Shown here: positions 1 through 64,000 of the stretch, piece by piece
How positions within the stretch are numbered: the first letter of the stretch is position 1
How the letters are laid out: each line of letters starts with the position of its first letter
Assembly: GCF_902459465.1 (NCBI RefSeq)
Contig: NC_047062.1
Coordinates: forward strand, 12,586,001-12,650,000
Reading direction: 5' to 3'
DNA: 64,000 bases
From: Asterias rubens
Taxonomy: Eukaryota
The notes under the pieces: model-generated
What the model was told of the DNA's origin: nothing
Database searches by the model: none
What the model saw: the letters and a program-made list of their open reading frames with translations, nothing else
Made by a program: the position numbers and the translations under genes

Positions 1-535
1 TGTTTTTTCTTTCATCATTTTCTCGCAACTTTGATGACCGATCGAGCCCAAATTTTCACAAGATTATTATTTTATGCTTATGATGGGACACACCAAGTGA
101 GAAGACTGGACTTTGACAATTCCCAAAAGTGTACCTTCCCTTTAATACCAGCTGATAAGGGAGGAGGGAATACAACGAATGTTCAACAACAAATGTACTT
201 TTTGTTTTCTCTTGATGTGGAGTTATATTACTCCGTTTATTCAACATTCATCAGCAAAGGCATACATCAAATAAACACACTATCAAAATGTACTTTTATC
301 TGAAATAATATATGTATATTACTGCTTTTTCTTGTGGTAAGAACATGGATCCTTATCATAGCCCTGTAATCAATTTTACAACATTCTAAAAGAAACACTT
401 TCACATTCATAACACTGTTTTTATCGTCTGTCATCCGGAAAATTGGGAGTGCCAACAATTGGGGTTGATAACTCAGTTGGTAGAGTGCTCTCAAAACTAC
501 TTTGAAATATTTGCACCAATTCAATTTCTATCCTG

Positions 536-666
536 GGGGTGGATTCCACAAAGAGTTAGGACTAGTCTTATCTCGAGTTAGGATCAGTTACTCGTCCTAA
601 CCTAACTTAGCCATACATTTTTTATATCTCCTAGGACTAGTCCTAACTCTTTGTGAAATCGACCCC
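536..666. mobile_element. Short palindromic MITE in a DPH6 intron
   Basis: Inverted termini GGGGTGGATTCCACAAAGAGTTAGGACTAGTC ... GACTAGTCCTAACTCTTTGTGAAATCGACCCC. Confidence 0.6.
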
Positions 667-701
667 AGAACTTGACAACACCTCTGGACCTCCATACTTA
701 C

Positions 702-1489
702 CATACGCATCATATGGGGCTGGATCTCTTGCAAAGTCTTCCCAAGATGACTTGCCTCTAAACCTGTTGAAGAAAAAACACAACAAGTTCTGTCTCGGGA
801 CACAATATGACATTGAACAGTCGCCTTGGTAGGGAATTGAGCCAATGTCATTCCTCAGTCTACAGTAGATGTATTACGTGGCAACACGGACGTCTCTATT
901 TTTTTTTACATAATACTAATATTGGGTGGAATGCCATATGATTTCACTGTAGTATTCGCTTAGAATAAAACATGTTTAGCAGTCTATTTCTTTGTAATAT
1001 TCTCTCCTCGTACCAATTTAAAAGAAGTTTGCCTGTCTCCTAAAACAAAAATTCATTTGGGTCGACCTGGAGTCTTGTCTGCAGTTGCTCCGAATCCATT
1101 TGGTTTGGTGCAACTCTGGAGTGCTTGTCTGAACCTGGGGCCGATTTCACAAAGGTCTAAGATTGATCGTAACTGTAAATCAATCGTAGTTGCTAAGTAA
1201 AGTGTGATGTCACAATGCAAATCGCTATGGAAATACTGACATTTTTTCTTGTGATGAACTTTATTGCTTTGTGAAATCGGCCATGGTGTTTTAAATCATC
1301 TTAAGTATTAATGTATCACCTAAAGCTGCAACTTTGATGATGATAGCCTCCACTCCAGCCGTTATCATCTCCTTCAGTAGCTCTTCTTGGTTTCGTCTCC
1401 ATAGGAAGGCCAATGGTGTAAGTCCAAGTCTGGTACATCTTTAAGTGATTCATTGGGATACACAAAGATAATCTGCTAACATTATTGGT

Positions 1490-1548
<59 letters not shown>

Positions 1549-4500
1549 TTTCGGTGGCCCATTCAGTGGCAACCATTGGTCTCCCATGGGTACCAGCATG
1601 TTCAAAGACAGTAAAAAAAGAAAGGTGTACAATGTTATCAAACAAATGCTACGTACAAAATAAAGCCACCAAATCTAGGAAAGAATAATCTGGTTATTTA
1701 TAAGTTTAAAACAGGCAGATTCTTCAGAATTAAAAGAAGGGCATTTCATCCTGACTCCTTCAATTCAAAAGTTTTTCCCTGCCTCTGCCCTGGATAATGG
1801 AAGTACAACGTTTTAGCATCCAACTGTTCTCTCCTCCTCCAACAAGTAATTTGTCCTCCAACATCTACTCCCCTATGTACATTTTATGGTGAGCAGGACT
1901 GTATGCTTTGTTTTTGAAATGGCAAGGGCACCACAGCATTTTCTCTTTGGAAAAGGGCACCCTATCAGGACATTTTAAATTTCTACTAGAGCATTTCAAG
2001 GGCACCATTTCAATGACCTGGGGGCATGGAGGCAATCGCCTTTGTTGCCTCAGGCCTGGACTAGTTACACACTGTACTCACACATTTTCCACTCGAACTC
2101 TTTGATAGTTTGACAGAATTGCCCCAACAGAAACGCCATCAACTCCCAAGTCATTCTGTCAAGCAAGATAGAAAAACAAAATAAAAAGTTGTGAGAATAA
2201 CTTACTTTTGAAGCAGTCAATTTACAGGCATTAAATTTATCACAATGTGAGTGCAGTATACTTTCAATGCATAGATCAACCTATCAGAAAAAAACTCACC
2301 AAAATAGGGAAAATTCAAGCTGTTTGTTTGAATGATCTTCCCGCCAATATTATTATAAGTTTTATTGTGACTTAAAGGCACTGGACACATTTGGTAATTA
2401 CTCAAAATAATTATTAGCATAAAACCTTACTTGGTAACAAGTAATAGGGAGAGGTTGGTAGTATAAAACATTGTGAGCAACAGTGCCCTCTGAAGTAACA
2501 CAGTTTTTGAGAAAGAAGTAATTTCTCACTAAAACGTTTAAATTTGATTTTTAGACGTCAGAATTGGATTTTGAGGTCTAGAAATCAAGAATCTGAAAGC
2601 ACACAACTTGTGCAGCAAGAGCGTTTTTTCTTACATTATTCTCTTGCAACTTCAACGACCAATTGCGCTCAAATTTTCACAGGTTTGTTATTTTATGCAA
2701 TACACCAAGTGAGAAGACTCGTCTTTGACAATTACCAATAGTGTCCAGTGCCATTAACAAATGGCAATCAGTGGGTTTTACCTTAATTTTCTGTAACAGT
2801 GTGTACAAATCTTCCACTTCATCTCCCTCAGTGGGTTCATAATCTCGACCCTGCTCCATGGACGTTCCTTCAATGCAGCCTCTATACAGAGGTAAACCCA
2901 TAGCTTCAGCATACAGGTCAATAGCGTGATGGCCAACCGTTTGATACATGTAGCTATCCAGTTCATCAGGGGTAGATTTTCCACCTGTTTGTTGAAGGAA
3001 GGCACAATATCAAACCTGTCAATTTAAGCGCAAACTTTCCTTGTGGAAACGTTATTACAAAAGTATGTACTTTTGATCACCAGGATATTATATCAAGATC
3101 TATATTTTATTATAAATAAAATAAAATTAGGTTTATAGCAAAGAGTTTGTATTTGGGAACTTTCTGATCATTCTTTACCCTTAAAAATATAAATTCACTG
3201 ATGAATAACAAATATTTGTTTATAATTAATTAATAGCAAAATTGTACACGCATCTTTCACTGATAATTAATCCATTTATTACACCTTCACTTCAGGTTTG
3301 ATGGGATTTTTACTATTGTAGACTTGAAATGCTTTTCAACACCCCATATCCATTTTCACACAGGTATCTGTCAAACTATTTTTGAACTGATTGGAATTGT
3401 CCTAGCATTTACCACTTTGGTTAGCCCCTGGGAGGCTATTCCAGTTATCAACTTCTCGCTGTGTGAAGAAGTACTTTCTGAGATTGAGACCTTTATTTAG
3501 CCTTTTTTTGAAGAGCTTCAAGAAAACTTTAATCTATATCTTACCGGTTTGTTTTGGTCTCAAGTTTGCCAGGGCCACAAGTTGATGTCCCTCAGCGACA
3601 CACTGCATCATGTTATAGCAACTGTCCTTACCACCACTGGGGGGAAAAATAGAGATAAAATGTATGTCCGTGTACAGTTTAGGCTACTTCTAGAAACTAT
3701 AAGGCTCCCCTGGCTGGGAGCCTTATAGTTTCTAGAAGTACGTTTAGGCTTCTTTGAAGATTTTTTTTTTTAAATATAGACATGCTAGATGGATAAAAAA
3801 AGTTAATGGTCTGATGTTTTGACCCTAGCACAGTCTTGTTTTAGCCATTGAGAAAGACTCTGCTACTAACTAAGGTTGAAACTTCGGGCCATTAACAATT
3901 TTTTGCATTTATACCATCGGTCCTTTTGGTTGGTAAGTTTTTTGCAACAGCTTATTTTTATTTTCTCATCACTACTAGATAATAGATTATGGTCCAGCTG
4001 TTGAGAAATCTGCTCCAAACAAACTACTGTCGAGGGTCATCGCAATTGCTGCCTTATATTAATACCATTGGCAGAGTTTTAAATATCTTAAATAATGGAT
4101 GGAGGTAGAAATTAAAGCTTACTTTCTTCAATGTATAACAAACAAAACAACTAATTAAAATATACATCTCAATATTTTTGTCAAATTGGCAAAAAAAAAC
4201 AGACATTTTTAGTAGAATCAATAGTTAAGGATTCCAGTTTCTTTATTTCCTGATAAAAATGCTGTCATTATTTATGACCATCAGATCTTCATAGTTGAAA
4301 TAATCGAAAACCCAACAGTGGGGAGGTGTTAAAATTATCGTAACAAGGGTCATCGAAGATTTTTTCACCAGGAAAAATAACATTATTTTTTAATCATCAT
4401 GCATCAAAATGGTCAACGCTAAAACGGATATAATGTCAATAATTATTGATTGATTTTGAATGATATTACTAATTACTGAGTGTATGATTATTTTTCATGG

Positions 4501-5145
4501 TAGTAATAGTATGGAAAAATGGAAATAACTTGTATTTGAATTTTAAATGAAAAAAAATGTGATAATAAATAATCTTTGGCGTTGAACAAAGAATTGACTA
4601 GAGTGGGATTCGAACCAACGACCTCCGGATTAACGTGCCGGCGCGCTACCAACTGAGCTATCTAGCCCTATATTGGCGGCGTCCCTGTTTTGTCAATATC
4701 TTTGTTCGGGGGTGCCAGTCAGAAGCCATACAACCGTTAACTGCCGTGTAGCCAGGGATCACACCCAAATTACGATACAACCTGGGAAGCGGCAGCTAGG
4801 GGATCACCTTAAGGGGATGCGACTTTTAATCGATAAATCATAAATCTTCATTCTTCATCAGATTCTGAATGAACTATATTATATGCATAGCCATAATATA
4901 CACTCACTATATCTAATTTAAAATAGAGTTTGTTTTTTTATCTTTATCTACAGCAGAATACAAAATTTCTATCAGTAATCACATTTACAGAATCACTTAG
5001 TTGCGATAACCATGCGATAACTAACCCTCCTGCCGACGGCATAACTACATGAACTAAGATTAGAATCACTAAGAAGTCAGAGGCTCAGTGAGTGCTATTT
5101 TATTTATTTTATAAATCATCACCTGATCAGGGCTACCACCTTCAT
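702..5145 (-). CDS. DPH6: Diphthine--ammonia ligase (diphthamide synthase), 5' six coding exons; 3' end lies beyond the left edge of the window
   Basis: Exons 5145-5123 (MKVVALIS), 3636-3545 (GGKDSCYNMMQCVAEGHQLVALANLRP), 2984-2782 (DELDSYMYQTVGHHAIDLYAEAMGLPLY..EGDEVEDL), 2155-2082 (GVSVGAILSNYQRVRVENV), 1438-1320 (RLGLTPLAFLWRRNQEELLKEM..IKVAALG) and 763-702 (HLGKTL). All introns are GT-AG, phases are consistent, and the motifs match the conserved DPH6/ATPBD4 N-terminal domain. Confidence 0.96.
1139..1282. mobile_element. MITE with GGCCGATTTCACAAAG terminal inverted repeats
   Basis: Perfect 16-bp TIR GGCCGATTTCACAAAG/CTTTGTGAAATCGGCC; termini resemble those of the element at 536-666. Confidence 0.6.
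1488..1550. repeat. (TTTA)n microsatellite, probably the tail of a minus-strand retroelement 3' end
   Basis: About 15 tandem TTTA units; they explain the spurious (YLFI)n ORF. Confidence 0.9.
2376..2753. mobile_element. Kolobok/T2-type MITE (dominant ~380 bp family in this window)
   Basis: TTAA|AGGCACTGGACAC...GTGTCCAGTGCCA|TTAA: TTAA flanks with AGG termini. Many related copies occur across the window (1-142, 20570-21328, 28545-28891, 30633-30978, 31570-32328, 44543-44895, 48892-49262, 62176-62553). Confidence 0.85.
4595..4667 (-). tRNA. tRNA-like sequence (GTT at the anticodon position, Asn-like); probably a pseudogene or repeat-borne copy
   Basis: Minus strand GGCTAGA TA GCTC AGTTGGTA GCGC G CCGGC ACGTTAA TCCGG AGGTC GTTGG TTCGAAT CCCAC TCTAGTC A. 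A and B boxes are intact and the acceptor stem pairs, but there are single mismatches in the D, anticodon and T stems and C instead of U at position 33. Confidence 0.5.
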
Positions 5146-5375
5146 GTTCTATTCTGCATTAACCTTCCGGTGAAACTCAAACAAATTACGATAAAACACA
5201 AAGCACAGACGATCTTGGTGTGATGAGTTTCCTTTGAGATGACTTGTGTTGTTTACTTGCTCATCCACGCACATGTCATCCTAAAGGTCGAATGTCAACA
5301 TAAACAGTTTGCGCTTATACTATTACTGGACATAATGTATTTATATTTTCTTACAATTTGCCGCTTTAATATAAT

Positions 5376-7682
5376 GTATTTACTATAAAATACTAAATTA
5401 TGAAATTACCATGAAGTTTTTCTTAATAACAAATAAATAATTTTGGTTTATTATTATCATTAATTTCATAAGTATTGAAAGAGGTCAGGCTCCACGTACA
5501 GCTGAAAGCTGGCTGCGTAAAAATATAGTCAACAGTGAATGTTTACACGACGACATAGAACTGTTTCTTTCTGTGGATTTGTTAACTGCAAGGTATTTAT
5601 CTAAGATTATTAGTAAATATTCATTGCAACAAAGAAGTGATGTTTTCATCTAAATATCATATGTGAACACAACGTGGAATACATGAATATTTTCACTTTA
5701 GTTTGTCGGTAGTTGGCTTATTATTTGTTTAGTAGAGTCACTCGGTCAGAAATAAATAGCGCCCCCATCGGATAGCAATGGAAAACTTCCGTAGAGTTTT
5801 TTCTTCAAAATAATTTCATTCAAAATTTAATGGATGAGCAAACAGAATTGGGATCCCAGACTTGTTTTGAACGTTACATAGATACAGTGTAACTGGGGTC
5901 GGTCTGTACCCATTGCATTATTAAAGGTTGACATTGCCTTTTTTTTCGTAGACTAGAGTCAGAGAGCCCCCATCCATCATGTCCAGGTTAATTTTCCACA
6001 CGTCGCCACCAATTTATCCGCCCTTATTTTATTTTTAATCCAAAACCACTGAATTTTGTTCTTACCTGAGTAGAAGGGTTACCGCATATATTGTAGCGTC
6101 ATACGTTATAAACCCTTATAATGTTTTCAAACCCAAACTTTGATTCCTGTTTACCGCGAGACTGTGCAAGCTCCACCAGTGACAGAAGCTCTGCTGTTTA
6201 CTCATGGTCTGTATTTCGGTCCTACTACTTGCCGTCAACTCGCCGACTTGCCGTCAACTCGCCGTCAACTCATTTTCGTGTCGTCAACTCATTAAATTTA
6301 CATGAAAAATTTATAAATGGGACACGGAAGTGTTAAGTCTGGGCTAAACTACATATTTCTCATGGTTTTCGGTAAAAATTCATTCACAAAAACGACTTTG
6401 TGTTGATAAAAAAAAAGTACCAATCATTGACATCTTGGGCCAAGACTAATCAATGTGAAAAAGCAAGATGGCGGCCGACGGTTTTGCTGTTTCGAGATAA
6501 TTTTTTCACGAGAAAAAAACTCAATTTTTGTATTTACTATAAAATACTAAATTATGAAATTACCATGAAGTTTTTTTTAATAACAAATAAATAATTTTGG
6601 TTTATTATTATCATTAATTTCATAAGTATTGAAAGAAGTCAGGCTCCACGTACAGCTGAAAGCTGGCTGCGTAAAAATATAGTCAACAGTGAATGTTTAC
6701 ACGACGACATAGAACTGTTTCTTTCTGTGGATTTGTTAACTGCAAGGTATTTATCTAAGATTATTAGTAAATATTCATTGCAACAAAGAAGTGATGTTTT
6801 CATCTAAATATCATATGTGAACACAACAGGGAATACATGAATATTTTCACTTTAGTTTGTCGGTAGTTGGCTTATTATTTGTTTAGTAGAGTCACTCGGT
6901 CAGAAATAAATAGCGCCCCCATCGGATAGCAATGGAAAACTTCCGTAGAGTTTTTCTTCAAAATAATTTCATTCAAAATTTAATGGATGAGCAAACAGAA
7001 TTGGGATCCCAGACTTGTTTTGAACGTTACATAGATACAGTGTAACTGGGGTCGGTCTGTACCCATTGCATTATTAAAGGTTGACATTGCCTTTTTTTTC
7101 GTAGACTAGAGTCAGAGAGCCCCCATCCATCATGTCCAGGTTAATTTTCCACACGTCGCCACCAATTTATCCGCCCTTATTTTATTTTTAATCCAAAACC
7201 ACTGAATTTTGTTCTTACCTGAGTAGAAGGGTTACCGCATATATTGTAGCGTCATACGTTATAAACCCTTATAATGTTTTCAAACCCAAACTTTGATTCC
7301 TGTTTACCGCGAGACTGTGCAAGCTCCACCAGTGACAGAAGCTCTGCTGTTTACTCATGGTCTGTATTTCGGTCCTACTACTTGCCGTCAACTCGCCGCC
7401 TTGCCGTCAACTCGCCGTCAACTCATTTTCGTGCCGTCAACTCATTAAATTTACATGAAAAATTTATAAATGGGACACGGAAGTGTTAAGTCTGGGCTAA
7501 ACTACATATTTCTCATGGTTTTCGGTAAAAATTCATTCACAAAAACGACTTTGTGTTGATAAAAAAAAAGTACCAATCATTGACATCTTGGGCCAAGACT
7601 AATCAATGTGAAAAAGCAAGATGGCGGCCGACGGTTTTGCTGTTTCGAGATAATTTTTTCACGAGAAAAAAACTCAATTTTT
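5376..7682. repeat. Recent direct tandem duplication, unit ~1153 bp (5376-6529 / 6530-7682)
   Basis: The copies are near-identical at an offset of 1153-1154 (for example ORFs 6121 and 7274), with only a handful of substitutions. Confidence 0.95.
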
Positions 7683-7841
7683 ATTCCGAAATATGACCTA
7701 AAACTTTCGCGAATTCTCTTTGAGCTGATACTTTACAGTTTTATGTTTCTTTTGTGGATTTTAAATGTATATTGGAGGAGTTGACGGCGAGTTGACGGCG
7801 CAAGTGAGTTGACGGCGAGTTGACGGCAAGTAGTAGGACCC
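7370..7841. mobile_element. MITE with long sub-repeated TIRs and 8-bp (possibly up to 10-bp) TSD, hAT- or Mutator-like
   Basis: TIR GGTCCTACTACTTGCCGTCAACTCGCCG / CGGCGAGTTGACGGCAAGTAGTAGGACC with flanking direct repeat CTGTATTT (7362-7369, 7842-7849). A truncated left part is duplicated at ~6217-6529. Confidence 0.8.
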
Positions 7842-8823
7842 CTGTATTTTCGTCAGGCTTAATCATGCTGAGAATAAAGTTTCCTGTCGTAGGTTATGCT
7901 AAAAGCTTCAAACATTACTAATGCATTATTATGCTAACAATTAAGTGAGTCTAAGAAACATCATCCAACCTCTTAATTTCAAAACAAAATTATCGTCTGC
8001 TAGATTGAGTTTCATTCTCCTTTAGTCACTAGATAGATCACGTGGGGTGGTTGCTATTTGGGATTCTATGGTGTGCCAATAATAGGGGGAAAAAATTAAA
8101 ACATTTGGATAATCTTCCGGACGTCGCCACCAATTTATCCGCCGTTAATTAACTGCAGACAGTAATAAATTCTGATAAACGTAATAAATAATATGTCTAC
8201 ATTAGAGAGAATTACATTACAGATTGGTTTCTTACTCTTGAAACAAAACATTGCTGGTCTGAAATGGAAAACAGATTGTTTTGAAGTGTTTGTGCTTCAA
8301 GGGGGTTGGGGTGTTTTACTGTCATGCCGTGTGATATCATCCGGATTCTAACCCAAGTAGCCATATATGTCTTGGGACAAAAATAAATTTGTTTAATAGT
8401 AATTGAAACAAGATTGAGCAAGATTGTGCGCACATGGAAATTAGATCTACCTTCAACTTTCAAGCAATATAATATGAGTCCCTGCTAATTCTTTTGGCTC
8501 ATTTTTATACCTAGTTGTGATTAACTGCCAACTTGATCCTCCTGATGGTCAAAGACTGGAGGCATGACCAAGAGCTTGCTACGATTATTACAGCTGGTTC
8601 AGACTTCAAGGTCACATCAAGGTCTTTTATTTGTGTGCCTTTTTACTCAAACTGACTGATGGTACAATATTAGCTAATATATTAATTAAAACTTCAAAAT
8701 AAATTTATTTCTTTATCTTTATTTCACACAGGAGAGCTATCCACAACATGGATATTGAGTATTGACTTTACTTTTGAGATAATCCCAAAAACATCCTGGC
8801 TGTAAATAAAACATCAGTAAACC

Positions 8824-11800
8824 ATGTCGTGGGTTTTCAGCAAGGCAGAGAATCTTCTCAACACGTTGGATCAATCCGCAAGTAATGTCCTAACCACCAC
8901 ACCCACCCAGGAGAAGAACTCCAGTCATTCCAACGGAGGAGCCGGTCATTTCACTCCAAATGACTCCTCCACCAGAAGCAGTGGCTTCGGTGATGGCTTC
9001 ACACCGTCGACCCACTTCCCTCAGATGTCCACTTCATCTAGTTCCCACAACCTCACGGCCACTGACTTGGCAAACACCGCCAACATCCGAAGGACTCCTA
9101 GTGACAGCTCTCTAAACTCAGGCTCACCTGTAGCGCAGAAGAGCCGAAGCTCCAAGCTCCGCACAGACCAAGATGATGAGAAACTATTTGAATTTTTGAA
9201 TAAACCATCAACAACGGGAAGATCGTCACCGCAAGTTGGGGACAAACGGAAAGATAGAAAAAGTATTGTGAACAGTGGGAGTGGAGTGGCAATAAATGGC
9301 CGACACTCGAGACAGTCGAGTACATCATCGACAATGTCCTCTAAAAGTGCTAGGGTGGAAGGAAGTACCCAAGATCTGTCTTCATCACCAACTATCGACC
9401 AACAAGGTAAACAATGATTCTAACCCTTCACTGACTGGCATGTTATAGTTTGAGTGAATTGTTGTAACTACTTACCATATTTCGCACGAACAGATCCCTA
9501 CAGTTATTTCACATACCACATCCTGATGTGGGGCGATGTATGTGTCGACTTTTACTAAAGTTTCATTGCATTGAGTGTATGTGAACCTAGTATTCCACAG
9601 ATTGTACCCATCGCCCTTTATTTTTTGTCCTGACTTATTTTTTCCATGAATGGTTGTTTTGCACTACTCAATCTTTTTACCCTGCAAGAAATAGCTAATG
9701 GCCTGACGTTTTGACCCTAGCAGAGTCTTTCTCGTTGACAGAGACTTTCCCTTTAGCCTTTGAGAAGGACTGCTAAATGTAGGTTAAAAATGTCAGGCCA
9801 TAAACTGTTTTGCAGTTGGTAAGCAGTTTGCAACAGCTAATTATTTTCCCCCTTTGTATCAGGCCTATTTTATAGTTATAACAATGGGCCAATGTCAGAT
9901 TTGGAATGTAGAGACTACAATGAAAAAAAATACAAACTTCTTATAATGTAAACTACGCAGAATAATTTGAGATCCTCTGGCAGTATGTATCAGGCCACTC
10001 AAAATTATGAGGTTTAAAGCCATTGGACATTTTCGGTAAACAGTATTGTCCAAAGCCCACATTTCGTGTACCACAACTTATATATAAAATAACAAACCTG
10101 TAAAAAATTAAGGCTCAATCGGTCATCGGAGTCTGGAGAAAATAACGGGAAAACCCACCCTTGTTTCCCCCTGTTTCGCCGTTTCATGACATGTGTTTAA
10201 AATAAATCCGTAATTCTCGAGAATTGATGTTGATGTTTTCTCAAAAAGTAAAATATTTCATGGAATAATATTTCAAGATAAGTCTTTCACCATTGCCTTC
10301 TGTAAACTCTGTAAATTATTTGTAAATCTGTTAACTTTTATTTTTTTTTCTGTACCGAAAGTGTGTAATGGCTTTAAACTATTTACTTCAACAGGCCTTA
10401 CCCAAGCTGGTGTCGACCAAGCAGACAGCAGTGAACCCCCGACAGCCAACAACATCTCAGATAGTGATCGCTCAGAGAGCCTTGAGGAGTCTTACCCGTC
10501 TGCCGCCCCCATCCAGGAGCAAGGCATCCAAGATGACCACTCCCACCAGCTGTCATCCCTAGCGTTGGAGAACAAACTATTGAAGAATGAGGTTGCATCC
10601 CTCAACCAGGAAATGATGGCAGCCCACAGCAGGGCTCGTAGTGCACAAGAAGGTAAGACTAGAGTCCCTTATATTATCAAGCTGTTTAGCAGAAAACAAT
10701 GTGTGGGGCACCAGTCATAACAATGTAAACTGGAATGATAGCTGGTATTATGCAACCTGTTTCTGCTAAGCAAGATATATAAATAATCATTCTTATTTTA
10801 ATATGTATTACATGTAGTGTAGGTAAGCAGTGATATGTGACTGCATTGAAGGGCTCCAAACTTAGTTTTTGGATTGGTCTAGGGATCCCCCAGAAGCCCA
10901 TTGTTGTTGGACACCCTAGGTCAAATGTCAAGGTCATTATGACTAAAACAAAAGAAATATTTTCCAAGCGATAACTCAAGAAGGCTTGGCACATCAACTC
11001 CAAACTTGGTTACTGGTTCGTGGATTGGTCTTTGTATCCCCTTAAGCCTATTGTTGTTGACCCACCTACATGTAGGTCAAATGTAAAGGTCAGAGTGGCT
11101 TAAACGAGAGAAAATTTTTCCGAGCAATGATAACTCAATAATTAGATTGATCTCAGCAGGGTGTTTGAGTTTCTTGTTTATTTATTTGGTGTTTGTCAAC
11201 ACACCATTCTTGTTTATTTATTTGTTATATATAATCTTAAAACGGTACACTTCTTTCTCACCTTATCTCCATTCAGAGCTCTACAGAGTCAAAGAGGAGA
11301 TGCAACGACGCCAGCAGCAGATGTCCAGCAGTGACAGCATCATCAGACAGCTGCAGGCAAGAGAGGAAGATCTGACTGAGGAACTTGGTGCTAAGAACTC
11401 ACAGCTTGCCGTCCTCAGGGTTCGCCTCCAAGAAGCAGACGGAGAACTCAAGGCAAAGAGCAAGCTATTCGAGGAGGTTCAGTCGGAACGGAATAGGTAT
11501 GGTACCTGCTTATCTTCGTTTGAGAAATAAAAAAAAGCTTTTTTTTTTAAAGCCTCAGTGTAAAAATATGTGATACTCCATGCCTAACCAGGGCCCAATT
11601 TTATAAAGCCTGTAAGCACCAAATGTTGCTAAGCATTGAAAATTCTTGCTCAGCAGAAGCAAGTTACCAGCCAATGCTCGATTAAGGTTGCATTAAATGT
11701 GACTGGTGATTTTTTGCTTAGCAAATAGCAAAGAAATTTGCTCAGCATTATTTTCTGTTAAGCTGCTTGATGAATTTGGCTCGGTTGCTTTCTGGCCTTG

Positions 11801-14800
11801 ATGGAACATGTCATTTTTCAACTCATGAAAAACTTGTTTTTATAAATATTTTTCTATTCCAAAATCAAACTTTTGATAAATGTTTGTCATTGTAGGATTT
11901 TACGTGATCATAGTGATGCTAGCGGAGTTCATAGTAACGCCTTGGACTCTGTCAAAGAGAAGCTTCAAGAAACTGAAGGAACCTTGAAGAGGGAGCAGGA
12001 TGCTTATAAATCAGCCCAGGTACATGTATATCACGTTTGATTCTCCCTAATCCTTGACCGATCCTCCCTGAACCTCATTTGATTCTCCCTAATCCATGTT
12101 TGATCCTCCATGAACCTCATTGGATTCTCCCTAATCCTTGTTTGATCCTCCGTGAACCTCATTTGATTATCCCTAATCCTTGTTTGATCCTCCATGAACC
12201 TCATTTGATTCTCCCTAATCCTTGTTTGATCCTCCATGAACCTCATTTGATTCTCCCTAATCCTTGTTTGATCCTCCATGAACCTCATTGGATTCTCCCT
12301 AATCCTTGTTTGATCCTCCATGAACCTCATTTGATTATCCCTAATCCATGTTTGATCCTCCATGAACCTCATTTGATTCTCCCTAATCCTTGTTTGATCC
12401 TCCATGAACCTCATTTGATTCTCCCTAATCCTTGTTTGATCCTCCATGAACCTCATTTGATTCTCCCTAATCCTTGTTTGATCCTCCCTGAACCTCATTT
12501 GATTCTCCCTAATCCTTGTTTGATCCTCCATGAACCTCATTTGATTCTCCCTAATCCTTGTTTGATCCTCCATGAACCTCTTTTGATTCTCCCTAATCCT
12601 TGTTTGATCCTCCCTGAACCTCATTTGATTCTCCCTAATCCTTGTTTGATCCTCTGTGAACCTCATTTGATTCTCCCTAATCCTTGTTTGATCCTCCCTG
12701 AACCTCATTTGATTATCCCTAATCCTTGTTTGATCCTCCATGAACCTCATTTGATTCTCCCTAATCCTTGTTTGATCCTCCATGAACCTCATTGGATTCT
12801 CCCTAATCCTTGTTTGATCCTCCATGAACCTCATTTGATTCTCCCTAATCCTTGTTTGATCCTCCATGAACCTCATTTGATTCTCCCTAATCCTTGTTTG
12901 ATCCTCCATGAACCTCATTGGATTCTCCCTAATCCTTGTTTGATCCTCCATGAACCTCATTGGATTATCCCTAATCCATGTTTGATCCTCCATGAACCTC
13001 ATTTGATTCTCCCTAATCCTTGTTTGATCCTCCATGAACCTCATTTGATTCTCCCTAATCCTTGTTTGATCCTCCATGAACCTCATTTGATTCTCCCTAA
13101 TCCTTGTTTGATCCTCCCTGAACCTCATTTGATTCTCCCTAATCCTTGTTTGATCCTCCATGAACCTCATTTGATTCTCCCTAATCCTTGTTTGATCCTC
13201 CATGAACCTCTTTTGATTCTCCCTAATCCTTGTTTGATCCTCCCTGAACCTCATTTGATTCTCCCTAATCCTTGTTTGATCCTCCATGAACCTCATTTGA
13301 TTCTCCCTAATCCTTGTTTGATCCTCCATGAACCTCATCTGATTCTCCCTAATCCATGTTTGATCCTCCATGAACCTCATTTGATTCTCCCTAATCCTTG
13401 TTTGATCCTCCATGAACCTCATCTGATTCTCCCTAATCCTTGTTTGATGCTCCATGAACCTCATTTGATTCTCCCTAATCCTTGTTTGATCCTCACTGAA
13501 CCTCATCTGATTCTCCCTAATCCTTGTTTGATCCTCCATGAACCTCATTTTATTTCCCCTAATCCATGTCTGATGTTTAGGAAAGGCAAAATAGGCAGAT
13601 GGTTCTTAAAAGAACTATGTTCATTGCATTTAGATCTTGACACAAGTGATTCATGAAGGAAACAAACATGTGCACTTTAATGGATCCCGATCCCAATGTT
13701 CAAACACACAGGAGACTAACACAGTAATACCTGAACCTTGTTTGATACTTACTAATCTGCATTTGATCCTTCCTGATCTGCATGAACCTCCCTAATCCCC
13801 GTTTGATCCTCCACGATCCCCATTTGATCCTCCCTAATCCTTGTTCCTTATGGACATTGTGATCTGGACTCGTTAGAGTGCGCAAGTTGGTTTCCTTCAC
13901 ACATTAGAGTGATTTTTTATGGGACCAAAGTGGTCAAAAAAATGTTTGAATACGTTTGAGACTTGTATGGTCTATACTGTTTTTTGAATCCCTACTTGGC
14001 TGCTTGAATTACTTGTGTCAAGAACAAAATGGTTTGCGGTAAACAAAACCATGTGATAGAATCTATATTGCTGTGTTGAATTTTCTTGTAACCATCTGGC
14101 TTATTTGTCTACTGCCTTACCTCAACATTGTGTGTCTTTCCTAAACAATATAAAGCATCTATTTAATCATCTTTAGTTATCTCATCGTTTTTATTTACTC
14201 ATCAAAAATTTGACCCATTTTTGTGTTTGAGTCACAGGTTGAGTTTATGGAGAGACAGGGAAGATTGGAATCGGAGCAGCAGAACCTAGCTGAGTCATTG
14301 ACAACCACCCAGAAGAGATATCATGAAGAAAAAAGTATCCTTAAATGCATCGACAGTTTGTTTTTATATTAGACATACAAGGAAATAGAGTGATTTTTGG
14401 CAGTGTCTTAGGAAGTAGGTTTAAAGGGAAGGAATAGGTTTGGTAATCACTCAAGACTGATTTTGGTTAGAAGCCTACAGCAACTTTAAAGAGTATAAAG
14501 CATTTTGAGAAACAAATCACTTCAAAGTAATGGTAGTTATGTATAAAAGATATGAGTTTTTATGCCAAAAACACGACCACCTTTGAAATCCAATTTGCTA
14601 TTATATCGGATGAACACATCAAATGGTTCCAAAAACATAGTTATACTTTGGCTTTAAGGCTTTGTCATATTTAGTCAACATTTTTTAACATTGTTGTAAC
14701 ATCTTGGGAGGTTCTGGGTGTAGAATTAGGGGGAACTCAGGCCAGTAAGCAATTTTCAGGAAATTTCACATTAAAATCTTACCCCTGATCAAAATTAAGA

Positions 14801-17800
14801 ATCTTAACCTACACCTATCAGATAACACACACCGTCTTGCCCAGCAGCTCAAGACAGCTAAGAGTCAGTTGGACAGTGTCAAAGAAGAGCTTGTCGATTA
14901 CAAGCAAAAAGCAACCAGAATACTGCAGGTAAGATATGACCTCAAGCTGGAACTATTAAGTAAACATCTAGCGCATGGCCAAACTGGTACTCATTTGTAC
15001 TCCATTTGGAACATACTGTTGATAATAGCAGCAAAAATGTTAGCTTCTTATATGGTGCTCAATGTGCTTCAACATTAAATATTTTCCTGCAAGGTATTTT
15101 TGAGCTACGTTTTAGAAGTATGAGACAAGGTGCTGTGGCAAATATGCAGGCAATCAAACCAGGAACACCAGAGTAAACCTTTGATAAGTGCTCTGGCTTT
15201 TTTGCATGCGTTACACAACACATGGGACCAACAGCTTCACGTCTCATACGGAGAAAGCAATAATGTCTTGCTTAAGCACACAAGTGTCACTACCGAAACT
15301 CGAACCCACACTCTGCTGAACAGAAACACCAGAGCTTGATTCCTGTGTTCTTATCCACTCGGCCACCACATGCCAGCGACGCTAAGTAACTACACCAATG
15401 GCTCTACCTTCACAACTCTCACTACTATCGAATAGTACTTCTGGGACATCTGTAACTCACCTTTGAATTTGTTTTCTCCCTCAGTCGAAAGACAAACTAA
15501 TAGCCAGTCTTAAAGAAGGTTCAGGGTCAAGCGAGGGCAGTATTGCATCAAGTGTTGAGCTAGAAGAGCTAAGGAATGAGAGGGATGGCATGAGGGAGGA
15601 GCTTCAGGTTGCTGGTGGGCGGATACAACAACTACGGACTGAGTTACAGGTTGGTTGGTGAATGCTAAGTGTCACATTGATATACCTTGGTGTAGCTACA
15701 TCTTCATTTTAAATGTAATACAGTGCTCTTACATGAAAACTAAACTAAATAATGCGATTAAACTTGAAGTCATTGTTCAAAAACATGAGTTTTCAGAGCC
15801 CTCTTAAAAGTACACTGCTGTTTCAATCATCATGCTGTAAACAACCTGACTCCACATTCCTAAGTCCAGCTGAATAAAAGGACTGCTTTCTACCGACTGT
15901 ACATTGTTTGTTTTGTTTCAAACAAAATGCCGACTGCAAAAACAAGCCGACTGCAAATTACTGTTTGAAGTTACATCCCCTATATTTTCTTATATTTTGA
16001 CATTTGATTCCACGTCCAACAGCACAATTAACACTAGTAACATAAAGAATAGAAAGAGAATAAATGTTCAGTTTTAAATGTGGGAGAAAAATCCCCATGG
16101 GGGAAAACCTGCTGAATCTGGTAGGCAGGGACTAAAAACCCAAATCCATTTGCAAAGGCATCAGTCTGAGGTGGGATTTGAACTGGGTCCACAGAGATGA
16201 AAGGCAGGGAAAGAAACACTGATTCAACTGTTGCTAATTCTTTTTCTTCAGGAGCTTGAAGTCCTACAGCAGAATGAATCCGATACGGCGCAGGATCAGA
16301 TCCGAGATCTGGAAGACCAGCTGTCCACCACAGAGCAACAACTACGAGAGGTAGAGACGGACTTGAGACAGAAAACGGAAGAGTTGAGGTACGCCGAGGA
16401 TGAAGGATACAAGTCGAAGATGAGTTTGCAGACGAGGCTACAGGATAGAGAGGACGACATTCAGAAACTGAGAAATCAGGTAAAAAATGACTGGCTAGCT
16501 TCAAATTCAATCCAATCTTGACACAGTACACAAATCTTGACCTGCCTCTTAGACCATGGGATGGGTATTGAAAAGGGGCCTATTTTTGGGGTTCTGTGGT
16601 CCCCATCTCCGGACCGCATGAAATTTGACGCACAAGGGTTTTCAATGGTACTGATTCCGAATTTGGTTGTTGCTAAGCTCTAAAACTGCACAGATCGTGA
16701 ACAGACCAATTTTTGGGTCATTTTAGGTCAAAAACAGTATTTTTGTATAACATCTGTATACACTAGGACTATTTACCAATTGTTCACGGCAGTGCAAGAA
16801 CCTTTTCCAAGTGTTTAATGCGAACGATGTCAATTTTCCCCTTTTCTGTCCGATTAGCATGCAAAGGCCTACAACAAAACCCATGATTTGTATTGATTGA
16901 ACATCAAGTACAATGCCATTTGTTTTTCGTTGGGTTACGACGTGCGTGTGTTAAATTTTTATTATCACACGCGCGGCCGAGTTAGATGGGGACGCAGACG
17001 CACTATTTTGTTCGTATTCCACTCGCGCTTGTGTTACAACTTATAGTTTTGTTGAACAAGCCTGTAAATCGGCATCCTTTTGTTCAGGGGTTTGAAGAAG
17101 TACGATAATGCTTCGAATGACGTTACCCACATCGCAGGCTTCCGAGGATTTTTAGATCACTATTTGTCGCCGTAATTGTTTCTTTTTCGGGATTCGGTGC
17201 AGGATTTTCGACAAGCAACAGCAAGGAATGGATTTTCTGTATTTTATTTCATACCTTCATTCAAAAAGTGCGTGGTCCAAAAGTGGGGGCTCCTGTTTTG
17301 AACAATTCTAGCGATCATCCCATGGTCTATCTAGCTAGCGGGCAATCTCGCTGGTCTAGTTGGTAAGACACTGCTCTAGAATTGCAAGGGTAGTGGATTT
17401 GAATCCCACCTGAATAATATGCCTGTGAGAACTCATGTCACATAACTCTGGCAAGTACTGAGTATACAGTGATAACACACATCGGTGTCTATGGGTAAAA
17501 CCAAAATTAATAAATCTAAACCTACTAAAATATTTGTGCACAATTTCTCCATTTACACACACTCGTAAGAGTTTCTGAGAAATGGACAATCAAGTTGTGT
17601 TGTTTCCCCCGACATTGCCTGAACAAAAAGTACCTTTTGTTTTGCACTTTATTGAACCTTTTGTTATTAAGACAACAGTGAGTATTAATTGTTGCCAAAC
17701 AATTAAATTTTTAATTTGTAAATAATTTGTTTTATATTTCTTTCAACTTCTTGAACTCAGGCTTCCTAAAGAATGTTTGTTTATTTTATTTTATTTGTTT

Positions 17801-20800
17801 TCTGTCATCATTCTTATTAAAGCCATTGGACCCTTTCGGCTCAGAAAAAAAAAAAAAGTTCACAGATTTACAAATAACTTACAGGGTTTACAGAAGGCAA
17901 TGGTGAAAGACTTCTCTTGAAATACTATTCCATGAAATGCTTTACTTTTTGAGAAAACAGCAAAACAATATAAATTCTCGTTAACGAGAATTACAGATTT
18001 ATTTTAAACACATGTCATGACACGGCGAAACGCGCGGAAACAAGGGTGGGTTTTTCCGTTGTTTTCTCCCGACTCTGATGACCGATTGAGCCTAAATTTT
18101 CACAGGTTTGTTATTTGATATAGAAGTTGTGGTACACAAAGTGTGGGCCTTGGACAACACTGTTTACCGAAAGGGTCCAATGGCTTTAAATTGGACCTTT
18201 TGACAGCTTCTCCCCTCCCCCATCCTCTGTCAATTCTTAACACTGAACGTAATTTTCAACAATGCTTTAATACAAATTTATGTAACCTCCTTTTTTTTTT
18301 GACACGACATTGCAGACAAATGCTGTAATTGCTGCAGACGATTGTATTAGAATGCTGTTGAAACCCTGGCTTGATATTGTGTATTGTGTGTAACCCAATT
18401 ACTGAATCACAGTGTAATAATAGAATGCTCTGAGTGTGATGTAAAGGCCAGCATGCACTCGGGCAGTAACTGGGTTACAATTTATAATTCCATGTACAGC
18501 CACAGGCCTGCTATGTTTATGACGACAGTCCTTCCTTTAACATCCTTTTTCTTTGGTAATTGCTTTTTCTCTGCTCTCTTTTTTCCTCCTTCATCATTTT
18601 CAATGATTGTATAGATGCAAATTTGCATCGGGGACAAAGAATGTGAATTTTGCTTGTACCCATAAACCCCGAGTGGTGTTAGCACTGTATACTCAGTACT
18701 TTCCCGAGCTCTGTAAAATATGGGTAAAACACAAATTGATATTTACAATGATGTTGTGATATAACAATAAACAAAACTATAAGTAATGTTTTATTTGTAT
18801 TCTGCAGATGATGGCAAAAAGTGCAAGTAGTACATCGCAGATAGAGCTTGAGTCCAGGCTTCGTGCCCTCACTGAGAGTCTAATACAGAAACAAACAATG
18901 TTAGAAGCTCTAAGCACTGAGAAGAATTCACTAGTCATGCAGCTTGAAAGAATGGAGGTTAGTACTAAAGGCCAGTTCAATTTCATCTGTGAGCCTTTTC
19001 ACCAAACCTCGGCTTGCGCTCCAACTTGGGCAGTAACTTGGGCAACAGCTCCGACTTGGGCTCCATTATCAATTTTGCCCGGAGACGGAGCCTGAAGACT
19101 AGTTCATACTTTCTGTGAGTGCGAATACTTCCTCACAAATTCCCAACAAATAATTACGTCGCATTCACGGGAAGTATGAATCAGGCTAAAGCCGAGGTTC
19201 AGAAAAACACCTGGTTCTCTGTTATAGTGCTGGAGGGCTCAGTGTGTTTTTTTTCCAAATCTCTGGTTTTTTTTTTTTTTATTCCAAAGCCTAAATGCAG
19301 TTTTTGTTAATTGGTACATGTACTTCTATTTTTGAATAACATTCCTTTATTCTATTCATTTGTGGTATTATTCTTCATTCTGGCATTGGCTGAATGAAAA
19401 TTCATTTTCCTGATTGACTGTATGGTTGGTGGTTGGAAAGATTTTTTGAAAGGATGAGGGGCACTCAAGTGATGTTCGGGTTGATGGCGTTGCTTTATTT
19501 GCTTAATGTATTTTTTCTGTCTATTTGTGTCAAATGATTGTTCTAATTTCCTTTTTTTGTTCCATTTTTTCCTGTCATACTATTGTGTATTTTTAAATTC
19601 ATAGTACCGTCGTTTCTTGTACTTGTGCTTTACTGTGTTTTCAGGTTTTGATGGGCTGTTTAACTTTGTAAACTTACTGTCACAGTGTCATCACTTTTAG
19701 CTCTTTTCATCATTGTACCATTTAAAAATGACGTCCAAGATGTGTTCAAGTTTGTACATATTATAATGTCTCTTCTCATGTGTTCTTTATTTTGTATTGA
19801 TGTATTTTCTTATTAGAAAGTTTATGATTGATTTAATCAAATCATTTAATTGAAAATAAACAAAGGGAGACTAAATGCAGCTGTTTCTTTAAAATTTTGG
19901 TTTTATAGTAAACGTATTTAGTGAGATACGAATAGATTAAAAACATTCTAAATGTAGTTAGCTGTTGGTGGGATATCAAGTTGTAGCTATAATCTTATGT
20001 AACTAGGGGAACAGTAAGATCATGCCAATTTGTGCACCCAAATATTTGGGGTTATTTTCCAAGAGTGTAGGCCTAATTGTATTACATTTGATCCTTTCCT
20101 AAACCCAACATATACGTTTTGCAACTGTCAATTGACAGTTGCAAAACGTATAGATGCAAAAATGGTTATTTTAAAATCTTTGAATGTTCTCCTTCAACAG
20201 AGACAGCATAAAGAGATTGAGCTAAATGCAGTCAGAAATAAAAGTCACGTCATTAACGTGGGGAACGCAGAGGAAGATGATGGTAACTTATGAGTGCAAT
20301 ATTGTTATTGTTACTACTAACACAGTTTAAGATGCTGGATGTTATTTTTACTTTATGTATTCAGACTGTAACAGGCTGAGTGAGGATGTGGGCATGGCAG
20401 AGCAGCGACCAGATGGACAAAGCCCTCAGCAAGCAGGAAATAAACATTGCAACATGTGCTAGGGGGGATTTACAAAAACAAACAAAGGTCACTAAAATCG
20501 ACAAAAAGACAAAATAGTGAAGCTTTGATAGGGCTCCTTTCATTATAAATTTTTAATAACAAGAATAAAAGGCTGTGAATACTATTGGTAATTACTCAAA
20601 ATAATTATTGGCATAAAACCTTACTTTGTAACGAGTAATGGGGAGAGGTCGATGGTATAAAACATTGTGAGAAACAGCTCCCACTGAAGTGACCTAGTTT
20701 TGGAGAAGGGAGTAATTTTCCACGAATTTGATTTTGAGACCTTAATTTTAGAACTCGAGGTCTCGAAATCAACCATCTACACGCACACAACTTCGTGTGA

Positions 20801-23081
20801 CAAGGGTATTTTTTTCTTTCATAGTTATCTTGCAACTCCGACGACCGATCGAGCTCAAATTTTCACAGGTTTGTTATTTTATGCATATGTTGAGATACAC
20901 CAAGAGAGAAGACTGGTTTTTGACAAATACCAATAGTGTACATTGTCTTTAAAGACATTGGACACTGTTGGTAACTGTTAAAGACCTGTCTTCTCACTTG
21001 GTGTATCTCAACATATATGCATAAAATTACAAACCTATGACAATTTGAGCTCAATTGGTCGTCGAAGTTGCGAGATAATAATGACAGAAAATACACCCTT
21101 GTAACACGAAGTCGTGTGCTTTCAGATGCTTGATTTCGAGAACTCAAAATCTAATTCTGAGGTCTCGAAATCAAATTTTGTGGAAAATTACTTCTTTCCC
21201 GAAAACTATGTTTTCATAGGTAGCCGCTTCTCATAGTGTTTTATACTATCAACAGCTCCCCATTACTCATTACCAAGTAAGGTTTTATGCTTGTAATTTT
21301 GAGTAATTATCAATAGTGTCCACTGCCTTTACCATGAGAACTTCAGTTGTTAGTACATGTACATCAAATAAATGAGTGTGTACATGAGAGATGGCAAATG
21401 GTGCCAATGGTTAAAGACGAACAAAAAATAAACCTAGGGAAATGCAAAGGGTTTAGACTTGAATGAAACACCCCTCACAATCTGCAACAAGATGTAACTA
21501 GATTGTAAAAATGGGATCTTTGCAATGACTCTCGTTCTGGCACTGTGAACTTGATGTTTTTTTGTTTACGATAACACTTCATGTGTTTATCTACATACTG
21601 GATAGATTATGCTCTTTTGAGAACTTGTCAACAAATCCTTAGAAGAAAAAAAAGTAGATATACACATAGTGTTATCGATAACCAAATATACTTTTTAGAT
21701 ATTTAACTGTTCAAGTGATTCTGCCGGTGGCAGCAACTTGAATAGATTTTTAATAAACCATTGAATAATACATTGATACCTCACTATGCAATGCCTCAAA
21801 TCATCACAACTGTGACCTAATCGTGCAACTTTTTTGTTTGACCCTTAGGAACCAGACAGCGTGGGTTACCTGCCTTCCTAAGAGAGACGCCTTTAGATGC
21901 TGTGGTCACAAAGAACGTCAAACGTGCAGCAAATACACTTGACCGTTTCAGCATTAGACTGGGGTTGTTTCTCAGGCGCTACCCCATAGCCAGACTGTTT
22001 GTCATTGCGTACATGGTATGTACAGTAATATCAGGACTGGTCAAAATCCAGTCTTAAATATATGGCCCCTAGAAAGTACTTATAACAAGAGTGAAACCTT
22101 TTAGATTTTTGGTTTTCAGCCATACGTCGATAATGTGTAAAGCAATGACTACTCGTTATTTTCCCAAGCCCTGAGGCATATTACTCAGGTAAGATTTGGA
22201 CCAATGTTCTTTGCCGTTCCAGAGCAGATAGCTTACCACGAGACCACTGAGAAAGCCCAATAGGTAGAGGCAGTTTGAATCCAAAAGAACAAAACTGTCG
22301 CAAAACATATAATAATAGTAAAAATAGTAATACCAAAACTTAGTATAGCGCCCTAATCATGTAGACATGCGCTAGGGCGCTGAACATGGCAATATGGACA
22401 AATTAAAAAATAAGAAACATATGGTCATACTCGTTGTTCGCAACAAAAAACTGTAAATGGCATAACATTTACAGTTAACTATAACATAATTTTTGTATTG
22501 ATTTGCAAAATAATGTTCTTGGAAATAGCAATACCGACAAAGTTTTCCTGAAATGTTGCTCTTTGCATACAATGCAGCTGGCTGCCTATAAGTTGGCTGC
22601 AAACATTGCCTCTAGTCGCAAGGAAGGGAGGCCCTTTCTACTGTGCTGAAAAAGCTTATTTAAAGCTTAGTGCCATTTTGCCTTTGTTTGAAACTAGAAA
22701 AGTATGTGAAGTTTCATCGAACACAGTGCTGTGAACAATACTCAACACCTATATGAATGCATATCATCAAGAATTTAAATGTATTACGTGTGTTCAGCAC
22801 TTTATACAGTCCTGTGAAACAAATCCACTGGTGTATCACTTGTATGGGATTCAAACCCTTGACCTTTGACATTCTAGAGCAGGTGTCTTGCCACTATTTT
22901 TGGTGTGGTTATCTTCATTCTAAGAAAACTTCTTTTAATGAGTAAACACTATCCAGGCACTGAAGTATTATTTTTCTTTTCTACCGTGTAGATCCTGCTT
23001 CATCTGTGGGTGATGATCGTACTGCTAACCTACACCCCTGAAATACATGGATCCAACTTCCATCCGCAAGGCCCAAAATAA
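8824..23081 (+). CDS. GOLGA5: Golgin subfamily A member 5 (golgin-84), complete CDS, 12 coding exons, 756 aa
   Basis: Exons 8824-9406, 10395-10652, 11277-11496, 11896-12019, 14238-14334, 14822-14928, 15485-15649, 16252-16479, 18808-18957, 20201-20282, 21849-22015 and 22992-23081 (2271 nt, phases consistent). N-terminus MSWVFSKAENLLNTLDQ, long coiled coil, ELESRLRALTESLIQKQTMLEAL, and C-terminal anchor DRFSIRLGLFLRRYPIARLFVIAYMILLHLWVMIVLLTYTPEIH typical of golgin-84. Confidence 0.97.
10018..10373. mobile_element. Kolobok/T2-type MITE, second family (AGCCATTGGAC termini)
   Basis: TTAA|AGCCATTGGAC...GTGTAATGGCT|TTAA; an inverted sister copy lies at 17821-18185. Confidence 0.8.
12036..13572. 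repeat. Intronic minisatellite, 42-bp unit (two related 21-bp halves), about 36 copies
   Basis: Unit TTTGATTCTCCCTAATCCTTG-TTTGATCCTCCATGAACCTCA, starting 16 nt after the GOLGA5 donor at 12020; a degenerate satellite remnant lies at ~13730-13845. Confidence 0.97.
15175..15400 (-). mobile_element. tRNA-derived SINE (same family as 51270-51510)
   Basis: Minus strand: tRNA-like head (GTGGCCGAGTGG...GGGTTCGAGT) followed by GTGACACTTGTGTGCTTAAGCAAGAC and GCTGTTGGTCCCATGTGTTGTGTAACGCA, shared with the plus-strand copy at ~51.3-51.5 kb. Confidence 0.7.
16550..17329. mobile_element. Non-autonomous DNA transposon with TAG...CTA termini and 3-bp TSD (Academ-like)
   Basis: Perfect 14-bp TIR TAGACCATGGGATG/CATCCCATGGTCTA; flanking TCT duplicated (16547-16549, 17330-17332). 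Confidence 0.7.
17821..18185. mobile_element. Kolobok/T2-type MITE, second family
   Basis: TTAA|AGCCATTGGACCCTTTCGG...CCGAAAGGGTCCAATGGCT|TTAA. Confidence 0.85.
20570..21328. mobile_element. Two Kolobok-type MITEs in opposite orientation sharing one TTAA (20949-20952)
   Basis: 20570-20948 and 20953-21328 both match the dominant family. Confidence 0.8.
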
Positions 23082-24144
23082 TAAATAATAGTGCTCCACT
23101 GGTCTGCTGGAGAAGGGTTGGTAATGTACCTCATGCATATGATGTCTTATCAGTAGGGCGCCCTCACCTAGAGGTAAAAAAGCGGCAGTTCATAGGCCAA
23201 ACCTGTGTGCCGCGCATAGAAATCTGTGTGTTTTGACAGTTTCGTCATCAATTTACCTCTAAGATGGGGGCTGGATGACGACAATGCATCAGGTCTATAG
23301 TTCAAATTTATATTACATTCTTTAATGAAGGATTTATTGTCGCCTCCCGTAAGCATGCACAAGTTTTTAAAACTTATCAAACCCCCCCCCCATCCCAACA
23401 AACAATCTCAAGTAACTAAGGAGTGTAAACGGGTATTACCAAACCACAATACCATTCCTGTTTTCACTGGTCCCTATTCGTAAGCCTTGATTAAGGAGAG
23501 TGAAGTCAAGTGTCTTTATCTCGCAAAACCAAAAATAAAAAATCAATTGTCCCTAAGATGGGTGTTTATCTGACACAAGTTGGATGAAACCAGCTGCCAT
23601 TTGCTTTGGCCAGTTTCTTCTGTACATACATCTTATATTTTGTCAGTTGTAAATTAGTGGACAGACATTTTATCCTAAATTCCTCTCTGCTGTTAGTCCA
23701 GGCAGTCATTGGTGACTTTGGATTTGTCAAATTGACTACTTAAATAATATTAATTTTAAAAAGGTGCAATTACATTTTATAGGTACTACATTGCAAAACG
23801 TTGCTCTATTCATAAATTAGGTTTTTTTGCGGTGAATTGTTTGGAAACTACATCCAATGTAACAGTTTTTATTTGTGGGGCGTTTGTTGGTCAGAGATAT
23901 ATTTATTACAGATTATGAGGGTTCTATGCCATGATCAAGATTGTATGTAAGCCCAAATAATATGTGGTTAATGTTTGTAAATAAAATAAAACATAAATTA
24001 TATGAGGAAAAAGTACCTACATACACTATTCACCCCAATGCACCAACGTCACATGCATCAACTGTCTGTCACCCTCGCCATTTTCTTAGTCAAATTGCTC
24101 ATAAAAATTAAGGCGCACTACACTGTATATCACTCAAAGACTTT

Positions 24145-24420
24145 TATTGGTTTGCGGTAACACCATGTGTGTATCTACTTGCCAGGTAGAGTTTGTTCTT
24201 AGAGAACTGTCTTGCTTTAATTCTACTACCGCGGACTAGATTGTTCGGGTGTTCGGAAGACTTCTCAGTTCTGAAAAGAACTGTCCTGGGCGGATGGTGT
24301 AGAAATAGACTGGGACTACTACTTTAGCTTATAGGATCGTAATTAACTGTACTACCGCGGAGTCAGTTCTTGGGTTGGTCTCAACATTTTGACTAGTTTG
24401 CTTTAGTCATCGTCAGGAGA
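24145..24420 (-). mobile_element. Penelope-like element remnant with decayed minimal hammerhead-ribozyme motif
   Basis: Minus strand TCTC-CTGACGA-TGACTAAAGCAAACTAGTC-AAAAT-GTT-GAGA. GGTTTGCGGTAACACCATGT is shared with 42527-42545, which also carries a similar motif. Confidence 0.45.
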
Positions 24421-27234
24421 CTTGAAGACTTTAACATCAAAATAAGGCAATCAAGGTTATTGTGATGATGACATCGGGTGAATTGGTTCAATGGTTAAAT
24501 CATTGCCAGCAATACTTAGAGCAGTGTGATTTTTTACAACACTGACCTGCACATTATAGTAAAGCATAATTCCATGGAATATTTGTAAAATGTTATTTTG
24601 TAAGATATTTCCGGAGATTAGGATTAAGGGCAGATTAAAGAGCTATGAGAATCGAGGTAATCCAAATACATGAACGTTCTCTGAAAGATGTTTCCTGTGA
24701 CAGAGAAAAAAATGTGGAGTGTGGAGCACCGAAGACTGCCGTCAAGACTGCTGTCAAATTACAAATAAGTAGATAATAGCAGTTAAAGGCAGTGGACACT
24801 ATAGGTAAACTCAAAATAATTATCAGCATAAAACCTCACTCGGTAACGAGTAATAGGGGGAGGTTGATAGCATTGAAAATGAAAGCTCTACATTTTTAGA
24901 ACTATTTATGTATATTCTTGTACATTAAAGAAAGATTAATAAAAGCATGAATAGTAAGATACATTTGGTATGTGTGTGTTGGGTCTGCTTCAGTCACGTA
25001 AACAAGATCAACTATGTGACTGATTTAAGTCTTCAGTTATTATGTCAGCCCCTGGAGAAATAGATCGTAGGAAAAATGAAATGGTAAAATATCAAACTAT
25101 TGCACTAATGTTTCCAGACGATGTTCATAATTATCCTTGGAAGTCTGGTGAGGCAGAACTGACATAATATGCATAGACACGCATAGACATAAACATCATG
25201 AATTGAAACGGCTTGTTCCATAATTTGAACAAAAGACACTGTCCACATCAGATTTACATTAAACTTATACCGTTTGAAAATAATGGTAGTAGAAAGCTTC
25301 CCTGAAAATATTATTAGCTGATGTGTTGTAGTTTTGGAGAAATGAGTAAAACAATGTCAAGAAAATACGTTTTACTTGCTTAAATATTTTTCGTCTTTTG
25401 AGGAGAAAATTATACCCTTTTTTTTTACTAATTTCTCTCTAAAACTACAGCACCTCGTCAGCAAGTAGTATTTTAAGGGAAGCTTTCTACCATCTTTATT
25501 TTCAAACTGTGAGATTAATGCAAATCTGTGGACATTGTGTTTTTTGTCCTACAAAAAAGCTCGAAATAGCTCACACCCATTCCTTGTTTGTCATCCATGT
25601 GGAGACATGTTTTGTTCTTTCCATTCCCCCTTAACTTTTACACAAACCTTGTTGGAGCACCACGGTCTTTAGAATTGTCATAAGGAGCCCTTTTATTTTC
25701 CCTTCATGATGATTGTCCTTGGTCTCCAAAAGGTACTAAATATGAGCGCAACGTTGTTTGTTGTCTTCACCCGAAATTCATATGATCCTCTTCTGATGGT
25801 GAATTATGTCACTGGTCTCATGCAAAGCCTTTTCAAATTGAAAACCTTTTAAATTGTCACGACGCGTCATAGCCTGGCTAAAAAAGTAAGAATGGATTTT
25901 GAAAATTGCGTACGATACAATTGTGTTATTTTTAATATGATAATACGTAAACATCTATTCATAAATACCTAAGACAGTTTCGCCATCCCTATTGGTGGAG
26001 AGCGCGTCACGTGGGGTGTTTAAACCTTTGATAATGACCAGTAAAAAGTGTTGAAACATGGGCGTGACCCGCGAGCTTGCACCTGTGCTTATAGATATAG
26101 AATTCTATATCTATGGTGCCCATAAGACAGTTTCTTCATTCCTATTGGTCGAGAGCAACGGCCGGGACAGTTGTGCCACATCACGCGATACGCGCGACGC
26201 GCACAGCAATGAGTTGTTTCAACTTGGTTTCAGGGGGTTCCTCTGATGTTTAACCCGGGGAGGGGAGGTGTCTGCCGGGCCCAATGCAGCAAAACTTTCG
26301 TCTGATGATTGATACTGGTCAAAGAATAGTGTTATTGGTCATTTCAACATCCTTTCAGGTGGTTCCTTTGATGTTTATTGATGTTTAACCCGGGGAGGGT
26401 AAGTGTCTGTTGGGCCGCGCCCAATGCAACACAAAATTTGTCTGAAGGCTGGTATTGTCTTGCGTTAAGAATAGTGCATTAGGCATATTGGTAATTTCAA
26501 CTTGGTTTTAGGTCGTTCCTCCGATGTTTAACCCCGGGGGTGGGGGTGTCTGGCAGCCCCAGTGCAGCCAAATTATGAATCAAGGGCCACAACTTAAAAG
26601 CATACACCTTTCAGCCACACAGCTGGTGTCGTTATTAAATTACGGGCTCTTAACGTTTGAAAAGAATACCACCATGACGCGCGGTGTCGGCCGGGGGCGG
26701 AGCGCCAAAAGGTGGAGATTTTAGCATATTTTAAGAGGCTGTATCTCGGAAACGATATGGAGTATGACTTTAATTTTTGGTTTGTGTTCATTTTAGCCAG
26801 AGTGGAACAGTTAGACAAAGTTTCATGTAAATCTGAGCTAATTTGACAACAGGTTAATTTCAACCCATAGGTTTGTACACTAAATATTTGGGGGAGGGGG
26901 TGTCTGGCAGGCCTAATGCAGCAGAAAATTTGTCTGGCGGTTGATATTTTTTACTTAGTATCATGGTAATGACCATTTCCACTTGGTTTCATGTGGTACC
27001 TACAATGTTTGATTCAGCCCATTATTTTGCCTCTTTGTTGGGGGTCCATGTGGTACACGCAGCGGGGGGTCCTCGGCAGACATCCATATCTGACTATGTC
27101 AAGTTATCCACTAAATGTTCCTGTACTCAAATATTGGTACCTCGTTCCTTTAACCAAAGTGCTCTGGGCTGCCGCTCTATGTAGGCCCACTCCGGACTAT
27201 TGGCTTTTTAAAAATCATGTCACGTGGATGGAAA

Positions 27235-27431
27235 TAGACTCGTGGACAAGTCGTTAAATCGGCCCACGCGCTGAGATAGTGCTCTCGCGAGATCACTGCT
27301 CTCGCGCGAACTGATGGCTCCCCGATATGAGGAGTCGAAATCGGGGAGCCATCAGTTCGCGCGAGAGCAGTGATCTCGCGAGAGCACTATCTCAGCGCGT
27401 GGGCCGATTTAACGACTTGTCCACAAGTCTA
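27235..27431. mobile_element. Foldback-type MITE: 92-bp arms, 13-nt loop, 9-bp TSD
   Basis: Arms 27235-27326 / 27340-27431 with one mismatch; TSD GGATGGAAA at 27226-27234 and 27432-27440. Confidence 0.9.
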
Positions 27432-28544
27432 GGATGGAAAGCGTATCTTACCATAGAGGTAGCTACCTCCTTAGCATTTTCGAGGTATGGTGGACGGAGT
27501 ATAGGGAGTGTCCTGTTTGCTTTGGGTGTGCGACAAAAACGTTACCCAAACCTACATGTAATATTGTGTTGTATTTTGGTCGGTCAAGTTGGTGTATCTC
27601 GCCTTGCCTTAAAGGGACCCCTGTTCAAATCCCACCGGGGGCACTAAGTGGATTTGGTTTTCAGTCCCTACACCTGGTTGCGTCGGTTTTCCAGCCTATG
27701 ATGTAATATAACTCTCTTGGGTTTTCCTCCCAGTTTAAAAACTGAAACTCGTGTTCGTGGGAGTCCTTGGCTTCACAACCAGAGTTAATAAAGGAAAATA
27801 AAATGAAATGAACAGTAATTTCCCGAAATTACAAAACGTCCAGTCTCCCGTGTGCGTGGATTTGAAGGGAATCTCTCGAGTTTAAACATATCGATGTAAA
27901 AGTTTTTGTGAATTTTCGAGTTGAGTTTGTCAGTTTATTTCAATGCAATTAGAGTTCAATTCAATTCAATTCAACTCTTCAAAGATAAAGGAATTCAAAT
28001 AACTTGAACAAAGATGTATAAAGAATAACTAAAAGGAAGAATTATATCGCCCCCACAAAAAAGTTAATTGCCGGACGTTTAGACTCTAGCAGAGTCAATC
28101 TGGAAGGAAACGTCAGGCCATTAACTATTGTTTGCATTTATACCAAGGACCGTGCTTTATTGGTAAAGACAGTTTGAAACAGCTTATTCCATTTTCCCAG
28201 GAAGAATTATATGTGGACACAATGAAGCAGCGGCAAAAATAGAGGCTTAATACACCACATCTTGTCCAGGGAATGGAACAGACAGGACAAACACACAAGA
28301 GACAAATAAAAACCTTGTACCGAATAAGAAGGTCAACTTAAAACTAGAAACTCAAAGAGAGATGGGGGATGAAAAGAGTAGAAGTTGTTCTAGATAACTT
28401 TAGACAATGTAGTTTTTGTAAGAGTTCTCATAGAGTTTTGTAGGGTTTTTTCAGAGTGGAGGAACGGTGACTGGCAAGTGGTGCATGCCTGTCAGATTAA
28501 TTATTGATTTCGACAGGTGAAAAAATACTGAAAAAATACTGATC

Positions 28545-28891
28545 TAGCCTTCACAGTTGGTGTATCTCAACATATGCATAAAATAACAAACCTGTGAAAG
28601 TTTGAGCTCAATCGGTCATCGAAGTTGCGAGATAATAATGAAAGAAAAAACACCCTTGTCACACGAAGTTGTGTGCGTTTTAGATGGTTGATTTCGAGAC
28701 CTCAAATTCTAAACTTGAGGTCTCGAAATCAAATTCGTGGAAAAATTACTTCTTTCTGAAAAACTATGGCGCTTCGGAGGGAACCGTTTCTCACAATGTT
28801 TAATACCATCAACCTCTCACCATTACTCGTCACCAAGAAAGGTTTTATGCTAATAATTATTTTGAGTAATTACCAATAGTGTCCACTGCCT
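28545..28891. mobile_element. Kolobok-type MITE, one end truncated
   Basis: Matches the dominant family; ends GTGTCCACTGCCT|TTAA. Confidence 0.8.
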
Positions 28892-29554
28892 TTAAGTCCA
28901 CTGGGAACAATGAATGCATCTTATGGCGAATCTTCCTTTCGTATGGTTAAAATGAACGCAGATTGTTAAGGATCTTACCTTGATTAATGCTCACTCTGAT
29001 TTGCTAAGGCTTTAGTTTTCGACATTATCATCATTATGAAAGGCAATTTCATTTTTCTTTACAAACGAGCGTTTTGTTGTGCAAGTGCTAAAATTATTTA
29101 TCGACATTTTACAAAACAACAGTTCTACTGAAGACGGGATTAATAATCTATAACCAACAAGATGGATTGACCAGTGCGACCTAATGACTAGTAAGTTTTT
29201 TTATGATGTTACTTTTTTTTTATACAAACTCAAGTTATGGCGTGGTTTGATCCAACCGCATGTTTCGCTTTAGGCACCCGGGCTGTCCAGTGGCATTATG
29301 GGTTTAAAGGCAGTGGAGAATGGAATGGTGATTTAAACCTAAAACGCACGGCCCATATCACTACAAGCGTCTTGTCAAACCACACTTCGACATTTTGTAA
29401 TAATTATAAATAGATATGTTTCAAATATATTTGCCTATCATTAGTTATCATAACTAGCAAGTTGAACATGTATCAGTCTAAGAGATTCCTTATAAGAAAT
29501 AGAACGTCTTTAGATTTACCATATATGGGGACATACATTAATAATAAAATAGTA

Positions 29555-30390
29555 ATAATAAACCGTATTTATATAGCGCATATCACTAAAACAAAGTCCC
29601 TATGCGCTTTAAGGAAAACAAAATAAAGGAAGAATGGACCATCAACGAAAGTTACTGAAAAGCGTTGAAAAGATGAGTTTTAAGGCGTTTTTTGAATGTG
29701 TCAACTGTGGAAGCATCCTTGACAGACTCGGGTAAGCCATTCCACAGTTCAGCTGCAGCTACTTGGAAAGAGCGAGCACCATAAGATTTTGTAACAGGGG
29801 TGGAAATGACAAGAAGAGACTTTGACTTAGAGCTAAATTTCTCGAAGGAATGTATTTGTGAACTAGGTCCTGGAGATAAATCGGGGCTATGCCTTGCAAA
29901 CATTGAAAAGTTAAAAGGAGAATTTTGAATTTAATTCTAGCTTGAACAGGTAGCCAATGAAGATTTTGTAGGATGGGAGTTATGTGATCACGTGGACGAG
30001 TGCATGTGACTAATCTAGCAGCTGAATTTTGAACTCGTTGCAGTTTTTTAATAAGAGAATCCGGTAAACCAAAGAGAAGACTGTTGCAGGTGTCAATTCT
30101 GGACATGACGAGGGAATGAACAAGTGTTTCAGTAGTTTTGGTGTCGAGATATTTTCTTATGGAGCCGATTTTGTGAAGTGCGAAGGAAGCAGTCTTACAG
30201 ATAAGGTTAACATGATTGCACATTGTGAGGTTTTTGTCAAAGATGACACAAAGATTCCTAGCAAATGAAACAGGATTGATGTTATCGTCGTCAAGCTGGA
30301 GTGACACAAGAGGAGTACAGGCACGGTAACGGCTAGTGAAATGGAGAATTTCTGTTTTATCCTCGTTTAAAATCAAGTCGTACGCAAGTA
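29555..30390 (-). mobile_element. 5'-truncated LINE (L2/CR1 group), reverse-transcriptase C-terminus plus 3' UTR and (ATT)-like tail; frameshifted
   Basis: ORF 30376-29759 (LNEDKTEIL..SRIDTCNSLLFGLP..LQRVQNSAARLV..HITPILQNLHWLPVQARIKFKILLL) continues after a frameshift near 29830 in ORF 29903-29652 (YGARSFQVAAAELWNGLP..FKKRLKTHLF). It ends in GCGCTATATAAATACGGTTTATTATTAC. Confidence 0.9.
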
Positions 30391-30632
30391 TACTGCACGG
30401 CTTGGACTTTGCATATAGAGCGTTTCTTCAAACTTTGACGCCGAAACCAGAAGACACCTGTGTCTTAGCCATTTATAATTGGTGAGCACAGTATTTCATT
30501 TTTCTCTAGGTAAGGATGTTTCAAACACGCATTATTATACTAATAATCATTATCATTTTAAGCTCTTGGTACTTGCTAGCTTCAGCAACCAATCCATTGA
30601 ATAAGTATAATCAACATCTCAATGATCATTAA

Positions 30633-30978
30633 AGACAGTGGACACTATTGGTAATTGTCAAAGACCAGTCCTCTCACTTGGTGTGTCTCAACATATGCAT
30701 AAAGTAAAAAAACCTGTGAAAATTTGAGCTCGATTGGTCGTCGGAGTTGCGAGATAACTATAAAAGAAGAAAAAAACACCTTTGTCACACGAAGTTGTGT
30801 GCTTTTAGATGCTTGATTTCTACCTCAAATTCTAAACCTGAGGTCTCGAAATCAAATTCGTGGAAAATTTCTTCTTACTCGAAAACTATGTCACTTCAGA
30901 GGGAGTCGTTTACTCGTCACCAAGTAAGGTTTTATGCTAATAATTATTTTGAGTAATTACCCATAGTGTCCACTGCCT
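30633..30978. mobile_element. Kolobok-type MITE
   Basis: TTAA|AGACAGTGGACACTATTGG...ATAGTGTCCACTGCCT|TTAA. Confidence 0.85.
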
Positions 30979-31200
30979 TTAATACTGCACCCAATTATAA
31001 AGGCACAAGCAAGACTCAGTGTTTGCACCGGATTACGGCTTAATTGCACATAATGACAGTTAGGATCAAAGTCCAATTATACAGGCCTGACTTCATGAAG
31101 CTACTTCGGCACAAACAGTAACAATATTATACTCCCCGGAATAAGGTTATCTGTCAAATTACAATGTCACTTACACGACTGGTATTGTGCTTATTTTTAA

Positions 31201-32328
31201 AGGCACCGAACACGATTGGTAATTATACTCAAAACAATTGTCAAGAGACTTACTTGATAACAAGCAATGGGGAGCTGTAGATAATATAAAACATTGTGAG
31301 AAACGGCTCTCTCTGAGGTAACATTGTTTTTGAGAAGGAGGTAATTGTCACTTAAATAATTAAAAGGCTTCAGGCCTGAAGCCTCATTTGTAAGGCATCT
31401 AAAGCACACAAATATATGCAGAAAGGGTGTTTTTGTATTATTCTCTTGCAACTTCAAAAGACCAATTGAGTCAAAGTTTTCACGGATTTATTTTTTGTGC
31501 ATAAACGTTGGGCTACAGCAAGTGAGAATACTGGTATTTCACCTTTAACAAAGATGTCAGTGCCTTTAAAGGCAGTGGACACTATTGGTAATTACTCAAA
31601 ATAATTTTAGGCATAAAACCTCACTTGGTAACGAGCAGTGGCGAGAGGTTGATAGTATAAAACATTGTGAGAAACGGCTCCCTCTGAAGTGACGTAGTTT
31701 TCAAGAAAGAAGTAATTTTCCACGAACTTGATTTCGAGACCTAAAGTTTAGAGTTTGAGGTCTCGAAATCAAGCACCTGAAAGCACACAACTTCGTGTGA
31801 CAAGGGTTCTTTCACAGTTATCTCGCAACTCCGACGACCAATCGAGCTCAAATTTTCACAGGTTTGTTATTTTATGCATATGTTGAGATACACCTAGTGA
31901 GAAGACTGACTGGTCTTTGACAATTACCAAAAATTTCCATTGTCTTTAAAGGCAGTGGACACTATTGGTAATTGTCAAAGACTATAGCCTTCACAGTTGG
32001 TGTATCTCAACATATGCATAAAATAACAAACCTGTGAAAATTTGAGTTCAACCGGTCATTGAACTTGCGAGAAAATAATGGAAGAAAAAACACCCTTGTC
32101 ACACGAAGTTGTGTGCGCTTAGATGGTTGATTTCGAGACCTCAAGTTCTAAATCTGAGGTCTCGAAATCAAATTCTTGTAAAATTACTTCTTTCTCGAAA
32201 ACTATGGCACTTCAGAGGGTGCCGTTTCTCACAATGTTTTATACCATCAACCTCTCCCCATTACTCATCACCAAGTGAGGTTTTGTGCTTATAATTATTT
32301 GAGTAAATACCAATAGTGTCCACTGCCT
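31201..32328. mobile_element. Three Kolobok-type MITEs stacked end to end sharing TTAA junctions
   Basis: 31201-31565, 31570-31945 and 31950-32328, with TTAA at 31197, 31566, 31946 and 32329. Confidence 0.85.
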
Positions 32329-33471
32329 TTAATAGCAGAACAGTTTCTACGCACTGTTTCGGCTTGTATGTCGAGTTATTATGTACCAAAAACCATCCGA
32401 AAATGTCAAGAGGATATCCAGTGTGTTTTATAGGATATCAAGAAACACTTGCGGTTGGTGTAACTATTTCGATTTCGTGAACGCAACATAAAGCAACAAA
32501 AATGCATTTAAGGTTGAAATTTCGCTCACTTCAGTGTTTTAGACGCTTACGGAATTAGAACTAAAAGCCAACTAATCGGTAGCTGGGTTTACAAAATGTT
32601 AAATTAATGTGTGTTTAGTTAAGTCCATCGATCATGCTCAATGAGTCATGAAATGAAATTTGCAATTGAATTTGGCATTTGGTTTGCACTTACTTCACCA
32701 ATAAGAATCGCCAATAATGATATTAAGAAATGTATGCTTGAATCAAAGCTTGAAGTAGTTGTTTAGTGCACTTTTACATAATTCAGTAATTGAATATAGT
32801 GTAGACTAATGTAACGTTAAGAATAAACAATATTAATAATTAATAAACTTGCGGGTACAACAGTGTATTTATTTTATTCTCCTTTGATGGAGTTTTGGCT
32901 CTGTAAAGAGCCGATTTGTTATCGACGTTTCGAACAAGATGCTCTGTTGTCTTCATGAGATGATTAGAGTAATGTTCGAAGCGTTGAGACCAAAACACTC
33001 CCTCAACAGAGAATTAAAACATTGTTGTACCCGCAAGTTCACTATTACTTCAACAAAAACAGTTTAAAGCCTCAACATCACTTATGTAACGTTCCAATTA
33101 TGACGTCACTTTTGCACCAAAAAGTTGTAATTCCCAAAGTTAGGGACACGTTGCCTTGGATCGGGCGAGTTGGTCTATGTGTTGATCATTCTTTTTATAA
33201 ACATCTTTCCAACCATATGCATTTCATAACAAACGCTTTCCATAGACCAACTCGCCCGACCCAATGCAACTTGTCCTCCATAAGTTGTCCTCTCTTGCTT
33301 CACAAAGCACTATGATTCATCTTTAGTTTTCTGCATTACCATAGTGATTTGTATCTTGACATATCACATTTCGCTTAGCATTTGTGAATGATATGCAACT
33401 CTGATCAATCAAGCCAATCAAGTGTACGCATACTAAACACTGTCATCATTTGACTTTATAGTGGTGATGTA

Positions 33472-34434
33472 TTAAGATGCCGGGTTAACTACAGGCGTCG
33501 CTCTGCGGCAGCAACGCGAGTACAACCTGAAGTATCGTTTCGCAGTTTCTCTGAAGTAGCTATTACGCATGTAGTAAATAAAGAGATTTAACCAGCTGTT
33601 GGTCAGCATAGCCATCCGGGCAATGAATTCTGTGTAGTACGTATCAGAGTTTCCAGTGATCAACTTGTAGAGCTTTCGGGTTGCAGCCGGCGCCCAGGCC
33701 ACGGAGAAAGCCGTTGTGACGATGAGGAAAGTGACCACAGCTTTAAGGTTGACTTGACGGGATTTATCGGCTTGTCTCTGCTCAGTGGTCTGCTCCATTC
33801 CTGCACCGCGTATGTGATGACGGGCTTTCAACCACATGTGCGTGTACAATACCGTGACGAGAAGAACTGGAATTACGATGAACATCAACTCTCCGTAACG
33901 CACCGGGTAGTACCAGAAGTCCCCGTTGGTGACACCGAGACTGCAGTTGTCCTCCTCGTCGTCTATTTCTCCTTTCCAGTTGACTCCAAAGCCATACAGT
34001 ATCATGATAGCGATGCTGAGGCCCCATATACCAATCAAACTTTTCCAAGCACGCTCTATGGTTACGATGTGTTGGTATCGTAGAGGTGCAACGACCATGA
34101 TGTATCGCTCCACTGTGACTGCGATCAATGAGAACAGCCCGGAGTAATAGCAGAGATATTTGCCGATGCCGTAGATATCACAGGCAACTTCACCGTACGG
34201 CCAGCGATCCATGGCCGAGGACACGATCAAGGGAGTAGTCACAAAGATACCGTTGAGAAGATCGGAGGCTGCAAGTGACGCCATAAAGAGCCTGGTTACC
34301 GCGTGGATCTTTTTGACACGCCGTAGTACGAGAAGACACACTGTGTTACCACCGATGATGAGGATGGCCGTGATACCAAACAGCACACACCTTAGTATGT
34401 TAAACCACGGGGCAGTGGTACCTTCACTCTCCAT
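33472..34434 (-). CDS. Single-exon class A (rhodopsin-like) GPCR, orphan, 320 aa
   Basis: Seven hydrophobic segments; GN1.50, LAASD2.50, WPYG..C3.25, ERY (DRY), W4.50, ECL2 Cys, F..AWAP in TM6, NSWLNLFIY in TM7 followed by helix 8 FR; good Kozak context GACATGG. Confidence 0.93.
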   Translation of the reverse strand: MESEGTTAPWFNILRCVLFGITAILIIGGNTVCLLVLRRVKKIHAVTRLFMASLAASDLLNGIFVTTPLIVSSAMDRWPYGEVACDIYGIGKYLCYYSGLFSLIAVTVERYIMVVAPLRYQHIVTIERAWKSLIGIWGLSIAIMILYGFGVNWKGEIDDEEDNCSLGVTNGDFWYYPVRYGELMFIVIPVLLVTVLYTHMWLKARHHIRGAGMEQTTEQRQADKSRQVNLKAVVTFLIVTTAFSVAWAPAATRKLYKLITGNSDTYYTEFIARMAMLTNSWLNLFIYYMRNSYFRETAKRYFRLYSRCCRRATPVVNPAS

Positions 34435-37234
34435 GTCTGTTCTCTTAAGTCTTGTTATGGTTTGGCTTTAGGGCTAAGACTACTTATATTGCATACCGCA
34501 CGTGCGAAGCCAAACGATCACGTGGATTGATCTGCAACATGCAATAGTGACTTGGTTTGTCATTATTTAATTACCTTTTGTTCGCAGTGTGCGCCTGGTC
34601 AGATTAATCATAACAGAGATAGGGCCATGTGGACCTTTCTCTGTAGAGAGACCATGGTTTAATCAGACTCTAACCAAGCATTACAACCTTTACTATTACA
34701 AGCATTTCAAATTGTCGCGGTAATTACTATTCGCTCAAATTGTACTTGTTTTTCTCACCAACTTTGAATGACTCAAAAGTACGGTATTGTCACTCTCCTG
34801 ACAAAAGGGGATTAACCAGTTATTAAGTTGAAAACTAAATTATGTCAAATTTTGCCTTTGTGTATAAAACTGCATCTGCTTGTATTGCTGGGTGACTGGA
34901 GATTTGCTTATAACCATACTATTCATGGTAGATAAGTGGTTATGCGGGCGCTTTGGGACTATAAGTTTATGTTTCCATCGATTTTGAAAAGAAAAATATG
35001 ACAAATTTTCTCATGATATTTTTAAATTCTTTTTAAAGTTTTGTCCGTCCTTGAACAAAATATTCTATCACCAGCAAACCGTCTTGGTTCTTGCATTAGT
35101 GGTTTTTTTTCCAGACGCAATAAGAATCAAATTTGGGAAGATTTGCAAGGGTGTGGCCCCATACCATTATGTTATTTGCAGTGGTTCATTCTATAACTAA
35201 TAACCATGACATTATAAGGCAATGGACACGTTTGGTAATTACTCAGCAACATATCATCATAAGGCCACATAAAAAAAAAATTGTTGATCGTCCTTTTTTT
35301 TGCGGATGGGGGAGGGAGGGATTTTTTTTTTTTTTTTAAGTTTTGTTGACATGCCAAATATAAAATCAAGAATAAAGAAATCATCACAATCACTATAAAA
35401 CAGAGGGTTTGTGTGTTCGTTGATGCTTTCAGTAGTTTTGTCAAACAAATTTAAAATTACAAAATGACATTTTCTGTAAACTTTTTCAAACAACTAGCAC
35501 AGTGTAGCCCAAGTAAATATTTGAAGAATTGTTCTTACTTTACCAATATGAATAACAACCTTCTTTAAACATCTTTTCAAACCTGTACATTTTGAAAAAA
35601 ATATCAGCTGAAAAGGTTGTTTTTATTATTTAAAAAAATGGGGTCGGGTGGTTTTGAACGGTCGGGCGGGGACGATCAACAATTTGTTTTATGTGGCCTG
35701 AAGGCTTTTTTGTGTATTGAGCAACGGAAAGCTGTTGATAATTCTGACAATTTTCTTCCACTAAAATGCAGAGTAGGAATTCATGTCATGGTCGAAAACT
35801 TGATTTACAAATGGTATCAGAACCCTTTAAAGAGGCATGCGTACGGAGCGCCGAACTACGGATCCCATAAACATGGACATCTTTTTAAAGTAGTTTTCAC
35901 GTATACCGAAAGGTCATAATATTTATATAGCGCTCGAAATCACAGTGCGCCCGAAACAGTCTATTGCCCGAATTGGTTTCGTGAGCACAAATATTCAATT
36001 CAATACAATTCAATTCAATTCAAAAAACTTTAACCATCCTTTGCAGGCAATTACAATAGCAGACCAGCTCCATAAAGAAAATATTAAGATAAGTATACAA
36101 TACAATATTATAGATTGTCCTTTGAACTTTTTTGAAATATAGGCTGATGTGATTGACAAGCAATGGCCCTTTTTGAAAATTCTTTTTTTAAACAATATTT
36201 ATCTGAATTGTGTAAGAGGAAATTGCGCTTGTTTATTGCCTTCGGAATGTTTACCTTATTTCTCTCGAACAGAAATAAGAAGATCAACATGTTTTGAAAT
36301 TATTTTCTTTTAAATATGACCTTCTGGGGCTTTCAGTTAAATTGATGTGTTCTTTTGTAATGTTCTTGTCAAAACATAAGGAAAAACACAAGGGATGGAT
36401 TTTATCAAATCTCATTACCAGCAACAACAAAAACAAAAACCTAAAAAACGGGGGGAAACTAAAACTGCAGAATTATTATTATTATTATTTTATTTGCCAT
36501 AACAGTACAAAACAACAAACAAGACAATATACTCCGAGATGGGCAAGGGACAACAAAAGAATGACGCCGTGGGTAAACATCTTTCCCACGTATAGAACCA
36601 TCTAGCCAAACTTAATTTTCAAAATTGGAAGCAACTCTTATAAACAGACCGGTTTCACAATCAGCAGGACTCAGTGATGTGTAAACATTTTGCCAAGAAT
36701 GCAATCATTTTTTAGCCAAACTTAATTTTCAAAATTGAAAGCAACTCTTTAGCAAACCGTTTTCACAAGCAGCGGGACTCCGTGAGTAAACATCATAACC
36801 ATTAGGAGTATTTTCACATTGTTCTATGTATAGGCCTAGGTCTACTCTCCATGGTTTATATTCTTCTATTTGCTTTGAATCAAACTCAAAGTTGTTGTTT
36901 TATTTATTCACTGCACTGGCGGCCAAGCAGGGCCAAAAAGTACATTTACAAGTTAAAAATAGTTCATATAGTAATACAAAAAATGAACATAAAAAATGTT
37001 ATTGTTTTAACATTAATTGCAAGATCTTTTTTTTTTTTTTTTTTTAAGATTGAATAAACTGACAACGGCGGTCAGGCAGTCCAACAAGTGACACATTACA
37101 AGTAAAACTGGCACATATAGGAACAACAAAATATACAAATTAATACACCAAATAATATAGAAAAACGTGCAACGATATTGTATGGTTGGCTGTGGGGTTT
37201 GTGTGGGGAGGGGTCAAAATCAGGGACGCCTACC

Positions 37235-37952
37235 TGGCACGTTAAATTTGTAATTCGATAGTCGTTGGCGCGTTAAATTTGTAATTCGATAGTCGTTGGC
37301 ACGTTAAATTAATTCGATAGTCGTTGGCGCGTTAAATTTGTAATTCGATAGTCGTTGGCGCGTTAAATTTGTAATTCGATAGTCGTTGGCGCGTTAAATT
37401 TGTAATTCGATAGTCGTTGGCACGTTAAATTTGTAATTCGATAGTCGTTGGCATGTTAAATTTGTAATTCGATAGTCGTTGGCACGTTAAATTTGTAATT
37501 CGATAGTCGTTGGCACGTTAAATTTGTAATTCGATAGTCGTTGGCACGTTAAATTTGTAATTCGATAGTCGTTGGCACGTTAAATTTGTAATTCGATAGT
37601 CGTTGGCACGTTAAATTTGTAATTCGAAAGTCGTTGGCGCGTTAAATTTGTAATTCGATAGTCGTTGGCGCGTTAAATTTGTAATTCGATAGTCGTTGGC
37701 GCGTTAAATTTGTAATTCGATAGTCGTTGGCGCGTTAAATTTGTAATTCGATAGTCGTTGGCACGTTAAATTTGTAATTCGATAGTCGTTGGCACGTTAA
37801 ATTTGTAATTCGATAGTCGTTGGCACGTTAAATTTGTAATTCGATAGTCGTTGGCACGTTAAATTTGTAATTCGATAGTCGTTGGCACGTTAAATTTGTA
37901 ATTCGATAGTCGTTGGCACGTTAAATTTGTAATTCGATAGTCGTTAAATTTG
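37235..37952. repeat. Minisatellite, 31-bp unit, about 23 copies
   Basis: Unit CGTTAAATTTGTAATTCGATAGTCGTTGGC(A/G); only about 2 units at the paralogous site 55591-55650. Confidence 0.97.
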
Positions 37953-40900
37953 AATGACTATACCTGGTGTACGTTTCCAAACTTTAGTTTGAATGAATGT
38001 TTGCAGTCACTACAAATATGGCATGGCATGGCACTTTGGTTGGTAACTTTATTGTGTTGAGCCTAATGTTGTGCTTTAGCTGCTTGTTTGTGCTGAAGCA
38101 CCTTCAAAGAGCCAGGACCTCTAGTTACACCTTGCTCCGTGATTACACCTTGCTTATGTTAATTGCCATTGAACGATAAACAGGTACATCAGTAGTGAGA
38201 ATTACTCTTTAATTGAGTGAAGTAATGATATTGAAATGTTGATTATCATTCGTGGATTGGCTATAGCAGGTATACCGATCGATTGGTTCTTAATGACCGT
38301 GCTTATTTGATACGGGTATTTAAAAAAATACTTTTAGAGGGGTTGGGGGGGGGGGTAAATGACGGACTCCCGATTTATAAAGTCATCAGACACAGGTGTC
38401 TTCAAATTTGACGAAAGGTACAACTTAACCCATTCTTCGTACAATATGCGCATACAATTTGATGTAAAACTTAATGACACAATTTGTTGTATGTCTAATA
38501 CGTTCTTAGAGTCTTTTTCGGAAACTCTCGAAAATTGTGCTATTTTGAACTCAAGTTCTGATGACTTACATTGACTATGTAGTTCGAAACATTTTATCTA
38601 GATATAGTCATAATATTATTACAAACTGTTGAAATATAGTATGGTTGCACATGAATGATCGCATTGAAAGCTTAAAACAACGAGAGTAACGTTCACATTG
38701 TAACTATTTGATCAGAACCAATAATACTTACCAACTGACACGCACCACTATGTTTAACATGACATTGTTGCCAAAAGACGTTCCGTAATATGTTTTTAAT
38801 TTAACTTAAAGGATGTCGCAGCACAATCGAAATTTTGTGGTCAAAAGGTAAATTCGAAAATATGTTCAGAGATGTTTACATAATATAGCTAAGGTATTAT
38901 GGAGCCCCTCTGAGAAAGGTTAACAACAATCTAAACTGTACAATTCAAAATATTTTGTGTCCTCAAAATATTGTTTCGTTACCTCGAAATATAATTTCGT
39001 TTCCCCGAAATCATTTCATAACAAGAGTTCACAATGTGTTTCATTTGACATTTAGACACGCCGAAATATAGCCTGATCTGTATATTTTAAAAATACTTGT
39101 TGTTTTAAACAATATGACGTTCCGAGGTTTCCATTGTTTAATTCGAACCAACGAATATTTGAGTTTTCTGCATTGTCATATTGCTCCAACAGACGCGGGT
39201 ATTCCATATTATTATTATGATTTTGTTGATGAAGTCGTTGTTTTAGAGGTTGCCGGGCACATATGGGATTTAATATTATAATATGTATTTTTTTTCATGG
39301 GGGTTTGCATTTGATGAAACAAGCTTTGAATAGGGCACGCGTAGAAAATATAACTAGGAAGATTATGTGCATTACACATCCAAGGGAAAATACTAAAATT
39401 GATCACGATACCGAGGATTGCGTTGCCAAGCAACATTGGGCCACAACGCGTCCGCACCCAAGTAAGGAGCACCGACAACGGCCGCATCCTTAGACGTTGC
39501 CATTATAATACTAAAGTAATTATATCAACCATAACAAAAATCATACTGAAATATACATCTTGAAGAAATGTATATACCCATTCACCCTTTCACCATCCGT
39601 ATAGGGGAGGTTTATTTAGTTTTCTTTTGAAATGTGTTTTTTTTTTTTTTGGGGGGGGGGGGTTGCGGGGAGGGTGCTTGTTTTCTTTCATGTTAAAGGA
39701 ATTCGTTGCCTTAGATCGGTCGAGTTGTTCTTTGAAAAGCATTTGTAACCGTTTGTTATAAAATGCATATGGTTAGAAAGATGTTCTCAAAGTATAGAAT
39801 ACAACGATTCACACAAACATGCCTCGAAATTGCATGGTTTTCCTAACATTGCATTTTATAACAAACGGTTACAAAGGCTTTTTAAAGACCAACTCGTCCG
39901 ATTGTCCCTTTAATCTATGGTCTACTCATGCCCTAGACGTTAAGGACAAAATAGTTATACTATGTCACATACTGGCTTTCATCGTTATTTCTGCGAAGGT
40001 TTCCCAACCATTTTAGGTCGTGCCAGATATATAGCCCGCTATTGATATAAAGTCAATTCAAGAGACTTTTGTGTGAAGTTTGTTGTTGATAGAATGATCA
40101 AAACATGGTGCATAGATAGACATTAATGCTCCCATACCCAACCTCTAAAAGGCCTCTCCAATCTACATTAGGCTTATGTGCTTTTTGCTAAAACAGAGTA
40201 CGTTTCCCCTCGTCAAATTTTATGTAAAATTAATATGTGCTTGTAAAACTAGCTACATTTTGTAGATTCCGAAGTACTTTCTCCATTGAACCACAATCTT
40301 CTTTTAGCGAGTCCCAGGCCCCCCCCCCCTCCTTGTCATTCTGTTTCCATCGATTTACTCGCATGGTTTAATCTAATTGTGATAGTTAGCGAGGCAAATC
40401 AACCATTCTTTTCACACGCACACAAGTTAGTATGTATAACGCCTCCCGGTTTGAATAATGTATACCTACTCACAAGCACTTACAACGGGGTATACCCCCA
40501 AACAGATTCACACAAAGACCTCTGATTTTAACTTAAGTTTCACCAATTCGGTCTTTTTTTTCTTCTTTCTTTTTTCCACCTTCTTCTTGCCTTTTGTCAT
40601 ATACTGTTGGGCCTAATGGCTTCTATTCGGGGAGCAATTCAAATAGAAATAAAGCAGAAAAAAGTCACAAAAGTTATCATAGTATAAAACTGTTTTTCTC
40701 CTTTACCAGAGGTTGGTTTAAATGGGGGGGGGGGGGCGTTTAAATGACTCATGGGAAATTACTTATTCCCATCATCACTTAAGTATTTTTTTCTGACATA
40801 CAAAATCTTGCGTTCGGCCGTGGAACAACACCAAGTTGTATTATGAAACTCAAAAAGTGAGGCAAATAAGGGGAAATATTTGATATACATTTGATGTAAG

Positions 40901-43600
40901 TAAAATTAAGTTTCTTGTTATTATCCTAATGTTTTCTTTCTAGACAAATCTGCAATGGACCTGTACTCAACTATCTTTCTCATGGCACTGTAACTGTAGA
41001 ACTGTTAATCAGAGACCTTAAGTTGCCAAACTTATTTATAGTGATACATACACCAAGCAAAACACCGTCGCACACCAGAGTAGTAGGCCCACTGTGCTTC
41101 TGTTCTGTTTTTAATAATCTGTTCTCTCGTTGCCTGGTTTATGACAAGTCAGGATGTTTAATCTGTATCAATATTAATAGCAGTCCCTCCCTTGGAGCAA
41201 CCCTCCTTGGCTGCAGTTGGACTTTAGGCCAATAATGATTGATTCTGAACCCTAAAAACCTGCAAATCTGTGCAGCGTGAAAGTTATCGACTACATCAGA
41301 TTTGTCACGTGCTTTTAAACAACGGCTTCCTAAAGCGCAGTATTCGTTTTTTTATCGTGCACACGAAGCACGCCCTCTGCCGCCCGAGACGCAAAGTCGC
41401 AACACTGACCGTGTGCCAACTTCAATTTGAGGCATGATCCCATCACATAACTTCTATTATAAATGAGGATACAAACAAAACTCAGCAGAACGATTCATTC
41501 CTTTTTGCCTGTACCTTGGTCTATCCCTGGCCGATCAAGTTTAAAATCAGGCAACTTTCAACTCAACAATGTCTTTGAGCTACCGCTTTATTGCCTACTG
41601 TGTTAATTTGGCCAGCTGCATATACCTCTGCTGCTACTCGTATAAATTGACTACAGCACAGCTATTTCACGCACTTGTCACTTCGTATGTCTTAAAACAT
41701 GTGTGGTTGTGTGCTCTATTCGGTACAATCAGGTCACAAGAAAACCTAAAATAAAAGGTTTCCAAGTGGACAAATCTGAAGACTACATTGGATGCTCCAA
41801 ATGGAAATTTGTGTACAAAGTACACACATGTATATGGGAAAATGTTAAGTACATGGACAAAAGGAAGGTTCAAAGAAATTTCCTCGGGATGCATTTAGAC
41901 CGTGAGTGTCTATACTGTCTAGTGAAACCGAGTGGGGAATTTAACCAACATGGATCCGGTTTATCTTACGGATTGGGTCCTTGCTGCGCTTTCGCGTACA
42001 AATTAGGACGTCGCTTCAAAATGACTAAACAACATTCTTAAACAAGAATCGGAACACAAAGAGAAGTCCTTGGTTAACAGCTTGTTAAAACATGTGTGAT
42101 TTATTTTTAAAATCGAGTGTTACTGGGTACAAAACGATGTGATACTTCTTGTGACAAATTAGAGGAACACGTTGCCTTGGATCGGACGAGTTGGTCTATT
42201 AAAAGCGTTTAAAACCGTTTGTTATGAAATGCATATGGTTGGAAAGATGTTGTAAAAGTACAATATACTGATCCACACAAGTATCACTCAAAATTGCACG
42301 GTTTTCCTTTTACGTCGCGAACTATCACGGTCGGCCATTTATGGGAGTCAAAATGTTGAATCCCGAAATGACCGACCGTGTTAGTCGACAAGGTAAAAAG
42401 AAAACCACGCAATTTCGAGGCATATTTGTGTAGATCATTGTAACCTACTTTTACAATATCTTTCTAACAATATGCATTTTAAGTAGGATTTGAAACTTTG
42501 CATGGTGGAGATAAGATATAGAGGAGTTTGCGGTAACACCATGTAATAATCTCTAAATGAGTTGGGGTGGTTCTGAAAAGAACCGTTGGTTTAACTCGAC
42601 GTTTCGATCAGTATGCTCTGATCGTCTTCTGGAGAGTATGCATTTTATAACAAACGGTTACAGAACGCTTTTCAAAGACCAACTCGACCGATGCAAGGCA
42701 ACGTGTTGCTTAGTAAAATCTGTTAACCTGATTCCTATAATTCGAGATTGAATTTCTTTGAAAATTTTAGTTTTTAATTTTCGGGCCCTCAATGGTTTAG
42801 CCCCTGGATACATTTGTTCTTCATTCATTCCCCTCTGCCTGGTTCACGATCATCGAGACTCTCAAAACGTCCTTGAGCCTCGTTCCCACTAAAGAAAGTT
42901 GGTGGTAGAGGGCGAATGCTACTTGTTTGTGGAATTCATTATACATTTTGCATCATTATAATACAAGCTTAATAGAAACGTTTAAAACTCAATTCAATAC
43001 TGCCTATTATTGTCTTTTCTTTTGTTTAATGTTCTCTTGCGTCATACTCTGGAAGGTGCCATGATAACAACTGTCAGGGGGAGACAAATTCATGCATTAC
43101 AAGTTTTGTTTTTAAATAACTTCGAAGTTAGCAAAAACAAATTGACAGAGTGTAATTTGAACCAAAAATCTCCGGTTTATAGGCACTGGCGTTTAGTTAT
43201 TGTCAAAGACCAGTATTCTCACTTGGTGTATCCAAACACATGCATTAAAACGAATCTGCCAAAATTTGACTCAATATTGATCATCGAAGTTGCAAGAGAA
43301 TAGTAAAAGAACAAACGCCATTGTTGCAAAAATTTGTGTGCTTTAAAATGCTTGTTTAAATGCTTCAGGCCTGAACTCCTCTATTTTCAAGTGAGAAATA
43401 ACTTCTTTCTCAAAAACTGTATCTTCAGAAGGGAGCCGTTTCTAAAAGAATCAACAGCCCTCCATTGCTCGTTACCGCGAATAAGTTTTGTTGTTAACAA
43501 TTGTTTTGAGTAGTTACTACTAATAGTGTCCAGTGCCTTTAACGTGATGGTGTCTTATGGAAATCTGTACGCCGGGGATAGTTCCCCCACCGTACACTAA

Positions 43601-43785
43601 AGCCCGGTTCATACTTCCTGCGAATGCGAATGCGAAGCGACTTTGACGTAACTTTGACGTCACAACCCTCCTTTCGCAGCGATATTCGCAAGTGAGTTGA
43701 ACAAAGTTGAACTGCTGCGAATTATTCGTTGTGAATTTGTGAAGTCAACATTCGTATCGCATTCGCAGGAAGTATGAACCGGGCT
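43601..43785. mobile_element. PIF/Harbinger-type MITE
   Basis: TIR AGCCCGGTTCATACTTCCTGCGAATGCG with TAA duplicated on both sides. The paralogous copy 61322-61415 has a 91-bp internal deletion; a degenerate relative lies at ~19095-19190. Confidence 0.8.
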
Positions 43786-44542
43786 TAACGGAGGTAGGCA
43801 ATTAAAAAGAGGGCGCTTACAGAAGAAGTGTGTGCATAGTTTGCCGCATGAGTCCTCCGTTTATAACCAAATTTGACCTCCATTTAAACACATATTCCCC
43901 CGATGATCGAAATGTAATTTAATACAAGAACATCTACTCATATTAATGCAATTATGTTTGTGTTGTTAAACACACTATTTCACCCTTACCATTTATTTAT
44001 TTAAACTATACCAGACACCCCCACCCCCTTTAATAGGAAAAATGCGCTTTACAGACTAAATATGTAAAGTAAGAAGCCAATTAACATGCCGCTACATATT
44101 GTCAAAGTTATATTATATTAGAGTAAATAATATAGGCTAAGAGTTTGAAAGGGTGTCGGTTCCTTTTGTAGGTTTTTGAACATGACAAGAATCCCTAAAC
44201 TCATGGTAGATGTATGTAATATAACTTACCTGTAGATGTTTCAGCTTCTTGTGTCGTCAAGTTCTTTTAATAGAGAAAAAAAGGTGAAAATCAGGGAGTG
44301 ATGTTTTCAGGAGACTCTCGTTATGACACTACTGGTAAATACGTTGTACAAATTAGAATGATGTTCGTCTCCCGAGACGAACATTACTGTTGTGACATTA
44401 GTTTACTCATTTCTAAGAAACTACAGCACCTCAGCAAGAATTATTTTAAGCGGGTATATTTTGACCATCATTATCTTCAAACTGTGTAAACAAAATGTAA
44501 ACCTGCGGACATTATGTTTTGTGTCGTACAAAAAGCCTTTAT

Positions 44543-44895
44543 AGACACTGGACACTATTGGTAGTTGTCAAAGACCAGACTTCTCACTTGATGTATCTCA
44601 ACACATGCATAAAATAACAGACCTGAGAAGTTGCAAAATAACAATGAAAGAAAATAAAAACACTTGTCACACGAAGTTGTGTGCTTTCAGATGCTTGATT
44701 TCGAGACCTCAATTTCAGAATCTGAGGTCTCGAAATCATTTCTTGGAAATTTGCATCTTTCTCGAAAAGTACTCCTCTTCAGAGGGAGCCGTTTCTCATA
44801 ATGTTTTATACTACCAACCTCTCCAAATTACTCATTAACAAGTAAGTTTTATGCTGATAATTATTTTGAGTAGTTATCAATAGTGTCCACTGCCT
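44543..44895. mobile_element. Kolobok-type MITE downstream of the lipase stop codon (paralog 62176-62553)
   Basis: AGACACTGGACACTATTGG...GTGTCCACTGCCT|TTAA. Confidence 0.8.
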
Positions 44896-45022
44896 TTAAA
44901 CAATATCTGTTTATCAAACTTGCATAATAATAGAAACGTTTACGATTGCTGATCAAACAAAGATACTCAACCGAGTTCTGAGTAGTCTCTATACGAGAAA
45001 AAAGACAACTAATATATCAAAA

Positions 45023-47652
45023 CTACGGCATAAGGAATTTGTATCCGCAGTTGTTGGAATCCATCCTGATGACGAATCTTCCAGAGCCGTCTCCTTTCTC
45101 TGCATGGATGCCCATCCGGGGGCATGTCCCGCTGCAAGAGCGCTGCCAGATCCGTCTCTTGGTGGCGAAGGAACAGGTTCGGCCGGGCTGAATGTAGAAG
45201 TTCTTCATGCTGGATAAGTAGTAGTCAATTGCTCGCATGTGACTGCAGTGGACGGCCACACAGCTTGGTTGGGCGAGGTAGTCAGGGTTAGGATAAAAGT
45301 CTTGGTGACCCACCTGTGTCAGAGGTATTCATTCATATAATTAATTTAACACAAAGATTGGATGCCCAATATGCCAATTTACTTTTTAATTAGGGGTTCG
45401 AGCTTCAGCCGAGCACATCTTCTTTTGAGGCTATTTTTACGGGCTAAACAAAAACTTACCGGTTCAAGAAGTCCAAACAAATGCATGAGTCCATCCGTAT
45501 GGATGACGTCAACAAAGTCAGCGTCAGTTCTATCCAAATGGCAATCTGAAGTGCCGAGGTACAACCTGAAACCCGGTCTCGCAGGGTCGAGGCCTGTATA
45601 GGGTAAACTCACAGTTATAAATAGCCAAATAATAATTGCTATGTGTAAAAGTTTTGGTTGGCCGATCAATTTGACCCGAAATTTAAATAAATTTTTAAAA
45701 AACTGGCACATAATAGTTTTCACCATAGATAATTGTATCAACTTCGTTCCCATCGGTGTATAACCTTGCCTGGCCATGTTTTTTCTTTCCCAGATTGCCT
45801 TGCCCGATCGTAACCCACTGGAAGTGTGATTTGAAAGTATCGAAATATATTGAATGTTTAAAATAGTTTTTATCATCAATCCATAATGAGTAGTACGAAA
45901 AACGCGCGAGGTGCCGGGCTGGGGTTGCCTGTCCGATTCAGCTAAAACAATCGCGGTCTCAGCTAGATTTTAACTCAAGTCTAGATGTATACCTGAAATA
46001 CGCCCGATCTGTCCGTGTAAGAACATGCCAGTGTACCCTGCCAGATGGGCACCAAGGCTGTGCCCCAACATGTGGACGTCTTCGTACTGTAAACCTCGAC
46101 GCTCGTGCAACTCCTCCAGCAGTAAGGCAAGTTCCTTTGCAACCAGTACGATATCCATCACACTCTTTTGATAATGAAGGCGACTCCATCGGGACGATGG
46201 CCAACTCACCATGATGATGTTGTAGTTGTCCTGTATAATATGACAGTATTGTTTTATTAGTGTTATAAGATTTGGCCTGCTGGCGTATTTTTTCCCCAGA
46301 TGAGATGAGGCCACTTAGCATGCGACCATTAAATGGTAAGTGGCCTCATCTGTCCTGCCCAGGCCTGGGCAAAAAAATACGCGGCCTGCCGTATGTGATT
46401 CTATCTCAACGAAGTGTGACTGATGCAATCCTCAATATCCCCACCCCGGATTTACGCACACATTATCGTAAATACTCGTTACGCGCACGTTAGACGTGGA
46501 ATAAGATGCACTGTGGTTAAGCTATAAATGATCAAGTTTGATCGCTAGCTAGGCCAGCATGCACCCAAATCAACAGTAAGCGCTTGAGCAATGGAGTGCG
46601 AAAGGGTATTTGTATATTAGTGCGTATTGGCGACCCCAACCAGAAACTGTAGTCATCGGTTGAGCGTTTTCGCGTTTAAACCGCGATGGCGAGGCTGTTC
46701 AAACCAAACGGTAACCGACTCGTTTCTCGGTTGGGCTTGGTTGGGGTCGCCAAAACGCACTTCATACATCACTCGAACAACCAATGAGAACGCTGCGGAG
46801 GGTATCTAGACACATAAGTTATACATACCAATTTCATGAACGAATGACAGAGTGACATGAAGTATTTGTTCCGAACGCTTGTTTGCCAGCCATGGATTAT
46901 AACAATTGTTTTCTTGTAGCTGTGGAAACTATCGAATGTGTTGGGGTCGTCCCAGTATAACTTTTGTCGGTAATAGCAGCGTCTGTCACTATTATACTGA
47001 CGGGTGAACAGGTAGAACTCGTTGTTTATGTCTGACAGGTGAGCTGGATTCAACCCGGACCAACAAGAGAGGCTGGTATCAAAGCAGAAGCGGCCATAGG
47101 TATGGCGGACGCCCCGACTGTTATAACATCTGGCTAGAAATATATCATAATAAAGGAAGAACATTAAGTAGTGCGAAACAATGTTATTTCTTCTAATGAA
47201 ACATGACTCAATTGAATCAAAGGAGTCAGGTATGATGAGGGGCATTATATCACGCAATGTCTTTATGATGAGGGGCATAATGAGAATTGGGCAAAATGAA
47301 AATCGTATAACTGATCGAAGAAAAACAAATAAGAATCACAAAAAAATATAAACAAAGTCCGAGAGCTTTTTGATGGCGTGCTTCTTATCCAATATGGCGT
47401 AGGTTACATATTTATTTAGTATAGATCTTCCACATCCTTGCATACATGAAGAGCGCCCTTCTCAGAACACATGGCGAGCTCTATACCGGATTATAAGATT
47501 GTGGAATTAGAATTTCAAATTAGCAAAATTCCTCACAGTTATTATATGAGTAATTATTTGGAAATACAGTTCACTGTCTTACTCTGGTAGGATTCGTTGA
47601 CCATGAGTAGGAGTACCAGCGACCCAATCAGGATACGTGTTAGTTCAATCAT
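45023..47652 (-). CDS. Secreted pancreatic-lipase-family (alpha/beta hydrolase) protein, 5 coding exons, 345 aa, no C-terminal PLAT domain
   Basis: Exons 47652-47583 (signal peptide MIELTRILIGSLVLLLMVNESYQ), 47133-46829 (..IIHGW..), 46230-45993 (GHSLG nucleophile), 45593-45460 (LDPA acid, DVIHTD) and 45313-45023 (GHQDFYPN..QPSC..CSH catalytic His). Junctions are GT-AG with phases 1,0,1,0; total 1038 nt. Confidence 0.93.
46619..46762. mobile_element. Small MITE in a lipase intron
   Basis: TIR AGTGCGTATTGGCGACCCCAACC / GGTTGGGGTCGCCAAAACGCACT. Confidence 0.65.
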
Positions 47653-47770
47653 CTTGTCCAGCCTTGATACCAGTAAAACCTGGAAAAAAACATGACTATC
47701 AATATAGTTTGATATGTCTGCATAATTGAAGCAGTGAAGTGCCTCAAAATCACGACATCACATTAGCCTA

Positions 47771-47860
47771 AACAACAACAACAGCAACTAAAACAACAAC
47801 AACAAGAAGAAAAACAACTAAAACAACAACAACAACAAAAACAACAACAACAACAACAAC
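47771..47860. repeat. (CAA)n imperfect microsatellite
   Basis: Runs of AAC/CAA. Confidence 0.85.
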
Positions 47861-48019
47861 ATTTATTTCATACTGACTCAGTAATGATACAGATATGTCG
47901 ATGATTACAGGTAATTTATTAAACAAAAAAATTGGATTATTGAAACTTAGTAACGAAGCATATTGAAGGTTCAGCCCTATTGTAGAGTGTCATGGACGAA
48001 TGGTTTAGAACTTCGCATT

Positions 48020-48305
48020 AAAGTTCTGGTGGTTAGGATCATCGGAGTGACGGTTCACATCCCGGTCGTGATGGTCGTGAACTTTTGTCCTTGAGCAAAA
48101 TGATTTACTATTCTTCACCCAGGGGTATAAATGGGTACCTGATAAGGTAGAGGTTGATATTGTGTACGAAAAAGCACCTGGAGCAACACGGCAGCTCAGG
48201 GCTTTCATGGAACTGAGAAGAATTAAAGAGAAGTTACTGGCCAAATGACCAGGGCACAAGTAAAGTGCATTATTATGAAATGCGCTATACTATTATTACT
48301 ATTAT
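48020..48305 (+). mobile_element. SINE with CORE-like central domain and L2-like tail
   Basis: GTCCTTGAGCAA...CACCCAGGGGTATAAATGGGTACC followed by GCGCTATAC(TATTAT)n tail. Confidence 0.5.
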
Positions 48306-48835
48306 TACTATTACTTACACATGCTGAAGAACTAAGTGCACATTAAGGACCAAGTATTTCTGTCCATTAACAAACAACAAATGAAGACTGGTGATGTGCT
48401 CTTTGCTTCATAGAAACATTTTTAGGTCTGCTTCTTTCCATTCACTGTAAGCCGCGCCACTTTACGCAAGATGGCTCCACTGATTACCAGACGGCCATAG
48501 GGGTTGCATATCTAGCTTGGTGATTTATGCAAAAACGGCTTTAACATGAGGATGTGATAAGTATTAGCATTCAAAGGAAAAATACAATCTGATCTAAGAC
48601 ATCATAGAAAAAATAGCAAGTCTAAAGGCCGGGAGCTTTTCGATGGCGCACTTTTTATCCAAGATTGCGTAGGTTACGGATATTTAGTATAGGTGTTTCA
48701 ATTTATACATCCATCCTTGCATACATGTATTTCAACGTCCGGTTTCGGCCGAAAGTAGAGGTGATTGTAAAGTTTGTATTATGCATGCATCAAGAGCTTT
48801 CATGGTGCCAATATTTTGTAGGTCTATCGTTTAAT

Positions 48836-48837
<2 letters not shown>

Positions 48838-48879
<42 letters not shown>

Positions 48880-48880
48880 C
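48838..48880. repeat. (CT)n(AT)n compound microsatellite
   Basis: Read directly from the sequence. Confidence 0.9.
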
Positions 48881-48891
48881 ATATTTGTTAA

Positions 48892-49262
48892 AGACGTTGG
48901 ACACTTTGGTAGTTGTCTAAGATCAGTCTTCTCACTTGGTGTATCTCAACATATGCATAAAAGAACAAATCTGTACTTTGAGCTCAATCGATCGTCGAAG
49001 TTGCAAGGTATTAATGAAAGAAAAAACACCCTTGTCACACGAAGTTGTGTGCTTTCTGATGCTTGATTCCGAGACCTCAAGTTCTAAATCTGAGGTCTCG
49101 AAATCAAATTCGTGGAAAACTACTTCTTTCTCGAAACTATGTTACTTCAGATGGAGCCGTTTCTCACAATGTTTAAACTATCAACAGCTCCCCATTACTT
49201 GTTACCAATTAAGGTTTTATGTAACAATTACGTTGAGTAAATTCAAATAGTGTCCAATACCT
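48892..49262. mobile_element. Kolobok-type MITE
   Basis: TTAA|AGACGTTGGACAC... matches the dominant family. Confidence 0.75.
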
Positions 49263-51269
49263 TCAAACTTTATGTTATGACGTCTTCGATGACCTCATCA
49301 TTACCAGAAAAAGTAGCATTTTCATTATAAGGTCTAAGAACACGTAAAGCTTCAAGTCTATTTTACAACCTTTCAAAAGTTTCTGGTAGAATAAGAAGAC
49401 ATGGTTATGGTTATGGCGCGATCAGAAATTGAAAGTACGCCTATACATCTTGCCATATTATTGGCATATTGCCCCGAGCCGGAACGAGCATGTTTGTGTG
49501 CTTTACATGGTGTTTCCTTAACAACTATCTTATTGAGCGAACTCTACACAGAAAAGTTCTTTGACTTGAGGAAATAAAAATACACATTTTGCCTGGTTGG
49601 AAATTTATCGAGGGTATCGAGAGATTGCATGGTGAAACAGAACGTCAGTAACAACGGAGGGACAAAAAGTACGTGTTATCACTATACGAACAATACACTT
49701 TCTGTTTTGCGAAGAAGACTTTTGTAAAGGAAACACCATAAGGCCTAGATACAAAGCACACAAACATGCTCTCTCTGAATAAGTCCATTAGGCCGTCCGC
49801 CATACCGCGGTGGTCTGAGAAACTCTCTCTCTCTAAGACATCTGTCTAGAGCAGCTGTCTTTACCTCATGCAAACTTATTTTCAGTGCACGAATGTTGTG
49901 TGTCAATCTGGCTTTCGGTCTTCCTCTTTCCGCACGACATGCTGCCCCGGGGTTTTGCAGCAAACAAACCCGACCCCAAAGCTCCCAGACACGAAACAGA
50001 CAAAACTCACGCTCGTCATTTTGGAAAAAGTCTGAGACAACAACAGACAAAAATAGTGAAGAAAAGGGGAACCAAAAATAAACCAAACCAGCGCCTCATG
50101 TGAGTTTAAAAGAGGAAAAAGAGATAGGCGCATGAGACGCTCATCAGTGTGCTCCAGGGGTGAGAGAGAAAAATAAAATGTGGACAAAATTAACACTACA
50201 TATATCTTGGTATAAGATATGCACTAACCCTAAAAGTCCGAAAACAATGCAAATAAGTTCAAGTAAAGATCTTTAATGGTCGTCAAATAGACAGATCTCA
50301 CCACTGCCACGGTTATAACGGCCCGCGAAAAAACGGAACTTGGTGCTAATTTTCGTACAATGTTTCCGATCGTCGTGATATTTTCCTGGCCCTTTTCTAT
50401 TGCATTTGTTTAATGACTGTGACTTTGGGCACCATTTTGTTACGACAGAAACTTAATGAGAATGTCGGCATTGTGAAGAGCCCGGAGCACCGAAAGAGGG
50501 CGTCCTTTTACGGCGTCTTTTGGTGGAAGGCTTGTTGTTGTTCAAATATAGAGCGAGGGTTCAAGGCTTTCAAAGTAATGACGTTAACACAAAGAACAAG
50601 CAGACCAAGTCTTGTGTAGAATGACACATTTATTCAAAAAACATTAGTAGTCCAACCCTGTTTCCTGCCATCAAGTCTGGTAGTACTGCATACTTGTACT
50701 TTTTGCATTTCCCCACCATCCCTTCCTACAATATTCTTGGTTATTCAAAGAGTCAACCCTTCATAAAGAGGGGGGGGGGTGTAATACTTCAACCTTCAAC
50801 GCGGTACCAGTCTCGCGTCCAGGAAGTGTTTGTTTGAAAATACAAGGCCAAGTTCTGTTTGTAACTTCCTCAGGAAGATGACGGGGGAAATCTCTTCATG
50901 TGCAACAACAACATACTGAAAAAACGAAAGAGGAAAAGGAAGAGGTCCCCAGATCGCTGGTTATAGTTCAACAACATAAAACAAAAGAGAACAATGGCTG
51001 AACGATTAAATGGTTCAGGGTGGAAAATGTGAGCAAATCCCGTGGGAGCTGTTAACAAAATGTTAGGACTAGCAAACGAAGGACATTAAAGGCATATTTA
51101 CACTCCGTGCCCTACTCACATAATGCCTATTTGTGGGGTACCTAAAAAAAAGCGAACATTGGTATCCTACAAGTAAATTGAAAGTGGACAATGTCCCACA
51201 AGGGATTTTTAAAGAAAAAGGACAGTTTAAGGACAGGGTACCTCTTGACGCCTCTCTTAATATGTTTGC

Positions 51270-51510
51270 ATGCGTGGAAGTGTCGTGGCCGAGCGAATCA
51301 GATCACCGAGTTCAAACTCTGGTGTTTCTGATCAGCATAGCTTGTGGGTTCGAATCGCCAGTTGTGACACTTGTTTGCTTAAGCAAGACACTTAACCATT
51401 GCTTCGTCCTTCGGATGGGACGTAAAGCCGTTGGTCCCGTGTGTTGCGTAACGCATATAAAAGAACTCACTTATCGAAAAGAGAAAGGGTTCACCCCGGT
51501 TCCTGGCTAA
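51270..51510 (+). mobile_element. tRNA-derived SINE
   Basis: GTGGCCGAGCG...GGGTTCGAATC head, GTGACACTTGTTTGCTTAAGCAAGACACTTAACC, GGATGGGACGTAAAGCCGTTGGTCCCGTG. Confidence 0.7.
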
Positions 51511-54050
51511 GGCTGCTTGTGAGTCTAGCTAGTGTTCCTCACAATGCCAAGGGTTGGAGTATTCATTCAGAGGGGATCGATGCAACTTACAAACATTCTT
51601 GATTGTTGATTTAATTGATTCAATTAATTTGTTCGACTCTCGGTTATTACAACTTCATACGTATGGACGAGTTATGATGAACGAAAAGCAAACAAAGACA
51701 ACTTTGTTAACGCAAATCAGAACAACCATATTTTTAGACAGTATACTCAGTTTAAATTAAGTAAAGCTATCAAATTTAATCAATTACAATCCAAGTTGTG
51801 AAACAGAGTCCCATAATCTTTTATGAAAACTCATTATATGTTTATGAGAAACTGCGTCAAAGAAAGTCAACTATCTTGCCTAACACCAAAGTGGCAAGCA
51901 ATTACTATGTTCACTACGCCAAGCTGTAATTGGAACATATGGGTGTTAACATAAAGTATTGTAAAGGCAAGCCAATTTATTTTAAGACAATGACAAGTAA
52001 AATAACATCCATTTATGATTTAGATAATAAAGCAATAGACTCACCAGATCCACAACCAACTCCTTCAACCTTACCAAGTTGCACGAAGTACCAGTGGGAA
52101 ATGAAGGCACCCTGTGAGCAAACTGAAACCAAACTCAATGGAGACCACTCCGCACTGTTATCAGAAATATGCCTAGAAGGAACGCACTCTGTTCGCATAC
52201 ATAGTTCCATACGTCACAACACCTCATATACCGAAAATAATGCGCAAGACTTAACAAAAAAATAGCTTGTTTTTGTTGATCTTAGGAGTGGAGCTAAATA
52301 TAATTACATGAAGGCGACAAGTATTTCTTTAATTGTAGTTTAGTGACTATATACTAGCTAAAACCAGGGTAAAATAGAATAATCAAACTTTGAGTGGAAC
52401 TACAAAATTGTCGAATGGACACCAAAGTACGAGAGTGTGATTAGTCTGAACAACTACGTCATTGTATATTACAACGGGCTGAATATATTTTTAAAGGAAT
52501 TTCAAGCAAAGTCTGCGTAGGGCAATATCGGGTGTTCTGATGTAAGGTGTCTTTCAATTTGGCATTTTGGACCCGATTTGTGGTTTTTGAATAAAATAAA
52601 ACTTAACAAAATTGCAAACTGTGAAAGTTGGCTAATAAAGAAATAAAACAGTTTGTTTTGGTTTTGGTTTTTTATAAGTCAACACTCAGAAATTTGTTAA
52701 ATCTGATCTTTTGCACTTTTGCTAAATGGTGTACAATTTAGGATTCTACACAGGATTACTCAATAACTGACTCGTACAATTGTAGTTGTTACTATCTCGC
52801 ATTCCTTTTTTTATTCACGGTTATTGCCAAATAAAACCATGTAGTGAAATTATTTCACCTTTCTTAAAAGTCGTTCTCTCCCAATGACATGATGCACTAA
52901 CAGAATAATTTCAATTGGGGGGGGGGGGGCGGGCTAAATGGCAGCAGACCTACCAGTGGAAATGTGAACATGTCCAGCGACGTAACTTTTCGCAAATTCT
53001 CTGTACACGCGTCTTAGCCGTGAAATAAGGTGCATGCTGGTCTAGCTAGCTATCAAGCTTGGTCCCTATCTAGACCAGCATGTACCTCATTGCGCAATGG
53101 GTATTTCGACGGGTCTATGACAATTACTTTGGTCTGCTGCCACCTAGCGTTGAACAGACTCCCATTGCGTCAGGCCTACATAATATAATTCCTGATCGTA
53201 AAATTGTTGACTTGTTGGTTTTTCGATTTCCAAGTCGATCATTAAGTGTATCACGGTCAAAAAAATTGACACAATTTTCGCTATGCTTGATCTTTTCAAA
53301 ATGTCATGGACAGATCTATAATACTGATAACGATTCCTTTACTGATAACATTTACTTGTGGCATGCAGATTCATTCGCACCTGTAGTTTCTGTTTTAATG
53401 TAAACTAGTATTGTGTCCGTAGGTAAAAGAGTGAACAATTTCACTCTCTTCCGAGTTGTGTCAGTTTCGCTTTTTTGAGAGTGAAATCTGCACCACTCCT
53501 CTTCGTGAAAGTGGTATGAACTTCTCTCTAAATTGAGTTAAAAGTACCCGTTGTTCACTCTAAAAAATATTTGTATGTCATTATGGCTTTTTGCAACGGT
53601 GGTATGGCGGACCAAACGAGTAGTTTTCATTTTTACATTGAGAGAGATGGTAAGGACGCAATCCCACTATAGGTCACGCCCACCCCCTTTATTTAAACTG
53701 ACTCATCCACCGTTTACCAGAAGCAAATAGGGCAATGTATTTGTTTTTTGATGAATTTGCACATCATTGCCTATTTCCAAATTTCCACTTAATTGCTGAA
53801 CTTTATTTAACCCCCCAAAATTCCCCCACATTAATGTAATAAGTGTGCGTCCTAATAACAAACTTTATTTCATTCCTTTAACATAATTAAATTCTCAGTA
53901 AAATACCATCACCAAAATAAGCCCAATACACTTTAGAGGAGAATTTGTGCCCCCTTAAATTCGGTAGTAAGGGCAGAGGCTAAGTGTAGGGATACTTGGG
54001 TATTTCTTCCTCTTTTTTTGTTTTTTGTTAATAACCCATCCAAACGTCTC

Positions 54051-54338
54051 CTAGACAATGTATGCACATCCGCAGTTACTTGATGTCATCGTGATGCTAA
54101 AACTTCCAGAGCCATCTCCTGTCTTAGCATGGATGCCCATCCGGGGACATGTACCGCTGCACGTCGTCCCGCAGCACGCTTCAGTGACGAAGGAACAGGG
54201 TTGGCCGGGCTGAATGTCGAAGTTCTTTATGCTGGATAAGTAGAAGTCATATGCCCGCATGTGACTGCAAGCGACCTTCCACAAACACTTTGGTTGCATA
54301 AAGGTTCCTTTGTTCGGATAAAAGTCTTGGTGACCCAA
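54051..54338 (-). pseudogene. Isolated terminal exon of a second lipase paralog (intact frame, acceptor and stop); upstream exons not found in the window
   Basis: TTCTTTTTACAG|LGHQDFYPNKGTFMQPKCLWKVACSHMRAYDFYLSSIKNFDIQPGQPCSF...CPRMGIHAKTGDGSGSFSITMTSSNCGCAYIV*; same exon boundary and phase as 45313. Confidence 0.75.
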
Positions 54339-54648
54339 CTGTAAAAAGAAGGAACATTGATTAGAGGTCCGGTCACACAGGCCCCGATAACGAGTACGAA
54401 AACGAGAACGATAAAAATGCACGCCCTCGATTGGTTGAACGAGCGTGGACGTATTCTGCGTGGAGCATTTCAACAATCGAGTGCTTGCATTTTTATCGGT
54501 TTCGTTGTCGTTCTCGTTTAGTGGGGTTGTGGCGGGAATTCTGTCCCCCTGGAGATCAGTGCCGGGTACCAGGGAATTCTGTCTGCCGGAAATTCAGTCC
54601 TTCTCATTGGAAATTAACGTAGGGGTCGGATTAACGTAGGTGTAAGAG

Positions 54649-54872
54649 GAGGATTCAAAAGAGGGCGCTATCAGGAGAAGTTTGTACACAGTTTTAACTT
54701 AGGCCGTGTCCGAAACGACGACTTCGGCTACAGCTACGTCTAGATCAGCGCGTCTACCAGTGTTGAAGAATAGCAGACGCGCGCGATCTAGCCGTAGCTG
54801 TAGCCGAAGTCGCCGTTTCGGACACGGCCTCAGTACAAACTTCTTCTACAGCGCCCTCTTTTGAATCCTCCT
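54649..54872. mobile_element. Nested inverted-repeat structure: Harbinger-like MITE (54701-54830) inside an outer inverted repeat
   Basis: Inner TIR AGGCCGTGTCCGAAAC; outer arms AGGAGGATTCAAAAGAGGGCGCT..GAAGTTTGTAC / GTACAAACTTC..AGCGCCCTCTTTTGAATCCTCCT. Confidence 0.65.
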
Positions 54873-55334
54873 CCTCCAATGTTAATGGGGGACCGAATCT
54901 CCGGCGGGCCTGGACACGGGCATCAACCGAATTCCTCATCTTGTTGTTATTGATTGGGGGTTTGGGGGGGGGGGGGGTTGAAAGCTCAAGACTCATTTTG
55001 ATGTTAAGTCTGGCTTTTTAAGTATCTCCTTTATGTTCATCTGTGTTCCTTTTTATGCTTGTCGGGCCTTTTAAAATCTAGTTGTTCATTGGTTTGTACT
55101 TTCTTATGTGCTTTTTTATATACACTTTTTTTAATTTCTCGGATTTAGGAGACATACGCCTTTCGGCGATAGTTATTTTGTTTTTACTTTTGTTTAGTTT
55201 TTAAAAGCTCTACTTGGTATCCCGCTGTTGTTTTACTTTGTTTGTTTTAAATATTGTTTTATAAGTATACTTCACGCACTTGTAAAATAATGTGTTTATT
55301 GGGGCGGTTGAAACAAGGTTTACCGGTTCCTCTA

Positions 55335-58300
55335 CCGACAATGGCGGTCAGGCAGTCCAAAAAGAACACATTACAAGTAAAGCTGGCACATAAAGGAACA
55401 ACAAAATATACAAATAACTACACCAAATAATATAGAAAAACGTGCAACGATATTGTATAGTTGGCTGTGGGGTTTGTGTGGGGAAGGGTCAAAACCAGGG
55501 ACGCCTACCCGATTCGACGTCATTACGTAATGCTTGAGGTAATTGGGACCGTAAAATCGGATACCGTGGGCTTATCACACAATTTTTCATAATTTGTAAT
55601 TCGATAGTCGTTGGCACGTTAAATTTGTAATTCGATGGTCGTTAAATTTGAGTGACTATACCTGGTGTACGTTTCCAAACTTTAGTTTGAATGAATGTTT
55701 GCAGTCAATACAAATATGGCATGGCATGGCACTTTGGTTGGTAACTTTATTGTGGTGAGCCTAATGTTGTGCTTTAGCTGCTTGTTTGTGCTGAAGCACC
55801 TTCAAAGAGTCAGGACCTCTAGTTACACCTTGCTCCGTGAATACACCTTGCTTATGTTAGTTGCCATTGAACGATAAACAGGTATATCAGTAGTGAGAAT
55901 TACTCTTTAATTGAGTGAAGTAATGATATTGAAATGTTGATTATCATTCGTGAATTGGCTATAGCAGGTATACCGATCGATTGGTTCTTAATGACCGTGC
56001 TTATTTGATACGTGTATTTAAAACATACTTTTAGAGGGGTTGGGGGGGGGGGTAAATGACGGACTCCCGATTTATAAAGTCATCAGACACAGGTGTCTTC
56101 AAATTTGACGAAAGGTACAACTTAACCCATTCTTCGTACAATATGCGCATACAATTTGATTTAAAATTAATGACACAATTCTTCGTATGCCTAATACGTT
56201 CTTAGAGTCTTTTTCGGAAACTCTCGAAAATTATGCTATTTTGAACTCAAGTTCTGATGACTTATATTGACTATGTAGTTCGAAACATATTATCTAGATA
56301 TAGTCATAATATTATTACAAACTGTTGAAATATAGTATGGTTGCAAATGAATGATCGCATTGAAAGCTTAAAACAACGAGAGTAACGTTCACATTGTAAC
56401 TATTTGATCAGAACCAATAATACTTACCAACTGACACGCACCACTATGTTTAACATGACATTGTTGCCAAAAGACGTTCCGTAATATGTTTTTAATTTAA
56501 CTTAAAGGATGTCGCAGCACAATCGAAATTTTGTGGTCAAAAGGTAAATTCGAAAATATGTTCAGAGATGTTTACATAATATAGCTAAGGTATTATGGAG
56601 CCCCTCTGAGAAAGGTTAACAACAATCTAAACTGTACAATTCAAAATATTTTGTGTCCTCAAAATATTGTTTCGTAACCTCGAAATATAATTTCGTTTCC
56701 CCGAAATCATTTCATAACAAGAGTTCACAATGTGTTTCATTTGACATTTAGACACGCCGAAATATAGCCTGATCTGTATATTTTAAAAATACTTGTTGTT
56801 TTAAACAATATGACGTTCCGAGGCTTCCATAGTTTAATTCGAACCAACGAATATTTGAGTTTTCTGCATTGTCATATTGCTCCAACAGACGCGGGTATTC
56901 CATATTATTATTATGATTTTGTTGATGAAGTCGTTGTTTTAGAGGTTGCCGGGCACATATGGGATTTAATATTATAATATGTATTTTTTTTTATAGGGGT
57001 TTGCATTTGATGAAACAAGCTTTGAATAGGGCACGCGCAGAAAATATAACTAGGAAGATTATGTGCATTACACATCCAAGGGAAAATACTAAAATTGATC
57101 ATGATACCGAGGATTGCGTTGCCAAGCAACATTGGGCCACAACGCGTCCGCACCCAAGTAACGAGCACCGACAACGGCCGCATCCTTAGACGTTGCCATT
57201 ATAATACTAAAGTAATTATATCAACCATAACAAAAATCATACTGACCTTAAAATATGGAGCGAACACAATGAATGAAATATACATCTTGAAGAAATGTAT
57301 ATACCCATTCACCCTTTCATCATCCGTAAAGGGGAGGTTTATTTAATTTTCTTTTGAAATTTTTTTTTGGGGGGGGGGTTGCGGGGAGGGTGCTTGTTTT
57401 CTTTCATGTTAAAGGAATACGTTGCCTTAGATCGGTCGAGTTGTTCTTTGAAAAGCGTTTGTAACCGTTTGTTATAAAATGCATAATGGTTAGAAAGATG
57501 TTCTCAAAGTATAGAATACAACGATTCACACAAACATGCCTCGAAATTGCATGGTTTTCCTAACATTGCATTTTATAACAAACGGTTACAAAGGCTTTTT
57601 AAAGACCAACTCGTCCGATTGTCCCTTTAATCTATGGTCTACTCATGCCCTAGACGTTAAGGACAAAATAGTTATACTATGTCACATACTGGCTTTCATC
57701 GTTATTTCTGCGAAGGTTTCCCAACCGTTTTAGGTCGTGCCAGATATATAGCCCGCTATTTGTTTGATATAAAGACAATTCAAGAGACTTTTGTGTGAAG
57801 TTTGTTGTTGATAGAATGATCAAAACATGGTGCATAGATAAACATTAATGCTCCCATACCCAACCTCTAAAAGGCCTCTCCAATCTACATTAGGCTTATG
57901 TGCTTTTTGCTAAAACAGAGTACGTTTCCCCTCGTCGAATTTTATGTAAAATTAATGTGTGCTTGTAAAACTAGCTACATTTTGTGGATTCCGAAGTACT
58001 TTCTCCATTGAACCACAATCTTCTTTTAGCGAGTCCAAGGCCCCCTCCTTGTCATTCTGTTTCCATCGATTTACTCGCATGGTTTAATCTAATTGTGATA
58101 ATTAGCGAGGCAAATCAACAATTCTTTTCACACGCACACAAGTTAGAATGTATAACGCCTCCCTGTTTGAATAATGTATACCTACTCACAAGCACTGTAA
58201 CAACGGGGTATACCCCCAAACAGATTCACACAAAGACCTCTGATTTTAACTTAAGTTTCATCATTTTGGTCTTTTTTTTTTCTTTCTTTTTTCCACCTTC

Positions 58301-61300
58301 TTCTTCCCTTTTGTCATATTATACTGTTGGTCCTAATGGCTTCTATTCGGGGAGCAATTCAAATAGAAATAAAGCAGAAAAAAGTCACAAAAGTTATCAT
58401 AGTATAAAACTGATTTTTCTCCTTTACCAGAGGTTGGTTTAAAGGGGGGGGGGGGCGTTTAAATGACTCATGGGAAATTACTTATTCCCATCATCACTTA
58501 AGTATTTTTTTCTGATATACAAAATCTTGCGTTCGGCCGTGGAACAACACCAAGTTGTATTATGAAACTCAAAAAGTGAGGCAAATAAGGGGAAATGTTT
58601 GATATACATTTGATGTAAGTTAAATTAAGTTTCTTGTTATTATCCTAATGTTTTCTTTCTAGACAAATCTGCAATGGACCTGTACTCAACTATCTCATGG
58701 CATTCTAACTATAGAACTGTTAATCAGAGACCTTAAGTTCCCCAATTTATTTAAAGTGATACATACACCAAGCAAAACACCGTCGCACACCGGAGTAGTA
58801 GGCCCACTGTGCTTCTGTTCTGTTTTTAATAATCTGTTCTCTCGTTGCCTGGTTTATGACAAGGCAGGATGTTTAATCTGTATCAATATTAATAGCAGTC
58901 CCTCCCTTGGAGCAACCCTCCCTGGCTGCAGTTGGACTTTAGGCCAATAATGATTGATTCTGAACCCTAAAAACCTGCAATTCTGTGCAGCGTGAAAGTT
59001 ATCGACTACATCAGATTTGTCACGTGCTTTTAAACAACGGCTTCCTAAAGCGCAGTATTCGTTTTTTTTTTTATCGTGCACACGAAGCACGCCCTCTGCC
59101 GCCCGAGACGCAAAGTCGCAACACTAAACCGTGTGCCAACTTCAGTTTGAGGCATGATCCCATCACATAACTTCTATTATAAATGAGGATACAAACAAAA
59201 CTCAGCAGAACGATTCATTCCTTTTTGCCTGTACCTTGGTCTATCCCTGGCCGATCAAGTTTAAAATCAGGCAACTTTCAACTCAACAATGTCTTTGAGC
59301 TACCGCGTTATTGCCTACTGTGTTAATTTGGCCAGCTGCATGTACCTCTGCACTACTCGTATAAATTTAATACAGCACAGCTATTTCACGCACTTGTCAC
59401 TTCGTATGTCTTAAAACATGTGTGGTTGTGTGCTCAATTCGGTACAATCAGGTCACAAGAAAACCTAAAATAAAAGGTTTCCAAGTGGACAAATCTGAAG
59501 ACTACATTGGATGCTCCAAATGGAAATTTGTGTACAAAGTACACACATGTGTATATGGGAAAATGTTAAGTACATGGACAATAGGAAGGTTCAAAGACAT
59601 TTCCTCGGGGTGCACTTAGACCGTGAGTGTCTATACTGTCTAGTGAAACCGAGTGGGGAATTTACCCAACATGGATCCGGTTTATCTTACGGATTGGGTC
59701 CTTGCTGCGCTTTCGCGTACAAATTAGGACGTCGCTTCAAAAATGACCAAACAACATTCTTAAACAAGAATCGGAACTCAAAGAGAAGTCCTTGGTTTAC
59801 AGCTTGTTAAAACATGTGTGATTTATTTTTAAAATCGAGTGTTACTGGGTACAAAACGATGTGATACTTCTTGTGACAAATTAGAGGAACACGTTGCCTT
59901 GGATCGGACGAGTTGGTCTATTAAAAGCGTTTAAAACCGTTTGTTATGAAATGTATATGGTTGGAAAGATGTTGTAAAAGTACAATATACTGATCCACAC
60001 AAGTATCACTCAAAATTGCACGGTTTTCCTTTTACGTCGCGAACTATCACGGTCGGCCATTTATGGGAGTCAAAATGTTGACTCCCGAAATGACCGACCG
60101 TGTTAGTCGACAAGGTAAAAAGAAAACCACGCAATTTCGAGGCATATTTGTGTAGATCATTGTAACCTACTTTTACAATATCTTTCTAACAATATGCATT
60201 TTAAGTAGGATTTGAAACTTTGCATGGTGGAGATAAGATATAGAGGAGTTTGCGGTAACACCATGTAATAATCTCTAAATGAGTTGGGGTGGTTCTGAAA
60301 AAAACCGTTGGTTTAACTCGACGTTTCGATCAGTATGCTCTGATCGTCTTCTGGAGAGTATGCATTTTATAACAAACGGTTACAGAACGCTTTTCAAAGA
60401 CCAACTCGACCGATGCAAGGCAACGTGTTGCTTAGTAAAATCTGTTAACCCGATTCCTATAATTCGAGATTGAATTTCTTTGAAAAATTTAGTTTTTAAT
60501 TTTCGGGCCCTCAATGGTTTAGCCCCTGGATACATTTGTTCTTCATTCATTCCCCTCTGCCTGGTTCACGATCATCGAGACTCTCAAAACGTCCTTGAGC
60601 CTCGTTCCCACTAAAGAAATTTGGTGTTAGAGGGCGTATGCTACTTGTTTGTAGAATTCATTATACATTTTGCATCATTATAATACAAGCTTAATAGAAA
60701 CCTTTAAAACTCAATTCAATACTGCCTATTATTGTCTTTTCTTTTGTTTAATGTTCTCTTGCGTCATACTCTTGAAGGTGCCATGATAACAACTGTCAGG
60801 GGGAGACAAATTCATGCATTACAAGTTTTGTTTTTAAATAACTTCGAAGTTAACAAAAACAAATTGACAGAGTGTAATTTGAACCAAAAATCTCCGGTTT
60901 ATAGGCACTGGCGTTTAGTTATTGTCAAAGACCAGTATTCTCACTTGGTGTATCCAAACACATGCATTAAAACGAATCTGCCAAATTTGACTCAATATTG
61001 ATCATCGAAGTTGCAAGAGAATAGTAAAAGAACAAACGCCATTGTTGCAAAAGTTTGTGTGCATTAAAATGCTTATTTAAATGCTTCAGGCCTGAACTCC
61101 TCTATTTTTAAGTGAGAAATAACTTCTTTCTCAAAAATTGTATCTTCAGAAGGGAGCCGTTTCTAAAAGAATCAACAGCTCTCCATTGCTCGTTACCGCG
61201 AATAAGTTTTGTTGTTAACAATTGTTTTGAGTAGTTACTACTAATAGTGTCCAGTGCCTTTAACGTGATGGTGTCTTATGGAAATCTGTACGCCGGGGAT

Positions 61301-64000
61301 AGTTCCCCCACCGTACACTAAAGCCCGGTTCATACTTCCTGCGAATGCGAATGCGAAGCGACTTTGACGTAACTTTGACATTCGTATCGCATTCGCAGGA
61401 AGTATGAACCGGGCTTAACGGAGGTAGGCAATTAAAAAGAGGGCGCTTACAGAAGAAGTGTGTGCATAGTTTGCCGTATGAGTCCTCCGTTTACAACCAA
61501 ATTTGACCTCCATTTAAACACATATTCCCCCGATGATCGAAATGTAATTTAATCCAAGACCATCTACTCATATTAATGCAATTATGTTTGCGTTGTTAAA
61601 CACACTATTTCACCCTTATCATTTATTTATTTAAACTATACCAGACACCCTCACCCCCTTTTACAGGGAAAAATGCGCTTTACAGACTAAATATGTAAAG
61701 TAAGAAGCCAATTAACATGCCGCTAAATATTGTCAAAGTTATATTATATTAGAGTAAATAATATAGGCTAAGAGTTTGAAAGGGTGTCGGTTCCTTTTGT
61801 AGGTTTTTGAACATGACAGGGATCCCTAAACTCATGGTAGACGTATGTAAAACTTACCTGTAGATGTTTCACCTTCTTGTGTCGTCAAGTTTTTTAGAGA
61901 AAAAAAGGTGAAAATCAGGGAGTGATGTTTTCAGGAGACTCTCTTTATGACACTACTGGTAAATACGTTGTACAAATTAGAATGATGTTTGTCTCCTGAG
62001 ACGAACATTACTTTCGTGACATTGTTTTACTCATTTCTCAGAAACTACAGCACCTCAGCAAGAATTTTTTTAAGCGGGTATATTTTGACCATCATTATCT
62101 TCAAACTGTGTAAAAAAAATGTAAACCTGCGGACATTATGTTTTGTGTCGTACAAAAAGTACACAAAACCTTTATAGACACTGGACACTATTGGTAGTTG
62201 TCAAAGACCAGTCTTCTCACTTGATGTATCTCAACACATGCATAAAATAACAGACCTGAGAAAATTTGATCTCAATCGGTCGTCAAAGTTGCAAAATAAC
62301 AATGAAAGAAAATAAAAACACTTGTCACACGAAGTTGTGTGCTTTCAGATGCTTGATTTCGAGACCTCAATTTCAGAATCTGAGGTCTCGAAATCATTTC
62401 GTGGAAAATTACATCTTTCTCGAAAAGTACTCCTCTTCAGAGGGAGCCGTTTCTCATAATGTTTTATACTACCAACCTCTCCAAATTACTCGTTAACAAG
62501 TAAGTTTTATGCTAATAATTATTTTGAGTAGTTATCAATAGTGTCCACTGCCTTTAAACAATATCTGTTTATCAAACTTGCAGAATAATAGAAACGTTTC
62601 GATTGCTGATCAAACAAAGATACTCAACCGAGTTCTGAGTAGGTCTCTATACGAGAAAAAAGACAACTAATATATCAAAACTACGGCATAAGGAAGCCGT
62701 ATCCGCAGTTGTTGGAATCCATCCTGATGAAGAATCTTCCGGAGCCGTCTCGTTTCTCTGCATGGATGCCCATCCGGGGGCATGTCCCGCTGCAATAGGG
62801 CGGCCAGATCCGAGTCAGGGTGGCGAAGGAACAGGTTCGGCCGGGCTGAATGTAGAAGTTCTTCATGCTGGATAAGTAGTAGTCAATTGCTCGCATGTGA
62901 CTGCAGTGGACGACAAACGTACAGCCTGGTTGGTCGAGGTCGCCATGGTTAGGATAAAAGTCTTGGTGACCCACCTGTGTCAGAGGTATTCATTCATATC
63001 ATTAATTTAACACAAAGATTAGGTGCACAAAATGCCATTTTACTTTTTAATTAGGGGTTCGAGCTTCAGCCGAACACATCTTCTTTTGAGGCTATTTTTT
63101 CGGGCTAAACAAAAACTTACCGGTTCATAAAGTCCGAACAGATGGACGGGTCCATCCGTATGGATGACGTCAACAAAGTCAGCGTCAGTTCTATCCAAAT
63201 GGCAATCTGAAGTGCCGAGGTACTCCCTGAAACCCGGTCTCGCAGGGTCGAGGCCTGTATAGGGTAAACTCACAATTATAAAGAGCCAAATAATAACTGC
63301 TATGTGTAAAATTTTTGGTTGGCCGATCAGTTTGACCCGAAATTTAAATAAATTTAAAAATAAGGCACATACTAGTTTTTACCATTGATAATTATATCAA
63401 CTTCGTTCTCATCGGTGTATAACCTTGCCTGGCCATGTTTTTTCTTTCCCAGAGTGCCTTGCCCGATCGTAACCCACTGGAAGTGTGATTTGAAAGTATC
63501 GAAATATATTGAATGTTTAAAATAGTTTTTATCATCAATCCATAATGTGTAGTACGCAAAACGCGCGAGGTGCCGGGCTGGGGTTGCCTGTCCGATTCAG
63601 CTAAAACAATCGCGGTCTCAGCTAGATTTTAACTCAAGTCTAGATGTATACCTGAAATACGCCCGATCTGTCCGTGTAAAAACATGCCAGTGTACCCTGC
63701 CAGATGGGCACCAAGGCTGTGCCCCAACATGTGGACGTCTTCGTACTGTAAACCTCGACGCTCGTGCAACTCCTCCAGCAGTAAGGCAAGTTCCTTTGCA
63801 ACCAGTACGATATCCATCACACTCTTTTGATAATGAAGGCGACTCCATCGGGACGATGGCCAACTCACCATGATGATGTTGTAGTTGTCCTGTATAATAT
63901 GACAGTATTGTTTTATTAGTGTTATAAGATTTGGCCTGCTGGCGTATTTTTTCCCCAGATGAGATGAGGCCACTTAGCATGCGACCATTAAATGGTAAGT
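55335..64000 (+). repeat. Segmental duplication copy 2 (runs off the right edge)
   Basis: Matches 37060-46340. Confidence 0.95.
62681..63889 (-). CDS. Duplicate lipase gene, last three coding exons (5' exons beyond the right edge)
   Basis: Exons 63889-63652 (GHSLG), 63254-63121 (LDPA, IHTD) and 62974-62681 (GHQDFYPN..CSH..stop); splice sites and frame intact. Confidence 0.92.

What the first reader, a model, noticed from the sequence alone, without database searches (positions are those of the whole stretch)
45023..45593. Hypervariable substrate-loop exons between two otherwise near-identical lipase copies
Hand alignment of copy 1 with copy 2 (62681-63889). The serine exon (238 nt) has 1 silent change and 0 replacements. 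The LDPA/beta9 exon (134 nt) has 4 replacements (L/E, L/P, M/V, L/Y) and 2 silent changes. The terminal exon (291 versus 294 nt) has 15 replacements plus a one-codon insertion in the lid and only 1 silent change. Many are multi-nucleotide and radical (AAG/CTG, AGA/ACT, AAA/GGC, QRS/PPY). They cluster at the beta9 loop, the pre-lid/lid (PDYLAQPSCVAVHC versus HGDLDQPGCTFVVHC) and one later segment (TKRRIWQRS versus TLTRIWPPY), while catalytic residues and cysteines are invariant. This is the pattern expected of diversifying selection on substrate or target recognition, as in toxin or immune-effector families. Caveat: the two adjacent introns are also more diverged than distant flanks (8 changes in the 145-nt intron), so the region is a local divergence island, compatible with gene conversion elsewhere or old balanced alleles.
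Basis: partly seen in the sequence, partly recalled or inferred. Interest (0 to 1): 0.8.

Follow-up and report, generated by a model that had tools for sequence, protein, structure and literature searches.

The report
Diverged active-site loops in duplicated starfish lipases
Two neighbouring copies of a secreted lipase gene in the common starfish are kept almost identical by copy-correction, except for a 0.8-kb stretch and a few other codons that encode the loops around the active site, where one copy has changed fast; this is a real but familiar kind of gene-family evolution.

Summary
The window is Asterias rubens LR699092.1 (12,586,001-12,650,000). It holds two tandem paralogues, c1 and c2, of a secreted, PLAT-less, mini-lid member of the pancreatic-lipase family. 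They lie in a 26-28 kb tandem repeat that differs by about 1.9%.

- **Island.** The 5' half of the gene is homogenised (introns 1+2: 1 difference in 1047 bp). A 0.76-kb tract (45038-45795) differs by 6.9%, introns included. That equals the divergence from the A. amurensis orthologues, so the tract has escaped gene conversion.
- **Asymmetry.** Inside the island, introns changed equally on both lineages (11:11). Exons changed almost only in c1 (22:3, p=0.009).
- **Where the replacements fall.** They sit in the beta9 loop, pre-lid/lid and a flexible loop. Exon 2, in otherwise homogenised DNA, also has six differences, all replacements, two of them in the beta5 loop (p=0.0007).
- **Adjacent double changes.** These are enriched in exons (p=4e-7).
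- **Limits.** Pairwise dN/dS (1.7; terminal exon 2.9) is not significant on its own.
- **Other individuals.** Their contigs are block mosaics of the two types.

Verdict: selection maintains loop differences against concerted evolution, and only one copy is accelerated. This is a new member of a known kind, of moderate interest.

The parts
45023..47652 (-). Lipase copy 1 (c1). It has 5 coding exons: 47652-47583, 47133-46829, 46230-45993, 45593-45460 and 45313-45023 (stop included). Product is 345 aa = XP_033639482.1 (P0002).
   Evidence: The exon set was solved so that the translation equals P0002. Pfam PF00151. AF2 model pLDDT 84.6. Best fold match is 1gpl/PLRP2/PL.
62681..64000 (-). Lipase copy 2 (c2), 3' part inside the window. 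Terminal exon 62681-62974, beta9 exon 63121-63254, Ser exon 63652-63889. Exons 1-2 lie beyond the window end (window-equivalent 64488-65311).
   Evidence: Alignment to c1. The full intact 346-aa ORF was read from locus L001, which is identical to the window where they overlap.
45038..45795 (.). Divergence island between c1 and c2. It runs from the middle of intron 3 through the beta9 exon, intron 4 and the terminal exon, almost to the stop codon. Divergence is 6.9%, against about 1.9% for the unit and 0.1-0.7% for the 5' half of the gene.
   Evidence: Polarisation with three A. amurensis orthologues. Distances.
45460..45593 (-). beta9-loop exon of c1. Four replacements against c2 (residues 215, 240, 241, 247), derived in c1 at three of them; residue 241 differs from the A. 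amurensis state in both copies. Loop hydropathy rises from -0.06 to +0.45.
   Evidence: Loop assigned by alignment to human pancreatic lipase 1lpa_B.
45023..45313 (-). Terminal exon of c1. It encodes the pre-lid (259-266), a mini-lid of 4 residues between C267 and C272 (5 residues in c2), catalytic H274, a variable basic loop (301-308, pLDDT <50) and the C-terminus.
46829..47133 (-). Exon 2 of c1, which includes the beta5 loop (residues 105-114). It has six nucleotide differences from c2, all replacements (5 residues, 2 in the beta5 loop). The flanking introns 1+2 have 1 difference in 1047 bp.
   Evidence: A third beta5-loop type is seen in contig L009.
37058..55297 (.). Tandem repeat unit 1. 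It contains the truncated 267-type fragment, c1 and c1's 8-kb downstream region. It is homologous to unit 2 (55334 to window-equivalent 83977).
   Evidence: Self-BLAST of the window and of the merged loci L006+L001.
55334..64000 (.). Tandem repeat unit 2, the part inside the window (downstream region and 3' part of c2).
52545..55297 (-). Truncated copy of the upstream paralogue (267-type, XP_033640276.1). Only part of the last intron, the terminal exon (54054-54338, open, acceptor intact) and 1.5 kb of downstream DNA remain. Exons 1-4 are absent (one deletion).
   Evidence: The exon differs from the P0267 exon by 8/288 nt, the same as its flanks (2.7%).

Best explanation
Two real tandem paralogues of a secreted lipase evolve in concert by gene conversion. 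The enzyme is a catalytic-domain-only, mini-lid member of the pancreatic-lipase family, most likely a phospholipase A1/galactolipase-type enzyme. Conversion keeps most of the 26-28 kb repeat unit at about 2% divergence and the 5' half of the gene at about 0.1-0.7%.

The last 0.76 kb of the gene has not been homogenised. It still carries a divergence as old as the split from A. amurensis. Within it, copy 2 has stayed close to the A. amurensis state under purifying selection. Copy 1 has fixed about 20 replacements at or above the neutral rate. These lie in the beta9 loop, the pre-lid/lid and a flexible loop. They make the loops more hydrophobic and the protein more cationic.

A few replacement differences in the beta5 loop and the N-terminal region persist as islands one or two codons wide inside freshly homogenised DNA.

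The best reading is that selection favours, and protects from conversion, functional differences between the two copies in the loops that govern substrate and interface recognition. That is neo- or sub-functionalisation of copy 1.

**Shown:** the duplication, the concerted evolution, the island, the lineage asymmetry and the loop location.
**Inferred:** that selection rather than chance keeps the differences, and that they alter substrate or interface preference.
For: **Family and fold.** PF00151. Best sequence and fold matches are the guinea-pig PLRP2 chimera 1gpl, other PLRP2s, pancreatic lipase, LPL and hornet PLA1. The triad S183/D207/H274 and all Cys are conserved. There is no PLAT domain.

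**Concerted evolution.** In the Ser-exon region c1-c2 differ by 0.7% against about 4% between species. In the island introns c1-c2 differ by 6.3%, between species 6.2-7.4%, and A. amurensis paralogues 5.6%.

**Island.** p=8e-13.

**Lineage asymmetry.** Derived changes in exons are 22 (c1) against 3 (c2). In introns they are 11 against 11 (p=0.009).
- c2 replacements against neutral sites: OR 0.22, p=0.03.
- c1 replacements against neutral sites: OR 2.0, p=0.075.
- c1 at codons not conserved in the family: OR 2.6, p=0.009.
- c1 changes avoid family-conserved codons (p about 0.05).

**Exon 2.** Six differences, all replacements, against 1 in 1047 intron bp (p=0.0007).

**Adjacent double changes.** 15/34 in exons against 18/233 in noncoding DNA (p=4e-7).

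**Loop enrichment.** p=0.006.

**Charge.** +7 (c1) against +1 (c2).

**Neutral control.** The orphan exon has the same divergence as its flanks.

**Real array.** The A. amurensis array has alternating 267-type and c-type genes. Its unit boundary lies within 130 bp of the A. rubens one.

**Literature.** The lid, beta5 and beta9 loops determine substrate specificity in this family (PMC9031518, PMC8287333).
Against: - Pairwise N against S tests are not significant (p=0.27-0.36). Only 4-5 silent changes exist.
- No codon site or branch-site model could be run.
- c1-derived changes are GC-to-AT biased (11:3). They include a replacement of a Gly conserved in at least 90% of 85 family members (G260D). 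Both fit relaxed constraint.
- Two tandem changes (GA>TT, GC>AA) resemble the error-prone-polymerase signature that I recall from the literature. Such changes are known to inflate dN/dS.
- Distances of the variable residues to the active site could not be measured, because no model coordinates were available. One cluster lies in a segment with pLDDT <50.
- There are no expression data for either copy.
- The mosaic contigs could be assembler chimeras.
Confidence: 0.6

Rival explanations
1. Relaxed constraint. After duplication, copy 1 became redundant in its 3' part. Its changes are neutral drift plus multinucleotide mutations in a tract that conversion happened not to reach, and they have no adaptive meaning.
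For: - Exon divergence in the island (7.1%) is about the same as intron divergence (6.3%).
- Pairwise omega is not significantly above 1.
- Only c1 is accelerated.
- The derived changes are GC-to-AT biased, and a conserved Gly at residue 260 is lost.
- Many changes are tandem changes.
Against: - Tandem changes are about 6-fold enriched in exons against noncoding DNA of the same unit (p=4e-7). A mutational process should not distinguish the two.
- c1 replacements avoid family-conserved codons (p about 0.05). At non-conserved codons they exceed the neutral rate (OR 2.6, p=0.009).
- Exon 2 keeps six differences, all replacements, inside homogenised DNA (p=0.0007).
- The ORF, splice sites, triad and all Cys are intact.
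- The changes show a directional shift in charge and hydropathy.
Confidence: 0.2
2. Assembly artefact. The two 'copies' are the two haplotypes of one locus placed in tandem (a false duplication). The island would then be a pair of old, possibly balanced, alleles.
For: - The repeat is a perfect head-to-tail tandem, with only 37 bp between the units.
- Mean divergence of about 1.9% is within the allelic range for many marine invertebrates (my general knowledge).
- Contigs from other individuals are recombinant mosaics of the two types.
- NCBI's 'isoform X1' model (P0265) chains both copies.
Against: - A. amurensis, an independent assembly, has the same alternating array of 267-type and c-type genes.
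- In three A. amurensis loci the homology of the c-type downstream region ends at window-equivalent 36928. That is 130 bp from the A. rubens unit end at 37058. An arbitrary haplotig overlap would not end there.
- Contigs from other samples carry only 2-4 private differences per about 3 kb (0.07-0.12%), against 1.9% between c1 and c2. So c1 and c2 are not two random alleles.
- There is no gap or N at the junction.
Confidence: 0.1
3. Imported tract. The island in copy 1 was pasted in by gene conversion from an unsampled, more diverged paralogue, or by introgression from another Asterias species.
For: - The island has sharp boundaries, at mid-intron 3 and about 15 bp before the stop.
- Divergence inside the island equals the between-species level.
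- Block exchange clearly occurs at this locus.
Against: - No donor was found. The protein collection holds only c1, the chimeric X1 model, the 267-type gene and a distant paralogue for A. rubens.
- c1-derived states match neither the 267-type genes nor any A. amurensis copy.
- Intron changes are symmetric (11:11) while exon changes are not (22:3). A simple import would not produce this.
- The A. rubens genome itself could not be searched at the DNA level with these tools.
Confidence: 0.1

Closest known systems
Guinea-pig pancreatic lipase-related protein 2 (PDB 1gpl; 'a pancreatic lipase with phospholipase A1 activity')
   Same: It is the best sequence and fold match (E=2e-40; TM 0.74). The catalytic triad and disulfide pattern of the N-terminal domain are the same. 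It has a mini-lid of about 5 residues between the two lid cysteines, like c2 (5) and c1 (4).
   Different: The starfish proteins have no C-terminal PLAT/colipase-binding domain and end at 345-346 aa. Their beta9 loop is 4 residues shorter than in pancreatic lipase. Identity is only about 31%. Their activity is untested.
Extracellular PLA1 members of the pancreatic-lipase family (PS-PLA1, mPA-PLA1, vespid venom PLA1 such as PDB 4qnn)
   Same: These have short lids and short beta9 loops, which in this family go with phospholipase A1 rather than triglyceride lipase activity (PMC9031518). Vespid PLA1 is likewise catalytic-domain-only, and matches with TM 0.75 normalised to the target.
   Different: Sequence identity is 22% to 4qnn. 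No evidence here places the starfish genes in a venom or signalling role. Orthology to any of these proteins is not shown.
Tandem multigene families under concerted evolution with conversion-resistant, selected segments (the general model known from MHC, immunoglobulin V genes and venom phospholipases; my general knowledge)
   Same: Paralogues within a species are more alike than orthologues, except in a short functional segment. That segment carries excess replacement changes and recurrent changes at the same codons. Block mosaics occur among individuals.
   Different: There are only two copies in A. rubens. The acceleration is confined to one copy. Formal proof of omega above 1 is lacking. 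No link to immunity or envenomation is shown.
PLRP2-like secreted lipases of other sea stars (Acanthaster spine secretome, PMC10448888; Acanthaster homologue P0013)
   Same: They are secreted, PLAT-less members of the pancreatic-lipase family in Asteroidea. P0013 is 38-40% identical to c1 and has the same cysteine framework.
   Different: It is not shown that P0013 is the spine-secreted protein of that paper. Tissue expression of the Asterias genes is unknown.

Membership tests
Pancreatic lipase family (Pfam PF00151, alpha/beta-hydrolase lipases) | Significant match to the PF00151 profile | tested here: met
   Exon-level hits E=2.9e-18 (Ser exon ORF), 8.6e-9 and 8.4e-6 (terminal exons) and 5.7e-8 (beta9 ORF). 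The full protein P0002 carries precomputed PF00151.
Pancreatic lipase family (Pfam PF00151, alpha/beta-hydrolase lipases) | Ser-Asp-His catalytic triad with a GXSXG nucleophile elbow | tested here: met
   S183 (in GHSLG), D207 and H274 align with the Ser/Asp/His columns of 1lpa_B and 1gpl. These columns are invariant in 85 family members. They are identical in c1 and c2.
Pancreatic lipase family (Pfam PF00151, alpha/beta-hydrolase lipases) | Fold of the N-terminal catalytic domain | tested here: met
   AF2 model pLDDT 84.6, pTM 0.86. Foldseek top hits are 1gpl, 2oxe, 1hpl and 1lpa, with E down to 2e-26 and TM 0.72-0.74.
Classical pancreatic lipase / PLRP1-2 (vertebrate) | C-terminal PLAT (colipase-binding) domain | tested here: not met
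   The protein ends at residue 345/346, shortly after the catalytic domain. There is no PF01477 hit, whereas vertebrate hits carry it. The database name 'PLRP2-like' is therefore a resemblance, not membership.
Classical pancreatic lipase / PLRP1-2 (vertebrate) | Full-length lid of about 23 residues between the lid cysteines | tested here: not met
   There are 4 (c1) or 5 (c2) residues between C267 and C272/273. HMMER alignments to 1lpa_B and 1bu8 open an 18-19-residue gap there. 1gpl, which has a lid deletion, aligns without that gap.
Extracellular phospholipase A1 subgroup of the lipase family | Short lid and shortened beta9 loop | tested here: met
   Mini-lid as above. The beta9 loop is 4 residues shorter than in pancreatic lipase. 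The criterion is taken from PMC9031518.
Extracellular phospholipase A1 subgroup of the lipase family | sn-1 phospholipase activity | not testable with these tools
   There are no biochemical data. This is inferred from loop lengths only.
Tandem paralogues under concerted evolution (interlocus gene conversion) | Paralogues within a species are more similar than orthologues between species | tested here: met
   In the Ser-exon region c1-c2 differ by 0.7% and between species by 3.7-4.2%. A270-A151 differ by 0%. In the island this relation is lost.
Tandem paralogues under concerted evolution (interlocus gene conversion) | Mosaic tracts with switches between paralogue types | tested here: inconclusive
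   L007, L010, P0280 and P0281 are block mosaics with 2-4 private SNPs. L010 has fewer switches than random bubble-popping would give (p=0.013), and most switch intervals are below k=141. However, these are short-read metagenome assemblies, so chimeras cannot be excluded.
Gene families under diversifying (positive) selection, as in toxin or immune effector families | dN/dS significantly above 1 at a class of sites or on a branch | tested here: inconclusive
   Pairwise omega is 1.7 (terminal exon 2.9) and not significant. Against intron and silent sites the c1 branch gives OR 2.0, p=0.075, or OR 2.6, p=0.009 at non-conserved codons. Between-species omega is 1.4-2.3 in exons 1-3. No likelihood codon model was available.
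Gene families under diversifying (positive) selection, as in toxin or immune effector families | Recurrent replacement at the same codons in independent lineages | tested here: met
   Codons 241, 268, 269, 308 and 341 differ among c1, c2, the A. amurensis copies and the 267-type genes. The beta5 loop has at least 5 distinct versions.
Gene families under diversifying (positive) selection, as in toxin or immune effector families | Expression in venom, defence or immune tissue | not testable with these tools
   No expression data were accessible. Only a lead exists: a PLRP2-like protein is found in the Acanthaster spine secretome (PMC10448888).

The most novel reading that the evidence does not exclude
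The locus may act as a small cassette-exchange system. Short-tract gene conversion would shuffle alternative versions of the three active-site loops (beta5, beta9, lid/terminal exon) between tandem lipase copies. Selection would keep the alternative cassettes for as long as the species has existed. A. rubens populations would then carry a combinatorial repertoire of secreted lipase/PLA1 variants, as immune or venom families do. The orphan, still-open terminal exon (54054-54338) could be a further cassette or an alternative 3' exon.
Probability: 0.2. Interest if true: 0.65.

Novelty: new member of a known kind. Interest (0 to 1): 0.4.

Why it matters
This is a clean natural example, in an echinoderm, of selection on enzyme specificity loops working against concerted evolution. 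Two copies are kept nearly identical except in the three loops that decide what pancreatic-lipase-family enzymes hydrolyse.

It flags a fast-evolving, secreted, mini-lid lipase family in Asterias, with omega near or above 1 between species. Its biology (digestion, defence or surface chemistry) is unknown.

It also exposes an annotation problem. RefSeq merges the two paralogues into one gene with a chimeric 'isoform', and the true copy-2 protein is missing from the protein databases.

It does not open a new kind of mechanism.

Tried and rejected
1. A protein search with the terminal-exon ORF (96 aa) found nothing, because no such fragments are called in the collection. Population data for that exon therefore came from only two contigs.
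2. A scan of JGI metagenome contigs with a 30-mer of the terminal exon gave no match.
3. Two ENA contigs (P0272, P0274) could not be fetched because the sample files were too large. L008 and L009 do not reach the island.
4. Gene conversion from the 267-type paralogue or from the orphan exon as donor was rejected. They are 77% identical to both copies, and c1-derived states never match them.
5. P0265 ('isoform X1') was first taken as evidence of a mosaic third copy. This was rejected: its gene model spans 20.3 kb from the c2 start to the c1 stop. No canonical GT-AG path reproduces it.
6. Measuring distances of variable residues to Ser183 was not possible, because the structure tool returns no coordinates. 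Loop assignment rests on alignments only.
7. Likelihood codon models (codeml/MEME) and GENECONV are not installed. I used counting methods, and the cap on scripts was reached.
8. Random bubble-popping as the explanation for the mosaic contigs was judged unlikely but not excluded.

Full report
**1. Identity of the window and the genes**

- The window is eukaryotic: 38% GC, no N, GT-AG introns.
- The Ser-exon ORF found a 345-aa protein, P0002. [quoted passage not shown]
- Locus L001, fetched for a cluster mate, is base-for-base identical to the reverse complement of window 35023-64000. The window is therefore LR699092.1:12,586,001-12,650,000.
- Copy 1 (c1) has five coding exons on the minus strand: 47652-47583, 47133-46829, 46230-45993, 45593-45460 and 45313-45023. 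Joined as they stand, they translate exactly to P0002.
- Copy 2 (c2) is cut by the window end. L001 shows it is an intact 346-aa gene.
- The real c2 protein is not in the protein collection. Instead RefSeq has 'isoform X1' (P0265). Its model runs 20.3 kb, from the c2 start codon to the c1 stop. It combines c2 exons 1-4 and the c2 lid with the c1 tail. I found no canonical splice path for it.

**2. The observation**

  - Ser exon: 1 silent change, 0 replacements.
  - beta9 exon: 4 replacements, 2 silent.
  - Terminal exon: 15 replacements, one extra codon, 1 silent.
  - 146-nt intron: 8 changes.
- Nei-Gojobori omega is 0.78 for the beta9 exon, 2.9 for the terminal exon and 1.7 for both.
- With only about 4 silent changes this is not significant (p=0.27-0.36).

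**3. The duplication**

- c1 and c2 sit in a head-to-tail tandem repeat. Window-equivalent 83977-55334 matches 55297-37058, about 26 kb alignable with several large indels.
- The repeat starts inside the last intron of an older upstream paralogue, the '267-type' gene XP_033640276.1 (P0267).
- That is why an orphan terminal exon lies at 54054-54338. It is 60% identical in protein to c1/c2 and 95% to P0267.
- Mismatch-only divergence along the unit averages about 1.9%.

**4. The island**

- From 45038 to 45795 there are 52 mismatches in 758 bp (6.9%). This is the broadest peak in the unit (p=8e-13).
- It covers the 3' half of intron 3, the beta9 exon, intron 4 and the terminal exon. It stops about 15 bp before the stop codon.
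- Introns inside it differ by 6.3% and exons by 7.1%.
- Immediately upstream the copies are almost identical. There are 3 differences in 541 bp at 45801-46341, and 1 difference in 1047 bp of introns 1+2.

**5. Comparison with Asterias amurensis**

- A. amurensis has an array on CP134952.1 (24.21-24.43 Mb) in which 267-type and c-type genes alternate.
- I extracted and verified the CDS of three c-type genes (P0152, P0270, P0151) and two 267-type genes.
- Distances:

| Region | c1-c2 | Between species | A. amurensis paralogues |
|---|---|---|---|
| Ser-exon region | 0.7% | 3.7-4.2% | 2.9% (0% for A270-A151) |
| Island introns | 6.3% | 6.2-7.4% | 5.6-6.2% (1.1% for A270-A151) |

- So the copies evolve in concert outside the island. 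Inside it they have been separate for about as long as the species.
- The array is shared, not an assembly artefact.
  - In three A. amurensis loci the c-type downstream region runs to window-equivalent 36928 before the next 267-type gene. The A. rubens unit ends at 37058, 130 bp away.
  - The downstream region of P0270 is colinear with that of c1.

**6. Who changed**

- I polarised each c1/c2 difference with the three A. amurensis sequences.
  - Island introns: 11 changes derived in c1, 11 in c2.
  - Island exons: 22 derived in c1, 3 in c2 (Fisher p=0.009).
- Neutral sites here mean island introns plus silent sites.
  - c2 replacements run at about one fifth of the neutral rate (OR 0.22, p=0.03).
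  - c1 replacements run at about twice the neutral rate (OR 2.0, p=0.075).
  - c1 at codons not conserved across 85 family members: OR 2.6, p=0.009.
- c1 replacements hit only one of 35 family-conserved codons (G260D; p about 0.05).
- At five codons (241, 268, 269, 308, 341) c1, c2 and the A. amurensis copies all differ from one another.

**7.

- Exon 2 has six nucleotide differences, all replacements, giving 5 residue changes. Two of them (V110Y, K113R) lie in the beta5 loop.
- The flanking introns have 1 difference in 1047 bp (p=0.0007). Escape from conversion cannot explain differences one or two codons wide.
- Adjacent double differences make up 15 of 34 exonic mismatches, against 18 of 233 noncoding ones (p=4e-7). 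In the island introns the figure is 2 of 21 (p=0.008). A purely mutational origin of the multi-nucleotide changes would not single out exons.
- The orphan exon is a useful neutral control. It differs from its parent by 8/288 nt, the same as its flanks (2.7%).
- The whole family is fast-evolving. Between species omega is 1.4-2.3 in exons 1-3 and 0.65-0.94 in exons 4-5. Even against the 267-type gene omega is about 0.55.

**8. Structure and placement of the sites**

- The AF2 model of c1 has mean pLDDT 84.6. Residues 289-307 fall below 50.
- Best matches by sequence and fold are the guinea-pig PLRP2 chimera 1gpl, other PLRP2s, pancreatic lipase, LPL and hornet venom PLA1.
- By alignment to 1lpa_B and 1gpl:
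  - the triad is S183/D207/H274;
  - the beta5 loop is about residues 105-114;
  - the beta9 loop is about 236-251, four residues shorter than in pancreatic lipase;
  - the lid is only 4 residues in c1 and 5 in c2, between C267 and C272/273.
- There is no PLAT domain.
- Reviews state that these three loops cover the active site and determine lipase versus PLA1 specificity. They also state that guinea-pig PLRP2 is the PLRP2 with a lid deletion (PMC9031518, PMC8287333).
- Seven of the 25 replacements, plus the indel, lie in these about 30 loop residues (p=0.006). Five more lie in the pre-lid (259-266) and five in the low-confidence loop 301-308.
- The c1 changes are directional.
  - beta9-loop hydropathy rises from -0.06 to +0.45.
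  - Net charge of the mature protein is +7 in c1, +1 in c2 and -5 to -1 in A. amurensis.
- I could not compute distances, because no coordinates are exposed.

**9. Other individuals**

- ENA metagenome assemblies contain A. rubens-like contigs of this gene.
- L007 (2.9 kb) is c2-type at 39 sites. Its terminal exon is c1-type at all 21 sites. It has 2 private differences.
- L010 (3.3 kb) has the c2-type beta9 and terminal exons, flanked by c1-type intron 3 and 3' flank. It has 4 private differences.
- P0280 and P0281 mix the beta9-exon variants.
- L009 carries a third beta5-loop version.
- These data confirm that both sequence types are real.
- The blocks suggest ongoing short-tract exchange.
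  - Switches are fewer than random bubble-popping would give (p=0.013).
  - Most switch intervals are below the assembler's k of 141.
  - Assembler chimeras between paralogues still cannot be excluded.
- The very low private variation (about 0.1%) against the 1.9% c1-c2 divergence argues that c1 and c2 are not simply two alleles.

**10. Interpretation**

- The best-supported account has two parts.
  - Concerted evolution of real tandem paralogues.
  - Selection that creates and protects differences in the active-site loops, with copy 1 as the diverging partner.
- Rivals are:
  - relaxed constraint with multinucleotide mutation;
  - a false duplication of haplotypes;
  - import from an unsampled donor.
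- Points that keep the first rival alive:
  - the GC-to-AT bias of c1 changes (11:3);
  - the loss of a conserved Gly;
  - the non-significant pairwise omega;
  - two tandem changes with a signature I recall for error-prone polymerases.
- No evidence ties the genes to toxin or immune roles. The only lead is a PLRP2-like protein in the Acanthaster spine secretome (PMC10448888).

**11. Verdict**

- The selective reading is plausible and strengthened by new tests, but not proven.
- It also needs two amendments: escape from gene conversion, and one-sided acceleration.
- It is a new example of a known evolutionary pattern in a known enzyme family.

Noticed in passing
window 54054-54338 (-), within fragment 52545-55297: An orphan, still-open terminal exon with an intact acceptor. 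It is a duplicate of the last exon of the upstream 267-type lipase gene (XP_033640276.1). The rest of that gene copy is missing. The exon lies between c2 and c1 on the same strand, so it could in principle be an alternative 3' exon. Its divergence equals that of its flanks (2.7%), which fits a neutral relic.
   Followed up: partly
L001 10001-30289 (window-equivalent 65311-45023): RefSeq/Gnomon merges the two paralogues into one gene. 'Isoform X1' (XP_033639474.1, P0265) is a chimera of c2 exons 1-4 and the c2 lid with the c1 tail of the terminal exon. No canonical GT-AG junction reproduces it. The true c2 protein is absent from the protein collection.
   Followed up: partly
window 46857-46887 (exon 2, beta5 loop); locus L009: A contig from another sample carries a third version of the beta5 loop. 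It has five private nucleotide differences within 31 bp, in a contig with only 16 private differences in 2.3 kb. Some of its states are shared with A. amurensis paralogues.
   Followed up: partly
window 2372-2757, 20568-21331, 28545-28895, 30626-30915, 31565-32332, 44539-44901, 48888-49268, 62170-62558: A family of interspersed repeats about 380 bp long, 78-91% identical, occurs in both orientations. Two loci are inverted pairs, which looks MITE-like. One copy sits about 120 bp downstream of the stop codon of each lipase copy. Copies also occur in the A. amurensis loci.
   Followed up: no
window 37235-37945: A 31-bp-period minisatellite lies just inside the distal end of repeat unit 1. It is much shorter or absent at the matching place of unit 2 (55509-55591).
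   Followed up: no
window 12036-13574 and 5375-7682: A 42-bp-period minisatellite spans about 1.5 kb, with copies about 95% identical. Separately, a 1155-bp segment is present as two adjacent copies at 99.4% identity.
   Followed up: no
whole CDS of c-type genes (c1, c2, A. amurensis P0152/P0270/P0151): Between species the N-terminal three exons show dN above dS (omega 1.4-2.3), with variable patches beside the beta5 loop and after the 'VSW' strand. The 267-type paralogues are strongly acidic (net charge -19 to -22), while c1 is +7.
   Followed up: partly
A. amurensis loci L003/L004 (P0270, P0151): Two c-type genes about 55-60 kb apart are 0-1.3% diverged in the compared region. The P0151 model carries a 70-residue N-terminal extension. 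This could be a recent duplication, strong conversion or an assembly or annotation artefact in that genome.
   Followed up: no
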